A stretch of DNA of 64,000 nt from Hyaloraphidium curvatum SAG 235-1 (Eukaryota; Fungi; Monoblepharomycota). The notes under the pieces were generated by a model. That model was not told the DNA's origin. It saw only the letters and a program-made list of their open reading frames with translations, and did not search any database. Location of the stretch: NCBI GenBank assembly GCA_025558095.1, contig JAIVFI010000005.1, positions 124,001 to 188,000 on the forward strand, read 5' to 3'. Below, piece after piece: positions 1-64,000 of the stretch. Numbering within the stretch: the first letter of the stretch is position 1; every line of letters starts with the position of its first letter. Position numbers and translations under genes: made by a program.

Positions 1-1
1 G

Positions 2-703
2 GAGATCAACATCGTACCCCTCCCCAACGGCACCAAAGTCCCGGACTACGGCTTCCCCGGCTGCTTCAGCGAGTTCATCCTGCCCGCGCCCTACACCGGC
101 TTCCGGGGGCAGCAGTGGTCCATCTCGGGCCCCGAATCCACCGCCTCGGCGGCCGCCGACGCCGCGTGCCGCGACCCCTCCCGCAACGTGCCCCCGATCT
201 ATTTGCTCCCCCCGCACGTCGCCCCGCTCGACGTGGCCATCGCCGACTCCGCAGCGGGCAAGTTCCAGCCCGGGGACGTGCTCGTCTCGGCGCGCGGGAG
301 CTGGAACCGCCCGCAGCCGCAGGGCTACGCTCTTTATTTGATCCGCGGATTGGCCGCCACCCCCATGGCGCAGAGGGCGCGATACGAGCTGCTCTTCGGC
401 GAGGCCAACGTCGCGGGGTGCACCAGTTCGGCAAACAGGAACCGGTGCCTGCGCCCCGTGGGCGTGGTGCTTGACAAGGAAGGGGGGGTGTGGGTCAGCA
501 TGGATTCGGTGGGGCAGGTGGTCCGCCTGGTGCCCGACGCGGGGGCGGCGGGGATCCAGGCGGTGCAGAGCGGGGAGGGGTGGATCCAGAATTCGTCTTC
601 CGTCGTAACCACGACGAGGCCGAGCGGGGCGGGGAGGGGCGGGGTGTGTCTGATCGCGGCGGTCGGCGCGATCGCCGGCGCGCTGGCGGCCGCCCTGCTA
701 TGA
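2..703 (+). CDS. 3' part of a soluble glucose/sorbosone dehydrogenase-like (PQQ-type beta-propeller, AA12-like) protein with a GPI-like C-terminus; 5' end lies outside the window
   Basis: Frame 2 is open from base 2: DYGFPGCF...PPHVAPLD...RGSWNRPQPQGY...RPVGVVLDKEGGVWVSMD, then a Ser/Thr spacer and a hydrophobic tail. Confidence 0.7.
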   Translation, partial: EINIVPLPNGTKVPDYGFPGCFSEFILPAPYTGFRGQQWSISGPESTASAAADAACRDPSRNVPPIYLLPPHVAPLDVAIADSAAGKFQPGDVLVSARGSWNRPQPQGYALYLIRGLAATPMAQRARYELLFGEANVAGCTSSANRNRCLRPVGVVLDKEGGVWVSMDSVGQVVRLVPDAGAAGIQAVQSGEGWIQNSSSVVTTTRPSGAGRGGVCLIAAVGAIAGALAAALL

Positions 704-930
704 GACCAACGGGGGGATCTGGATATCGTTGGATGCGAACTATCTGCACTGTTTATGAACTATAGAGCCGATCATCGTTTGCCACAGCACGTTGGCCCGT
801 ACGGCGTGCCGGGACGCCGGGTAAACAGACGAACCAAAGCTCCGCTGCTGCCCCCCAACAGCATCCTGCAAGCCCGGGAGCGGGCGCACGAATCCTGCCC
901 GTCCACTCCGCGTGCTGCTCGAGGGCCACG

Positions 931-2085
931 ATGCAGGCCGTCAGGCTCCACGGTCCCCGCGACGTCCGCCTGGACACGGACGTGCCCGACCCCGGGCCGC
1001 CGGGGCCGGGGCAGGTGCTCGTCGCCCCGCGGCGGGTCGGGATCTGCGGCAGCGACATACACATCTGGAAATCGGACGTGGGTCCTTCCCCCGTCGCTTT
1101 CCGGGCACGGGTCTGATCCCGCGGCGTTCCGCAGTACGGCGAGATCCCCGCCTCCGCGATGCCCTTCCGGATGGGTCACGAAGCCTCGGGGGTCGTGCAG
1201 GCCGTCGGCGAGGGCGTGGAGGGGTTCGCCGTGGGGGACAGGGTGGCGGTGGAGCCCATGAGCATGGACCTCCTCGCCGAGCGCTTCCTGATCCCGGCAA
1301 CCCGGCTCCACAAGATGGCTGACAGCGTGAGCTTCGAGGAGGGCGCCATGTGCGAGCCCCTGGCGGTGTCGTACAGGGCGGTCAACCTCGCGGGGGTGAA
1401 GGAGGGCGACAACGTGCTGGTCATCGGCGCCGGACCGATCGGGCTGTTGGCCTTGGTGGCTGCCAAGGCGCGGAAGCCGGCGCGGGTGGTGGTCGCGGAC
1501 GTGAAGCAGGGGCGGTTGGAGACGGCGGAAAAGTTCGGCGCGGACGGGCTGGCGGACACGGCGGGGCTGGAACCCGCCGAGGCGGCCGGGAAATGCGCCG
1601 CGGCGTTCGACGGGAAGCCGATCGACGTGGTGATCGATGCGGCAGGGCACGCGTCGACGGTGGATGCGGCGTGCATCGCGGTCAAGCCGAGGGGGGTGGT
1701 GGTGCTGGTCGGCATCGCGACGATCAAGGGGGAGTTCAACTACAGTGGGTGCCCCGCCGCCGGACCGCGCTTGGAAGCCGGCTGAACCCGGTTCGGCTCG
1801 CAGTGAGGCTGGTCCAGAAGGAGGTCGACCTCCGCGGCTCCTTCGCCTACCGCGATAGGGACTACGCAGACTCGCTTGCGCTCATGGCCGAGGGCAAGGT
1901 GGACATCAAGGCGCTGGCCTCCCACGTGGTGGACATGGCGGATGCCCAGAAGGCGTACGGGTGGTGCGAAAAGGGCGAGGACGACGAGGGCAAGGCCGTG
2001 CTCAAAGGTGGGTGGTCCGGCGGGGGTATACCTTGTTGACGGGGCTAACATGGGCATTGCAGTCGTCTTCAGGGTGTCGGACTAG
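931..2085 (+). CDS. Zinc-dependent medium-chain (sorbitol/xylitol-type) dehydrogenase; introns 1078-1134, 1745-1803, 2008-2062
   Basis: [30 protein letters not shown] Rossmann motif and GSFAY; GT-AG introns restore the frame. Confidence 0.9.
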
Positions 2086-2734
2086 AGTCGAGTCATAGAG
2101 TTGGCAAAATTGCGCATTCTATCTCGGAGTATTGCATAGAGGGGAGAAGCTGATGCTGCGTGCCGGTTGACGCGCGGATGGAAGACTCTGGAATGCGATG
2201 GGGAGCCCTTGTTCGCAGCTTTATCCGGGGTGCCCGGAGCCTGCCGGCGTCCTCCAACCGCGCCGATAGCTGTTTGGGCACAAGCAATTTACTCGTGTTG
2301 GGTGGATTGTTGTTTTGGAGCGGCCAGCGAATGCCTCCCGCGGTTGGTGGATGCTTGGCCGACCTTTGGCTTGCGCGGCGTGCTGTGGTGAGGGTTGAGA
2401 CGCCCACCCGCGCCTTCGCCGCCCTCTCCACCGCCCGCCGGTGCCGCCGCCGTCCTCCTCCGCCGCGAGCGCGATCCGCGGGCAGTGCGGAGCAGGCGGC
2501 CGGGAGCGCAGCGCCGCGCGGGGCCGGGGAGGTGGGCCGCGTGCGCGCAGCCGCTTGCGTCAGCTGACTCCGTCCCGCAGATCCGCGGACCTCGGATCCC
2601 GTAGCAGCAGTCCCTGCTTAAATCCGCAGTTCGGCACATCGGACGCTTTAGGCCGCCTGTTCAGGTTCGGCTTCCAGCTCAACCCCCAAGTCACTCCCAA
2701 GTCAAGTAGACACCCTTAACCGCCTAGTCAAGCA

Positions 2735-5240
2735 ATGTCGGCCGACATGCTGGCGTCGGTCGCGTCGACCGCATCGGCCATGGCCGCGACGGCCGCACTC
2801 CGCCGTGCCGCGGTGCCGCCGCCGCTCGACGCGCCGCTGCCGCTGGCCGCCAACTTCCTGCTCGACTGCGAGGCGCCCGGCCACTGGGGATACCTGCACC
2901 TGCTGGCCGCCGCCGAGAAGGGCGACGAGGCAAAGGCCATCTGGCTGCTCGAGACGCTCAAGGTCGCCCCCGACGCGCGCCCCGACGCCCACGCCCCCGT
3001 CGCCCCCGGAGACCGCCGATCGGTGCTCGTCGCCGCCGGCCGCCTGCGCTGGGCCGTCGAGGAGGGCGCCACGCCGCTGATGGTCGCGAGCCGCCCGCCG
3101 CGCACGCTGCCCGGCGTCATCCGGGCGCTGCTCGCAAACGGCGCGGACCCCGGCCTGCGCGACTTCCACTCGTGGACCGCGCTGCTGCGCGCCGCGTGGA
3201 ACGGCCGCGAGGACGCCGTGCGCACGCTGCTGCAGGGCGTCGAGAGCAGGGGCAGGCGCGTCGCCAGCGACCCCGACGAGAAGGACAGGGGCGGGTGGAC
3301 CGCCGTCATGCGCGCCGCGTGGTACGTTTGTGTGCATGCACTGTTCGTGGCAGCGCTGACGTTTCCGCCCCTCCCATACACCCTTGATGCAATTTGCATG
3401 CATCCCCGTTCCGCAGGAACGCGCACCTTCCCGCCCTCCGCGCCCTCCTCCCGCACAACCCGCCCCTCGACGCGCGCGACCGTTACGGCCAGACCGCCCT
3501 CATCCTCGCCGCCTCGCTCGGCCACGCCGACATCGTCCGCGCTCTCCTGGAAGCCGGCGCCGACCCCGCACACCGCGACGACAAGGGCCAGGACGCGGCG
3601 GCCGCCGCCCGCGCGAGGGGGCACGACGCCGCGGCGAAGGTGCTGGAAGAGTGGGCCGCCCGTCCCGCCGCGACGGGGAGGAGGGTGACGAGCATCTACG
3701 CCGAGGAGCTGCCCGAGGACCACCTGATCCGCAAGCCCCCGGCCCCGGCCGCCGGGGTCCCCGGCGCCTTCGTCGACCCCGAGCCCCCCGCGGCGCAGGT
3801 CGAGTCGACCCCCACGCCCACGCCGACGCCGACCGCCACCACTTCCGACCCCGAGCTCCCGTCGGACCTCGCCGCCCTGCACCCCGCGGGCGACTCGATC
3901 CCCCCCTCGTGCCACGCGCAGCTCCCGCCGCTGCTGTCGGAGCTCCTCCGCCCCCGCCCCGCGCTCGACGCCGTGCTCTCGCGGTTCGCTTCGTTCGAGC
4001 GCGCGGGAGGGGAGGTGCGCGAGGGCGTGGTGCGGCGGATGGAGGGGGTCAGGTACCTCAAGGAGGAGATCGCGGCGTTTGCTTCCTTTGCGGCCGGCAG
4101 GGCGGCGCTCGCGGAGAAGTTCGCCTCCCTGCAGCATGCCGCCGAGGCCGATGCCGCGGCGCGCGCCGGGGAGGTGCAGGCGCTCGAAGAGGCCCGCGGG
4201 AAGCTGGAGAAGGAAGCGGAGCAGGCGCGCGGGGAGCTCGAGGGGCTGAGGGCCAGGCTGGTGGAGCTGGAGGGGTCCCTCGGCCTGCCCGGTTCCGCGG
4301 CGGAGGGCGTGCATGCTGCCCGCGGGGAGGCCGAGCGCGCCTTCGCCTCCCGCGCGGCCGAGATGGATGCCGAGGCTGCCGTGAAGAAGCGCGAGCTCGC
4401 GGGTGCCGAGCGCACCGCGGCGCTCGCGGGGGCGCTGATGACCCGCGCGGCGGAGGAGGCGGCGGCGCTGGGGGACGACGGCGCGGCGCTGGGGAGGGAG
4501 CTGGCGGCCGCGGAGCAGAGGCACGCGGGGTACCTGAGGGAGCTGGTGGCGCGGAGCCTGAGGGTGCTGCATGCCATCAGGAGGGGGCTGGAGCAGGCCG
4601 GTGACGACGCGGCGATGGCGCTCGAGGTCCGTCATTTCCGATGCGCGCGGCCGGGTGAGGTTGCTGACGTCCTTTTGCGCAGATGGGCCTGCAGGCGCGG
4701 CACGACCGGATCAAGCTCGAGAACCGCCGGCTCGAGGAGGAGCTCGAGGAGGCGCGGAGGCTCAAGGCGTGGTACGAGCGCTGCCTGGCCGAGCTGGACC
4801 GCACCGCGGTTCCCGAGCCCGACCCCGAGCCCGAGGTTCCCTCGGGAGGCGAGGTGCGGGTGGAGGTCGCCGAGACCCCGGCGACGGTTCCCGAGGCCGG
4901 GGCCGAGGGCAGTGAGGCGCGCCTCCCGGATGCCGTGTCGCTCCGCACGGAGGAGGACCGCCCCGCGGTGCTTGCGGCCCCGGAGCAGGAGCCGGCGCCG
5001 CTGGAGCCGGTGCAGATGGTCGACGTCGAGCTGTCCTCGCCGCCCTCGCTCGCGGGCAACGACTCGCTGGCCGCCGGCAACGAGCCCGCGGCGGGGTCCG
5101 AGGCGGACACCGACTGGTCGTACGCCAAGGTCGAGCGGGCGGAGCTGGAGGAGGAGATCGTCGTAAGGGAGGCGGAGGAGGGCGGACAGGTGGAGGAGGA
5201 GGGCAAGGGCCTGGTTGTCGAGGGGGAGGCGGACGCGTGA
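2735..5240 (+). CDS. Ankyrin-repeat protein with a coiled coil and acidic C-terminus; introns 3322-3416 and 4627-4682
   Basis: GATPLMVA, WTALLRAAWNG, GWTAVMRAAW, GQTALILAASLGH..VRALLEAGAD; Glu/Ala/Arg heptad region. Confidence 0.8.
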
Positions 5241-6427
5241 TGCCTTCCCGAGGGGCGACATGACATGATGGATGACATGCATTGATAGCGAGGAACATGG
5301 TGGAGGGACTGTACCATCAGGGGGAATCATATGCCTTTGACGTTTGCGGTGAATTATGGACCGCCAGATCAGCGCAAAGCCCTCACGCGTCCAACGCTCC
5401 CGTGCCCCGAAGTAATGCGCTTCTGCGCGTTGCCCAGCTGGACAACGGAAGTACGAAAAAGCTTCCATTTTCGGGGTCCTGCGAGCGGAGTCGGCAATTG
5501 GCTCCCGGTGCCAGCCGCGCTGCGGACGGGGGAGTTGCGGCGCGGGTCAGAGCCCTCGCCGCGTCCACCTCCGACTGCAGCGCGATTCTCTCTGACACCC
5601 CGGGTTTGGCTCCTGCCCGCCTCGTCGTGCGGCAAGCCGGGAAGGGGTGACTCAGCACGGGCGAGTCCGACGGGGAGGCCGCGGACGCCATCCCGCTGAC
5701 CTTGTCTGCGATAAATCCCGGACGACTACGGCTCTTTCGAGGGTTTTCGTGCCCGTTGGACCGCGATGGAGGGGACGGCCAGCGCCCCGTTGGGTCTCCA
5801 GAACCACCGACGAAGGCTGGCGGCATCGGCCGGGAACCGCGGCCCGCAAGGCAATGAAACTATTGAAGTGCATTGGATCAGATGAGGCGACTTCCATGGA
5901 TGCTTCTATGGCCGATTTTATGGGACGCCGCTCTCGATGAGTGGTAGTTCTAGCGATGCGGCCATCTCGGCCGGCCAACCGCACACCGCTCTGTCGCGGA
6001 CGCTCGACCTTTCCGGGCGCGGAAATACTGGACGGACTTCTCGAAGCACCCTGCGCCGCATTCGGGCCGAACGGGCCTCGGGCGGCGGCCCGAAATGCCG
6101 TTCCGCACGGGGGCTGTACTGAAGGGTTGCCGTTCCCTAAGCCACCGCGCAAGATCGCCGGCCGCCGCTCCAGGCATCGTTCCCGGCGGCCGGATCGGAT
6201 CCAATGCTTCAGATACTGCCCGATCCCATTCTCCCTGATTCTGGATCACTTTCATCGAGGAAGGGGGAGTGGATCCTAGGGCCGATCCGGGCAGGGCCGC
6301 AGCTACCAGCCCCGGAGGGCTTGGCTTAGAGCGGAGCACGCCAACTGCCGCAAACACCGCCGCACGTCGATCCGTCGGTGCCGCTCATGCCGCCGCAAAG
6401 CCGAGGACCGCTCGTCTCTTCCCTAAA

Positions 6428-8297
6428 ATGACTTCTGCCGGCCGGCGCACACGGGGCGCCGCGATGCCGCGGACGCTGCGTGTGCTTTGCGCCCTGCTGC
6501 TGGCGTTGCTGGCGCCGTTGGCGGGCCTCCTGCCGGCCGTCGCGGCGCCGCTGCCGGACGCGGTCGGCCTTGCCGGGATCGCCCCCGCGGGATCGGCCGC
6601 CGGCGGGTCCCGCCCGCTGTTTGCCGCGCCGCCGTTTGCCCTCGACTCCGCCGCTGCGGCACGCGGCAACCCGTACGCCTCGCGCGAGCTGTACGCCACC
6701 GTCAACGCCGCCCTGCTGCTGGACGGCGCCGCCGACGAGATCGTGCTGAACCTGTTCAACGACGTCGCCCTGGTCGCCGTGCGCGAGCGGGTCGAGCTGC
6801 TCGGCGACGCCCGCTACACGTGGTTTGGCTCCGTGCGCGGCGACCCCCTCGGCTCCGTGGTGCTGTCGGTCGAGAACGGCAACGTCGCCGGGTCGGTGAC
6901 CGCCAACAGGCGGCAGTTCCAGGTGGTCCCGCTGGGCTGGGCCGGCTTCCACTCGGTCGCCGAGCTCGACACGGCCGCCTTCCCGGACGAACACCACGTC
7001 GAGCCGCCGCCCGAACTTCTGGTCGGCCAGCTTGCCGAGGATCCTGCCGAGCCTCCGCCTCCCAGCCTTGCTGCCCGCCGCCGGCGCTCGGATGGCTCAG
7101 GCGGCGGGGACGACGACGTGACCACCATCGACGTGCTCATCCTCTGGACCCCCGCCGCCCGCGACGAAGCCGGCGGCGAGGACGCCATCCGCCTCCTGGC
7201 CCAGCTGGCCGTGGAGCAGGCCAACGGCGCCTACGCCAACTCGGACGTGGCCCTGCGGCTGCGCCTCGTGCACGCCGAGGCCATCGACTACGTCGAGTCC
7301 AGCGATATGTCGAGGGACCTGTCGCGGCTGGCAACCGTGAACGACGGGTTCGCGGACGGGGTGCACGCGCTGCGGGACTTGCACGGGGCCGACGTCGTGA
7401 GCATGTTCACGACGGGCGGGCAGTACTGCGGCATAGCCTACATGATGCGCAACCCGTCGTCGCGGTTTGCCTCGCTGGCGTTCTCCGTCGTCGACTTTTG
7501 GTGCGCGACGGGGGTCATGTCGTTCGCCCACGAGGTCGGGCACAACCTGGGTGGGTTGCGGACGTATGCGCACGCATGTGAGCTCGCAGGCTGACGATGC
7601 ATCCGATGCCACAGGCGCCAACCACGACAAGGCCAACTCGGGCGGCACGCTCGGCTCCTTCAACTTCTCCTTCGGGTACCGCGACCCCAACCGGGCGTTC
7701 CGCACCGTCATGGCCTACAACTGCCCCAACGGCGGCTGCCCGCGCGTGGCGTACTTTTCCAACCCCAACATCGCCCTCAACGGCCTCCCCACGGGGATCG
7801 CGAACGACTCGGACAACGCCGAGACCTTCAGACGCACTGCCGACACCGTCGCCGCCTTCCGCGCCGAGGCCGAGGGCGGCGAGGAGGGCGGGCCGTCGAC
7901 CACCACCACCCTGACGCGAACCCTCACCACTTCTACGACCAGCGCCACGCGCACAACCACCAGCGCCACCCGCACGACCTCCTCGACGACGCAGACGACG
8001 TCGACCACCTCGCGCACGACGACTTCCACCCTCTCGGCGCCCGACACCCCCGACCCCCCCGCGCTCCCGCCGAGCACCTCCCGCGTCGTCCGCACCACCC
8101 GCGGCCGGACCACCCGCGGCCGGACCACCCGCCGGGGCACCACCACCCGCCGGCGGAGCACCTCGCGGCGGAAAACGACGTCGCGGCGCAAGACCACCAA
8201 GCGCATCCGCCGGACGACGCCCGCCGTGCGCGCGGACTCGAGGAAGGCGACGACGTCGCGGAAGCGGGCGATCAGGACGCTCATTGGGCGGCTGTGA
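6428..8297 (+). CDS. Secreted M12 reprolysin-like zinc metallopeptidase (bacterial-type) with a Thr/Arg-rich tail; intron 7551-7614; alternative start 6464
   Basis: Signal peptide; spliced HEVGHNLGANH zinc motif; Met-turn RTVMAY; YFSNP; LRDLHGADVV. Confidence 0.85.
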
Positions 8298-8587
8298 GAT
8301 CCTTATTCCCTCTTACACATGCGAGGAAGGCGTTGTTGGCCGCCCCCTACTAGATCGCACTATAACTTATGCATGTATTGAAGCTCGAGCACGGTAGATG
8401 AGCGAAGCTGCAGGAAGCTCAAAGCATTGGTCATCTCCTTTCAATAGCAAAGGCGGAAGATTGGGTGCCGGGATTGGCAACCAGCTTCGATGCGGCCGCG
8501 GAGCCGCAGCAGCAGCCTCGCGGGCCCTGGAATCGCAGGACGGCCCACATCCCCCTCGCTCGGGCCGGCCTCCGCGCTTTCGAGCAG

Positions 8588-9724
8588 GTGCATCGGCACC
8601 GACTCCGAGAACAAGGCCCGCGAGCTCGAGATCCGGCTCCATGAGACTCAGCACGCCGCTGCTGCCGACGTCGACCGGGCCAAGGTCGAAGCGGCCGCCT
8701 TGCAGGCCGAGAACGCCAACCTCCGCAACATGATGGCCGCCACGGCCGCCAGCTTCAACAGCTTCTTCCAGGGCAACCCTGCCGCCCAGGTCGACGCACC
8801 CGTTCCCTTGCCGGTCACTCCGCCCGCGGAGCCCGTTGTCCAGGAGCGGCGCATTTCGCCTGCGCCCTCGGAGCCCCCGGCCATCGAGGAGCGCAGCTCC
8901 GAGCCCGCCGCCCGGGCCCAGCGCGACTCCCGATCGCCCTCGCTGCCGCCGCCGGCCAAGCTCGCCGAGCCGCGGTCCAAGCCCGAGCAGACTGCCAGGG
9001 AGAGCAGGTCCCCCTCGGCCGCCATCGTGTGGGATCTCACTGGCGACGACGACGACGCCCAGTCGTGAGTACCCGATCGCCCGCCATCCTCAGGGAAACT
9101 GATCCAGTCCTCAGCAATGGTGACCCCCAGAGCACCACCCAGACGCTCGCCAGGGGCCCGACCGAGATCATCGAAAGCGTCCTGAGGGAGGTGCACGCCA
9201 ACGACCCCGCAACCCTAAAGGTCAGGCTACGCCAGCTTAGGGCCAGGGGTGCTGTGCGCAACGCCATCTCGAACAAGTGGCGCCCCCTGCGGGGTGACGC
9301 CTCGCTCTCCGACGAGAGGAAGCAGGAGATCTACATCGCGAGGTTCAAGGCCACGTTCCCCGGCCTCTGGCTGAGGTACGATCCCGCCGCCGACACGCAG
9401 GAAACCGAGCGCGAGCGAGCCGCCCGCGAATCTCTCGAGGAGCGCGGCGTCATCCGCACCGCGGCTCCGTCGGCCGCGGCTGGCACCCCCGACACCTTTA
9501 GCGACCCTGCTGGAGCGGGTGCGGCCAAGCGGCGCAGGGCGGCCTCCTCGGAGAGGCACAACGAAGTCGCCAACAGCAGCGACGCGGAGGAGCCCGGGGT
9601 CGAGGAGTCGAGCGAGGATGAGGATAGCGACGGCGAGTTCCTGCCCGCCCGCGAGGATGGCGAGGAAGACGAGGGGGAGGAGCGCCGCAAGAGGGCCAGG
9701 AGGGAGCCGAGCAGGGAGTACTAA
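8588..9724 (+). CDS. Hypothetical protein (coiled coil, Pro/Ser-rich and acidic/basic regions); intron about 9065-9103; 5' end unclear, possibly truncated
   Basis: ORFs 8490-9068 and 9029-9724 can be joined by a GTGAGT...CAG intron; KRRR/RRKR NLS-like runs; no clear ATG exon. Confidence 0.45.
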
Positions 9725-9998
9725 GATCCGATTTGTATGTTTCGTGCTTTCGTGTCAATCAATGTCGTTGTCGTATCGCGAGGTCTAGGAGGCATTTGGG
9801 GCCGTTGCTCGGAGGTCCGTGACCGTGCCCATGGCGAGTGACATCGGCCCGTCACGGCACAAATGCCGAAACGCTTTCGCAGAGCGTGAACGTCGGGTCT
9901 AAAGGCCCTTTTGTCAGGCTCCATGTCGTGGGAACGTTAGCTTGCTGGACCATCCCAAGCACATTCCGTGACTTTCAACACACCGAAAGGGAAGCTTT

Positions 9999-10181
9999 GG
10001 TCTACGTAAATGCAGTCGGTCTTCGACCGTCATAGTGGTCTACGGCCATTGGCCTGGAACGGCGTGAGGAAGTGGGTCTAAGGCCGTCAAACCGGTCCAC
10101 GGGCCGACAAAGTGGTCTACGGTTGATTACGACGGTGCACTGCGTGGTACATTGGTCTACGGCCGCGCTGATGCGGTCCAT
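9999..10181. repeat. Degenerate tandem array of about 10 units of 19-21 bp with a GGTCTAC(GGCC) core
   Basis: Cores start at 9999, 10018, 10037, (10056), 10075, 10094, 10114, 10134, 10154, 10175. Confidence 0.75.
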
Positions 10182-10290
10182 GTCGCCGCAAAAGCAGAAA
10201 AGGGGTCGTGGATGTAAACCTAAGCGAGTGTCCGCGCTTTGTCCGGAGGCTTCTTGTCCGGGGGGCCACGTGGCGGTCCAGCGGCCGCGC

Positions 10291-10298
10291 TATAAAAG
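10291..10298 (+). promoter_or_regulatory. Canonical TATA box (TATAAAAG) in a GC-rich context, with a CCACGTGG palindrome at 10266-10273
   Basis: gcggccgcgcTATAAAAGagcgcg seen directly; function untested. Confidence 0.4.
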
Positions 10299-11121
10299 AG
10301 CGCGGGTGAACCTCAGAATCGCGCAGCACCATCACGCCCTCGGCACATCGTCTCCTCGCGAGCGATGCGGGCGAGGAAGAAGCGCAAGAAGGACCCTCTG
10401 TAGCGCGCTCTCGGTGAGGGCGCTGTCCCGGTGAGGGCGGCCGCGCGGCGCGAAGGAAGCTCCTCCCTGACGTCTTCCCGTTCTCCTCCCTGACGTCGCC
10501 CTGCTCTGCTCGTCACCGCTCTGACACTGGACGCGCAGCGCATTGCCGGTCGTGAGGCGGGAGCCGCTCCAAGATACGGCACCCTACCGCTCTTTCGAGG
10601 AGGGTCGGTGGCGCAGTCCGGCTCGCCGGCGTCGACGCTCACTCCGGTCTGGCTTTTGCGCGACAGGATCTTAATCATCTTTGCTTTCGGCTTCATCTGT
10701 AGGCCTCGTACCCCGCAACGCGCGCTCCGTCTGCACCGCCCCGCTATCTCGGTCTCGAACTCCTGCAATTGCTACACGCACCTCTCACACCCACCCCCCA
10801 ATCACAACCAAGGAAATGTGCGTTCGGATTGCGCACCTTCTTTTCGCTTCTGATGCTTTTTTGAAGGAGGACCGCGTCCTTCCACGGTCAACGCGTACCG
10901 ACCTACGCACAGGCCGATGGGAGGCGACCCGGCGGGTTTGCCGTCGGGGTCGATGATGGTAGTTTCGGAGGTTTTGTAAGGTGGCCGAAAGGCCTTGGAG
11001 CCCGTTTGCCGGGCTGTTCGTTCGCAGGTGTTCGGGGCGAGAGGGGGAGGGGTAGTCCACGCGTGTTTTGGTGGTACATTCCGCCGAACCGGCTCTGTCC
11101 TCCTCGCTCTCCTCCGCCACG

Positions 11122-12198
11122 ATGCCTGCGACCGAAGACGCGTCTCTCGACGTGGCCGACGCTTCCGACCCTGCAGAAACACCCTCGGCCGGCTCCGGGG
11201 ACAGCGGCCCCGCACTTCCGCCGGAAGTCCTGGTGCTGGTGTTCCGCGCGCTAAACGACCTGGGCTTAAAGGCCACTCTCCTGGAGTGTTCGGTCGCCTC
11301 GCGGGGCTTTTGGGAGCTGGCGTTCCCGGTACTCTATTCTCGGATCGACTCGAAAGACGTGAAGGACGCGTCTTTCCTCATCGCGGCGACGAAGCACGGC
11401 GCGCTGGTCCGGGAAATGGATCTCGACCGGAGTATCGAACCAGCCCGTGGGGTAGCATATTTGGCGCTATCCGCGGAGCTGCGAGTGCTTCGCATGGCCA
11501 TGAAGCTGGAAGGCGGGGACGCGTTGTTCGCGATCATTTCCACAATGTCGAAACTGGAAACGCTGGTCCTGAGTTCGGCCATGGATCCCCTGCTCGATGC
11601 GCGAATGACCCTGCCGCCGCGTCTGAGGCGCTTGAGGCTGGTCGGACCAGTTTTCCCTAGCGACGGCGCTGCGTTCGCGGAGCGGCTGGATGCCCTGGAG
11701 AACCTGGAATGTCTGGAAATCGACACTTGGGACACGCCAACAAGCTTCTTTGAGCATGTAGCGCGCCGGTCGCGCGTTGTTTCCGCTATCAGGGAGCTCA
11801 GCATCTTTTCTTGGGACCTGTCTGGCGCTCATGCCCTGTTTGAGAGCCCCTCATTCTCGCCCCATAAGCTTGGGATCAACTTTAACTTCCACCCGGACAA
11901 GGTGGAGCTCCCTTCTTCTCTCTCCTCCGTGCGCGGGATCAGGCTCAAAGAGCTCAAGGAGGGCGAGACGTCACTCCTCCCGGAGCTCCTTGGCGTGCTC
12001 CCGCGAGCCGAAAAGCTCTTGGTAACCCACTTTCGCCCGCTCCTGGACGATGACAAGGTCCCCGGTGTGGAAGTTTCCCTGATGCGAAACTACGGCACGG
12101 TCGCGCTGAGCCGCTTGCGCGTCAAGGGGGCGCGGTTGGACGGGGCGGAGCTGGCGATGTGGAGGAGGCTTGCGCCGGGCAGCGTCCCTGACGTTTAG
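11122..12198 (+). CDS. F-box-like / LRR (RNI-like) protein, intronless
   Basis: LPPEVLVLVFRAL...LLECSVASRGFWELAFPVLY F-box-like segment followed by LxxLxL repeats. Confidence 0.7.
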   Translation: MPATEDASLDVADASDPAETPSAGSGDSGPALPPEVLVLVFRALNDLGLKATLLECSVASRGFWELAFPVLYSRIDSKDVKDASFLIAATKHGALVREMDLDRSIEPARGVAYLALSAELRVLRMAMKLEGGDALFAIISTMSKLETLVLSSAMDPLLDARMTLPPRLRRLRLVGPVFPSDGAAFAERLDALENLECLEIDTWDTPTSFFEHVARRSRVVSAIRELSIFSWDLSGAHALFESPSFSPHKLGINFNFHPDKVELPSSLSSVRGIRLKELKEGETSLLPELLGVLPRAEKLLVTHFRPLLDDDKVPGVEVSLMRNYGTVALSRLRVKGARLDGAELAMWRRLAPGSVPDV

Positions 12199-12391
12199 AT
12201 TGCATAGATGGGCGACATCTTACAGCCTTCGCGGATGCGATTAACTGATCGCCCGCTAGCGTACAGACTATACACGGTGCGCCACGGGGTCTACAAACCA
12301 CACGGATCGCAAGGTGGGTTTCGGCCTACACGGCCTGCCTCGCGGCCGCGGAATCGCAGGACGGCCCACATCCCCCTCGCACTCCACCGCC

Positions 12392-12843
12392 ATGCCCGCG
12401 AATGTCGACGCGTCCTGCGGGAATGCGCTCGCGCCCGACGCCGCGGAACCGCTCCAGACCGCCGCGGGAGACGACGGCCCCTCGCTCCCGTCCGAGATCC
12501 TCCTGCTCGTGTTCCGCGAGCTCGCCGCGATGAAATGCAAAGCCTCGCTTCTGGAGTGTGCTCTGGCATCGCATTTTTGGCATGAGCTGGCCTTCCCGGT
12601 GCTCTTCTCGGTCCTGGACTCGGACGACGTGCTCAAGAAATCCTTCCTCGTCGCTGCGCGCAAGCACGCGGGCCTCGTGCGGGAGCTGGATCTCGGCGCC
12701 GGCATGGCGACCGTTCTCGCGGCGGCGTGCATCGCGCTGTGCCCGAACCTGCGCTCGCTGCGGAAATCAGAGGGGCGCGCTCGGACGGGGCGGAGCTGAC
12801 GATTTGGAGGAGGCTCGCGGCGGGCAGCATCCCTGACGTTTAG
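12392..12843 (+). pseudogene. Internally deleted tandem copy of the F-box/LRR gene
   Basis: LPSEILLLVFREL...FWHELAFPVLF is joined at about 12767, out of frame, to sequence matching the last ~25 codons and 3' flank of 11122-12198. Confidence 0.75.
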
Positions 12844-12986
12844 ATCGCATTGACGGCGAGATCCTAAAGTCCTTGCGGATGCGGTTGCTCACCTGGCTTG
12901 CTACCGCACGCCGCCATAGGTGCGTGAGGGATCCCAAAGGGCTTTTGGACGACTTGGCGCCAGACCCTCGGAGACCTTCCCGGTCC

Positions 12987-14072
12987 ATGGCCGTAGGCCG
13001 CCGCACTGTCGCCGGGGCTGCTGTCTTGGCCTTTATCGGCCTCGCAGCACTGCTGAACCGGCCTCCGGCCGCGCCGCTGGCGCCCGCCGACGCGTCCCTT
13101 CCCGCGTCCCCGCTCCCGCGTCCCGGGTGCGCGTCGTGGCCGGAACATGACCCAAACACGATCTGCGTGGTCGCGCGGACATACGTCGGCCACGCGCCGT
13201 TTCTCTCGACGTTCGTGTCGGCGCTGGCGCACGGCAGGGTGCCGGTAAGGGTGCTCGCGGTCGACACCGAGCCCGGCCGGCTGGACAACGCGACGGGGCG
13301 GCCGTGGGACCTGGCGGGGCTGCTGCGGACAATCAACGCCAATCTGGGATGTCCACGATTGGCGACCCAACTGAAGCTGCGGCCGGAGGACCTGGAGCGG
13401 CACCGGATCGAGGCGGTCGCCCCGGGCGTGAAGGAGCACTTCGAGGAGTGGTGCCAAGACGGCGGGCACCAGTCGTCGTCACACGCCCGCAGCCACGCGC
13501 ACTGCGTCGACAGGCTGACGGGCAGGGACTATACCCTGACGGACGCGGCGCTGGACGCCGTGCTGGGGCCCAACAACACCGACGACCCGTTCGCCTGCGG
13601 GTACGTCCTCGTGACCAACGGGGACAACCTGTATGCGACGGCATTCGGCGAGCATCTGCTCCCCTGGATGGAGGGCGGCGCCGAGGGCCCGGCGGACCTG
13701 ATCGCGTGGGACTTTGTCTCGCGCTACGATGCGCTCAAGATGCCCCCCGAGAAGGATGTCGTCGGCGTAGGCCCGAACCACGCGGTTGCCAGCTACTTTT
13801 ACCAGGGCGCGATTGACCTCGCTGCGGGCATGTTCCGCGCAGCCTGGTTCAGGGAACAGAGGTTGCCCGACGGGTCGCCGGTGCGGACGGTGCGCAACGC
13901 GGTCTTTGGCGGAGGGTGCGACCGCGCGTGCCTCACGGGGACGCTGGGATTGCTGACCGCGGATGGTCTGCTGTTCCATCAGCTGGCAAAGAGGCTGCCG
14001 AGCACGCACCCGGGGACGCAGGGGAGGAGGCGCAAGGTTCTGGTGAGGAGGATACTGGTGTTCCACCAATAG
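12987..14072 (+). CDS. Type II membrane glycosyltransferase-like protein (GT-A fold); probable in-frame intron 13451-13525
   Basis: N-terminal signal anchor; DYTLTDAALD; YVLVTNGDNLY; AIDLAAGMF; ADGLLF; C-terminal LVFHQ. Confidence 0.55.
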   Translation: MAVGRRTVAGAAVLAFIGLAALLNRPPAAPLAPADASLPASPLPRPGCASWPEHDPNTICVVARTYVGHAPFLSTFVSALAHGRVPVRVLAVDTEPGRLDNATGRPWDLAGLLRTINANLGCPRLATQLKLRPEDLERHRIEAVAPGVKEHFEEWCQDGGHQSSSHARSHAHCVDRLTGRDYTLTDAALDAVLGPNNTDDPFACGYVLVTNGDNLYATAFGEHLLPWMEGGAEGPADLIAWDFVSRYDALKMPPEKDVVGVGPNHAVASYFYQGAIDLAAGMFRAAWFREQRLPDGSPVRTVRNAVFGGGCDRACLTGTLGLLTADGLLFHQLAKRLPSTHPGTQGRRRKVLVRRILVFHQ

Positions 14073-14254
14073 GCGCTCCAATCCCGTCAGATCTACGTCC
14101 ACGGCGGATGGATGAATACCAGTTCCGATCGTCCACTTGATGACCGGCCGGCCAGGCGATGAATTCGCATCCCGCCTGGCCGGCTTACAAATCCTGCCGC
14201 GCCGACCGACAACCCCCCATCGCTCCCGACGCCGAAGCAACCCCAACCGCGACG

Positions 14255-14937
14255 ATGTCCGCCGCCGCCGCGTGGGACGCGCGCTACGCCGGCCCCGGCT
14301 TCGCGTACGGCACCGCCCCCGACGAGTTCCTCGCGGAATGCACCGCTCTGCTCCCGCGCACCGGCGATGCGCTCTTCCTGGCCGAAGGCGAGGGCCGCAA
14401 CGCGCTGCACGCGCTCAAAAGCACGGAGCTGCGCGCGACGTGCGTGGACCTGTCCCCCGTCGGGCTGGAGAAGGCGCGGCGGCTGTTTGCGGAGAACGGG
14501 ATCGGGGAGGGGAGGTGGACGACCGAGGTGGCGGACCTCTCGGCTTGGGAGGTCGGGAAGGAGCAGTGGGACGCGGTGATTTCGATCTGGGCACACATGC
14601 CGGCGGCGGTGCGGAAGGGGCTGCATACCAGGGTTGTCGAGGGGCTCAAGCCCGGCGGCGTCATGGTCCTGGAGGCCTACAGGCCCAAGCAGTGGGTTGG
14701 CACCCATCATTTGCGCCCGGCATCTTCTGATGATCGACCTCCGATACACTCAGGCTCGAGTTCAAGACCGGCGGCCCGCCCACGGCCGACTTCATGATGA
14801 CCCTGGCCGAGTTGCGGGAGGAGCTCGCGGGGCTGGACTTCGAGATCGGGCGCGAGGTGGAGCGGGAGGTGCACGAGGGGCCGCTGCACGACGGGATGAG
14901 CGCGACGGTGCAGGTGCTGGCGCGCAAGCCGGTGTGA
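14255..14937 (+). CDS. Class I SAM-dependent methyltransferase (bacterial-type); intron 14692-14753
   Basis: WDARY...YGTAPDEFL, LAEGEGRNA, VDLSPVGLEKA, LKPGGVMVLEAY, spliced QLEFKTGGP...EGPLHDGMSATVQVLARK. Confidence 0.85.
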
Positions 14938-15190
14938 TGCCTTTGCGGCCGGTCCTGTCGTCCCCGATGTGATTCGATTCCCGAAGCAAAAGGTCACTAC
15001 ATACGCTACTCCGAAGCAAAGCTAGCTACGATTCCCCATGATCAAGATGCGCGAAGGCCCTGACGACCCGCGTTTCCTTTTTTCGTCCCCGCCCACCCAC
15101 GCAAATGAATCAAGATGTTTGCATCCTGTTCGAGACCGCGGTCAATGGAGCACCTGAAGCGGCGCGATCGCACCCACGGCAACCTGGTGT

Positions 15191-17361
15191 TCACGGGAGC
15201 TGGCCGGTGCAGCCCGAGCAGCCCGAACCGCAGCAGTTGGTGATGTTGACGCCGGCGTCCGAGATGACGCAGCAGACCGCTGGAGGTGTCCACCACGGGA
15301 TCAGCCGAGCCGGCGCGCGGATCCGCGCAGAACCAACCGTTCGAGGGGCAGCGGCCGCCACCAATTCCAGCTCCGGCACCTGTGACAGTATCAGTACGGT
15401 GATTATTGAAGTCAGAAGCCCGCACTGGGACCGCCACGCACCCGCGTTGACCCCGAGGCAGTCGCCGCCGCTCCTGCAGTAGGACCCGCACACGACGTCC
15501 TTGTTGTTCTGCCCGCAGCTCTTGAGGCACCTGGTCGGCGGTACCCGGTCAGAACGTGCCGCCCGCGGTCCGATCGCGCGGAGATGCACCCACAGGCCGC
15601 ACTTGTCGCCGCTGGAGCCCGAGAGGCACAGCGGTCCGGTGCACTTTCCATTGTAGCAGCGGGCGCCCTTGTTCGCGTCGCAGCAGGCGGGTCCGGTGGC
15701 CGAGCAGGGGCGGTCGAAGGGGATGCAGTTGACGCACCTGTTGTCCAAGCACGCCTGGGTCGAGGGGCACTGCGACGATCGGGGCGGGGAGATGAGTGAC
15801 GTGGGAGCGGGACCGAGCCAAAAATGCACCCACGCAGGTCGAGCCGCACGTGGAGTATCCCTTCGAGGTGTCGCAGACGCACGAGCACTTGTCGCTGCTC
15901 GGAATGAGGCCCTGGGTGCTGTCGCACTGCGGCGAATCAGGTCAGGATGGAGTCTGTCGCCGGCCGAGCCCCGATCACCCACGGTCGTAGACGTCTTCGG
16001 TACCTGGCACGTGCCGCTGCAGCACACGTTGCCCGAGCAGCAGTCCGACGATGCGGTGCATGTCCCCCCGGCGGCGGAGCAGCAAGGCGTGGACTGGCAC
16101 TTTCCGCCGCAGCAGTAACCACCGCAGCAGTCCGATCCGGCGGAGCACGAGTTGGCGTCCTTGGTGCAGCAGCCGGATCCGGATGACGCGCAGGACTGCG
16201 TGGCCGAGAGGCACTGCGAAGAGCGTTTCAGAGCCGAGCACGAGAAAAGCGTGTCGAACGGTGACCCACGCAAGTGGTTGAGCCGGCAGGGCACGCCGTG
16301 TAGGTAGCAGAATCGCAGATGCACGAGCACTTGTCGCTGCTCTGGATGAGGCCAGTTCCGGAGCACTATAGATGGCGGTGATCGGCGCCGATTAGCATCG
16401 AGATCGCACGGCCGGAACGCGGCACTCACGGTCGCGGGAGCCTTGCACTTGCCGCCGCAGCAAACGTTGCCCGAGCAGCAGTCCGACGAGACGGAGCAGG
16501 TGTCGTCGGTGCCCGCGCAGCACCTCCCCGTGCCGCCGATTCCTCCGGTCGCGTCGCACTTTCCGGTGAGGCACTGCATGGCAGGAGGAAATGGCGGCAT
16601 AAGCACAAAAGGGCAAGCACTGCATGTCCGATACGCACGCAGATGCCGGACGAGCCGCAAGCAGAGTAGCCGGTCTTGCACTGGCAGCCGCAGCCGTCCC
16701 CAGTGGGCTCGCTGTTGGGATCCTTGGCGGCGCACTGCAAAAGATCGGATGGGAAGCCAGATGCATCAGAAGCCAGGCGGAGCGTTGACAAGGGGACGCA
16801 GCTCACGGTCGTCGCGGTTTCCGGAGCCTTGCACTTGCTTCCGCAGCACACGTTGCCCGAGCAGCAGTCCCCCGAGGCGGCGCAGGTTTCGCCAGTCTTG
16901 GTGCAGCAAGTTCCTGCCGAGCTGCAGTCCTGCGTCGAGGTGCACTGCCAAGGGAGCCCGCATCAGCGATATAAATCACAATGATCAGGTGAGGTGCACG
17001 CACGCAGGCGAAGGGCCCCGATCCGCAGACGGTCGTGCCCAAGGCGCAGTTGCAGATGCACTTGGAGGTACCCGAGTCGTACTGGACCACGAGGGGGGCG
17101 GTGCACGAAGGCGTCGGGAGGGCGACCTGGCGCTTGGCGGGGCGGCGGAGTCCGGGCTTCTCGGCGACCACGGGGTTGGCGGCGACGACGGCGGGGTTGG
17201 CGGCGCCGTGCTTGGCGGCGGGAACCGCGGGAACGAGGACTGCGGTGACGCTGGTCAGGGCGGCAGGGATGTGGAGGAGGGCGGGAAGCCGTACACATCA
17301 CGGCCATGGCGAGGGCGGCGCCGAGCGCCGCGACTACGGCGAACGACGTGGAATGCTTCAT
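15191..17361 (-). CDS. Secreted multi-exon cysteine-rich repeat protein (knottin-like modules)
   Basis: MKHSTSFAVVAALGAALAMA signal peptide; AKR/Q processing site; repeated C-x5-CCSGNVCC-x3-C and DKCSCxC exons separated by about 10 short introns. Confidence 0.75.
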
Positions 17362-18087
17362 GTCGACGGCCGGTTGGAGGGCGAGGCGGTCGGGAGGTCT
17401 TTGGTCACGATTGATTCAACGACGAGTTCGGGAGACGTGCTCGAAAAGGGTTGATCAATCGGCCGGTGGCCGGAGGCTGGGCGTGGAGGCTGGGGAAGGT
17501 TCCCCCCCTCTCGCATCGCCCAACATCCATTTCCACATTGCGATTTCCCTCTCCCTGGATCCGGTAAGCGATGCCGAGTGATTTGGGCATGCGTTCGCCG
17601 AATGTGTGGCGCTCGTTCAGCCTCCCCAAGACTACCGCTGATTCACACGCGGGAAATGAATCGACCGTGGCTTCCTGCCCACGTCGATCTCGGGCGGGGT
17701 TTGGTCCGGAGATCAAATTGCTTTGCACAAGGCAACATCTTCTCGAACATGGCCCAATCGCTTCACCCAGTGAAGCTTCACCCACGGCGCTCCGGCAGGG
17801 AGCCGACCCGAGCAGTACCCCGCCGTTGGTTGCCCCCCCCCCCCCGCGCACGCCCAGGCCCATCTAGAGTATCATGTCCTCGCGGGCCTCGGAGGAGCGC
17901 GGCAACGGTCTATCCGCCCCGCTGCTGCATGCCGGTTGTCGGCATGTGAGCACCCTTGTTCAGGGTCCGGATCCTCTACACAATCAACCCTGGCGACCCA
18001 TTTTGGGACGCAATCTGACTCCCACACATCGTGACTCCCATCGACCGCGTTACCCTTCGCTCCCCTCCTAGCCCTCACCGCTCCGAA

Positions 18088-18666
18088 ATGTCTGCCGCCC
18101 CCGTCGGCCCCGGGCAGCAGAACCCTGCCATCTCCCCCGTCGTGGACCCCGCGCACCCCGAGGACGCCAAGCTCCACGAGGAGCTGACCAAGCTGTGCCA
18201 GGACACCGTGAACGAGATTGCCAAGCACCGTGGGTGTAGTCCCATGCTTGTGTTTACAGCTTGTGGGAAGCTCGCGGGGTCGGCTCCGCGGGGCGGCCAT
18301 GGCCGAGCGCGGGTCGGCCGATGCTTCCGGCCGGGGCCCGCGCTGATCCTGCTCCGTCTGCAGAGGGGGACAAGCCCGCCATCGAGAAGCTCAAGAACGA
18401 CGCTTTCGCGACCATCGATTCCACGCACTTTGCCCTGAAGCCCTCGGTATGCGTCCTGCCCGGGGGGCATGGCCTGCTGATCCCCGACCCATCACCTTCG
18501 GCAGCTCTCGCAGCACCGCGCCGACGCCAAGAAGTACATCACGGAAGCCGCCGCCAAGAACTCTCAGGCCGTGCCCGGGGGCATCGGCGGGCCCACGACC
18601 GGGCCCGGGCAGAAGCCGCCCACGGGGGACGTGTCGGGGCCGACGCAGGGTAAGTCCCAAGGGTAA
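18088..18666 (+). CDS. Small hypothetical protein; introns about 18230-18363 and 18447-18504
   Basis: Splices to MSAAPVGPG...EIAKHQGDKPAIEKLKNDAFATIDSTHFALKPSLSQHRADAKKYITEAAAK...; strong GC3 codon bias. Confidence 0.6.
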
Positions 18667-18871
18667 CGACGGGGAGTTCAAGTCGAAGGGCAGAGGGACG
18701 AGGGCGCCGAGCAGCACGTGTTTGTGGCCGGCGCCGCGTGGCGTCGGCCGTCGTTCAATCCAACGTCACCCGGATGACCCTACCCCATGCCCTCATCCTG
18801 ATCCTGGCCTGCGATCGTTCCATTTCCTAGCTCGCCAGGCTCCCAACCACGAACCATGCATCCTTTTCTTT

Positions 18872-19831
18872 TCACACTCGATCCTTGCTCCCGGCTTGAT
18901 CTACGGGAGGCACGCAGACCTTCTTGTGCTCCGTCCAATCCTTCCGTTTGCACTCCTTCGAGCAGTACGAGACCCCCTTGCACCGCGAGCACCTCCGAAA
19001 CGTGGCCGCGCAGGCAGGGTCCGCGGAGCTGGCACCGCACTTTGCGTCGCAGCAGACGAGCTGGTACGGCCGCACGCCGCCTTCCCTGTTTGCCTTCTTC
19101 TGCCACGTCTGGCCCCGCCTCATGAACACGGGGTCACATGGACCGCAGACGGGGAACATGTACGATCTGAAGGTCCAGGGCCACGTGCCGCGATCGAGGC
19201 TGTTCAGCACGAAGAAGCCTTGCGAGGCGCGGCCGCAGCCGAGGCAGCGGGGACGGCGGGCCACGAAGAGCACCTCGCCCTCGGTCTTCGCAAGTTCCTC
19301 CATGGAGTCGAACGCCCTTGTGGTGTCGAAGCCGACGGGGTGCAGAATCTCGGCCGGCACTTCCTTCCGCCGCCGCACCGCGCGCTCCTCGAACGTGGGG
19401 TCCGACGAGCCTTCGGGCCACGAGGCGCAGATCAGCAGCTCGATGTCCAGCGGCTGCCTCCCGTTCTCGGGGGCAGGGAGCGAGCGGCCGCCTCCCGTGG
19501 CCATCGCCCTGAGCAGCTCCGAGGCGGCTGCGGCGCACCGCCCTCCGCTCGCGCAAACCGCGACGACGCCCACCGCGACGGCATCCGGCTGAGGCCGCCC
19601 GAGAAGCACGTCTACCACGAACGCGCCCGGTCCCTTTTTACTGCACCCGTTGCAGCGCTTCGCGGTGCGGCGCGCCTCGTCTTCGCCCATCCGGCGGGCC
19701 ACCGCCGCCGTGGCGCCGCGGTTGTCCTCGTGGAGGGCCATGTCGGGGGGTACCGGGAGGGCGCTGATGGTGTAGGAGTGCTCGAGGCGGGTGCCGTCGT
19801 AGACGGCGATGCAGATGGGCGTAGCTTCCAT
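18872..19831 (-). CDS. MYND zinc-finger protein (paralog A)
   Basis: C-terminal RCSRCKGVSYCSKECKRKDWTEHKKVC plus additional CxxC pairs. Confidence 0.85.
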   Translation of the reverse strand: MEATPICIAVYDGTRLEHSYTISALPVPPDMALHEDNRGATAAVARRMGEDEARRTAKRCNGCSKKGPGAFVVDVLLGRPQPDAVAVGVVAVCASGGRCAAAASELLRAMATGGGRSLPAPENGRQPLDIELLICASWPEGSSDPTFEERAVRRRKEVPAEILHPVGFDTTRAFDSMEELAKTEGEVLFVARRPRCLGCGRASQGFFVLNSLDRGTWPWTFRSYMFPVCGPCDPVFMRRGQTWQKKANREGGVRPYQLVCCDAKCGASSADPACAATFRRCSRCKGVSYCSKECKRKDWTEHKKVCVPPVDQAGSKDRV

Positions 19832-20350
19832 TTTGTGTGTCGCTGACGTGTCAGGGGTCGTTTGTTTACTGAGCGCCGGGCGGCGTTGCTGCCCCATTTT
19901 TCGGCCTTCACCCCGCACCGCATTGAGGCATGTTGCCGAGCTTCCGCTCCCAACCTGCGTTGCCGGAGGAATTTTGCTCCCCGCCATCGCCGCCAGATCC
20001 CCCTCCCTGATCACGGACTCCGTCCGCGACAATCCAGGAGCTTCAGTGCTCCTAATCCGGAATCCACTCGATCAGAGTAACATCTTTGCCTGCAGCGCCA
20101 ACTGCCTGGGTGCCGCAGGCCCGACCTGCGATGCGGGCCCGCATTCAAGGGATTGGCCTCCAGCAACCCCAGTCCTCGCGAACCACGGGAGAATGGAGAC
20201 CCGCCCGGGACACGGTGGAAGAGGCGGAAGAAGGACTTGATCGAAAAGGCCGGCAGGGACTCGGCCGGAAGTCGGAAAGCGGCTGCGGACGGCTCGACGC
20301 GCCACGGACAGCGGCGCGTAAACACCTGCCTGGCATCCTCGGACAAAGCG

Positions 20351-21697
20351 ATGGCGCGCCTCGGCCGCCGCGCGCTGCTTATTGCGGCGATCATCTACGT
20401 CGCATGGCTCGCCTTCGGGCCGGGAAAGACCCAGCCCGCCGCGCCCGCACCCGCGCCCGTTCCTCCGCCGCCCGAAACCGCGGCGCCGGCGCCCGCCCCC
20501 GCGCCCGCGCCCGGGTGGCTGGGTCCCAGAAGGGACACAAATGACAATGAGGGTGCTCCGGAGCCGCAGGGGACGCCGGACGCCGCTCCGGACTGCCCTC
20601 CCGCGCGCCACCTTGGCCCGTACCCCGCAGCGGTCTTGGCGCGCCTCGCGGCATTCGACGTGGCCGCGGGCGACCCGCCCTTGCTCCCCCTGGCCGTGGC
20701 CTCCTTTCCCCGCAGCGGCACTACCTGGATGCGCGCCGTGCTCTCCCGCGCCCTCGGCTGGGCCGAAACCTCGGTCGACGCCTCCTCTGCCCTCGGCCTG
20801 GCCGACGCGTTCCTCGTAAAGACGCACTTCCCCGATCCCCTGGGGGCGTGGGAGTCCGCTGCACCGGACAAGGCCCGCGGGTGGGGCATGTTTGCCCGCG
20901 CGGTCCACCTCGTGCGGAACCCGTTCGACGCCATCGCCTCGGCCATGGCGTTCGAGGACGCGTGGGAGGAGCTGGCGGCGCAGAAGCTGCCGGCGGAGGA
21001 GGTGGCATCGAAGCTGCGGCTGCTGTCGCGCCCCGACGCGCCCGGCAGACCCAAGATCAACGGGACCTCGAGGCGGTTCAAGTTGCACCTGTCGGCATAC
21101 GAACGCCACCTGCGGTACTGGTCCCGGCCGCCGCCCCTCCCCTCGGGATTGGATCGCCGGTTGCTGGTGCGGTACGAGGACCTCGCCACGGACCCGCAGG
21201 CCGCCTTCCTCCGCATCGCGGAATTCGTGTTCGACCCGCGCCTCCGCGGCGCCGCCGAGGCCTTCCTCTCCAACGACCTGAACGGAAACGCCTCCGCCTG
21301 GCCCTCCGCCTTGGACCACCCCTTCTTCCCCGCGGCCGGCATCGACCCCCGCGCCCTCTTCTCCCGTTACCACTCCCCCCGCCAGGCCGACCTCCTCTCC
21401 GCCCCCTCCACCGCCCAATCCCTCCTCCTCTCCGACCCCGCACCCCTCTCCCCTCCCGACTCCCTCCTCGCAACGGCGGTCCGCTGCGCCGTGGGCGCCG
21501 ACGCCAAGGGCGAGATCGACACGGCGCGCCGGGGGAAGGGGGCGAGAAAGGCGGGGGACGCGGTGGGGCTGTACGAGCAATCGGCGGTCAAGGCGGTGGT
21601 GGGGATCGTGGGGAGGGAGTTTCTTTGTCAGAACGGGTACGGGGGGGCGGTGCAACAGGCGGGGTTCGGGGAGGTGCTGCGGTGCGGTGCAGGTTGA
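20351..21697 (+). CDS. Type II membrane PAPS-dependent sulfotransferase
   Basis: Signal anchor; 5'-PSB loop ASFPRSGTTWMR; VKTH; 3'-PB LVRNPFDAIAS; LVRYEDL. Confidence 0.85.
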   Translation: MARLGRRALLIAAIIYVAWLAFGPGKTQPAAPAPAPVPPPPETAAPAPAPAPAPGWLGPRRDTNDNEGAPEPQGTPDAAPDCPPARHLGPYPAAVLARLAAFDVAAGDPPLLPLAVASFPRSGTTWMRAVLSRALGWAETSVDASSALGLADAFLVKTHFPDPLGAWESAAPDKARGWGMFARAVHLVRNPFDAIASAMAFEDAWEELAAQKLPAEEVASKLRLLSRPDAPGRPKINGTSRRFKLHLSAYERHLRYWSRPPPLPSGLDRRLLVRYEDLATDPQAAFLRIAEFVFDPRLRGAAEAFLSNDLNGNASAWPSALDHPFFPAAGIDPRALFSRYHSPRQADLLSAPSTAQSLLLSDPAPLSPPDSLLATAVRCAVGADAKGEIDTARRGKGARKAGDAVGLYEQSAVKAVVGIVGREFLCQNGYGGAVQQAGFGEVLRCGAG

Positions 21698-21839
21698 ACG
21701 GGGAAAAGCAATACCCGGGTAGGGCGGCGGATGGAACTGCACTTCGCTATCTATCAGATTGGGCAGGCGCTTCCCTGGTATGATGCTTCCGGGAATGGGA
21801 CTTGGGCAAACGCCCGCCACGTCAGCAACGCCACGAACA

Positions 21840-22763
21840 ATGGAAGCGACGCTCGTGTCCATCGCCGTCTACGACGGCTCCCGCCTCGATCCCTCCTATA
21901 CCATCAGCAACATTCCTGTGCCCCCCGACATGGCGCTGCACGCGGACAACCGCGGGGCCACGGCGGCGGTGGTCCGGCGGATGGGAGAGGACGAAGCTCG
22001 CCGGCTCGCGAAGAGGTGCACCGAGTGTCGGAAGCATAAAGTGGAACGATTCGTGACGGACGTGCGGCTCGGGTGGCCGGAGCCGGAGGCCATCGCGGTG
22101 GGGGTCGTCGCGGTGTGCTCGAGCGCGGGCTGCGCCGAGAGCGCCGCGGAGTTCCTTCGGGCCGTTTTGGCGGGCGGCGGCGGGCATCCTCCTCCAAAGA
22201 ACGGGAAGCAGCCGTTGGACATCGAGCTCCTGATCTGCGCATCGTGGCCCGAGGGCTCGTCGGACTGCACGTTCGAGGAGCGCGCGGTCCGACGCCGGGT
22301 CGAGGTGCCGGCCGAGATCATTCACGACTCCCTGGTCGAGTTCGCAAAGACAAAGGAAGTGACCGAGGAACTCGCGAGACGCGAATGCGAGACGCTCTTA
22401 AAGGCCCGCCGCCCGCGCTGCCTCGCATGCGCGGCCCACGCGATCGGATTCGTGTCCCTTGGCACCCTCTACCCCAACACGTGGCCGCGGACTTTCCGAT
22501 CGAATTTGTACCCCGCCTGCGGTTCATGCGACGCGGCGCTCGCTCGGAGGGCCCAGTTGTGGCAGGAAAAGGCCGATAAGGCCACCGGCCTTCGGCCTCA
22601 CAGGATCTTGACCTGCGGGGCACAGTGCGGCGCCAGCTCCGTGGATCCCGCGACGTTCCAGAGGTGCTCCCGCTGCAAGCTCGTCTCGTACTGCTCCAAG
22701 GAGTGCCAGCGGAAGGACTGGGCGCGGCACAAGAAAGTCTGCGCGCCGCCTGGCGGAGATTGA
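21840..22763 (+). CDS. MYND zinc-finger protein (paralog B, inverted relative to A)
   Basis: RCSRCKLVSYCSKECQRKDWARHKKVC; colinear with 18872-19831 (NGKQPLDIELLICASWPEGSSD). Confidence 0.85.
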   Translation: MEATLVSIAVYDGSRLDPSYTISNIPVPPDMALHADNRGATAAVVRRMGEDEARRLAKRCTECRKHKVERFVTDVRLGWPEPEAIAVGVVAVCSSAGCAESAAEFLRAVLAGGGGHPPPKNGKQPLDIELLICASWPEGSSDCTFEERAVRRRVEVPAEIIHDSLVEFAKTKEVTEELARRECETLLKARRPRCLACAAHAIGFVSLGTLYPNTWPRTFRSNLYPACGSCDAALARRAQLWQEKADKATGLRPHRILTCGAQCGASSVDPATFQRCSRCKLVSYCSKECQRKDWARHKKVCAPPGGD

Positions 22764-22924
22764 GCTTGGAGAAAGCACGGTCCGGGTTACGGGACTATAG
22801 CGGGGGCTGGACGTCGCCGGCCGGGCCTCGCGAAAGCTCGGGACGCTGCTCGGCCCATCCCTCGCCAAGTGGCCGTCGCCTCCAAGACGCACAAGGGAGC
22901 CCGATCGACTCCCCCGGACTCTCT

Positions 22925-24728
22925 TTACATGATGTTCTTGTACACCTTCCCGTCCTTCACGATCATGGCGATGTTGTCCCTCGCGTTCTCCAGCAGCGAC
23001 ACGTCTTTCGTCGGGTCCCCGTTGACGACGAGCAGGTCGGCCAGGTACCCCTCCCTGATCTCGCCGAAGCGGCCGTAGGGGTTCAGCGGGCCGCAGGCCA
23101 TGATCTGCGCCGCCGTGATCGAGGTCGCCTGGCGGAGGACCTCGACGCTGGGGAAGTGCTGGGCGCGGAGGGTGAACTCCTTGGACTGCCACTTGTTGGC
23201 GTCGTTTTGGAGGATCAAATCCTGGTGGCAGGGACGGGGCCGACGGGAAAGAGGGAGCGAACGGATGACAGCTACGTTAGGAGACGGGGGCCAGACAAGA
23301 GCCGGGCCACCGCACCGTTCCGAAACCGAGCGGGATGTCGTACTTCTTCACGAGCTCCATGAACTTGGGGATGTTGTCGTAGATCTCCTTGCCCTTGCCT
23401 GTCGCGGTCGGATCCGTTCCGTAGTCCGCCCAGAAGTTCACGATCTCGGTCTCCAGGCTGACGTTGTTCTGCTTGATGAGCGCCATGATCTCGTCCGTGG
23501 CCAGGTTGCCGTGGAGGACTGCGCGATCGCAACGGTGCGGGAAATCAGCTGGGCCTCGAAGCAGGCCGTGCCGACTCACTCTGCTTGACACCTGCCTCGA
23601 TGGCTTGCCTCATTGAGTTCTCCGTGTATGCGTGTACCATGACGTACGTGCCCCCTGGTTGCTGAAGTCAGAGGCCGCGGTCGTGCGTCGATCATGCAGC
23701 ACGAGTCAACACGCACAGTTCTTTGCCGCAGCGACCGCGGCCTTCATCTCCTCCAGCGTTCCCTGCGTCGTGAAGAGGGAATCGAAGTTCGAGCTCACCC
23801 CTCCGCCGGCGGCCAGCTTGATCTGGGTCGCGCCGCGCTTGAGGTTCTCGCGCGCCGCCCACAGGACGCTGGCGGCCCCGTCGGCGATCGTCCCTAGGCC
23901 CTTCTGCTGCGCGCGGTCCTTCATGGAAGTGTCGCCGTAGGTGAGCGGGAACGGCGGCAGGAAGTCGGCGTGGCCCGAGGTCTGGCTGATCATGGCGCCC
24001 GAGGGGAAGACGCGGGGCCCGATGATGGAACCTTCCGCCACGAGCTGCGCGATGGAGCCGTCGGAGCCCGCGGCGTCGCGTACGGTCGTATAGCCGCGCA
24101 TGAGCATGTCCTGGGCCACCTTTGCCCCCCTGGACGGTAGGTCAGCGGGGTCGTAGCAGGAACCGGTGGGGCGCCCCACCAGACCCCGATCTGCCAGTCC
24201 GAGGAAAACATGAGCACTTGCGCCGGCTTTGACGACATCAGCAGGTGCACGTGGCCGTCGATGAGGCCGGGGATAAGGGTGCGTCCGCTGCCGAGGGCAC
24301 GTCAAGGATGGGTAGGGAGTCGTAACGTGCGCCTCGGTGGGGCGGCCCGCACGCACTCCGACACACGCACATGTTTGCCAGATCAATGACCCACGCGCCG
24401 GCGGGCGCTTGGAGGCGCGATGCCGACACGTTCGCGATCCTGCGGCCGACGACCAGCACGTCGACGCCGTCGCGGGCTCGCGGCCGTCGAACACGCGCGT
24501 GTTGCGGAACAGCAAGCCGGCGGCCGGCGGCGCAGTGATCTGCGGCGCGCCCAGGTGCGGCGGCGGCTGCACGGCCTGGCGGGGGACGATGCGGGGCGCG
24601 GCGAGCGGCGCGAAGATGGCCGCGTGCGCGTCGTCGTCGGCAGCCGCCCGCGGGTGCGGGTGCGGCAGGGCGAGCGCCGCGGGGAGCAGCAGAGCCGCGA
24701 GCAGCGCAGACACCAGTCGGCGCGCCAT
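22925..24728 (-). CDS. Secreted metal-dependent amidohydrolase (Xaa-Pro dipeptidase-like), multi-intron, with an apparent frameshift near 24478
   Basis: Signal peptide; PGLIDGHVHL; GYTTVRDAAG; ISQTSGHADF; QIKLAAGGGVSS; VMVHAYT; GEIREGYLADLLVVNGDP; IVKDGKVYKN. Confidence 0.8.
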
Positions 24729-25301
24729 CGGACCGCCCTTGTGACGGATTGCGCGTGCTTCGCGGGTGCTGGCCCTTGAACCCTAAGGTCAATTTCTCCC
24801 GGAACAGGAAACAGGCGAGAAACCGACACAGACTCCTCCTGAGTCCCCAGGTAGTGCCTCACAGGAGTTGGATGGATTCCCGAAGAAGTTATTCCGTGGG
24901 CTTGCCGGCTTGCGGGCGTACGCTGGAACGAGTTGGTCTCGCGTGCCGTGGCTGTGCAATTACGTAGGCGCCTTAGGCGTGCATCAACTACCTCCTCTCC
25001 CGTCCAACGTTATGGGACCGCGTTCGGCGTGTGAGGAAACAGAGCTGCTGCCACACGCTTCCGGCTCAGTTACATGCCGCGCATTTCCTTTCCAGGCAGC
25101 GTCGTCTCCCACCCGGTTGTCTACCGCTGCTGACTGCGGGCTTTCCGCGAACCCCCGACCGAGGTTTTCGGGCCTAAAGACGGCCCTTGCCAACCACAGA
25201 CGACCCTCCAGACTGATCGAAAAGGGCAGTGCGGGACGCGCCGCACGCTTCCCTCGCGCGGCAGCCCTCCGAGCCCCGCACCGTGCCGCACGCATACCCG
25301 G

Positions 25302-26801
25302 TCAAGGCCCCCTCCCTTCCCTCCCCTCCATCCACATCTCCAGCATCCTCACCCCCCACGCGACCCCGAAACCCGTCTGCTCCGTCCCGATCGCGCCCAA
25401 CCCGTCCTCGCACGCCGCCGCGGACAGGTCGGCGTGCACCCACGGCCTGCCTCCGACGAAGCGCGAGAGGAACCGCGCGGCGAGGATGTGGTCCGGGTCG
25501 TCCTCGCCGGCGGAGCACTGCTTGACGTCCGCCGAGTCAGAGTCGAGGAGGGTGTCGTAGTCGTCGTCGAAGGGGAAGGCGGTCACCCGCTCGCCCGACT
25601 GGATACCGGCGTCGACGGCCAGCGCGGCCAAGTGGGGATCGCTGGCAAATATCCCGGAGCGGCGGTACCCGAGCGCGGCGATCATCCCGTAGGTCAGCGT
25701 GGCAAAGTCCACCACCAGATCGGGCTTACTCCTGCACGCCAGCGCGAGCGCGTCGGCCAGCGCCAAGCGGCCCTCGGCGTCGGTGTCGACGATCTCGACG
25801 GTGGTCCCGTTGCACGCGCGGACGACGTCCCCGGGGCGCATGGCACGCGGGGACAGGTCGTTGTCCGCGATCGCGAGCCACGCGTCGATGCGCAGGGGCA
25901 GCGCGAGCTCCGAGGCGGCGTGGATGACCCCGAGGACGGCGGCGGAACCGCCCATGTCCTCGTGCATGCCGCGCATGTCCTCGCCGGGCTTGATATTGTG
26001 CCCCCCGACGTCGAAGCAGATCCCCTTGCCGACCAGCGCCACGCTACCCTTTGGCGGGGCTTTGGGGACGTACGACAGCCTGACGATGCACGCGTCGCGG
26101 TGCTCGCTGCCCTTGGCGACGGCGAGGAAGCACCCCGCGCCCATCCTCGCCAGCCGCTCGGCGTCGAACACTTCCAGCCCCCACCCCTTCTCCCCCGCCA
26201 GCTCCGCCGCGCGGGCGCGGTACGCCGCCGGGCCGAGCTCGGCGTGGGGGAGGGCGGTCAGGGAGCGGCAGAGGTGGTTGGCGGCCGCCAGCGCGGCGGC
26301 GCGGGCGGGCCGGCAGGGGACGGCCCAGAGCTTGAGCTCCTTCAGGGGGAGGGGGAAGTCGCTGGCCTTGCGGTGCGGGAGCGGGGCACCGTTGGCAAGG
26401 CCCACGTATGCGGCCATTTCGCCGGCGTCGGGGATCTGGGAGAGGACGACGGCGTCGATCCGGGATGGGTCCTCCTCCAGCAGGAGGGAAAAGGCCTCCC
26501 GAAGGGTGGTGAGGTTGTGGAAGGCGTCCTTGGAAGGGTCCAGCGCGGTCCACACACGCAGCCCGCCGTTGCCCGCGGTGGCCTGCACCGGGTCCTCGGA
26601 CAGCTCGGCCGGCTTGGCTTTGCGCCTGCGGAGGACGCCGCGGAGCACGTCACCATCGGGGCAGTCGCCGGGGACTTCATCAGAGACGTCGAGAACGGTC
26701 AGGACGTGCGTGAGCGGGGCGAGATCCGAGGGGGAGGGAGGCCCGGGGGAGTGGAGAAGCACGGCGACGGAGGAGTGCGTGGAAGCGTCGGCGGGCGGCA
26801 T
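25302..26801 (-). CDS. M17 leucyl aminopeptidase family protein, intronless
   Basis: LVGKGICFDVGG, MHEDMGGSAAV, DTDAEGRLALAD, DFATLT, PWVHADL. Confidence 0.92.
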   Translation of the reverse strand: MPPADASTHSSVAVLLHSPGPPSPSDLAPLTHVLTVLDVSDEVPGDCPDGDVLRGVLRRRKAKPAELSEDPVQATAGNGGLRVWTALDPSKDAFHNLTTLREAFSLLLEEDPSRIDAVVLSQIPDAGEMAAYVGLANGAPLPHRKASDFPLPLKELKLWAVPCRPARAAALAAANHLCRSLTALPHAELGPAAYRARAAELAGEKGWGLEVFDAERLARMGAGCFLAVAKGSEHRDACIVRLSYVPKAPPKGSVALVGKGICFDVGGHNIKPGEDMRGMHEDMGGSAAVLGVIHAASELALPLRIDAWLAIADNDLSPRAMRPGDVVRACNGTTVEIVDTDAEGRLALADALALACRSKPDLVVDFATLTYGMIAALGYRRSGIFASDPHLAALAVDAGIQSGERVTAFPFDDDYDTLLDSDSADVKQCSAGEDDPDHILAARFLSRFVGGRPWVHADLSAAACEDGLGAIGTEQTGFGVAWGVRMLEMWMEGREGRGP

Positions 26802-27000
26802 CGCGGGGGTGTTGGAGCCGGGAACTTAAGAGTGCCAAAGAAGCGGAGCCAGAGAGCAATAGAGACACTCCTATTGACTTTCTGAGCCCGGCGAGACGGA
26901 GCGGGGAGTTATTGGTGGAAGGGAGACGACGATCGCGATCGGGCGGGCGCTGTGCGAACCAACTGTTTACGGGGGCTGCCTCCCCCCGGCGCCGTCCGGC

Positions 27001-29823
27001 ATGCCGCGGCTCCGCCCGTGCTTCCGGCCGTTAGGACTGCTGCTCTTCGCGGCGGCGGCGCTAGCGGTGTGGCTGCATTCGGGCGCGCCGTTGGACGCGT
27101 CTGCAGGCAGCGACCGCCCAGGACGGCCCATCGTAGTCGACTACGCCGGCCGTCGGGCCGCGGACGCCTCGGAGGGGCCAGGTCGGACACGGAACCCGCG
27201 GGCCGACGAGGAACTGCGCGCGCTGAGGGCCGCCGCGCGGAAGCAGGCCGGTCGGCGGACCCGGAAGCGGCCGCCGGCCGAGGACGAAGGGGCCGGGTTG
27301 ACCGCTGGCGATGAACACAGGGACGAGGCGCCGGAACCGGACGACTCGGGTGCAGAACGGACACAGGACGACCCTCTGACCACGGAGAACGAGCACGCGT
27401 CCGCGGACAACGGCAGCGAGCCCGCCCAGCCGGCCCACCGCCCGCGCCCCCGCCGCAAGAAGAACCCCCTCTCCCCACCCCCCTCCTCCCCCTCTCCACC
27501 CCCTCCCGCCCCGCCTCCCCCTCCTTCTGCTCCTACCTCCCGCCCCTGTCGCTTCCCTTACCTCGCCGTGGCCCTCAAAACCGGGCGCTCCGTCGCCCGC
27601 GCGCGGCTGCCCCCCGTGCTGGCGACCTGGGCGCGGGACCTGTGCCACCTCGCCCTGCTGACCGATTCAAACGGGCAGCTGGACGCGAGCGTTGTGCAGA
27701 AGGGGTACAAGGGTGAGTTCAACGAGGCCGGGACGGGCGAGGCGCGCTTGGGCACCGGGGCGCGGGACTTTCTCGTGGAGCTGGGGGGGAGGGAGTTTCG
27801 CGCCTACGACGTCGTGGGAGGGCTGTACGACGAGTACGAAGGCGGGGATCCCGATGCGGATCCGGTGCGGGTGCGGGCGATGGAGGTGCGGTGGCGGGAC
27901 AGGTGGATGCCCGGGGAGTGGGAGCGGGCGGAAGGGGAGGGGGACAAGAGGGAGGGTGAATTCCTGGAGAAGAGGAGGGCGGAAAGGAGGAAGGAGAGAG
28001 AGGAGAAGGAACGGAAGGCGAGGGAGGAGGAGCGGGGGAAGGGGGACGGTGAGGGCGAGGGTGTGAAGGTGCAGCGGGACGCCGGGGAGCAGCCTTTGCC
28101 GGGCACTGGCCCCGACACGGGCGGCAGCAGCAGCGCGGTGGACGACCCGCCGAGGGACAAGGAGCCCGAGGTGGAGATCCCCAAGGGCGACTCGACGCCC
28201 ATCGGCGAGGACGAGCCCAGGCTGGAAGGACAGGGTGAGACGGTGCGGTCCGCCGATCCCGACGAGGAATTGGATGACAGGACGGCGGATGAGAGCGAGG
28301 GTGGGGAAGCGGAGGAGGAGGCGGAAGCGGAACAGCCGCGCCGCGGGATGAGGCGGATCGGGCGGCGAAACCGGCATCGGAAGGACCACATGCCGCGAAG
28401 GCGGAGATTGCTCCGGCGCGAGGGGGCAGTCGAGCGGCCGCGCCGCGTTCGCCGCCTCCGGACTCGGCCGCGCCGACAGCTGCTTTTGGAACGCGTTCTG
28501 CCGCCCCGAAAGCTGCTGCCGGACAGGGAGCTGAAACCGCGGCGCCGATCGCCTTCCGAGTCATCACTCCACCGTCGGCATCGACCTCGCCGGCAACGCC
28601 GGCGCCGCCTGACGAAGCGCGGCACGGGCGGCACCTACAAAGGCTGGGCCTCGGACGCGGAAAAGAACCTCCCCGCCTTTGTCGAGCTCTGGAACCGCTT
28701 CCCCGACGCCAAGTGGTACCTCATGGTCGACGACGACGCCTACCCCTTCCTCGCCTCCCTGTGGCGGCACCTCGAATCGCACTACGACGCCTCGGAAGTG
28801 CACTACATCGGCAAAGCGTTCCAGTTCACGGGCTGCCACTGGGAGCCCCGCGCCGACGACCGCGTGAAGGAGCTCTACTTTGCCTCGGGCGGCGCGGGGA
28901 TCGTGCTCTCCCGCGGCGCGATGCTGGCCGCGCTGCCGCTCGCGCGGCTGGGGGTGCAGCTGACAAAGGGGTGCTGGGCCGGCGACGCGCGGGTGGCGAT
29001 CTGGCTTTACGAGGCCCGCGCGAGGCTGGAATGGCCGTGGCAGGTGGGGGGGAGGATGCACGTCGGGCCGCAGGGGCCCTGGCATTCCTTCGGAAGGGCG
29101 TGCGATCCCGTACTGACGTACCATCTGGTGCCGCCGGACAAGTACCCGAGGATCGGGGCGGTGGAGCGGTCGCCGGCCTCGGGTGGCGGGCACGTGACCA
29201 ACGCGGACATGTGGCACGTGTTCTGGGACCGCGCAGGGGAGGAGCTGCTGGGGCTCGAAGGCAGGGTGGACAGGGACACGGGCCGCGGGGGAATGGATTT
29301 CCTGGAGCTGTCGCCGGCACCCGAGGGCGGCACGGTGGACGATTTCGGCGAGGCGGCGGAGGAGGACCTGGCCGACCTGCTCGAGGGCACGTACAACAAG
29401 CCGCATCTCACGGACAAGGTGCGGCGAGGGCTCAACGCCACGGGGCTGGACCCGCGGACGCCCATGTACAGGAAGGCCGCGCTCGCGCTGCGGTGCATGG
29501 AGGCATGCCACGCCCTCGACCGGGTCACGGACATCCCGGCGGCGGTGGCGGTCCCCCCGCGCCCCGTGGACGCGTTCCACGGGCGCGTTGCCAAGCCGGC
29601 GAACCTGCTGGACAACCGGTCGTCGCGGTTCGGCCCGTGCACGCAGTGGACGCTGGCGCCCAACGGCGCGTGCTGGCTCAAGTCGGGGTTCTCGCAGCCG
29701 GGCGCGGCGGGGGGGCACTGGAGCGGGATCGTGGATGGGGCGCTGGAGCGGTATGCGGCGGTTGGGAAGGATCGGGCGGCGGGGGCGCTGTGCGGGTGGG
29801 ACGCGGGGGTCCGGGACGGTTGA
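27001..29823 (+). CDS. GT31 (Fringe/C1GalT-like) glycosyltransferase with a large charged insertion and a C-terminal PAN/apple-like Cys module
   Basis: Signal anchor; VALKTG...TW; GWASDAEKNLP; KWYLMVDDDAY; FASGGAGIVLSRGA; AGDARVA; CTQWT...CWLK. Confidence 0.8.
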   Translation: MPRLRPCFRPLGLLLFAAAALAVWLHSGAPLDASAGSDRPGRPIVVDYAGRRAADASEGPGRTRNPRADEELRALRAAARKQAGRRTRKRPPAEDEGAGLTAGDEHRDEAPEPDDSGAERTQDDPLTTENEHASADNGSEPAQPAHRPRPRRKKNPLSPPPSSPSPPPPAPPPPPSAPTSRPCRFPYLAVALKTGRSVARARLPPVLATWARDLCHLALLTDSNGQLDASVVQKGYKGEFNEAGTGEARLGTGARDFLVELGGREFRAYDVVGGLYDEYEGGDPDADPVRVRAMEVRWRDRWMPGEWERAEGEGDKREGEFLEKRRAERRKEREEKERKAREEERGKGDGEGEGVKVQRDAGEQPLPGTGPDTGGSSSAVDDPPRDKEPEVEIPKGDSTPIGEDEPRLEGQGETVRSADPDEELDDRTADESEGGEAEEEAEAEQPRRGMRRIGRRNRHRKDHMPRRRRLLRREGAVERPRRVRRLRTRPRRQLLLERVLPPRKLLPDRELKPRRRSPSESSLHRRHRPRRQRRRRLTKRGTGGTYKGWASDAEKNLPAFVELWNRFPDAKWYLMVDDDAYPFLASLWRHLESHYDASEVHYIGKAFQFTGCHWEPRADDRVKELYFASGGAGIVLSRGAMLAALPLARLGVQLTKGCWAGDARVAIWLYEARARLEWPWQVGGRMHVGPQGPWHSFGRACDPVLTYHLVPPDKYPRIGAVERSPASGGGHVTNADMWHVFWDRAGEELLGLEGRVDRDTGRGGMDFLELSPAPEGGTVDDFGEAAEEDLADLLEGTYNKPHLTDKVRRGLNATGLDPRTPMYRKAALALRCMEACHALDRVTDIPAAVAVPPRPVDAFHGRVAKPANLLDNRSSRFGPCTQWTLAPNGACWLKSGFSQPGAAGGHWSGIVDGALERYAAVGKDRAAGALCGWDAGVRDG

Positions 29824-29939
29824 GACGGCGCTTGATGTCTTGGTCGGACTCTGCGTCACGCCTGGAATACACGATGTTGGGGTGAGGCGGCGTACGATAC
29901 GGGCTGCACTGTGCTTCCGTGCTACACTCGGGGACCCAG

Positions 29940-30491
29940 TCAAAGTTCGATTTCGCGATTCTGGTCTGCCGAAGACGACCTGTCCCTCCTCGCATGCTCC
30001 TTCCCACGGACCCCCGCGCTTTTCAGAAACATCGCCACGGCACCCGGATGCGGCGAGACGACCGTTTCGGCGAACCTGGTGAGCCTCGCCTCGTCCCCGC
30101 CCAGAACCACCGCAGCGATCGCGCCCAGCGCCCCCGCCAGCGGCCAATGCGGCCCGCACTGCCTCCCGAGAACGCACTTCGCCAGCATCTCCATCCCCTT
30201 TCCCCCATCGGATCCGGCCCCGGCGTCCAGTAGCGCGTCCCCGAAGTCCCTCCAGTCCTCCTTCCGCATCGCCCGGCCGGTCCTGTAGATGGCCGTCCAA
30301 TTGGCTTCGTACACGGCCCTCCTCAATTCATTGAACGCTCCGGCTGCGAGCAAGGCCCGCACGCGGTGGCGGACCGCGACCCGGGCACAGGGCACGAGGC
30401 ACCCGCACGCGCGGCCGAGGAAGGCCAGGTCCGCGAGGGACAGGTGCTCCCCGACGAGGAGCAGGAGGTCGCCGTGGAGTCGGCAGAGCAT
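29940..30491 (-). CDS. Small F-box-like protein (paralog A)
   Basis: MLCRLHGDLLLLVGEHLSLADLAFLGRAC F-box-like N-terminus; paralog at 31811. Confidence 0.6.
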   Translation of the reverse strand: MLCRLHGDLLLLVGEHLSLADLAFLGRACGCLVPCARVAVRHRVRALLAAGAFNELRRAVYEANWTAIYRTGRAMRKEDWRDFGDALLDAGAGSDGGKGMEMLAKCVLGRQCGPHWPLAGALGAIAAVVLGGDEARLTRFAETVVSPHPGAVAMFLKSAGVRGKEHARRDRSSSADQNREIEL

Positions 30492-31810
30492 TCTCGGTGA
30501 ATGCGGAGGTTGGGGGTGTGTGGCCGGGGTCGGCGGACGCACCCGTGGCCTCCCTTGGCCAGGGTCTGGCCGTGGCAAAGATGGCCAGGAGCCTCCTGGC
30601 CCGCTCGGAACTGCAGGCCCCGCCACGGAGAACAAAACTCAGTCCGAATGGACGTCCTGCTCAGGGACCGAGGGCCTTATATCGGGAGCGGGCGATCGGA
30701 AGGACGAAGATTCCAGACCCAGGCCCGGAAACATCTTTCGGAACGCGACTTTTCCCACCGCACGTGACCGTCAGCATGCAATTCGGCGCAAAATCGGAAG
30801 CGATGGCGAGATTCTGGATCGGCAGGGGCATCTGCGGACGTGCCCCGCTACGAAATGGAGAAATGCCTCGCTCTACAGTTTGCCACGGCGGGACCGCGGC
30901 GCTTCCAGTGACCCGTTCCGGCGCCCGATCTTACATCCCGAGGCCCCTGCGCCTCTGCGTGCCATCTCCGTGCTCTAACGGACGGCCCCGTTGCCGGTAC
31001 TGCTTCCGGACGGCGGCGATGTTTTCGGGCGGACACGGAAACCTGTCCTTTGGCAGGTGGAACGGTCCTTTGTGTCGAGCCGGCTGCCTGGATGACGCAA
31101 CGCCGCCGCCCCGATGGGTTTGCGGAGCAAGCGGCGGCCGTAACGGGAGGAGTCGATCGGCTCGGTTGATGGGCGGAATGATTGGCGTGACGCCTGAAGA
31201 GCGGACGGGACTGGCCGACGGGAGAGTTCGGAGTATCGGGCTTGCTTGGAGAAGATGGATCGGCGCGTCCGGGGGATCCACACCCCGTCATCATCCATCA
31301 TCCGGCTCAGCAGAGTCCATGGGGCTCGATGTCGGCGTCCTGAGGTGGTCCGCGGCGACTTTAGCGGAAGATCGGCCCGGACGCGAGCCAGTCTCCGAGA
31401 CCGTCCCCCAAAGCCCCGACTGTTGCACGGCATTCCCGAGCACCTCCTGCGGCACCTGCGCAGCAAGCTATCCGAACACTTCCGGTTCGTAACGTAACTT
31501 CTCTTTCTTGGGAACTCCCTCGTTTCCGTTTCAGATGCCGGCGCGGCCGCCGGAAAGCACGCGATTCCGAACGTTCCACGGCCGAGCCCCTGGCTGAGCC
31601 GGAAAGTGGAACATTCTCTTTGCCGAAGCCCCGACGCCGATAACGGCGCCCGATCCCCGAAAAGCGGGGAGCTGTCCATCCGGACGTGAGCGTACGTTGC
31701 GGCCTCCCGGCCGGCGCCTCTTGTCGAACCCGTCAGCCGAGACGCCGTCAACCCGACCCCAGGCCAGTCAGCATCCCCTCAGACCGGAATCCCCCCGCAC
31801 CCCCAAAATA

Positions 31811-32427
31811 ATGCTCTGCCGCCTCCACACCGACCTCCTCCACCTCGTCTGCGCACACCTGCCCCCCGCGGACATCCTCTTCCTCGGCCGCGCGTGCGCC
31901 TGCCTCGCACCATGCGCTCGCGCCGCGCTCCGCCGCCGCGCCAGGGCGATTCTGGCCGCCGGGGCGTTCGACGAATTGAGGCGCGCCGTGTACGATGCCA
32001 ATTGGATGGCGATCTACAGGACCGGCCGCGCGATGCGCCGCGAGGATTGGAGGGAGGTCGGGGCCGGGGAAGCGCTGCTGCACGCGGGGGCGGGATCCTG
32101 TGACGGGGGAAAGGGGATGGAGATGCTGGCAAAATGCGTGCTGAGGAGGTACTCCGGCCCGCATTGGCCCCTCGCGGGCGCGCTGGGCGCGATCGCCGCG
32201 GTGGTTTTCGAAGGCGATGCCAAAGGCTGAGGGAGTTCGCGGAGGAGGCGGTCGCGCCGCATTCGGGTGCCGCGGCGGTGTTTCTGAAGGGTGCGGGGGT
32301 TTGCATCGACGGGAGTGGGAAGGACGGGACGTCCCAGGAAGCCGATGAGAAGGGAAAAGCAGAGCGGGCCGCTGCTGGACCGGGAACGCGCCAAAGCCCC
32401 GGCCGTGTGGAGTTGATGAAAATCTAG
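31811..32427 (+). pseudogene. Small F-box-like protein (paralog B, inverted), frameshifted at about 32222
   Basis: MLCRLHTDLLHLVCAHLPPADILFLGRAC; homology (RLREFAEEAVAPHSGAAAVFLKGAGV) continues in another frame after GDAKG*. Confidence 0.6.
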
Positions 32428-32500
32428 GATCGGTGGCTTCCGAACTCGGCCAATCCGGACCCGAACTGCCAGGTGTCGATCGCGGCGGCCGTCGGCAACC

Positions 32501-34360
32501 TCAGCCACGACCCGAGCCGGTCCCGTCTGCCCCCGCGAGCTCCCTCAGCGCCGCGATCCCCACGGGCGGCTCCGTCCTCCACGGCACCACGAAGCACCTC
32601 CCCGCCATGCCCCCCACCCTCCGCATCTGCACCCTCTCCCCCGCCACCCTGCCCGCGAGCAGCGGATGCCGCGTCCCCGCCGCCGCCAGGCTCGCGTTGA
32701 CCACCCACGCGAACGGCTCCACGCCCGCCCTGCGCAGATCGTCCTGCAGCGCCGCGGCCTCGGAGACGGGGGTGGTTTCGGGCAGCGCGACGAGCACCGT
32801 GCGCGTATGCGCGGGGTCGCGCAGGCGGAGGAGCGGGGTCGAGTAGTGCTTGGTACCGGGGGGAAGGGCGCGCTCGGTCTGGCGGTGGTACGCGCCCGTG
32901 GCGTCGATGAGGAGGAGCGTGTGGCCCGTGGGGGCGGTGTCGAGGACGACGAAGGAGGAGCGGGCCTCGGCGACGGTGCGGGAAAAGGCGTGGAAGACGG
33001 CGACCTCTTCCGTGCAGGGGGACCGGAGGTCCTCCAGGAGGAGCTTCCTGCCTTCGTCGTCGAGGTTGCGGCCCTTAGTCGCCAGGATCTTGTCGACGTA
33101 GCGCTGCGTTTCGGCCCGGGGGTCGATCCGGTCCACGAGGAGGTGGGGCAGGGTGCCGCGGAGGGTGGGTTCCAGGTGCGCCGCGGGGTCCGTCGTGGTC
33201 AGGTGCACGGATTTCCCGCGGGAGGCGAGCGCGACGGCGATCGCGGCCGCGATGGTGGTCTTTCCCACGCCGCCTTTGCCCATGACCATGACCAGGCCCG
33301 TGTCCCGCTCGGCGAGCTGGTCCACGAGGGCCGAGAGCGGCGGCGGGAGCGGCGCCTCGTCGCCGGCGTCAAGGGCTTTGGGGGCCACGGGGCCCGCCGA
33401 GCCGGAAGGATCCAGCAGGGCACGGAGCGCGGGCAGCCCGACCATGTCGAACGGCTTGAGCGGCACCGCGTCCCGCGGAAGCGAGGCCAGCGACGCGGGC
33501 ATCGCTGCCATTGCCGCCTGCTGCCTGGACCGCAGGGACTCCGCCACGGCATCCCCGGCGGGATCGGCGTCAAACACGCCGTTGACAATGAGGTGCTGGT
33601 TCGCGAGCCCCAGCGCGGCGAGCTCCCCGCGCGTGCGCTCGGCCTCGGCCAGCGCCGATGCGTCCGGCCTGGCGACCAGCACGATCCGCGTCCTCCCGGG
33701 GTCCGCCAGCGCGGCCACGGCGCGCGAGAACATGTCCCGCTGCGTCGTGAGCCCCGAGTGCGGGCCCAGGCACGAGGCGCCGCGGTCGTTGCCCTCCAGG
33801 AAGCCGGACCACAGCCGCGGCAGGCTCAGCAGCCTCAGCGTGTGCCCCGTGGGCGCCGTATCGAAGACCACGCACTCGTAGGCGGGGTCCGGGTCCGCCA
33901 GCAGGCCGGCAAACTCGTCGAAGGCGGCGATCTCGGTGGTGCACGCGCCCGAGAGCTGCTCCCGCACCTTGGTTATTTCCTCCGGCGGCGTCTCCCTTGG
34001 CATCTGTTGGATGACGCGCCCGCGGTACGCCTCGGCCGCTTTGCCGGGGTCGATGTCCCGCACGCGCAGCCGCGGCGCGCCCGGCACGTCGCGCGCGCCC
34101 GGCCCCGGCGCGCCCAGCATCTCAGCCAAATTGGACGCCGGGTCGGTGCCGACGAGCAGCACGCGGCGGCCGCCGTCGGAGAGCCGCAGCGCCGCCGCGC
34201 ACGCCAACGACGTCTTGCCGACGCCGCCTTTGCCGCTGAAGAACAGGAACCGCGGCGCGCCGGACAGCGCGGACAGCGCGCGCGCACCGCAGAGCGGGAA
34301 AGGCTGCACGGCGCGTCGGAGCTGGGCAAAGGACGCGTTTAGTCCGTTTAGGGGCGGCAT
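32501..34360 (-). CDS. arsA: Bacterial-type two-domain arsenical pump-driving ATPase with a ~30 aa N-terminal extension; intronless
   Basis: Two GKGGVGKT P-loops, two DTAPTGH motifs, LSGACTTEIAAFDEF, GASCLGP, EDLRSPCTEEVAVF, LPETTPVSEAAALQDDLRRAG. Confidence 0.95.
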   Translation of the reverse strand: MPPLNGLNASFAQLRRAVQPFPLCGARALSALSGAPRFLFFSGKGGVGKTSLACAAALRLSDGGRRVLLVGTDPASNLAEMLGAPGPGARDVPGAPRLRVRDIDPGKAAEAYRGRVIQQMPRETPPEEITKVREQLSGACTTEIAAFDEFAGLLADPDPAYECVVFDTAPTGHTLRLLSLPRLWSGFLEGNDRGASCLGPHSGLTTQRDMFSRAVAALADPGRTRIVLVARPDASALAEAERTRGELAALGLANQHLIVNGVFDADPAGDAVAESLRSRQQAAMAAMPASLASLPRDAVPLKPFDMVGLPALRALLDPSGSAGPVAPKALDAGDEAPLPPPLSALVDQLAERDTGLVMVMGKGGVGKTTIAAAIAVALASRGKSVHLTTTDPAAHLEPTLRGTLPHLLVDRIDPRAETQRYVDKILATKGRNLDDEGRKLLLEDLRSPCTEEVAVFHAFSRTVAEARSSFVVLDTAPTGHTLLLIDATGAYHRQTERALPPGTKHYSTPLLRLRDPAHTRTVLVALPETTPVSEAAALQDDLRRAGVEPFAWVVNASLAAAGTRHPLLAGRVAGERVQMRRVGGMAGRCFVVPWRTEPPVGIAALRELAGADGTGSGRG

Positions 34361-34651
34361 CGTTGCTCCCGGCTGGACGGTGTTTCGGCGGCTTACAAAT
34401 CCGGTCCCGCGTCTCCCCCAGATGAGGCGTCGGTTCACAGAGCAGTTGACCACCAACTGCTCCACGGATCGCGAGGCATTTCTGCAGGTCGGACCGCGAG
34501 GAAACGCGAAGCAATCTGTATGCGGAGCAGGTACACGCTCTCTTCCCACGGAAGCACACGCGCTCTTCGCATCGAACTCAAGAGGCCGACGATCGCCCAC
34601 ACGCCCGGCCCGCCCCGCCTCCAAAGCCACCCCATCCTCCCGCCCGCACCC

Positions 34652-35836
34652 TCACCCGTCGGGCCACCCGCCCCTCGGGGCGCACTTGAGCTCCCCCGTC
34701 GACTCGTCGTACACCACCAGCGTCCCCGTCGAGTCGTCCTCCTCCCATGGCGGCGGCGCCAGGAACGGGTGCAGCAGCGCGGCGTGCGCCGACATCCTGC
34801 CCGCGGGGTCGTTCACCAGCAGGCCGCGGACAAAGTGCTCGAAGAAGGGCGGCGGCGCGGGGCGCGCGGGGAAGGAGAAGCTGCCGCCGTCGATGCGCCG
34901 GTAGAGCTCGACAAAGTCGCCGCAGTCCTCGAAGGGGGTGGCGCCAAAGAGCAGCTCGTAGGCGAGGATGCCGGCCGAGTAGCAGTCGACCCTTTCGCCG
35001 TAGGGCTCGCCGCGGACCAGCTCCGGGGGCAGGTAGAAGGGGGTGCCGATCATCGTGGTCATGCCGCGCTTGTCGGAGGGGCGGACGTGGGCGCCGCAAA
35101 AGTCGGCGAGGAAGAGGGAGGAGGGGTCGTGGAAGGAGCGGAGGAGGACGTTGGGCGCCTTGATGTCGCGGTGGACGATGCCGTGGGAGTGGAGGTGCTC
35201 GAGCGCGGAGAAGACTCGCTCCATGACGGTGTGCACCGTGGTGTCGGGGAGGGTGCCTCCTCGGGATTTGGCGAAGACTTGCAGGTCCTGCGAAGGACAG
35301 CGGACGGTGTCAGCATGGGTGTCAGCCGGGGTTCTCCTTGCGGCAGCCAGCCCACCCACCCCCTCTCCCAGCTCCAGCACCATGTAAATCTTCTCCGGGG
35401 TCGAGAAGAACTCGAACATGCGGCACACGGAGGGGTGGGTGATTGCGGCGACGGCGCGGAAGCGGTCGCGCAGCGCGGCGTGCTGCGTCTCCCGCTCCCG
35501 CAGCGCGGCGTCGAGCTTGCGGCCGCCGGTGCCCGGGTCGGCCGGCAGCGCCGGCCGCTCGAAGCACTTGACCGCGACGGCGGTGCCCCAGTCCAGCGCC
35601 ACGGCGGCGCGCACCGTGGCCTCGGAGCCCTTTCCCAATACGCGGACCATGCGGAAGCGCTTCCGCCGGCGCAGGCCGTGCTCGCACGCCGATGTGGCGT
35701 CGTCGTCGGGGTCCGCGGGCGGTGCGGGGGCCGGCGCCACCGCGGTGCCGTCCGACGAGGTCGGCGTGGGCGGGGACGCGCGGCCGCCGCCGCCCCAAAG
35801 CGGCGGCTGGGCGGGGGCGAAGTAGGGGGACAGCAT
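34652..35836 (-). CDS. Ser/Thr protein kinase (CAMK/Aurora-like); in-frame intron 35288-35359
   Basis: LGKGSEATV, VAVK, HRDIKAPNVLL, DFC (for DFG), GTPFYLPPE, DCYSAG, LLHPFL. Confidence 0.85.
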   Translation of the reverse strand: MLSPYFAPAQPPLWGGGGRASPPTPTSSDGTAVAPAPAPPADPDDDATSACEHGLRRRKRFRMVRVLGKGSEATVRAAVALDWGTAVAVKCFERPALPADPGTGGRKLDAALRERETQHAALRDRFRAVAAITHPSVCRMFEFFSTPEKIYMVLELGEGVGGLAAARRTPADTHADTVRCPSQDLQVFAKSRGGTLPDTTVHTVMERVFSALEHLHSHGIVHRDIKAPNVLLRSFHDPSSLFLADFCGAHVRPSDKRGMTTMIGTPFYLPPELVRGEPYGERVDCYSAGILAYELLFGATPFEDCGDFVELYRRIDGGSFSFPARPAPPPFFEHFVRGLLVNDPAGRMSAHAALLHPFLAPPPWEEDDSTGTLVVYDESTGELKCAPRGGWPDG

Positions 35837-36774
35837 TGCGCGGGATCGACCGCCGAAAGAGTCGGGTCGCGGTCGTTCGCCGCGCGAGGGTCCGTCCCTT
35901 AGCTGGCCGGCAACCCGGCGGTGCGCGACCCCCGCGCCGCCGCCGCCATGCAAGGCGGGGGTGGAGATCGGGCCGGCGGGATGATGCGCCCCGTCCGCGA
36001 CGGCGGCATGCGGCGCCGTGCGAGATCGGCGGCCGAGATCCCACCGAGAAGCTGTGTCCTGCGGGCCGGTTCAGGCATCGGCCGGTGACTCGGCCCCGGT
36101 GCCAAGGCCCCGCAGCGCCGCCCCCGTGCCCCCCGTCGCCACCATGCGCGGCTTCCCTTCGTCCGGCGAGCTCGGCAGGCTGCCCTGTCTGGCTGCGGGC
36201 CTGGTGCGCGGCCCGCGGGACGGCGATGGGTGCGCCATATTCGGCGGTTCGAGACCCCAATTTCGAGGGTACCGCCGCGTCGGACCCGCAGGGCCTCGGG
36301 CCTCGCCGACTCGACGACGTCGCGGCCGGCCGTACCAGATTGTGCATCCGGGTGCCGACCATCCTTGCGGCGGAAGCAACTCCGCACGCGCGGCACGCGG
36401 CCGCCGTCCGCCGCCCCGGCGGACACGCAGAGGACGGCGGCCCCGCGGGACCGCCTCGCCGAGCCCGCCCGCAGGGGCTGGCCCGTCCCGACATCGCCCG
36501 CACGGCCGACCGCACTCATCCGTCATCCGCTCGCGGTCGCCGGTGCCCGCCCTGCAACCCGCCGAAAGGTGCGCGCCTTTCCCCGGCACCCCCCGCGCGG
36601 CCGCGGCCCCGACTCGGGCCTGGCGCGGGACCGGAGGAACTCGAAGGCAGATGGATTCGTTGACAGACGATCTTCGAAGCAATACGAGCTCGGGTAGCAA
36701 CTTCGCTTCTTCGCGGCGTCGTTCATGGCCCGCGGCCGATACAATCGAGCGCTCGCCAGGAACCGCCGCGCGGC

Positions 36775-37164
36775 TCACCCCTCCTTCTCCTTCCCCTTCT
36801 CCCCCAGCAGGGCCGCCAGATGCGCCAGCCCGATAACCAGCTCGAACCCCACCGCCCCGAAGTTCTTTTTCGTCCTCCGCTCCGCCCCGTCCAGCGCCAG
36901 CGACACCGCCCTCCCCACCGCTGCGCCGACCCACGCCAGCCCGGCGACCCTCGCGCCGGAGGCGTTCCCGCGCAGCAGCTGCCGCGCGGCTTCGAGCTCG
37001 AGGAAGAGGAAGAGTCCCCCATAAGTCGCGCGGCCCTCGGCGAGGCCCTCGGGCGCGGCGGCGCGGACGCCGACAAAGGCGAACGCGGCGTGCGGGGAGA
37101 GGAGGCCCATGGCGCCGAGGGCGGCGCCGGCAAGGATGCCGAGGGGGGGCAGGACGGCGGCCAT
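36775..37164 (-). CDS. Small 4-TM membrane protein, DUF4345-like
   Basis: GLAEGRATYGGLFL and GRAVSLALDG motifs; four hydrophobic segments. Confidence 0.65.
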   Translation of the reverse strand: MAAVLPPLGILAGAALGAMGLLSPHAAFAFVGVRAAAPEGLAEGRATYGGLFLFLELEAARQLLRGNASGARVAGLAWVGAAVGRAVSLALDGAERRTKKNFGAVGFELVIGLAHLAALLGEKGKEKEG

Positions 37165-37443
37165 GGCGGCGGCGGCGGCGGGAGGCGGAGGGAGACGGCG
37201 GACGGGAGACACGGAGACGGATGGCGCGATTGGTTTCCAAACAGCGCGACGCGGGTGAGGCCCCCGGCGTTGAGCCATGTCTCCCGAAAATCATCGGGGA
37301 AAAATGCGCTCGCGAGCACTCGCTCGCCGCTCTCCCGTCGAGCATTTGGCGCCGTTCGGACGGTTGCTGCCCGCCTCGTCGGCCGGAGCGAAACACTCAC
37401 GCAGGAACGCACCCCCGCGACGGGCACCGAGAAACGTTCCTCC

Positions 37444-37964
37444 ATGGCGGGCAAAGTTACTCTCGGACTGCCCTTCCTTCATCCCATCGAGAACCCCGTC
37501 TTCCACCTGAACACCGCCCCCCTTCATGTCCTACGCAGGCTGACTGGCAGGCCGTGCTCTGCCACCCCTTCTTCCAATCCACCGATCCGGAGCGCCTGAT
37601 CCGCGCCGGCACCAAGCAGGCCGAGGACCCCAACGAGGCCATCAGGTTCAAGACCAAGGACGGCAAGCCGCCCGCCCCCCCAGGCCAATCCCAGGCCCGT
37701 CGACCTCCCCGACGCGGTCGACGAGGCCGTGGAGGAGGCCGCGAAGGCGTACGATTCCGCGGAGGAGCCGGGCGAGCCCGACGACGGGTCGATGGCCGCG
37801 TACCTCTCGACCGACGAGGCGAGGGCCGCCGGGAAGGGGAAGGGCAAAGCGTCGGGATATACGGCGCATACCACGCCGCTGACGAGGAGACGGCATACTT
37901 CGCCACGACGGCGGGGGCGGGAAAAGGAAGGGAAAGGGGGGCGGACGCGGCGGGGGGAGGTTGA
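37444..37964 (+). pseudogene. Degenerate coding remnant of unknown family
   Basis: Protein-like, codon-biased segments (DWQAVLCHPFFQSTDPERLIRAG; DLPDAVDEAVEEAAKAYD; SVGIYGAYHAADEETAYF) occur in shifting frames. Confidence 0.3.
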
Positions 37965-38111
37965 GCAAGCTGCGGAGGCCGCGCATCCTCTCTGTGGCCC
38001 GGATGGTCCAGGCATGGGAATGAGATCGGGTGCCTTCGGAGTACTTCGGGGAGCAACATGATGTATGGAAGTCGGTGTAGCAAGTACATTGGAGATCGTC
38101 TTTCGCATGCC

Positions 38112-39560
38112 TCACGCGGTCGCCACAAGCAGCACAATGGTAAGAGCCAGCCGTGCAACAGGCGAGCCGGCTCGCGTCCCGGTCATCCCATCGGCGACTG
38201 CAACGACCATCCCTCCCGCTGCATCGCTCTCATCCGTCGGGCAACGCGGGTCCGCCGCCTGCTCTCCGTTAAACACCCCTGCGGCCCTGGCGCACCATCC
38301 GCCGGCTCTCTCCGGGCAGATCATCCCCCCGCCTTCCGCCGACGGCTCGGGTTCCCCCGGCGCGAGCACCGTGCACGCACGATCGGAGTACCACGAGCAG
38401 CGCCGGGCGTCCGGGCCCCGGCATTGGACCGAGCTGTCGGAGAAGCGCACGGAAAAGTAGTTGCCCTTGTCCGCGCAGGAGCGGATGCAGGTCCAGGGCA
38501 TGGGAGGCGCGAGACCAGGGCATTCGTAGTCCGGCGGAATGCCGTGGAGGGCGGCGTCCGCGGCGAGCTTGCACCACCCCGTGTCGGTCTGCGTGCAGGT
38601 GAGCCCAACGACGCGGGCGCCGTAGCCGCGGTCGTCCGACGGCGCCGGCTCCCCCGGGGCGAGGATGGAGAGGCCCATGTCCGTATACCAGGAGCACCGC
38701 GAACGGTCGGGGCCGTGGCACATCACCCGGAATCCGGCGCGCCTGATCCGGAGGTAATTGCCTTTGTCCTCGCACGACCGAATCGCCATCCACGGCCCGT
38801 GGAAGGTCTCGTTGCTCGACGTTTCGGTCACGTCGGGGCACGATTCCGGTTTCTTGGGGTACAGGAGGTAGTTGTGAACCTCGCTGCAGAAGCTGTAGCT
38901 CTCTTCCCACGGTACGTCCTGCGTTGCGTTGAGTTCGACGTTCTTGCCGCGGCATCGGGCACCGCCCCCGGCGACGGGGTACCCGTTCTCGGCCACCGTG
39001 CAGAAGGGGTCCGAAAACAGGCTGCAGGTCCCGTTCTTTGGCCCGGCGCAGCTTGCCATGAACCGGTACTCGATGTCATTGAACGAGGGGCCGGTGCTCG
39101 CTGACGCCCGGATCCACTTGCAGCCCAGCGACGGCGCCCTCACGCACGACTCGGTGCCGTCGTACTTGCCGCACGTGAAGCCCCACTGCGATGCCCGCAC
39201 TCCGAGACGGCGGCGGCCGACGGACGCACCGGTGCCCCTGTCGCACCACCCGATGCACTGCGACGCTCCGCGGTTGCCGTAGGAACCGGACCAAGTGGAG
39301 CGGCACACCAGGAAGCCCGTGGCGGGATCGATGACCTCGAAGTCCCATGAATCGGAGTGGCTGGTGGCCGCCGTCGGCGCAGGGTGGGCGAGCAGCACGG
39401 CGAGGGCGGCGGCTGCCGCCGCGCAGAAGAGGGCTGCGGCGCCATTGCGGCGGAGGGCGACGGCCCCGAACCGGCGCCGGCGGTGCCGTTTCTTCGGAGA
39501 GTTCGTTTCTACGTCCGTTCTATCGTCCGTTGTTGTAAGTTCCCTGGCAAAGTGGTTCAT
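38112..39560 (-). CDS. Secreted/GPI-type Cys-rich surface protein, copy 1 (lacks the middle module)
   Basis: Hydrophobic leader; IRSCxDKGNY...CxGPD...CSWY modules; hydrophobic C-terminus; intronless. Confidence 0.8.
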   Translation of the reverse strand: MNHFARELTTTDDRTDVETNSPKKRHRRRRFGAVALRRNGAAALFCAAAAAALAVLLAHPAPTAATSHSDSWDFEVIDPATGFLVCRSTWSGSYGNRGASQCIGWCDRGTGASVGRRRLGVRASQWGFTCGKYDGTESCVRAPSLGCKWIRASASTGPSFNDIEYRFMASCAGPKNGTCSLFSDPFCTVAENGYPVAGGGARCRGKNVELNATQDVPWEESYSFCSEVHNYLLYPKKPESCPDVTETSSNETFHGPWMAIRSCEDKGNYLRIRRAGFRVMCHGPDRSRCSWYTDMGLSILAPGEPAPSDDRGYGARVVGLTCTQTDTGWCKLAADAALHGIPPDYECPGLAPPMPWTCIRSCADKGNYFSVRFSDSSVQCRGPDARRCSWYSDRACTVLAPGEPEPSAEGGGMICPERAGGWCARAAGVFNGEQAADPRCPTDESDAAGGMVVAVADGMTGTRAGSPVARLALTIVLLVATA

Positions 39561-42071
39561 CGTGAGGTTCTGGTTGCTGGAGTCATCGGTGGCGGAGCAA
39601 GGCCCTGGATCCCTGGTCCCTGATGAGGCTGCCGCGCGTCCCAGTGACGAGGATCGGACTTCATCATCGGCGGATATCAAAGGCTCCATACAAAAGCACT
39701 ATCGGTATTCGAGTTCACACAACCGCCACAACCACGGCGACGGCGAAGACCGGCAGCGCGAAAGAGACGGCTCTCCGCCTGGCCCCAGATGGCCTGCCCG
39801 ACGCCCCGGTATCCGCGGGCGAGCTCGTGGGGCTTGCCGCGGAAGCAACCGTCCCTCCCGCCGCATTGCTCCCCGTCGGGCACGTCGGATCCGCAGCCTG
39901 CTCCCCGCTGAATACCCCGACGGCCCTGGCGCACCATCCCTCGGCCCTCTCCGGGCAGATCATCCCGCCGCCGTCCGAGGAGGGCTCGGGTTCCCCAGGC
40001 GCCAGAACCGTGCACGCACGATCGGAGTACCAGGAGCAGCGCTGGGCGTCTGGGCCGCGGCATTGGGCCACGCGGCCGGCTGCGCGCACGGCGATGTAGT
40101 TTCCCTTGTCTGAACAGGAGCGGATGCAGGTCCAGGTGGAGGAAGGCGGGGTCGAGGTTGGGGATGCCTGACCAGCTGAAGTGGTTTGTTGCACAACTGT
40201 CGACTCGTGCCTGGCCTGGGTCGTGGTGGCAGGCAGCCTTCCGCCGTTGGCATAGTCCCACTCCGGATGCGCGGCAAAGAAGCCCCGAGCGCTCGAGCAC
40301 CAGATTTCAGTGCAGGGGCACATGCAGGTGCCGCCCTTGGCCATCAGCTCCGTCGGGGTGCACACGTGGCCTCCCGGGCCCTCGTCCCGCGCTGCTACCG
40401 CGCGGCCACATTGTCGCTTCTTGCTATCAGGACAGCCGCTCGGCCAGGCCACCTGGACGGTGCAGTTTGCATCCTCGTACGCCCAGCAGTTCTCTGCATC
40501 AGGCCCACGGCACTGCAGCGTGTTGCGGCCGTCGGCATCCACGCGCCGGACCTTCACGTAGGTGAAGCAGAGCACCTCTCCCAAGCACTGCCAGTCAGAA
40601 AGCGGCGACAGTGTGCGCACAGGTCCGGGGGTGGTGGTCGTGGAGGTACGCGTCCGGGTCGTTGGGGGCGGGAGGCCGGGGCACTTGTAGTCGGGCTGGA
40701 TGCCGCGGAGGGCGGTGTCGGCGGCGAGCTTGCACCACCCCGACTCGGTCTGGTTGCAGGTGAGACCCACAAGCCGGGAGTCATCGGTGCCGCCCGACGG
40801 CGCCGGCTCCCCGGGGGCGAGGATCGAGAGGCCCGGATCGGTGAACCAGGAGCACCGCGAATTTTCTGGGTACGGGCCGTGGCACATGACCCCGAAGCCG
40901 GCGCGTCTGATGCGGAGGTAGTTGCCCTTGTCCTCGCAGGACCGGATCGGCATCCACGGCCCGAAGAAGGGCTCGTCAGAAGAGGTCTCGGTCACGTCGG
41001 GGCACGACTCTGGCTTCTTCGGCTTCTGAAGATAGTCCCAAACATCATTGCAGAAGCTGTAGGTCTCGTTCCACTGGATCTTTGGCTCGAACTGCTCAGG
41101 TTTGGTTGGGAGAGCCCTGCCGATGCAGGTGGCGCCCCCGCCCGCGGCCGGATCCCCGTTGTCGGCCGGCCCCGCGCAAAAGGGATCCGAGAAAAGGCTG
41201 CATGTCCCGTTTGCCGGTCCGGCACAGCTTGCGTGGTACAGGTACTGGCCCAGGCCGCTGTCGCTGTGCGCCGACGCTCGGATCCACTTGCACCCGAGCG
41301 AGGGCGCACGCACGCAAGAGTCCGTGCCGTTGTACTTGCCGCAGGTGAAGCCCCACTGCGACCGGGAGGCGAGCCGGCGGCGGCCGTAGGCGGCGTACGG
41401 GCCGCCGTCGCACCACCCGATGCACTGCGAGGCGTGCCAGCCCCCGTACGCGCCGAAACCCTCCCGGCGGCACACCGTGAAGCCCGTGGCGGGGTCGACG
41501 ACCTCCGTGACGTCAAAATATGAGTGACCAGCGGCAGCCGGCGCAGGGAGGGCGAGCAGCGCGGCGAGGGCGGCGGCGGCCGCGGCGCGGAAGACCGCGG
41601 CGCCGGCATCGCGGCGGGCGGAGGCCCCGGACCGGCGCCGCCGGGGGCGGTCATTCGGAGAGTTCGACTCTACGTCCGTTCTATCGTCCGTTGTTGTAAG
41701 TTCCCTGGCAAAGTGGTTCATCGTGAGGTTCTGGTTGCTGGAGTCATCGGTGGCGGAGCAAGGCCCTGGATCCCTGGTCCCTGATGAGGCTGCCGCGCGT
41801 CCCAGTGACGAGGATCGGACTTCATCATCGGCGGATATCAAAGGCTCCATACAAAACCACTATCGGTATTCGAGTTCACACAACCGCCACAACCACGGCG
41901 ACGGCGAAGACCGGCAGCGCGAAAGAGACGGCTCTCCGCCTGGCCCCAGATGGCCTGCCCGACGCCCCGGTATCCGCGGGCGAGCTCGTGGGGCTTGCCG
42001 CGGAAGCGACCGTCCCTCCCGCCGCATTGCTCCCCGTCGGGCACGTCGGATCCGCAGCCTGCTCCCCGCTG
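39509..42071. repeat. Near-identical ~400 bp direct repeat (about 39509-39910 and 41670-42071, offset 2161 bp)
   Basis: Covers a gene 3' end, the intergenic gap and the next gene's 5' end; only a few substitutions seen. Confidence 0.9.
39715..41721 (-). CDS. Secreted/GPI-type Cys-rich surface protein, copy 2
   Basis: Same family; three C..GP(D)...C.W/Y modules with Thr-rich linkers; GPI-like tail. Confidence 0.8.
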   Translation of the reverse strand: MNHFARELTTTDDRTDVESNSPNDRPRRRRSGASARRDAGAAVFRAAAAAALAALLALPAPAAAGHSYFDVTEVVDPATGFTVCRREGFGAYGGWHASQCIGWCDGGPYAAYGRRRLASRSQWGFTCGKYNGTDSCVRAPSLGCKWIRASAHSDSGLGQYLYHASCAGPANGTCSLFSDPFCAGPADNGDPAAGGGATCIGRALPTKPEQFEPKIQWNETYSFCNDVWDYLQKPKKPESCPDVTETSSDEPFFGPWMPIRSCEDKGNYLRIRRAGFGVMCHGPYPENSRCSWFTDPGLSILAPGEPAPSGGTDDSRLVGLTCNQTESGWCKLAADTALRGIQPDYKCPGLPPPTTRTRTSTTTTPGPVRTLSPLSDWQCLGEVLCFTYVKVRRVDADGRNTLQCRGPDAENCWAYEDANCTVQVAWPSGCPDSKKRQCGRAVAARDEGPGGHVCTPTELMAKGGTCMCPCTEIWCSSARGFFAAHPEWDYANGGRLPATTTQARHESTVVQQTTSAGQASPTSTPPSSTWTCIRSCSDKGNYIAVRAAGRVAQCRGPDAQRCSWYSDRACTVLAPGEPEPSSDGGGMICPERAEGWCARAVGVFSGEQAADPTCPTGSNAAGGTVASAASPTSSPADTGASGRPSGARRRAVSFALPVFAVAVVVAVV

Positions 42072-43864
42072 AACACCCCTACGGCCCTGGCGCACCATCC
42101 CTCCGCCCTCTCCGGGCAGACCATCCCGATGCCCTCCGCAGAGGGCTCCGGTTCCCCAGGGGCGACCACCGTGCACGCACGATCGGAGTACCAGGAGCAG
42201 CGCTGGGCGTCCGGGCCCTTGCATTGGGCCACCCGGCCGGATGCGCGAACGGCGACGTAGTTTCCCTTGTCCGCGCAGGAGCGGATGCAGGTCCAGGTCG
42301 AGGAAGGAGGGGTGGGCGAGGGCGGCGCTTGATTTGCAGAGGTGGCTTGCTGCTGCAACACCGTCGTGGTGGCGGCCCCATCAGGCGCGGCGTGGGGCGT
42401 CGTCTGGGTGAGGGTGGCCGACAGTTGTCCGCCGTTGGCATAGTCCCACTCTGGATGCTCCGAAAAGCGGCGCACGGATCTTGCGCACCAGACGTTGGTG
42501 CAGGGGCAGAGGCACGGGCGGTCGTCCAACAATTGGGTCGGGCTGCAGACCGCGCCTCCCGAGCCGCCCTCCGGGGCCGGAGCGGCGCCGCCGCACCGAG
42601 GCGTGTTGCTCCTGTCGCAGGTGGCTGGTGACGCCGCCTGGATAGTGCAACCTGCGTCCTCGTACGCATAGCAGCTCTCCGCGTCGGGCCCGCGGCACTG
42701 CAGCGTGTTGCGGCCGTCGGCATCCACCCGCCGGGCCCTCACGTACCCACCACAGATGACATTGCCCAGGCAGTGCCAGTCCGAAAGCGGCGAGAGGGTG
42801 CGCACCGGGCCGGGGGTGGTGGTCGTCGAAGTGTGTGTCTGAGTCATCGGCGGCGCGAGGCCGGGGCATTCGTAGCTTGGCGGGACGCCGCGCAGGGCGG
42901 CGTCCGCGGCAAGCTTACACCAGCCCGAGTCGGTCTGCGTGCAGGTGACGCCGTAAAGGCGTGCGCCATAGCCGCCGTCGGAGGACGGCGCCGGCTCCCC
43001 CGGGGCGAGGATGGAAAGGCCCATGTCCGTAAACCAGGAGCACCGCGAATTGTCGGGGAACGGGCCGTGGCACATGACCCCAAATCCCGCGCGCCTAATC
43101 CGGAGGTAGTTGCCCTTGTCCTCGCAGGAGCGGATGGCCATCCACGGCCCGTTCCAGGTCTCGCTACTAGAGGTCTGAGTCACGTAGGGACACGACTCCG
43201 GGATCTTGGGTGCCTTGAGGTAGTCGTAAACCTCGCTGCAGAAGCTGTAAGTCTCGTTCCACTTCAGTTCGGAATGCGTTTCGTTGATTGGAATGGCTCT
43301 ACCCGTGCAGTGGGCACCACCGTCTGCGACCGGATCCCCATTGTCGGCCGGCCCCGCGCAAAAGGGATCCGAGAACAGGCTGCAGGTCCCACTTGCCGGC
43401 CCGACGCAGCTCGCGTGGTAGCGGTCCGGGTTGTCGTTGAAGATCAAGGTGTCGATGCGCGCGGAAGCCCGTATCCACTTGCACCCGAGCGACGGCGCCC
43501 GGACGCACGAGCCCGTGCCGTTGTACTTGCCGCACGTGAAGCCCCACTGCGACCGGGAGGCGAGGCGGCGGCGGCTGTATTTGGCGTCCGGGCCCCCATT
43601 GTCGCACCACCCAATGCACTGCGATGCCTGGTAGTCCCCGTAGGAGCTGGAACTTTCCAGGCGGCACACCAAAAACCCCGTTGCGGGGTCGATGACCTCT
43701 TTCGCCGTAAAGGATGAGTGGCCGGTTGCCGCCGGCGTCGGGAGGGTGAGCAGAGCGGCCAGCACGGCGGCGGCCGTCGCACGGAGGAGGGCGGCGCCCC
43801 CGGCGCGGCGGAGCACTGCGGGCCCAAACTGGCGTCGCCGCGGCTGGTAATTCGGAAAGTTCAA
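41876..43864 (-). CDS. Secreted/GPI-type Cys-rich surface protein, copy 3 (no in-frame ATG before the signal peptide)
   Basis: Intact 662 aa frame colinear with copy 2; upstream frame is closed by TGA at 43943-43945 with no ATG. Confidence 0.7.
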   Translation of the reverse strand: MNFPNYQPRRRQFGPAVLRRAGGAALLRATAAAVLAALLTLPTPAATGHSSFTAKEVIDPATGFLVCRLESSSSYGDYQASQCIGWCDNGGPDAKYSRRRLASRSQWGFTCGKYNGTGSCVRAPSLGCKWIRASARIDTLIFNDNPDRYHASCVGPASGTCSLFSDPFCAGPADNGDPVADGGAHCTGRAIPINETHSELKWNETYSFCSEVYDYLKAPKIPESCPYVTQTSSSETWNGPWMAIRSCEDKGNYLRIRRAGFGVMCHGPFPDNSRCSWFTDMGLSILAPGEPAPSSDGGYGARLYGVTCTQTDSGWCKLAADAALRGVPPSYECPGLAPPMTQTHTSTTTTPGPVRTLSPLSDWHCLGNVICGGYVRARRVDADGRNTLQCRGPDAESCYAYEDAGCTIQAASPATCDRSNTPRCGGAAPAPEGGSGGAVCSPTQLLDDRPCLCPCTNVWCARSVRRFSEHPEWDYANGGQLSATLTQTTPHAAPDGAATTTVLQQQATSANQAPPSPTPPSSTWTCIRSCADKGNYVAVRASGRVAQCKGPDAQRCSWYSDRACTVVAPGEPEPSAEGIGMVCPERAEGWCARAVGVFSGEQAADPTCPTGSNAAGGTVASAASPTSSPADTGASGRPSGARRRAVSFALPVFAVAVVVAVV

Positions 43865-44193
43865 CTCTACGTCCGTTCGGTCGTCCGTTGCGGTCAGTTT
43901 CTTCGGAATGTGGTTGCGAAATGTGTTCGTTCGTGTTGGGAGTCACGATGTGGCGGAGCAACGGGTCCTTGCTGTCCCTTGCGGCCTGGTGGTCGGCTTA
44001 CGGATCCCAAATCCAGCGTCGGGAGTACGAGCCGCGGCATGCCACTGAACGCACCAGCGCCACTCGCTCCGTACGGGATTCCATCATCAGCTCAGAAAGA
44101 GCAGGGATGGCCGGCTCCGCAGGCCAGCCGACACCATTCGACCGCGGGACCAAACATGACCTCGATTCCTCCCCCAAGACCGCAACAATTGCA

Positions 44194-45195
44194 TCACGCA
44201 GCCGCACCCGCCGCATCCCCCGCACCGCCCGCCTCCTCGCCCTGCTCCGCACCGCGCCTGGCCGCGGGCTTCTTGGGGTACGACCGCAGCAACCACCTCG
44301 CGAACCTTGTTTGGCGCGGTCAGCCCCGGTCCCCGATCCGAGGCACGGAGGGAGGGAACCCACCCGACGGCGAGCCCGAGGTGCATCACCCCGCTCGCGA
44401 TCGCGCCCTCGCCGAAGCTCCGGCCCGCGGCGGCGGCCTGCGCGGCCTGGGTCGCGGCGGCGACGGCTGCTTCGGCCGCGGCTGGTACCATCCCGGCGGG
44501 AGGGTGGGAAGAGTGCGAGGCCGATTCGGCGCGGAGGAACTTGAAGAGGGAGACGAGGGGCACCGAGATGTGGTAGATCTGTGCGCGTCAGTGGATGCAG
44601 TACCGCCGGTCAGAAGCTCCGTTCGCCCGACGATGGCCGTCCGTCCACGCACCAGCGCGCCCACCGCGTAATCCCTCGCCGCCTGGTCCTCCCCTCCCCC
44701 CCTTCCCACGCCCCTGGCCCAGAAGATCACGCTGGGGATGCCGCCGAAGCACGCCGCGGCGAGCGCGAGCAGGTCGGTGGAGCGCGCGGGGACGCGGAGG
44801 ATCCACGGCTGCGTTTGCGGGGCCGGGGCGGCGGCGGGCTGGTTGCCGAAGAAAGGGGGGATGAGGCCGTGGTGCGCCGCGGCAGAGGGTGCCGGGGCGG
44901 CGGGGGCCGGGGCCGAGGGGAGGGGGACGGGGATCAGCGTGTCCCCCGAGACGGGGTCGACGACCGAGGCCGCGGTTCCCGCGCCGTTGGTCAGGGAGGC
45001 GCCGGAGGAGGGGGCGGGGAAGAAGGTCGGGACGAGGGAGAGGAAGCCGTCTGCCGGGGCACGGGGCGATCAGGGACGCCCTCCTGCGTCTGGACGGGAC
45101 GAACAGAAGAGTTCGACCAGTCCGTTCAAGAGGAACACGTCCGTGCCGATGATTTCTGCGCCGGTGAGCGCGTCGCCGTTGCCGGGGTCCGCCAT
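44194..45195 (-). CDS. Hypothetical multi-pass membrane protein, 3 introns
   Basis: Splices to MADPG...VFLLNGLVELFYGFLSLVP...LLALAAACFGGIPSVIFW...VGALIYHISVPLV...VMHLGLAVGFARWLL. Confidence 0.6.
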
Positions 45196-45322
45196 TGTCG
45201 CCGTGGAAGTGTCTGGGTGGACAGCTCAGCGGTGGGCTTCTCCGGCGCCAACACTAGCGATCCCGCAAACCATCACCAATTGTTCTATCCACCCTTGTGA
45301 TTAGTTCGAAAGTACATCCCGG

Positions 45323-46396
45323 CTACGCAGGCACCGTCTCCACCCCGTCCTTGGTCCACGGGATCTTCTCCATCCCGCCCGTGCCCGGGGTTTCCGCGTC
45401 CCCGGTGGGCGGTTCCGCCGGCGGCGTCGATGTCGGCTCCGCGGCGCCCGTCGATGTCGGCTCCGCGCCCGCCGTCGATGCCGCTGGAGCAGGCAGCGGT
45501 TCGTCCAGGCCGCCCGTGACCGGCTGGCCGGACGGGCGGAGGGGCTGGTCCAGACCGCCCGTGACGGGCGGGCGGGGGGGCAGAGAGGGGGGGAAGGGGT
45601 CCATGCCGCCCGTGACGGGGGGTTTTCCGAAGGGCGGGGGTTCCAGGCCGCCGGTGACGGGCGGGCGGCGCGTGGGCACGGGGGAGGCCGCGGCGGCCGG
45701 GGATGTCGACGCCGCCGCGTCCTCCGGGGCTGCGGCCGTCGGCGCCGGCCGGGGCGTGCGCACCCCCGGTATGGGAACAACGGTCTCCGCGCCCCCGATG
45801 TCGGCGTTGCACGCGCACGCGGCGTCCTGCGCGCGGCAGTACGCCGGGCGGCCCCACGATGCGGCCGCGGCGGCGTACCGCGCGTTTGCCGCGTTCCGGC
45901 AGAAATCGCGCGCGGCGGGGCGCTGCGCCATGCACGCGGCCAGCATGCGGTCGTAGAATGCGCGGTCGCACGCCGGTTGGGGCCGGCCGCACGTCGCATA
46001 GCATTGCTGGAGGGTGGTGAAGGCGGGGGCGAACATCGCCGGCGGCGGGGGCAGCTGCACCGCCGCCGGGTCCGCCGACAGCCCGCGGCGGTCCGCGCGC
46101 CCGCAGACGCCGCAGGCGAACCCGAGGCCGGCAGGGAACGCCGGCGCGGCGGGCGGGAAGGTCGCGTTGCGGCGGGCCATCGTCCGCACGGTGTGGCGCA
46201 GCACCTCGGCCGCCGTGCGCAGGTTGGACGGGTACTGCACGTACGGCAGCCGCGGCACCGGGGGCCCGGCGAGGAGGGCGTAGTCGGTGTTGTACGTGCG
46301 CGTGGTGGTCCGCGGGAGCAGCGGGCCCGGGGCGGCGGAACCCGCGAGCGCAGCCGGGAGCAGGAAAAGCAGGAGGAGGAAGGTGCGGCGTGCCAT
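45323..46396 (-). CDS. Secreted group XII phospholipase A2-like protein lacking the catalytic His-Asp, with PVTGG repeats
   Basis: Signal peptide; CYATCG...CDRAFYDRMLAAC...C...A...Y...G..AY..AQ.AACAC pattern. Confidence 0.65.
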   Translation of the reverse strand: MARRTFLLLLFLLPAALAGSAAPGPLLPRTTTRTYNTDYALLAGPPVPRLPYVQYPSNLRTAAEVLRHTVRTMARRNATFPPAAPAFPAGLGFACGVCGRADRRGLSADPAAVQLPPPPAMFAPAFTTLQQCYATCGRPQPACDRAFYDRMLAACMAQRPAARDFCRNAANARYAAAAASWGRPAYCRAQDAACACNADIGGAETVVPIPGVRTPRPAPTAAAPEDAAASTSPAAAASPVPTRRPPVTGGLEPPPFGKPPVTGGMDPFPPSLPPRPPVTGGLDQPLRPSGQPVTGGLDEPLPAPAASTAGAEPTSTGAAEPTSTPPAEPPTGDAETPGTGGMEKIPWTKDGVETVPA

Positions 46397-47171
46397 CGCG
46401 GGGGCGGCGGCGGCCGGAGGATGGGCAGGAAGAGAGGGCCGATGGAGGGTGACGTTGGGCGGTGGGAGCCGTCGGCCGGTCGGTCCCTACCAGGGTCCGA
46501 TGCCCTACCACCCGCTGGCCCGCTACCAGCGACAGCAGGACAGCGGCCTCCGAGACAGCTATACTGCAATGGATGTGTGCATCGGAGGGTGCGACCTTTT
46601 GGGCCCGCGGGCCCGCGAGTGCCCTTCCAGACCGAGTCAGGCACCGGCCGCGGGTCCTTCACCGCGATCCGCGATCAGCTCGGGTCCCCAAACCATGTAA
46701 TTACGCGTGCTTTCTCATCTGCCGGCGAACGGGGTCCGACTGGCTCCTTCGGGGGGCAGCGGGCCGCCCGTCCGAGCTCCGCATGACGCGCACCGCGCGA
46801 CCTTCCCGGGACCTTATCGGGGGCTCCACGGGCCAGAAGACGCCGAACTTCTTGTCCGGCGACCTAGAACGGGGGAAAAGGAGGTGCAGTTGTCACCCTC
46901 TCTAGGCCGGGACGGCCCTAGAAGTGCCCCGGAACCGCTTCTTCCGCCACGACCAACGAATCCACCCCGTCAGGCCCCGCGCCCTGTGCATCCTTTCCTC
47001 ATCCGCTGTCCAAGCCCCGAATCGGGACAATCGAAGCCGGTTTCAGTCCAGGGAGCGGCCCGATCCGCGGCAGATTTGGAGCCCAGCACCGCGCGCCTCA
47101 ATCAGTCAGGCTCTCGAGATCTCCGCCGGCGGCCGGCCCCCTCCTCCCGGCCCGCCGCCCGCGCATCCGCC

Positions 47172-48301
47172 ATGACTCCGCCTCCGTCCGACCCGCTGCC
47201 GGCAGCGGCGCCCGAGGACGACGAGGCCTCGGTCGGGGGCTCCTCCACCGACCGCCGGTCTTCCGTCGCGGGCTCCGCATCGTCCGCGCCCGACCCCGCC
47301 GACGCCGCGCCGCCCCTCCCCGCGTTCGACGACGACGCGCGCTTCCGCCCGCTCCCGCGCTCCCCCCCGCCCGCCCGCCCGCTGCTCCCCATCGCCGTCG
47401 CCGCCCTCCCCGCGCCGTCCCTCCGCGCACCCTCGCTGCTCGACGCCGCCTCCGTCTCCGCCTCCGTCTCCACGCGCCTCGAAGGCGACATCGAAGTCGA
47501 CCTCGACGCGCCCACGGAGCTGCTCTCGCTGCACCGCACGGAGTCGGACGCCCGCACGCTCGCGTCGCGCAGGCACGGCTACTCGTCGGGCTCGTCGGAC
47601 GAGGAGGAGGGCAAGGGCGACGCGGGGAAGCGCAAGGTCACGCGCAAGGGCGTGCTGCATTGGGTGCAGGCGACGGACACGCTGGTCGGGCTGTCGCTCA
47701 AGTACGGCGTGTCGGTGGGTTTCCTCCGTGCCTCCCCTCCGACGAAAGGAGAGGCTGACCGGCCCCGCACCCGCGGGGGAAAAAGGTCGAGAGCATCAGG
47801 CTGACCAACAAGCTCTACGGCTCGTCCATCTTTGAGCGCGGCTACCTGCTCGTCCCCGTGACCAACTGGACCGGGCCCACGCACTCGGTGCGCTCCGAGG
47901 AGGACGGTGCGCACCTCCCCACCCGGGGCCCCCCCTCTTCCGGCGCAATCTGACCCGCGGCCCGCTCCGCCGGCAGAGCGCAAGGCCCTCGTCAAGCGCT
48001 TCCAGCTGCTCGCCAAGTGCGTGCACCCCGAGGAAGCCCTGTCGTACATGCTCCGATTCGACTACGACCTCGACGCTGCGCTGGAGGCGTACTGGGCCGA
48101 CGCGCGGTGGGAGAGGGAGAACCCGTTCTCGGGGTGGGTTCCCTGCCGCGCCGCGCCGGCGGCACCGTGCTGACGGGCTCGTTGTGAAGGATCCCGCAGC
48201 ACCCGCAGACGGTGCCTAGGAAGCCCAAGCAGGAGAAGCAGCGCAAGGCGAGGGCGTGGGGGGCGCTGCGGAGCGCGCTGTCGTTTTCGTCGGCGTCGTG
48301 A
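47172..48301 (+). CDS. Intracellular LysM-domain protein with a UBA-like C-terminal segment; introns about 47715-47785, 47907-47975, 48134-48189
   Basis: HWVQATDTLVGLSLKYGVS/VESIRLTNKL...LLVP; ALSYMLRFDYDLDAALEAYWADARWE. Confidence 0.8.
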
Positions 48302-48520
48302 TGTGGCCGGCGGCCAAACTTCCGAACGGGCGGATGGGAGGATCGGTGGGGACGGGGGAAGGGGCTGCGGGCATTTGGTCATCTTGTTTCTATGCGAGGT
48401 TAGACGGGGTTAACCCTTTGCGCGCCGCTTTTGGGCCGGATGTCTCGAGAACTTGTGCTTGGCATGCCGCCGTCCAGGGTGTTCAGGGATCCATCCGCGT
48501 TGCTTGGCAACACGCTGCCG

Positions 48521-50539
48521 ATGACTCCAACAGAACCGACATTCAGCAACCGATTTCCGAAGAAAACAACGACAATGAACGATAGAACGGACTCGGAATC
48601 GAACCTTCCCGAGCTCCTTCTTCGGCGGCGCCGGCCAGGAGCCGCCGCCCTCCTCCGCGCCGCGGCGGCCGCTGTGCTCGCCACGCTGCTCGCCCTCCCG
48701 GCACCGGCGGCGGCGACCAGCCACACCGATTCCTCGGACGTAGAGGTCATCGACCCCGCCACGGGCTTCTTTGTGTGCCGCCACACGACCAGCGGGTCCT
48801 ACGGCAGCTACAGGGCGTCGCAGTGCATCGGGTGGTGCGACTCCGGCACCGGCCACTCCGTCAGCCGCCGCCGCCTCGCCTCCCGATCGCAGTGGGGCTT
48901 CACGTGCGGAAAATACAACGGCACGGACTCGTGCGTGAGGGTGCCCTCGTTGGGGTGCAAGTGGGTCCTTGCGTCGGCGGGCATGGCTCGTCGAGATCAC
49001 GTACCGGTTCGGGGCGAGCTGTGCCGGCCCGGCGAACGGGACCTGCAGCCTGTTTTCGGACCCCTTCTGCACGGTGGCCGAGAACGGGTAACCCGTCGCC
49101 GGCGGCGGTGCCCGATGCAACGGAAAGAACGTCCCACTCAACGCAACGCAGGCCATACCGTGGGACGAGAGCTACAGCTTCTGCAGCGAGGTCTACAACT
49201 ACCTCCTGTACCCCAAGAAACCGGATTCGTGCCCCGACGTGACCGAGACCTCGAGCAACGAGACCTTCCACGGGCAACGGATGGCGATTCGGTCGTGTGA
49301 GGACAAGGGCAACTACCTCCGGATCAGACGCGCTGGATTCGGGGTGATGTGCCACGGCCCATACCCCGACAATTCGCGGTGCTCCTGGTATACGGACATG
49401 GGCCTCTCCATCCTCGCCCCGGGGGAGCCGGCGCCGTCCTCCGACGGCGGCTATGGCGCACGCCTTTACGGCGTCACCTGCACGCAGACCGACTCGGGGT
49501 GGTGCAAGCTCGCCGCGGACGCCGCCCTGCGCGGCATCCCACCGGACTACGAGTGCCCCGGCCTTGCGCCGCCAATGACCCAGACGCTCACCTCCACGAC
49601 CACCACTCCCGGCCCTGTGCGCACCCTGTTGCCGCTTTCTGACTGGCAGTGCTTGGGAAACGTGCTCTGCTTCGGGTACGTGAAGGCGCGGCGGGTGGAT
49701 GCCAACGGCCGCAACACGCTGCAGTGCCGCGGGCCGGATGCGGACAGCTGCTGGGCGTAAAAGGACAGGAACTGCACCGTCCAGGCAGCCTGGCCGAGCG
49801 GTTGTCCTGACAGCAAGAAACGCCTATGCGGCCGCGCGGTGGCAGCCCGGGAAGACAGCTCGGGAGGCTACGTGCACCCCGACGGAGCTGATGGCCGAGG
49901 TCGGCCCGTGCATCTGCCCCTGCACGGAGATCTGGTGCGCGAGTGCTTTGCGCCAATTTGTTGCGCACCCGGAGTGGGACTACGCCAACGGCGGAGGGCT
50001 GCCGCCGGCTACGACGACTGCCTTGCAGCAGCAAGCTACCTCCGTCAACCAGGCGACGCCGGCCCCGACCCCGCCTTCCGACGCCGGCCCCGACCCCGCC
50101 TTCCTCGACCTGGACATGCATCCGCTCTCGCGCGGACAAGGGCAACTACATTGCTGTGCGCGCATCCGGCCGCGTGGCCCAATGCCAGGGCCCAGACGCC
50201 CAGCGGTGCTCATGGTACGCCGATCGGGCTTGAACGGTGCTGGCACCGGGGGAACCCGAACCTTCGATGGAAGGCGGGGGCATGGTCTGCCCGGAAAGGG
50301 CGGAAGGATGGTGTGCGAGGGCCGTCGCGGTGCTCAGCGGTGAGCAGGCTGCGGATCCTGCGTGCCCGACATCGAGCAACTCGGGCGAGGCTACGACGGC
50401 CTCTACTGCCAGGCCTTCGAGCACGGCTGCGAACAACGGGACGCCGGAGAGGCCGGGGGGGGGCGATCGGGCCGGATCGACCTCCCCGTTCGCGGCGCTG
50501 CCTGCTTTCGTCATCGCGCTGGCACTCGCGGCCGCATGA
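48521..50539 (+). pseudogene. Inverted pseudogene of the Cys-rich surface family (copy 4)
   Basis: Stops at 49089, 49758 and 50231; frameshifts at about 48985 and 49872; 25-bp tandem duplication 50055-50104. Confidence 0.9.
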
Positions 50540-51038
50540 GTACTCGATACCCGAATAACTCTTTGTACGCAACCTCTCTTCAATATCATTCCTTTCGTGT
50601 TGTTCTGTCCTCGTCTCCCGTCGGCCGCTCCTTTTCGCCCAATCGGCACGGCCAATTGGAGCTGCGGCCAGCACCGAAATAGGAAGGAACTCCCGTGGAC
50701 GGCGACATGCAGGACATTTGCGGGACGGAGCGGCAAAGGGACCACGAACCATCATGGGCCGGTTGGTGCCCTTGCGAAGCCAATCGATCTTTGAGGGATT
50801 CCGTCTGCTTAGCCTAGCGCGCCAGGGCGAGGGCACTGGGACAACCGGCAGCTAGAAATCGGTGCGTGAGATGGAATTCGGGCTGGCTCCGGAGCCAGAC
50901 GGGTGGTCAGACAGGATGCCAGTGGCCTTTCCTTGACTTGGCGTTGCGCAACGTCGGCGCACAGCCCAGAGGGACTGCGCAACGATTTCCGCGCCTCCGA
51001 ATGTCTGACGCGGGCGCCTGAAGAGACCTCGGATCGCG

Positions 51039-53077
51039 ATGGGGCGCGCTCTGCGCACACTTTGGCTGCTTTTGGCCGTCGCGTCGGGCGCGCTGCTGTT
51101 TGCCGGCCCCGCACAAGGCAGTGCCGCGTCCGACTGGAACGCGCTAGCTCTGCAGTACATCCGGCTGACGGGCACGTCGCCGCCGCGGGCGTCGCGGGCG
51201 CTGGCGATCCTGCACCTCGCGATCTTCGACGCCGTCAACGGGGCGCAGCCCCGGTACGCTCCGTATCTTACGCCGCGGTCGCCGGCCGCGTTCGGCGCCG
51301 GGCCCAAGGCGGCCGCAGCGGCAGCAGCCCAGGCCGTGCTCAATGCTTTGTGGCCGCAGCTGGCCGTGGAGACAAATTCGACGTTCGCCAGCAAGCTGCT
51401 CGAGTCGGAGGAGCCCCCGGAGGCGCTGGACGCAGGGGTGCGGTGGGGCAAGCGGGTCGCCGCAGCGCTGCTCGCCGCCAGGCAGGACGACGGCTCCGAC
51501 AGGGTGGTGGCTTACGACGCCCTCCCCGGGCCCTACGTGTGGTGGGTCTTCTCCGGGCGGCGGGCCGACCAGTCCGGCCCACTGGCCCTGCGAACCCTTC
51601 TGACTGCTCCTTTCCTCCCGCAATAAGGGTGCCAACCCTGCCCGCTTTTGCCCCCGCCCTCCTTCCCCAATGGGGCGGAGTCCGCCCCTTTGCTGTCCCC
51701 GCAATCCCCGGCGGCGGGGACGAGGACGCCGACGGCGAAGAGGACGGTCCGCCGTTCGCCGTCCGCGCCCCGCCGCCCCCCCTAGGCTCGGCCCGGTACG
51801 CGCGCGAGTTTTATGAGCTCGCCTCCATCGGCCGGATTGACTCGACCGTGCGCACGGAGGACCAGACCTTCATCGCCAAGTTCTGGGCCCAGGCAGCGGG
51901 AACCTCAACCCCGCCAGGGATGTGGAACTCGATCGCGGCGCGGTGCATCAAGGACGAAATCGCCCAGGGGATTAGCTGGCCACTGGTGAAGCAGGCCAGG
52001 CTGTTTGCCGTGCTCACGGCCGCCCAGGCCGACGGCGCTATCTCCTGCTGGTGGACAAAGTACCTTCACAACGGATGTGCGTCTCTTTGGGCATTGCACT
52101 CTCGCTTGCTTTTGCTTACCCGACTGCAGGGCGCCCCATCACCGCCATCCGCCTGGCCGACAACTCCACAAACCGTCGGCTCCCCGCCCCGGATCCGAAT
52201 TGGCTGCCCCTCATCCCGACGCCGCCTTTCCCGGGGTACACCTCGGGCCACTCGACCTTTTCGGGTGCCTCAGCGGCGGTTCTCGCTCAGGTCTTCGGCA
52301 AGGATGAGTTCACTTTCACGGGTATGCGTGCCCGCCCCGCCTCCGATGGCTCCGGTGACCCTTCCTCGCGTGCGCACGCAGCCTCGACCGAGTTCCCCGG
52401 CGTCCCGGACCGCACCTTCCCCTCCTTCACCTCAGCTGCCGCCGAGGCCGGCCTCTCCCGCATCTACGGCGGCATCCACTTCCCCGCCGACAACCTCCCC
52501 GCGCAGCGCATCGGCGCACGCATCGGCCGCTACTCCGCGCGCAACCTCGCCCGCCCCATCCGCCTGCCGTGCCCCGCTTTCGCATACGGCGGCTCGGCCG
52601 AGGGCAGGTGGACGGGCATCCCCGTGTTCGACTCGCCCGCGTGCGAGCAGCCGCTCAACCAGGGCGGTGCTGAGATCCGGCTCCGCGCGACTGGTGCCAG
52701 ACCCCCGGGAAGCTGCACGAGCCGGGGGAGGGTGCAGTACTACGACACCGGAGAGGGGAGATGGGCGACGGCGCCGGCGGACGGGGGTGTTGACTTGTGG
52801 GTTCCGTTGGCCTCGTTGCGCGCCATCGTTCATCGAGCTGACGAGCATGCGTGCACACAGCTACGCATCAGGCTCCGACCTGCGCAGGAGGTGCGTGGCG
52901 CCCTCGCCGGCGAGGGCGGGCTTCGCGGCGTCGCTGCACGGCGTCCCTCTCCGCCTGCGCATCTCGTGCGGGGAGGAGGGCTTCGTCTACTTCTTCTGGA
53001 GCCCCAGCGCGGGTGCTGCGGGGGTGGAAGGGGTGCCGCGGGTCGAGTGCGATGACGACCGGGCGCTTTGGAACTAG
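51039..53077 (+). CDS. Secreted vanadium-dependent haloperoxidase / PAP2-superfamily protein; introns 51542-51627, 52077-52129, 52322-52381, 52797-52860
   Basis: Signal peptide; PPRASRALAILHLAIFDAVN; AKFWA...TPPGMWN; KYLHNGWRPITAI; TPPFPGYTSGHSTF; SRIYGGIHF. Confidence 0.88.
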
Positions 53078-53418
53078 GAAAGGGGCGGGGCCGCAGCTGT
53101 GTCCGGTCGTCTTTGGAATGCACCGAAGTTGCCCATCCGGCGCATGTTCTGCTCGGCGGCACCCTGCAGACGCACTGTTTGCCGTTGGGATTCGCGTGCA
53201 CGGAGGAGACAAGGACGAATGGGGAGCACTGTCGAACAGGACCAGTTTTGTCCCCGCCGCGGCCAAGACACCGCATACGCTCGCACGAAACCCAGAAGCG
53301 AAAGCTATGATCGACTCGTCTCTAGCTAGCAAATACTTAGATACTCGTACATCGTGCGACATAGGGCGTCCTATCATCCCGTCTGGCACTTGCGCGACCG
53401 GTCTCCGCACCGAGCTCC

Positions 53419-54843
53419 TCAATACGCGTGCGGGTGCGGGGTTGCCCGGGCCTTTAGAGCCCTCCGGAACAGTCCGTCTGCCTCGCGCCGTGCATGGAGC
53501 TCCCGGCGGCCGATGCGGATCGTCGTCGTCTCCTGCGCGCGGACACAGCGGGGTTGGCGCCATGACAGGGCAGACGACGGACGCAACTCACCGTGGTAGA
53601 GACGTCGTAGGTCCCGTCGGGGTTCGTAGACGGCGGGGGCGTGCCCTCCGGGGTTGCTGTGAAGACCAACTTGCCCGACTGGCCGGGGATCGTGACGATG
53701 TACACCTCGCCCGGCGTCAGCTTTTCTTGGATGAGGATTGTGCATCGGCCTTCGTTGTTCGTTGTGCAGGTGCCGACGACTTGCTGGCGCGCGGCGAGGC
53801 GGAAGCCAGTGGCGGACGTCACGCTGACGAGTGTGTTGCGGAGGGGATAGTCGGCCGGGGGCTCGTACTTGCCGTTGTTGTTGGCATCTGTTCCGAAAGG
53901 TGCATGGGCAATGCCGGTGAGCTCGGGATGCACCCGCAAACTGCTAGGACCCACCGTAGAACGCAAACACGGGGATCGAGGCGGCGGCCGATTGCGTCAC
54001 GGTCCTGGTGACGGTCCTCGTTGCAGTTTTGACGGTGGTGGTCTTTGCCTTGGTGGTGGTCTTGGTGCGGGTGACGAACTTGGTCGAGCGCGGGCAGCAG
54101 CGCTTGGCGTTGCCGTTGTTGTTGGCGCCGAGGCGGGGGTTGACGCCGGTGGGGCAGGCCTGGCACAGGTTGCGGGCAAAGAGCTCGTGGCCCGGGACCT
54201 CGGAGAAGCCCTCCTCGACGCCCTCGGTGGCGGCGACCTCGGGCTCCACGGGTTCCGCCCGCTCCACCATCTCGACGTCGGCCTCGGGCGCGGCCTCCTC
54301 CTCGACGGCCTCGGGCACCTCGCGCTCAGCAATCTCCGGCGCCACATTGCGGTCCAGGAGGCGGCGGTTCAGGAAGGTGGTCGTCACGGTCTTCGTGACG
54401 GTTTTGGTCCGCTTGATGGTCTTGATGGCGGTCTTGGTCGTGTACTTCGTGTTGATGACCGTCTTGGCTCGCTTTGCGCTGTACGGGCATAGCACATAAG
54501 AATCGGCGGGGGCGGGAGGGGCAGGGCGGCCGGGGCACGCACCAGCAGCAGTATCCTTGGTTGGTGCCGGGGACACTGGCGGGCGGGTGGGCGGGCGAGC
54601 GGGCAGGGGCGGGTCAGCGGGGGCTGCCGCGACACCGGCACGCTGTGATTCGCACCACACGGGTCCCTTGACCCAGGAAACGGCGTTGTTGCTGTTGGGG
54701 GTGGCCTGCGCCGCGGCTGGGGCCGCGCTGGAGAGGGCCAGCACGGCCACCGCCGCCAGCAGCAGCAGCGCCGCCGGCAGGACCTGTGCGCGCGGGCCGC
54801 GTGAGCTATACGCGCGGGCGGGCGGCGGCTGCCGCACCTTCAT
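53419..54843 (-). CDS. Secreted Thr/Lys-rich Cys protein with a C-terminal Cna-B/SdrD-B-like segment, copy A (multi-exon)
   Basis: MK micro-exon; signal peptide; CCC micro-exon; LFARNLCQACP...RCC; DANNNGKY...GTCTTNNEGRCTI; GRREL...FRRALKARATP. Confidence 0.75.
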
Positions 54844-55100
54844 AGGGGGAGGGGAGTTCGTGGTAGTCACCAGGAGGTGATGAGTCCTCGTTGGCGCGGT
54901 CCAGACCCGCGTCCTGCGGCTGAGGTCCTCGTCCCCAAACTCAACTTTCGACCCCACTCACGCCTAAGAGGGCTATTTTTCAACGCGGATACTGCAAGGC
55001 AGCTCATCACTCTCTTCCGACCCCTCGGGCGCTCTTCCTGACCTCTTGGCGGATCGAGCAAAGATCTGATCCCTCCTTTTTTTTTTCGACCCCTCTTTAT

Positions 55101-56107
55101 TCAGAGAGCGCGGCGGGATTCGAAGACCAATGATGAGAACCGCGGCGAGCATGCTATGCAGGGTGTTGCTGTCTCCCACAACGAACAACGCATAATGAGG
55201 GGCGGCCATGGGCTCCCGTATGTCTTGGTGGATTGGGGACCGACCGGCCATCCCACTTCCAAATCCGTATAGCATCGCCGCAGCACGACCACAGCGTCCC
55301 TCACCGCGAGGACGGCAGCATCCGCAGTTAAGGTGCACACGGGCTCCCCTCGCCCCGTGAACGGATCTTCCGCTAAGTCAAAAGCTCGCCAGGTGTCTAC
55401 TCGATTGCGCTCGGTCCGAAGTAGCGGGTCGGGACCCAGGTCCCTGGCGATGCCGCCCAAGCCACCGCGGTGACATTCGAAAATTACGCCCCGGACGTCG
55501 CTGTGGGCATAGACCGAATACCGGATGACCACGAAAGTGTCACGCATTTCCCTTGTGAAAGCGGCTCTTGAACGGGGTACTACGAGCACAGCCCGTTGAA
55601 AAGCCCATAGACGGTCGGTCCCGCAGACGCAGAAGAAAGAGGTGGGCTCCTCAGACCGGGCTGATCGTCTTCCACCTGAGGGCCATGAGGACCAGAGACA
55701 AGGCGAAGGGCTCCGCGCGCGCTTTTTCGTTCCCCCCGGCCCATTGGCCCTTCCCACCGTCCCATTGACCCACTCAATGCGTTCCCATAGCAACCTACTT
55801 CCATCTCCCTATTTGCGGCTTTGTTCTGCGCTGTAATCGCTAGCATTACACGGCCCGGGGGTACGTCTGCGAAAATGCGCAGCCGGTGGGACCCGGCCGG
55901 GACATACCCGTAACCCAGGCATGTAGGGAGACGCCAGCCGGCAGCGCCGACGCCCGTGGAGGATCGAACCGAGTCCGCTCACCGTGCCGCCGCCGAGCCC
56001 GTGCCGCGTGCCGACCGTAATGGATGCTCACCTGGAAGAAGTCCGGAGGGCGGCCGTCAGGGTTAGAGTTGCCGGGGTGACCGTAGTAGCCGTTGTAGGG
56101 GTGCATG
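55101..56107 (-). CDS. Possible multi-exon hypothetical gene
   Basis: MHPYNGYYGHPG... exon with a GTGAGC donor and TTTTCGCAG acceptor; protein-like ORF 55101-55793; gene model unresolved. Confidence 0.25.
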
Positions 56108-56344
56108 AGGGCAGTGAACGTCAGAAATCGCAGCTGGCAATCAGATCTTGGCGGCACGCGGCAGCAAGGCGACGGCGGCGGCGGTGATGGGGTAGGTCTG
56201 CTGCTCCGCGTTTGCCACATCCACCGGAGCCGCGTCCCCCGCCAACAACTCTTTCCTCGCGAATCGCGTGCTTCCAAAAGGCTGCATACTTTCAGCTACT
56301 TCTTTGATCGCCTCAGTACCTCGCCTGCTGCCCACCGGACCCCG

Positions 56345-56719
56345 ATGGCCGCCGGGCTCACCGGCGTCGTCATCCCCGTCGTCTCGCCCCTCGCGGACCT
56401 CCCCCTCGGCCCCGATTTTTCCGCAGCCGACGCGCTCCCCCACCTCTTTGGCGAACTCGACGGCGACCCCGCGCCCCCCGCGGCGGACGTGGAGCTCCTC
56501 AAGTGCGGGGGCATGGCGGTCGCTTGCGGCCCCCTCTTTTCGACGATGCACCTCGTCGTGTTCCGCGCGGAGCACAGGGAGGGGATGAAGCGGAACGATC
56601 GCGCGTCCAGGCTCAGTGGGAAGGAGATCCGGGGGCCGGCGCTCTGCGTGAGGAAGGGGGACGGGTGGGCGAGCGCGTTCGCGCGGGACGTCGTCGCGTG
56701 CCTCTCCATCACGGGTTGA
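56345..56719 (+). CDS. Small hypothetical protein
   Basis: Codon-biased ORF MAAGLTGVVIPV...NDRASRLSGKEIRGPALCVR. Confidence 0.5.
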   Translation: MAAGLTGVVIPVVSPLADLPLGPDFSAADALPHLFGELDGDPAPPAADVELLKCGGMAVACGPLFSTMHLVVFRAEHREGMKRNDRASRLSGKEIRGPALCVRKGDGWASAFARDVVACLSITG

Positions 56720-57947
56720 CGGCGACGGAGCCGTGGAGCGGACGCGACGATGTTGGCGGCCGAAAGCCGGCGCCGGACAAGCTGGAGGCGCTCGCTTGAG
56801 CCCGGTCGGACCTGTTGGGCCGCGTGAACCTCTGGGAAGGGTCTGACGCCCAGATGGGGCCTCAAACAACATCCGAAACCCCGATCGGTCACCTCTGCCG
56901 ATGGACTGGCTCTGTCGTCTCCACATGGGACTTCTCCGGCCATCGATACGGTGGCGATTAGGCAGCAAAGGCCGGCCACGGCGGCGGCTCGAGATCAAAA
57001 TGAGCTTGGGCCCTGATCGCGTTTACGGCGATAGCCATGGAGTGGAGAACCGCCTCCGGGGTGAGATGCTGGCATCCGCGGCCGGTCATTCCTACGGAAG
57101 GGCCGAGACCATTGTGGCCGCACGAAGGGGACCGTTCAGGCCACGCGGATGACCTCCATCCGGCCACCGGTCTGTGCTCATCAGGCTTTGTGTCCTTTTG
57201 CCGGACGAGTGGACCCGATGGGCGAGCCTTCGAGAAGGCGAAAGCGCTACCCGCCGAGCGGCTTCGGAGCTTCACATGTCGCGAGCTGAAGTAGGGCAAG
57301 ATCGATAGATACTCGACAGCCGCGCCTCAACGCCCTTCTTTCCCTTCGCATTTCATTCCGTATTTGGTGTTATTGGGGAGAAGCTGCCGCCTTCTTCGGC
57401 GTTCCCCGGTGCCGAGCCGTGGCTGTGCACCGACCGGCCACTACCCGCGCCCCGCGGGCCCGTCCGGGCGGCGGAACCTTGGCACGCGGTCCGGGCAGAC
57501 ACCAATCGCAGTATCCGGAGGGTGGGAGAAGACCGGGCGCCGCGGAGGCAGGGGACGGCGCGGCCGAACGCGCACGGCCCGCCGGCACCGCCGCATCCTC
57601 CGCAACAACTGGATGCCGCAATGTTGTGCGCGCGCGAAAGCCCAGCTGACGCCGGCCATCGGCGCGGAAAGTTTCGATGCCAAGCACATCAGCAGCGATT
57701 CCGAGCATCTCCGCGGTCTGTTACTGATTATGGGCGTGGCCGCGGGCGGGGGCGGCCAATGGACCCTGCCGGGGGCTGGTTGTTACGGGGATATTTTGCG
57801 TGCAGCTGTGCGCGCCCCGGCCTGGTGGATCGTCGCCGGGTCCACGCCGCAAGCCCGGCACACAGCGCAGACGCTTCTGTGCCCGACAGCGCCCGCTGCG
57901 CGCTTGCCTGAACCCACGGAGACCGGGCCCGGGCAAATCCGCCCGCG

Positions 57948-59347
57948 ATGAAGGTGCGGGCGGCGCCGCGCGGCGGCCGCGGCCGCTAATCTGGCCCGCC
58001 GTTCCCACCAGACCGGCACCGCGCTGGCCCTCGGGGCCGTGGCCATCGTCCTGCTGCTTGCCACGGCCGCACCGGCCGCGGGACAGGGCCTTTCGCCCAA
58101 CAGCAACAACAACGGCTGGGTGAAAGCGCCCACCTGGTGAGCGCGGCATCGCGAAAGCCGCCATCTCCGTCTAATCTCGGCGTCGTCGCAGTGCCAAAGG
58201 CGTTAGCTATCCCCAGGGCTGCTGCTGGTACGCTGCGGACGCACGCCCGGTCCGCGATTGCCGCCTCTGACCGGCGCCCACCGCAGCGGCCGACCCAGGA
58301 ACATCATCCGCACAAAATACAAGACCAGGACAGCCATCAAGACCCTCAAGCGCACCAAGACGGTCACGAGGACTGTGACCAGCACCTCGTTCGTGCGCGC
58401 CGTGGCCCTCATGGCGCGCGATGTCGAGGCCGCGATGCCCGAGCTCGCCGAGCGCGCCCTGCCCGAGGCCCCCGAAGCCGAGGTTTCCGAGGCGGAGGTT
58501 GTCCAGGCCGACCCCAAGATCGTCGAGCGCTCGGTGCCCGAGGAGCCCGCGGCCGCCGAGCAGTCCCCCGCCGAAGCATCCGTGCACGCCCTCTTCGCCC
58601 GCAACCTGTGCCAGGCCTGCCCCAACGGCGTCAACCCCCGCATCGGCGCCAACAACAACGGTGGCAACGGCCGGCCGTGCTGCATCCGCTCCACTACGAA
58701 GTTCACCACGCGCACCAAGACCACCACCAGGCTGATCACCAAGACCGTCAAGACCGCGACCAAGACCGTCACGACGACGGTGACCTCGGTCGCTCCCGTG
58801 CGCATCCCCGTGCTCGCGTTCACCGGTGGGTGCCCCCGATGCGCATTAGCGGGCCGACCGGTCCTGATGCGCCGATCCGGCAGACGTCGACGGCAACCTG
58901 CAGTACAACAACCCGCCCGACACCCTGCTGCCCAACACCGTCGTCGTCCTGCAGCAAGGCGGCGCGCGCCGCCTTGAAGCCCGCCAGATCGACCTCGGCT
59001 CGTGCACCACCGGCGCCGACGGCACCTGCACCATCCTCCTGCCCGCTCCCCTGGCACCCAACACGGTTTACTCGATCCGGATCCCCGGACAGCCCGGCGT
59101 GACCGTCTTCACCACGGATGCCAACGGGTTCCCGCCGTCGCCGGTCTCCGGGTTCTTCCAAGTCGCATCCAACGTGGGTCGCCTCCACGCTTGCACCTCG
59201 CGCGGCATTGTTCTGACCCGCCTTCGTCCGCAGGCCCAGCTCACCGGCCGCCTGGGTCGCCGCGAGCTCATCGGCCGGCGCGATGCCGACGGCAAGTTCC
59301 GTCGGGCGCTCAAGGCCCGCGCGACCCCGGCGCCCGCCGCGTTTTGA
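57948..59347 (+). CDS. Secreted Thr/Lys-rich Cys protein, copy B (inverted relative to A)
   Basis: Same exon structure and motifs: LFARNLCQACPNGVNPRIGANNN, DVDGNLQY, GRRELIGRRDADGKFRRALKARATP. Confidence 0.75.
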
Positions 59348-59944
59348 TCCCGCGGCGGCAGCTTCGTTGGGATTCTGGGACCTCCATTTTATTGGCAACA
59401 TCGGCTGATGATCTGAAGTATGTAGTCTGCGTCGGAATCGGCCCTGTTTCGGAATAGAGAGTGTGTGAGGAAGTTGGCCCTCCCTGATCGTGCTGCGGCA
59501 TCCACGGGCTCCTGCACATGGATGGGCTCATCCACGTATGGATGGAATTTGAGGCGCATCGCACCGAAATGGGTGTGTCCCGGTAAAGCAAGCTAGTCAA
59601 GGATGAGCCTTGGCAGGAGGCCGCTCCCCGCGAGACTGTGGATGGTAGGGATGCAAATGCGGCGCTGGGCCTCGGCTGACGCTGGCATCTCCTTTATTTC
59701 CAAGTTGCGCACCAAAATGGGCCTGCATGGTCGGGCAAGTGGGCGTGAGCGGGTGGGCGGTGCTGTTGATGGGGTCTGACTGTTGATGGGGTCTGTCGGC
59801 GCTGCTCGCACGAGGGTCCTTCACACCTCGAATCCAAACACTCACATCCCGCGCCCGGTAGCCGCCGCGCGACCTCCGCTCCGCTCCGCGCTCCCGCCGC
59901 CCTTTCGGACTCTGCGCCGCCGCGACGCCATGGCCCGGAGCGCG

Positions 59945-61297
59945 ATGAAGGTGCCGCGCGCCCGCACGCCGCCCGCGGAGCATTGTTGACAGCGACCCGC
60001 GCAGGCCGCCGCGCTCGCCCTCGCCGCCGCGCTGGTATTGCTGGTGCTCGCCACGCCCGCCGACGCCCAGCGCTTGAACGACAAGACCGTCTGGCTCAAG
60101 GGCGCGACCTGGTGCGACGCGCGCCGCCGCGCGGTTTGTTTGCACCCCTCACACCTCCCCCGCGCGCAGCGCAAAGGGCGCGAGCTACCCCGGTGGCTGC
60201 TGCTGGTGAGTTGCCCGGCGTCGGTGGGGCCCGCGCCGGGGCTGACGGCCCGTCCAAACAGTGCCCGGCCCAAGACCACGCTCAGCACCAAGTTCACCAC
60301 CAAGACGACCACCAAGACCGTCAAGAGCACCAAGACCGTCACCAGCACGATTACGAGCACCACGCTGATCTTCACTGGCGTTCCCCGGCGCATGGAGCGG
60401 GACACCGTCCCCGAGCTGCTCGAGCGCGACTTGCCCGAGCCCGCCGTTGAGGACGTGGTCGCGGATGCCGACGAGGCCGTTGCCGAGCCCGAAATTTCCG
60501 AGCGCTCGCTGCCGGAGGAGCCCGAGTCGTTCGACGAGTTCTCGCCTGCGGAGGAGGGGCACAGCCTGTTTGCCCGCAACCTGTGCCAGGCATGCCCCAA
60601 GAACGTCGTCCCGCTCTCCTCGGGCAGCGGCAACACCAAGCGCTGCTGCGTCCTGACGAGCACCAAGTTCACCACCCGCACCAAGACCACCACCCGCGTC
60701 AAGACCTCCACGGTCAAGTCCACCAAGACCATCACGGTCACCTCCCCCGTGCCAGCGGCCGCCGTTGTTCCCGTCGAGGCTCTGTCGCAGACGACGCTCC
60801 GTGGGTCTGCTGAGCGGCGCACTGTGGAACATGCTCTAATCCGTGCTCGCCATGCACAGGTCTCGCCGAACGCGCGGGTACTCCGATCGCCGGCGCCGTG
60901 GTCGAGCTCCAGGGACCTGCCCCTGGCTTCGCGCCCATCAAGAGCTGCACGACCGAGGCCGACGGCAAGTGCACCATCCTCCTTCCCTTCCGCCTCGACG
61001 CCGGCGCCGTGTACCGCCTCGTGATCCTCTCGGGGGCGCCCTCGGCCGGCACCACGCTCTTCACCGCGACCCCGGCAGGCCAGCCCCCGGTCGGCCCCGG
61101 CGGTACCATCCCGGTCACCGTCACCGTGGGTTTCTTTCTTCGAACCGCCCCGCGCATTTCCTGACGCAGCGCCCCGCATGCAGGAGACCAACACGGTCGC
61201 CCTCGGCCGCCGCGAGCTCCTCGCGCGCCGCGAGGCCGACGGCGAGTTCCGCAGGGCGCTCAAGGCCCGCGCGACTCCTGGGCCTGCTGCTTTCTAG
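59945..61297 (+). CDS. Secreted Thr/Lys-rich Cys protein, copy C
   Basis: MK micro-exon; KGATC/AKGASYPGGCCC; LFARNLCQACP; SCTTEADGKCTI; GRRELLARREADGEFRRALKARATP. Confidence 0.75.
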
Positions 61298-61677
61298 GAG
61301 GCTTTCGCTCTGGGGCGCTGAGGGGGACAGAGGGGAGGGGATGGGGTTCACTGTAGCGCTGATCGAGCATACATCTCGTAGCATCCATCCGGCCCTGCTG
61401 CGCTAGGTCCCACTTCTATGCGTCCAGGCAAAAGCGATTGAGGACTACGATCCAACGTCTCGCACTTGGCCAGGCGAGCCTGCGGAGCTTCAAGCGCAAG
61501 CAACCTGCGGCCAAGTCCGGGCCAGCCGAGGAAATGTATGCGATGGCTTGTTTCCATGATTGTTGAAGAGCCGCGGGACGATCGGAGAGCAGCTAGAGGG
61601 GAGGACGGGCGTGCAGCCGGCAGCGCCATGCAGCACCCGTGTTCTACCCGACTCGCGCTAACGCTCCCCTGGCCGCG

Positions 61678-62252
61678 ATGCTGCGCCGCTTCCTCGGTTT
61701 CCCACCGCCTCCAAACTACCGGGGCCTGACGCCCGAGGACATACCGCGCCTGTTCCCCGTGGACGCGTTCCCGATCTTCGGCCGGCCCGCTCCCCCGCAA
61801 CCGGTCCCGGACGCGGACGACGACGACGATGACGACGACGGCCCGGACGAGCCTCCGCCGCCTCCCGGGCCGGTCGGAGGGGTCGTTGCCGGCGCCGGAT
61901 TGTCCCAGGCGCAGGGCGGAACCGCGAGCGGGCCGCCGGCCGGCTCCGTGACAATGAGCCCCTCGACCCCCGCGCCGAAACCGAGCACGGCGGACGTTAT
62001 CGTCATCTCCGGTGCGTGATTTCCGCGCCCGTCCGGACGGGGCATGTGCTGATCCCGCCCAAAGTCTTCTCCGCCCTCGCCCTCGCGCTGCTGCTCGTGC
62101 TGCTCGCGCTGCTGGTCCGCTTCTGCATCCGGCGGAGGCGCGTGGGAACGAGGATGGAGAAATCGGGTTCGATCGCGGGGTTAGTGCCCGAGGTGGCCGA
62201 GAAGGGCAAGCTGGACGGGGAGAACGTCTTCCTGAACGTTGCTGAGGAGTGA
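61678..62252 (+). CDS. Single-pass membrane protein with a Pro/Asp-rich N-terminal region; intron about 62012-62064
   Basis: VIVIS/VFSALALALLLVLLALLVRFCIRRRR (TM plus stop-transfer); start uncertain. Confidence 0.5.
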
Positions 62253-62889
62253 AGATCGGAAAACTCGTCGGTGCGGGGCGGCGGAGCTGCCTGTGGGACA
62301 CGCTATGCCTTCGAGGCTGGGGCCACAGGACGCTTTCCTCGCCTGGCGTGTGGTGGCATCGCTTGATGGAGTTGGCGGCGCTCGGGGTGGGGACAACTGG
62401 TTGGCTTAATCAGGGTCAATCGTGGAGCACTCAGCTGACCTTTCTGGCAACAGGCACATCTGGCAGCATGGCATGCTTTATGTTCGTGAGCTTCGGCAGG
62501 GTCGGGGAGAGAGGAGAAAGGAAAGGGAGGAGCGAGTGTACTTGGTCTACCGAGCAATTGCGATCTTGGATTCTGCTGCTACTGGCTTATAGCACCACTG
62601 CCATAACTGTGTTACAGTGTCTACAGTATCGAACGCCAATGCCTGAAGGCTTCGGGTTTCCTGGGTGCCGGTCCCGCGGGATCATCGAGAATCCTCGTCG
62701 TGCTTATACTGCATCGAAAAAAACAGGCTGGGAACAGAAGTTGGCATAATCTACTTTCCAGTTTTGTAGCGCCTTGCTCCGAGTCGGTGAGCATGGAGTC
62801 ATCTCATCGCGAAGGGGGAAAGTCGGCTGAACTCCCAAAAGGTGGCGTCGAAGGGCGACTTGCCATTGCGTTTCCGCCTCGCCGCGACC

Positions 62890-64000
62890 ATGGCACAACA
62901 GCGCCTGGTGTCAGACATCGCGTACTACGTCACGACGCCGCTGACGATCCTGGCGGCGGACGCGCGGGCCGCGGCGCTGCACGCTGTTCCTGCGCTCGGC
63001 AGAGTGCTCCCCACCGATGGCGCCGAGTCGCACCCGGGATGGCCGCTCGAGTACGCCCGAGCCGTTGCGGTCAGCCGCAATCTTCTCTGTATAGACCGAC
63101 ACCGACATAGCGTCGAACGGATCCGCCGAATCGAAGCAGCGCGCGACCGTTTCATCGCCTCTGTCGACGCCGCCAAGCACAGGACACCGGCGACGAAAGC
63201 GCACCAATGGACCCTGGCCGTGGACAGGCGGAAGCTGGACTCGCTGGAGAGGTTGCACAGCGGCTCCATCCCCGACTGGGCGGGCGTTTTGGGCGCTCCT
63301 GGGGAGCTGACGTGGCGTGTGCCCGAGGAGATTGAGGAACCGACTGCAGAGCATGCTCCCAGGCTTCCGGGCCGGAAACCTTCGGAGGAGATCATTCGGG
63401 TCGCGTGCGAGTACGTGCCGGCGCCATCAGATCCTTCCGAAGAGCCGGGAGCGAAAGCGCCGAAGCTCATTGTGCTGCTTCCCGGTGGCGGACTTGCCTT
63501 TGGGTCCGCGACGGGCGTACGGCCCTTTGCGCGGCGCTTGGCAGCTTTGCACCGCGCGCCAGTACTTTCGCTGACTTATCGGAAGCCGCCGGAGTACCCA
63601 TTCCCGGCCGGCGTGCGAGATTCGGCCTGCCTCCTCGGCTTCCTCACCGGTTCGCTTCCAACAGAGCTTTTCGATTCGTCGACTACGATCCCCCTCCAAA
63701 GGGCGTTCAAGCCGGAAGAGGTGCTGCTCGTCGGCAACAGCGCAGGCGGCGGTGTTTTGCTCTCGTCGCTGCTCTACCTCCGGCGATTCCTCCCCACGCC
63801 TGCCGACTCGACCTCCTTCCTCGGCTCGGTTCTCATTTCACCGTGGCTGGATTTGCGTTGCACTGGCCCGTCTTGGGAACTGAACGGGGCCAAAGACATC
63901 CTCCCGCCTTTCCTTCGCAACGGAGTTGATGGCCGAATCTACGGCTCGTCGCGTAACCCGGTCGGCGGCTACCTCGAAGGTCACGGTGGGGCCAGGACCG
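62890..64000 (+). CDS. Hormone-sensitive-lipase-family (GDXG) alpha/beta hydrolase; runs off the window end
   Basis: Frame open from ATG 62890 to the end: LLPGGG, YRKPPEYPFPAGVRD, VGNSAGG, LISPWLDL. Confidence 0.85.
   Translation, partial: MAQQRLVSDIAYYVTTPLTILAADARAAALHAVPALGRVLPTDGAESHPGWPLEYARAVAVSRNLLCIDRHRHSVERIRRIEAARDRFIASVDAAKHRTPATKAHQWTLAVDRRKLDSLERLHSGSIPDWAGVLGAPGELTWRVPEEIEEPTAEHAPRLPGRKPSEEIIRVACEYVPAPSDPSEEPGAKAPKLIVLLPGGGLAFGSATGVRPFARRLAALHRAPVLSLTYRKPPEYPFPAGVRDSACLLGFLTGSLPTELFDSSTTIPLQRAFKPEEVLLVGNSAGGGVLLSSLLYLRRFLPTPADSTSFLGSVLISPWLDLRCTGPSWELNGAKDILPPFLRNGVDGRIYGSSRNPVGGYLEGHGGART

Follow-up and report, generated by a model that had tools for sequence, protein, structure and literature searches.

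The window we analysed is a 64,000-nt stretch of the genome of the freshwater fungus Hyaloraphidium curvatum, and its minus strand carries an intronless gene predicted to encode the ATPase ArsA, preceded by a 291-nt spacer and a protein-kinase gene (Table 1). Textbooks present ArsA as the ATP-driven motor of arsenite pumps in bacteria, and eukaryotes are thought to retain only its cousin Get3, which has another job.

Table 1. Features of the arsA locus; positions are those of the window.
Feature	Position	Strand	Basis or remark
arsA coding sequence	32501–34360	−	619 aa + stop (620 codons), intronless
A2 DTAPTGH motif, residues 474–480	32921–32941	−	Motif check by coordinate
Cys449 (E. coli Cys422), metalloid site	33014–33016	−	Alignment
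A2 P-loop GKGGVGKT, residues 361–368	33257–33280	−	Motif check by coordinate
Cys197 (E. coli Cys172), metalloid site	33770–33772	−	Alignment
A1 DTAPTGH signal-transduction motif, residues 167–173	33842–33862	−	Motif check by coordinate
Cys140 (E. coli Cys113), metalloid site	33941–33943	−	Alignment
A1 P-loop GKGGVGKT, residues 43–50	34211–34234	−	Motif check by coordinate
N-terminal extension, residues 1–28 (MPPLNGLNASFAQLRRAVQPFPLCGARA), 27–28 aa	34277–34360	−	Precedes part homologous to bacterial ArsA
Spacer, kinase stop codon to arsA ATG, 291 nt	34361–34651	−	Covered joint-free by RNA-derived contig 34207–35286
Protein-kinase gene, neighbour of arsA	34652–35650	−	Public model 308 aa; Pfam Pkinase 1.6e-41
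Kinase intron, 72 nt, GT-AG	35288–35359	−	Public protein P0241 and spliced contig of run X1

The predicted product is a complete two-domain ArsA of the bacterial type, with all catalytic and metalloid-binding residues present. It scores 702.3 bits against the equivalog model TIGR04291 ('arsenical pump-driving ATPase'; cut-off 650 bits) over model positions 3–564 of 565, and Pfam ArsA_ATPase matches it twice. The first-pass annotation had described a tandem A1–A2 ATPase whose halves each have a P-loop and a DTAPTGH motif, along with the residues of the As/Sb site; we located all of these by coordinate and by alignment to the ArsA of E. coli plasmid R773 (PDB 1F48/1IHU/1II0/1II9), which shares the two halves, both pairs of motifs and the Cys113/Cys172/Cys422 site. 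That alignment runs end to end (residues 32–610 of the fungal protein against 1F48, E=1.7e-188) and pairs Ser447 with E. coli Ser420. Equivalents of Cys140, Cys197 and Cys449 are invariant across 198 bacterial relatives, and the fungal protein keeps 193 of the 199 columns that are conserved at ≥97% among them, with its metalloid cysteines, histidines and P-loop lysines all retained; six otherwise invariant positions are altered. AlphaFold models the protein with a pTM of 0.83. We infer that the protein is an ATPase activated by As(III)/Sb(III). R773 ArsA has ArsB and ArsD as partners and is encoded in the arsRDABC operon; the fungal protein, in contrast, has no ArsB or ArsD partner, is about 27 residues longer at its N-terminus and is encoded by a monocistronic gene in the nucleus of a eukaryote.

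No stop codon interrupts the arsA frame within the spacer, which also lacks an in-frame ATG, and the kinase and arsA reading frames lie in one frame with a single TGA between them. By our estimate, such a shared open frame has a chance of ~0.12 (1/3 for the frame × 0.37 for an open 97-codon stretch). A kinase–ArsA fusion through splicing or read-through was considered and rejected, as the stop codon is present in the RNA-derived contig; to our knowledge, the TGA-G context is not a read-through signal. The arsA promoter and 5′ UTR, the kinase 3′ UTR, or both have to lie within the spacer.

Residence of arsA in the fungal genome

The gene sits on a 937-kb contig of the H. curvatum assembly (31.9 Mb, 55 contigs), among genes for Pkinase, Fringe-like, reprolysin-like, sulfotransferase and ankyrin proteins. 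The intron that the first-pass annotation saw in the adjacent kinase gene is borne out in two ways. The public H. curvatum model P0241 misses exactly the 24 intron codons, and a 1216-nt contig from a separate sequencing run (X1) joins 34207–35286 to 35359–35494, with the 72-nt GT..AG intron spliced out. The same contig links the 5′ end of arsA to the kinase. Other contigs of this run cover 32098–32581, 32690–33316 and 33799–34057, all without joints, and where the contigs cover arsA they are collinear with the genome. The run consists of assembled contigs, and we call them RNA-derived on the understanding that the RNA nature of the run is a guess.

Codon usage points in the same direction. The relative synonymous codon usage of arsA correlates with that of host genes at r=0.972, compared to 0.66–0.89 with bacterial arsA (kinase codon counts were taken after removal of the intron). 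Values for AGG (1.39, 0.14 in bacteria) and TCC (3.10, 1.04 in bacteria) are host-like, and so is the use of CTC.

These observations bear on whether arsA could come from a Burkholderiales bacterium in the culture, through contamination or a chimeric assembly. Such an origin would fit the purely bacterial relatives, the lack of introns in arsA and the high GC content of both organisms. It is nevertheless effectively refuted, and we consider it exceedingly improbable, because eukaryotic genes flank arsA on either side of the contig, its codon choice is host-like, and the bridging contig ties it to a spliced kinase transcript. DNA contigs from a second study also span 34103–34480 and 34503–34924, and the top bacterial identity is just 68–69%. 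No remnants of bacterial neighbour genes were found around arsA: a tblastn search with 2353 neighbour ORFs against 26000–40000 returned only generic kinase similarity. The data support arsA as a resident, transcribed nuclear gene of H. curvatum.

Bacterial origin and distinction from Get3

The best matches to the fungal protein are all bacterial, at 64–69% identity, and include Ideonella, Azohydromonas, Rhizobacter and Piscinibacter; the closest ESM Atlas clusters are 100% Bacteria. In a mixture-model tree, the fungal ArsA falls in an 11-row clade with these same four genera (UFBoot 89, SH-aLRT 98), which is nested in a 38-row clade of alpha- and beta-proteobacteria (UFBoot 100, SH-aLRT 99). 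In an LG+G4 tree of 116 rows it branches more deeply, and a placement beyond the alpha/beta clade is not rejected by the AU test (p=0.225). The fungal terminal branch is long, at 0.82 compared to ~0.2 for the sister sequences. A source among Burkholderiales of the Ideonella/Azohydromonas type would follow from the best tree, yet this placement is model-dependent and not secure.

What the sequence comparisons do support is that arsA reached the fungus long ago by horizontal transfer from a proteobacterium. The first-pass annotation had proposed a genuine bacterial ArsA acquired horizontally, and that proposal holds up against the TIGR04291 score, the all-bacterial best matches, the tree, the RNA-derived contigs and the host codon usage. 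In an attempt to date the transfer by means of a relative, no ArsA more than 69% identical to the fungal protein appeared, although a Logan sample holds an Acr3 with 87% identity. No orthologue of the kinase was found outside H. curvatum, and a synteny comparison is therefore impossible.

We also considered whether the protein could be a tandem tail-anchored-protein targeting factor of the Get3/TRC40 type, like the two-domain green-algal ARSA1, rather than an arsenic ATPase. Get3/TRC40/ASNA1 proteins share the SIMIBI ATPase fold and the superfamily, and the TIGR00345 subfamily model matches the fungal protein at 311 bits. Tandem Get3 proteins are moreover known from eukaryotes: the 'ATPase ARSA1' of 5ZME is likewise a two-domain chain (687 aa), and tandem Get3 has been described from red algae (PMC6593721). 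The earlier statement that eukaryotic homologues are single-domain was thus too strong. In contrast to these similarities, ArsA models and structures match the fungal protein at 620–700 bits and any Get3 or ARSA1 structure at ≤99 bits, the ArsA value in that structure comparison being 631 bits. The metalloid Cys triad is absent from Get3 proteins, which feature a TRC40 insert and a hydrophobic groove; those of fungi and animals also carry a CxxC zinc motif (PMC6593721). The fungal protein is two-domain in one chain, has no CxxC motif and carries the Cys triad, which the same survey takes as diagnostic of ArsA. In addition, H. curvatum encodes a native Get3 in a separate multi-exon gene on contig 20. 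On the combined weight of bit scores, Cys triad, missing CxxC and separate native Get3, identity with Get3 is ruled out and we give it next to no credence.

The survey of Get3 and ArsA lists the true ArsA group solely from Bacteria and Euryarchaeota (PMC6593721), and our full-text literature search turned up no two-domain ArsA reported from any eukaryote. The presence of a complete, expressed ArsA in H. curvatum, a eukaryote, is well supported.

The N-terminal extension

Homology to bacterial N-termini begins at about L29 (LSALSGAPRF versus LSLLQDAPRF), so that residues 1–28 are additional to the homologous core. After Met1 no Met occurs in frame until residue 81, beyond the first P-loop, and the extension must therefore be translated. 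The bacterial start codon was probably lost and the nearest upstream ATG would now be used, which would account for the 27–28 extra residues. The extension shows no similarity, at the DNA level or in any frame, to the region preceding arsA in the closest bacterial relatives that were compared.

It is tempting to speculate that the extension acts as a mitochondrial presequence, as proposed in the first-pass annotation, and that the imported ArsA belongs, with another membrane partner, to an undescribed system for arsenite/antimonite efflux, sensing or chaperoning. The N-terminus is indeed free of acidic residues as quoted there: the first 30 residues contain 3 Arg, and no Asp or Glu occurs until position 62. 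By eye, L14-R-R-A-V18 fits a Tom20-type pattern and R27-A-L|S30 an R-3 processing pattern, and the composition together with that motif occurs in 0.9% of the window's ATG-started 30-mers, a figure to be read with the motif having been picked post hoc. AlphaFold assigns a pLDDT <50 to residues 1–26, leaving them unstructured apart from a weak, low-confidence helix at 7–16.

Other properties of the extension speak against this interpretation. Its composition is unspecific, because 18% of the ATG-started open 30-mers in this 70%-GC window share it. The maximal helical hydrophobic moment of an 11-residue stretch (muH 0.63) was equalled by 376 of 2000 shuffles (19%). The 42 residues ahead of the P-loop fall within the range of 14–47 annotated in bacterial relatives. 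Our searches gave no candidate for an organellar partner, the public model of the sole Acr3 being without a presequence-like N-terminus. Import into mitochondria to serve a new system is thus an unlikely explanation, and organelle targeting of the fungal ArsA would be a guess. More doubtful still is the specific version in which a working mitochondrial presequence would place ArsA in the organelle, to act with a carrier of the inner membrane or to protect lipoamide enzymes as a metalloid chaperone; we know of no eukaryote with such an organellar arsenite defence.

Arsenic genes elsewhere and the likely role of ArsA

The first-pass annotation had noted that ArsA has no pump partner. This is correct for the window, in which we found no Acr3, ArsB or ArsD (the matches elsewhere in the genome fall on different contigs or, on this one, at a distance of ~360 kb), but not for the genome, which encodes an Acr3 beside ArsH on contig 9 as well as an ArsC-family gene. 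The genome-wide search for partners that it recommended recovered these genes and no ArsD or true ArsB. For Acr3, as for the kinase, searches used single exons or public protein ids. The two exons of the Acr3 gene reach 169 and 156 bits with TIGR00832, and the corresponding public model, P0121, is named 'arsenical-resistance protein [Hyaloraphidium curvatum]'. ArsH (336 bits versus a cut-off of 292) is divergently oriented ~480 bp away.

By sequence similarity the fungal Acr3 is of the eukaryotic type, with 67% identity to a green-algal Acr3 and 33% to the Ideonella Acr3 that adjoins arsA. Because of this difference, a transfer of the pump together with arsA is ruled out. Eukaryotic Acr3/ARR3 of fungi and plants, ArsH and ArsM belong to the same physiological theme as ArsA, and H. 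curvatum has Acr3, ArsH and an ArsC-family gene. However, Acr3/ARR3, ArsH and ArsM act alone as carriers or enzymes, whereas ArsA is a soluble ATPase that requires a membrane partner.

The closest bacterial counterparts suggest what that partner could be. The ArsA proteins of Ideonella sp. (P0002) and Azohydromonas aeria (P0006) have the highest identity to the fungal protein (~68%) and form its nearest clade in the best tree. Both loci read arsR-(glyoxalase)-arsC-acr3-arsA, with acr3 and arsA adjacent or overlapping (by 4 bp in Ideonella) and co-transcribed with arsR and arsC; neither has arsD or arsB, which are absent in the fungus too, and Acr3 is the associated carrier in these bacteria. 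The absence of ArsD and ArsB, previously read as a mark of an undescribed system, is therefore typical of this ArsA subtype and no sign of a new system. The fungus differs from these bacteria in that its Acr3 is encoded on another contig and belongs to the eukaryotic type.

Taken together, the explanation that we favour, with a probability of roughly 0.6 as a whole, is that a bacterial arsA entered the H. curvatum nuclear genome by horizontal transfer and was retained as a working gene, whose product energises the fungus's own Acr3. ArsA would capture arsenite in the cytosol and use ATP hydrolysis to drive its extrusion through Acr3, so that a proton-coupled antiporter would become a stronger, ATP-assisted pump. 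We regard this coupling as the most likely job of the protein because two of its closest bacterial relatives are encoded directly after acr3 in loci without arsD or arsB. That ArsA is able to energise Acr3 has been argued (PMC2963123). Castillo & Saier reported no co-evolution between ArsA and Acr3. Since the fungal Acr3 is of the eukaryotic type and only 33% identical to that of Ideonella, ArsA would need to engage a carrier that is not its cognate partner.

Two further observations belong beside this explanation. The location of arsA and acr3 on different contigs speaks against the coupling, and the long terminal branch, together with the six altered invariant positions, was counted against the explanation as a whole.

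These same features, the non-cognate and unlinked Acr3, the absence of ArsD and true ArsB from the genome, the long branch and the changed positions, would also suit an ArsA that was kept outside arsenic efflux, as an 'orphan' ATPase serving for example as a metalloid buffer or sensor, or as a slowly decaying passenger. Most bacterial relatives of the subtype lie away from ars genes: Acr3 occurs within 6 kb in 18 of 80 loci, the Rhizobacter arsA has no ars neighbours, and the Aquincola arsA is flanked by a MacB-type ABC system and MoxR/VWA genes. Because many of these relatives are 'orphans', this ArsA subtype may have roles beyond pumping. A passenger or orphan is nonetheless quite improbable in the fungus, given that arsA is transcribed in the RNA-derived contigs and that 193 of the 199 near-invariant positions, with every catalytic and metalloid residue, are intact after complete codon amelioration. 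Their preservation indicates purifying selection acting on the ArsA mechanism itself.

Our verdict is that of an ordinary ArsA in an unusual host, real, expressed and the result of an old horizontal transfer. It provides a clean case of an old transfer from a bacterium to a fungus in an early-branching lineage, and a transferred gene that gains a new start codon and N-terminus is raw material for organelle targeting. As a natural experiment, it also bears on the question of whether an ATPase from a bacterium is able to energise an Acr3 carrier of the eukaryotic type; how close the fit between ArsA and Acr3 has to be is unsettled even in bacteria. If the coupling works, H. curvatum would have the first ATP-driven ArsA–Acr3 arsenite pump in a eukaryote.

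An intact, transcribed ArsA in a fungal nucleus

On TIGR04291, the NCBI equivalog model of ArsA, the arsenical pump-driving ATPase, the product of the arsA reading frame scores 702 bits (cut-off 650) over model positions 3-564 of 565; on the general Get3/ArsA subfamily model it scores 311 bits. Among solved structures it comes closest to E. coli ArsA (1F48, E=1.7e-188, residues 32-610); Get3/TRC40 structures all score 99 bits or less. Cys140, Cys197 and Cys449 are the counterparts of E. coli Cys113, Cys172 and Cys422 and are unchanged across 198 bacterial relatives, among which 199 columns are at least 97% conserved; the fungal protein retains 193 of these. In an AlphaFold model (42 sequences, pTM 0.83) confidence is low at residues 1-26 and the final six residues, in the linker between the domains and in a loop near 195, and high over the rest of the chain. 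Because reading frame, family model, structure and motif matches all agree, the first-pass annotation was right in every detail in describing a two-domain ArsA with both P-loops, both DTAPTGH motifs and the metalloid cysteines. As a protein this is an unremarkable ArsA; the oddity is its host, which also has a native, multi-exon Get3 on contig 20.

Features of arsA, its surroundings and its candidate partners. Plain coordinates are window-relative; G000:C10 is contig 10 of the H. curvatum genome, and L100 and L012 are fetched loci.
Feature	Location	Strand	Details
arsA ORF	32501-34360	-	619 codons + stop, uninterrupted
P-loops	ArsA residues 43-50, 361-368		
DTAPTGH motifs	ArsA residues 167-173, 474-480		
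Kinase gene	34652-35650	-	directly upstream of arsA
Kinase intron	35288-35359	-	72 nt, GT-AG; these 24 codons, and no others, are missing from the public protein model
Inverted duplication	30094-30492, 31810-32217		arms 116 and 257 nt, 80-84% complementary
Acr3	contig 9	+	one intron; exons 169 and 156 bits on TIGR00832
ArsH	contig 9, ~480 bp from Acr3	-	336 bits on TIGR02690 (cut-off 292)
ArsC-family ORF	G000:C10:425227-425721 (L100 4228-4722)		165 codons; Pfam PF03960, 52 bits
Aquincola MAG arsA locus	L012 2737-10691		arsA flanked by MacB-type ABC efflux system (HlyD, MacB, ABC) and MoxR/VWA genes

The window belongs to a 937-kb contig of a 31.9-Mb assembly (55 contigs, ~70% GC), and the genes flanking arsA are eukaryotic in kind: a protein kinase, a Fringe-like glycosyltransferase, a reprolysin-like peptidase, a sulfotransferase, an ankyrin protein and an M17 aminopeptidase. 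The intron that had been noticed in the adjacent kinase gene is real, as the public model and a contig from X1, a sequencing run judged to be RNA, agree on it. This 1216-nt contig (34207-35286, then 35359-35494) begins within the arsA coding sequence, spans the 291-nt spacer and enters the spliced kinase message; X1 therefore contains RNA, and arsA has a physical link to a host gene that is spliced. Further X1 contigs (32098-32581, 32690-33316 and 33799-34057) align collinearly with arsA, unbroken by any joint, which shows a transcribed gene free of introns. DNA contigs from a second study partially cover the region. For relative synonymous codon usage, the correlation of arsA with seven pooled host coding segments is r=0.972, and with twelve bacterial arsA genes r=0.66-0.89; at the discriminating codons AGG, TCC, AGC, CTC and GGG it follows the host in all. 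The eukaryotic flanks, the spliced bridging contig and the host-like codons effectively rule out contamination and a chimeric assembly. We conclude that an intact, constrained and transcribed ArsA resides in this fungal nucleus.

Several local features deserve mention. The kinase and arsA frames are in phase, separated by a single TGA (34652-34654) and 97 open codons (34361-34651), an arrangement with an estimated chance probability of ~0.12; the RNA-derived contig retains the kinase stop codon. The kinase is one of a family of at least seven paralogues in H. curvatum (36-70% identity); outside the species its best matches (~34-40%) are 'eukaryotic-like' Ser/Thr kinases from metagenomes and bacteria, not typical fungal kinases. 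One X1 contig carries a backward joint inside the kinase gene (35185 to 34768, eight foreign letters between, depth 32), which may be due to a paralogue or an assembly artefact. The inverted duplication spans paralogous ORFs at 29940-30635 (-) and 31697-32230 (+), both starting MLCRLH.DLL and both lacking a Pfam match; the latter converges on the arsA 3' end.

Bacterial origin and the N-terminal extension

Identity to the best 119 database relatives is 64-69% throughout; among them, every named one is from Burkholderiales (Ideonella, Azohydromonas, Rhizobacter, Piscinibacter), and no ArsA above 69% came from any searched source. The ESM Atlas clusters closest to the protein consist entirely (100%) of Bacteria. 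In a fast LG+G4 tree with 116 sequences the fungal protein formed a long branch that fell between two large clades; in a more careful tree of 48 sequences under a site-heterogeneous model it lay inside an 11-sequence Ideonella/Azohydromonas/Aquincola/Rhizobacter/Piscinibacter clade (UFBoot 89, SH-aLRT 98) nested within a 38-sequence alpha/beta-proteobacterial clade (100/99). An AU test did not reject placement outside the 38-sequence clade (p=0.225). Relatives and trees argue for the horizontal acquisition proposed at first pass, from a bacterial source of proteobacterial type, probably a freshwater Burkholderiales lineage. An old transfer is suggested by the long terminal branch (0.82 vs ~0.2 in sister sequences) and by codon amelioration that is complete.

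The part homologous to bacterial ArsA starts near Leu29; for residues 1-28 neither the proteins nor the upstream DNA of the nearest bacterial relatives offers a counterpart. The bacterial start position is not Met in the fungal protein, and the first in-frame Met after Met1 comes at residue 81, past the first P-loop; the functional product therefore starts at Met1 or further upstream. There is no in-frame ATG between Met1 and the kinase stop codon, and no splice joint in that stretch of the RNA-derived contig. One main rival to a role at the plasma membrane is targeting to an organelle, which the first-pass annotation had favoured. The extension is indeed basic and free of acidic residues, and Tom20-like LRRAV and R-3-like R-A-L|S patterns can be picked out by eye, post hoc. 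However, 18% of ATG-started open 30-mers in this GC-rich DNA share its composition, and 19% of shuffles match its helical hydrophobic moment. The 42 residues before the P-loop compare with 14-47 annotated in bacterial relatives. Judged from composition and motifs, mitochondrial import is possible but rather unlikely.

Arsenic partners and a possible role with Acr3

The gene order in Ideonella and Azohydromonas is arsR-(glyoxalase)-arsC-acr3-arsA, with a 4-bp acr3/arsA overlap in Ideonella; the classical arsD-arsA-arsB layout was seen only in a more distant bacterial group (e.g. Serratia). Judged by these Burkholderiales loci, which lack arsD and arsB, the absence of both is normal for this ArsA subtype and Acr3 is its usual carrier. 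A second main rival is that ArsA was retained in an 'orphan' role unrelated to pumping. Among 80 fetched bacterial loci many arsA genes stand alone, with Acr3 within 6 kb in only 18, and close homologues in Aquincola and Rhizobacter (locus L105) have the full Cys triad and no ars context.

The absence of a pump partner noted at first pass holds for the window, which contains no Acr3/ArsB carrier or ArsD, but not for the genome, where Acr3 (public model P0121, 'arsenical-resistance protein') lies beside ArsH on contig 9, surrounded by ordinary eukaryotic genes. The two form a divergent pair (G000:C9:622164-624630). An ArsC-family ORF, which may be another bacterial-type gene, adjoins a GTP_EFTU-domain gene on contig 10. 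The genome has no ArsD and no true ArsB, the only ArsB-like gene being a distant ArsB/NhaD-superfamily member far below ArsB cut-offs. Co-transfer of Acr3 with arsA is ruled out because the fungal Acr3 is closer to a green-algal Acr3 (67%) than to that of Ideonella (33%). Its nearest named relatives are from the green algae Raphidocelis, Monoraphidium, Chromochloris and Coccomyxa (64-70%), and identity drops to 54-62% for named fungal Acr3 proteins. A 20-kb Logan contig (SRR26194948) encodes an 87% identical Acr3, apparently without the intron, and a 230-aa gene divergently upstream, where ArsH stands in H. curvatum.

A survey of 2208 Get3/ArsA homologues found the ArsA group only in Bacteria and Euryarchaeota, and fungal Get3 to be single-domain (PMC6593721). 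The full-text literature searched, which is incomplete, yielded no account of a true eukaryotic ArsA; this is no proof of novelty.

By analogy with the established biochemistry of the family, As(III) or Sb(III) would bridge the three cysteines, close the A1-A2 interface and switch on ATP hydrolysis. Because of the nearest-relative operons and arguments that ArsA can energise Acr3 (PMC2963123), we propose docking on Acr3, although the weak point is that this carrier is non-cognate and unlinked to arsA. Fungal ArsA would then dock on plasma-membrane Acr3 and make arsenite extrusion ATP-assisted, while ArsH and the ArsC-family protein would handle other arsenic species.
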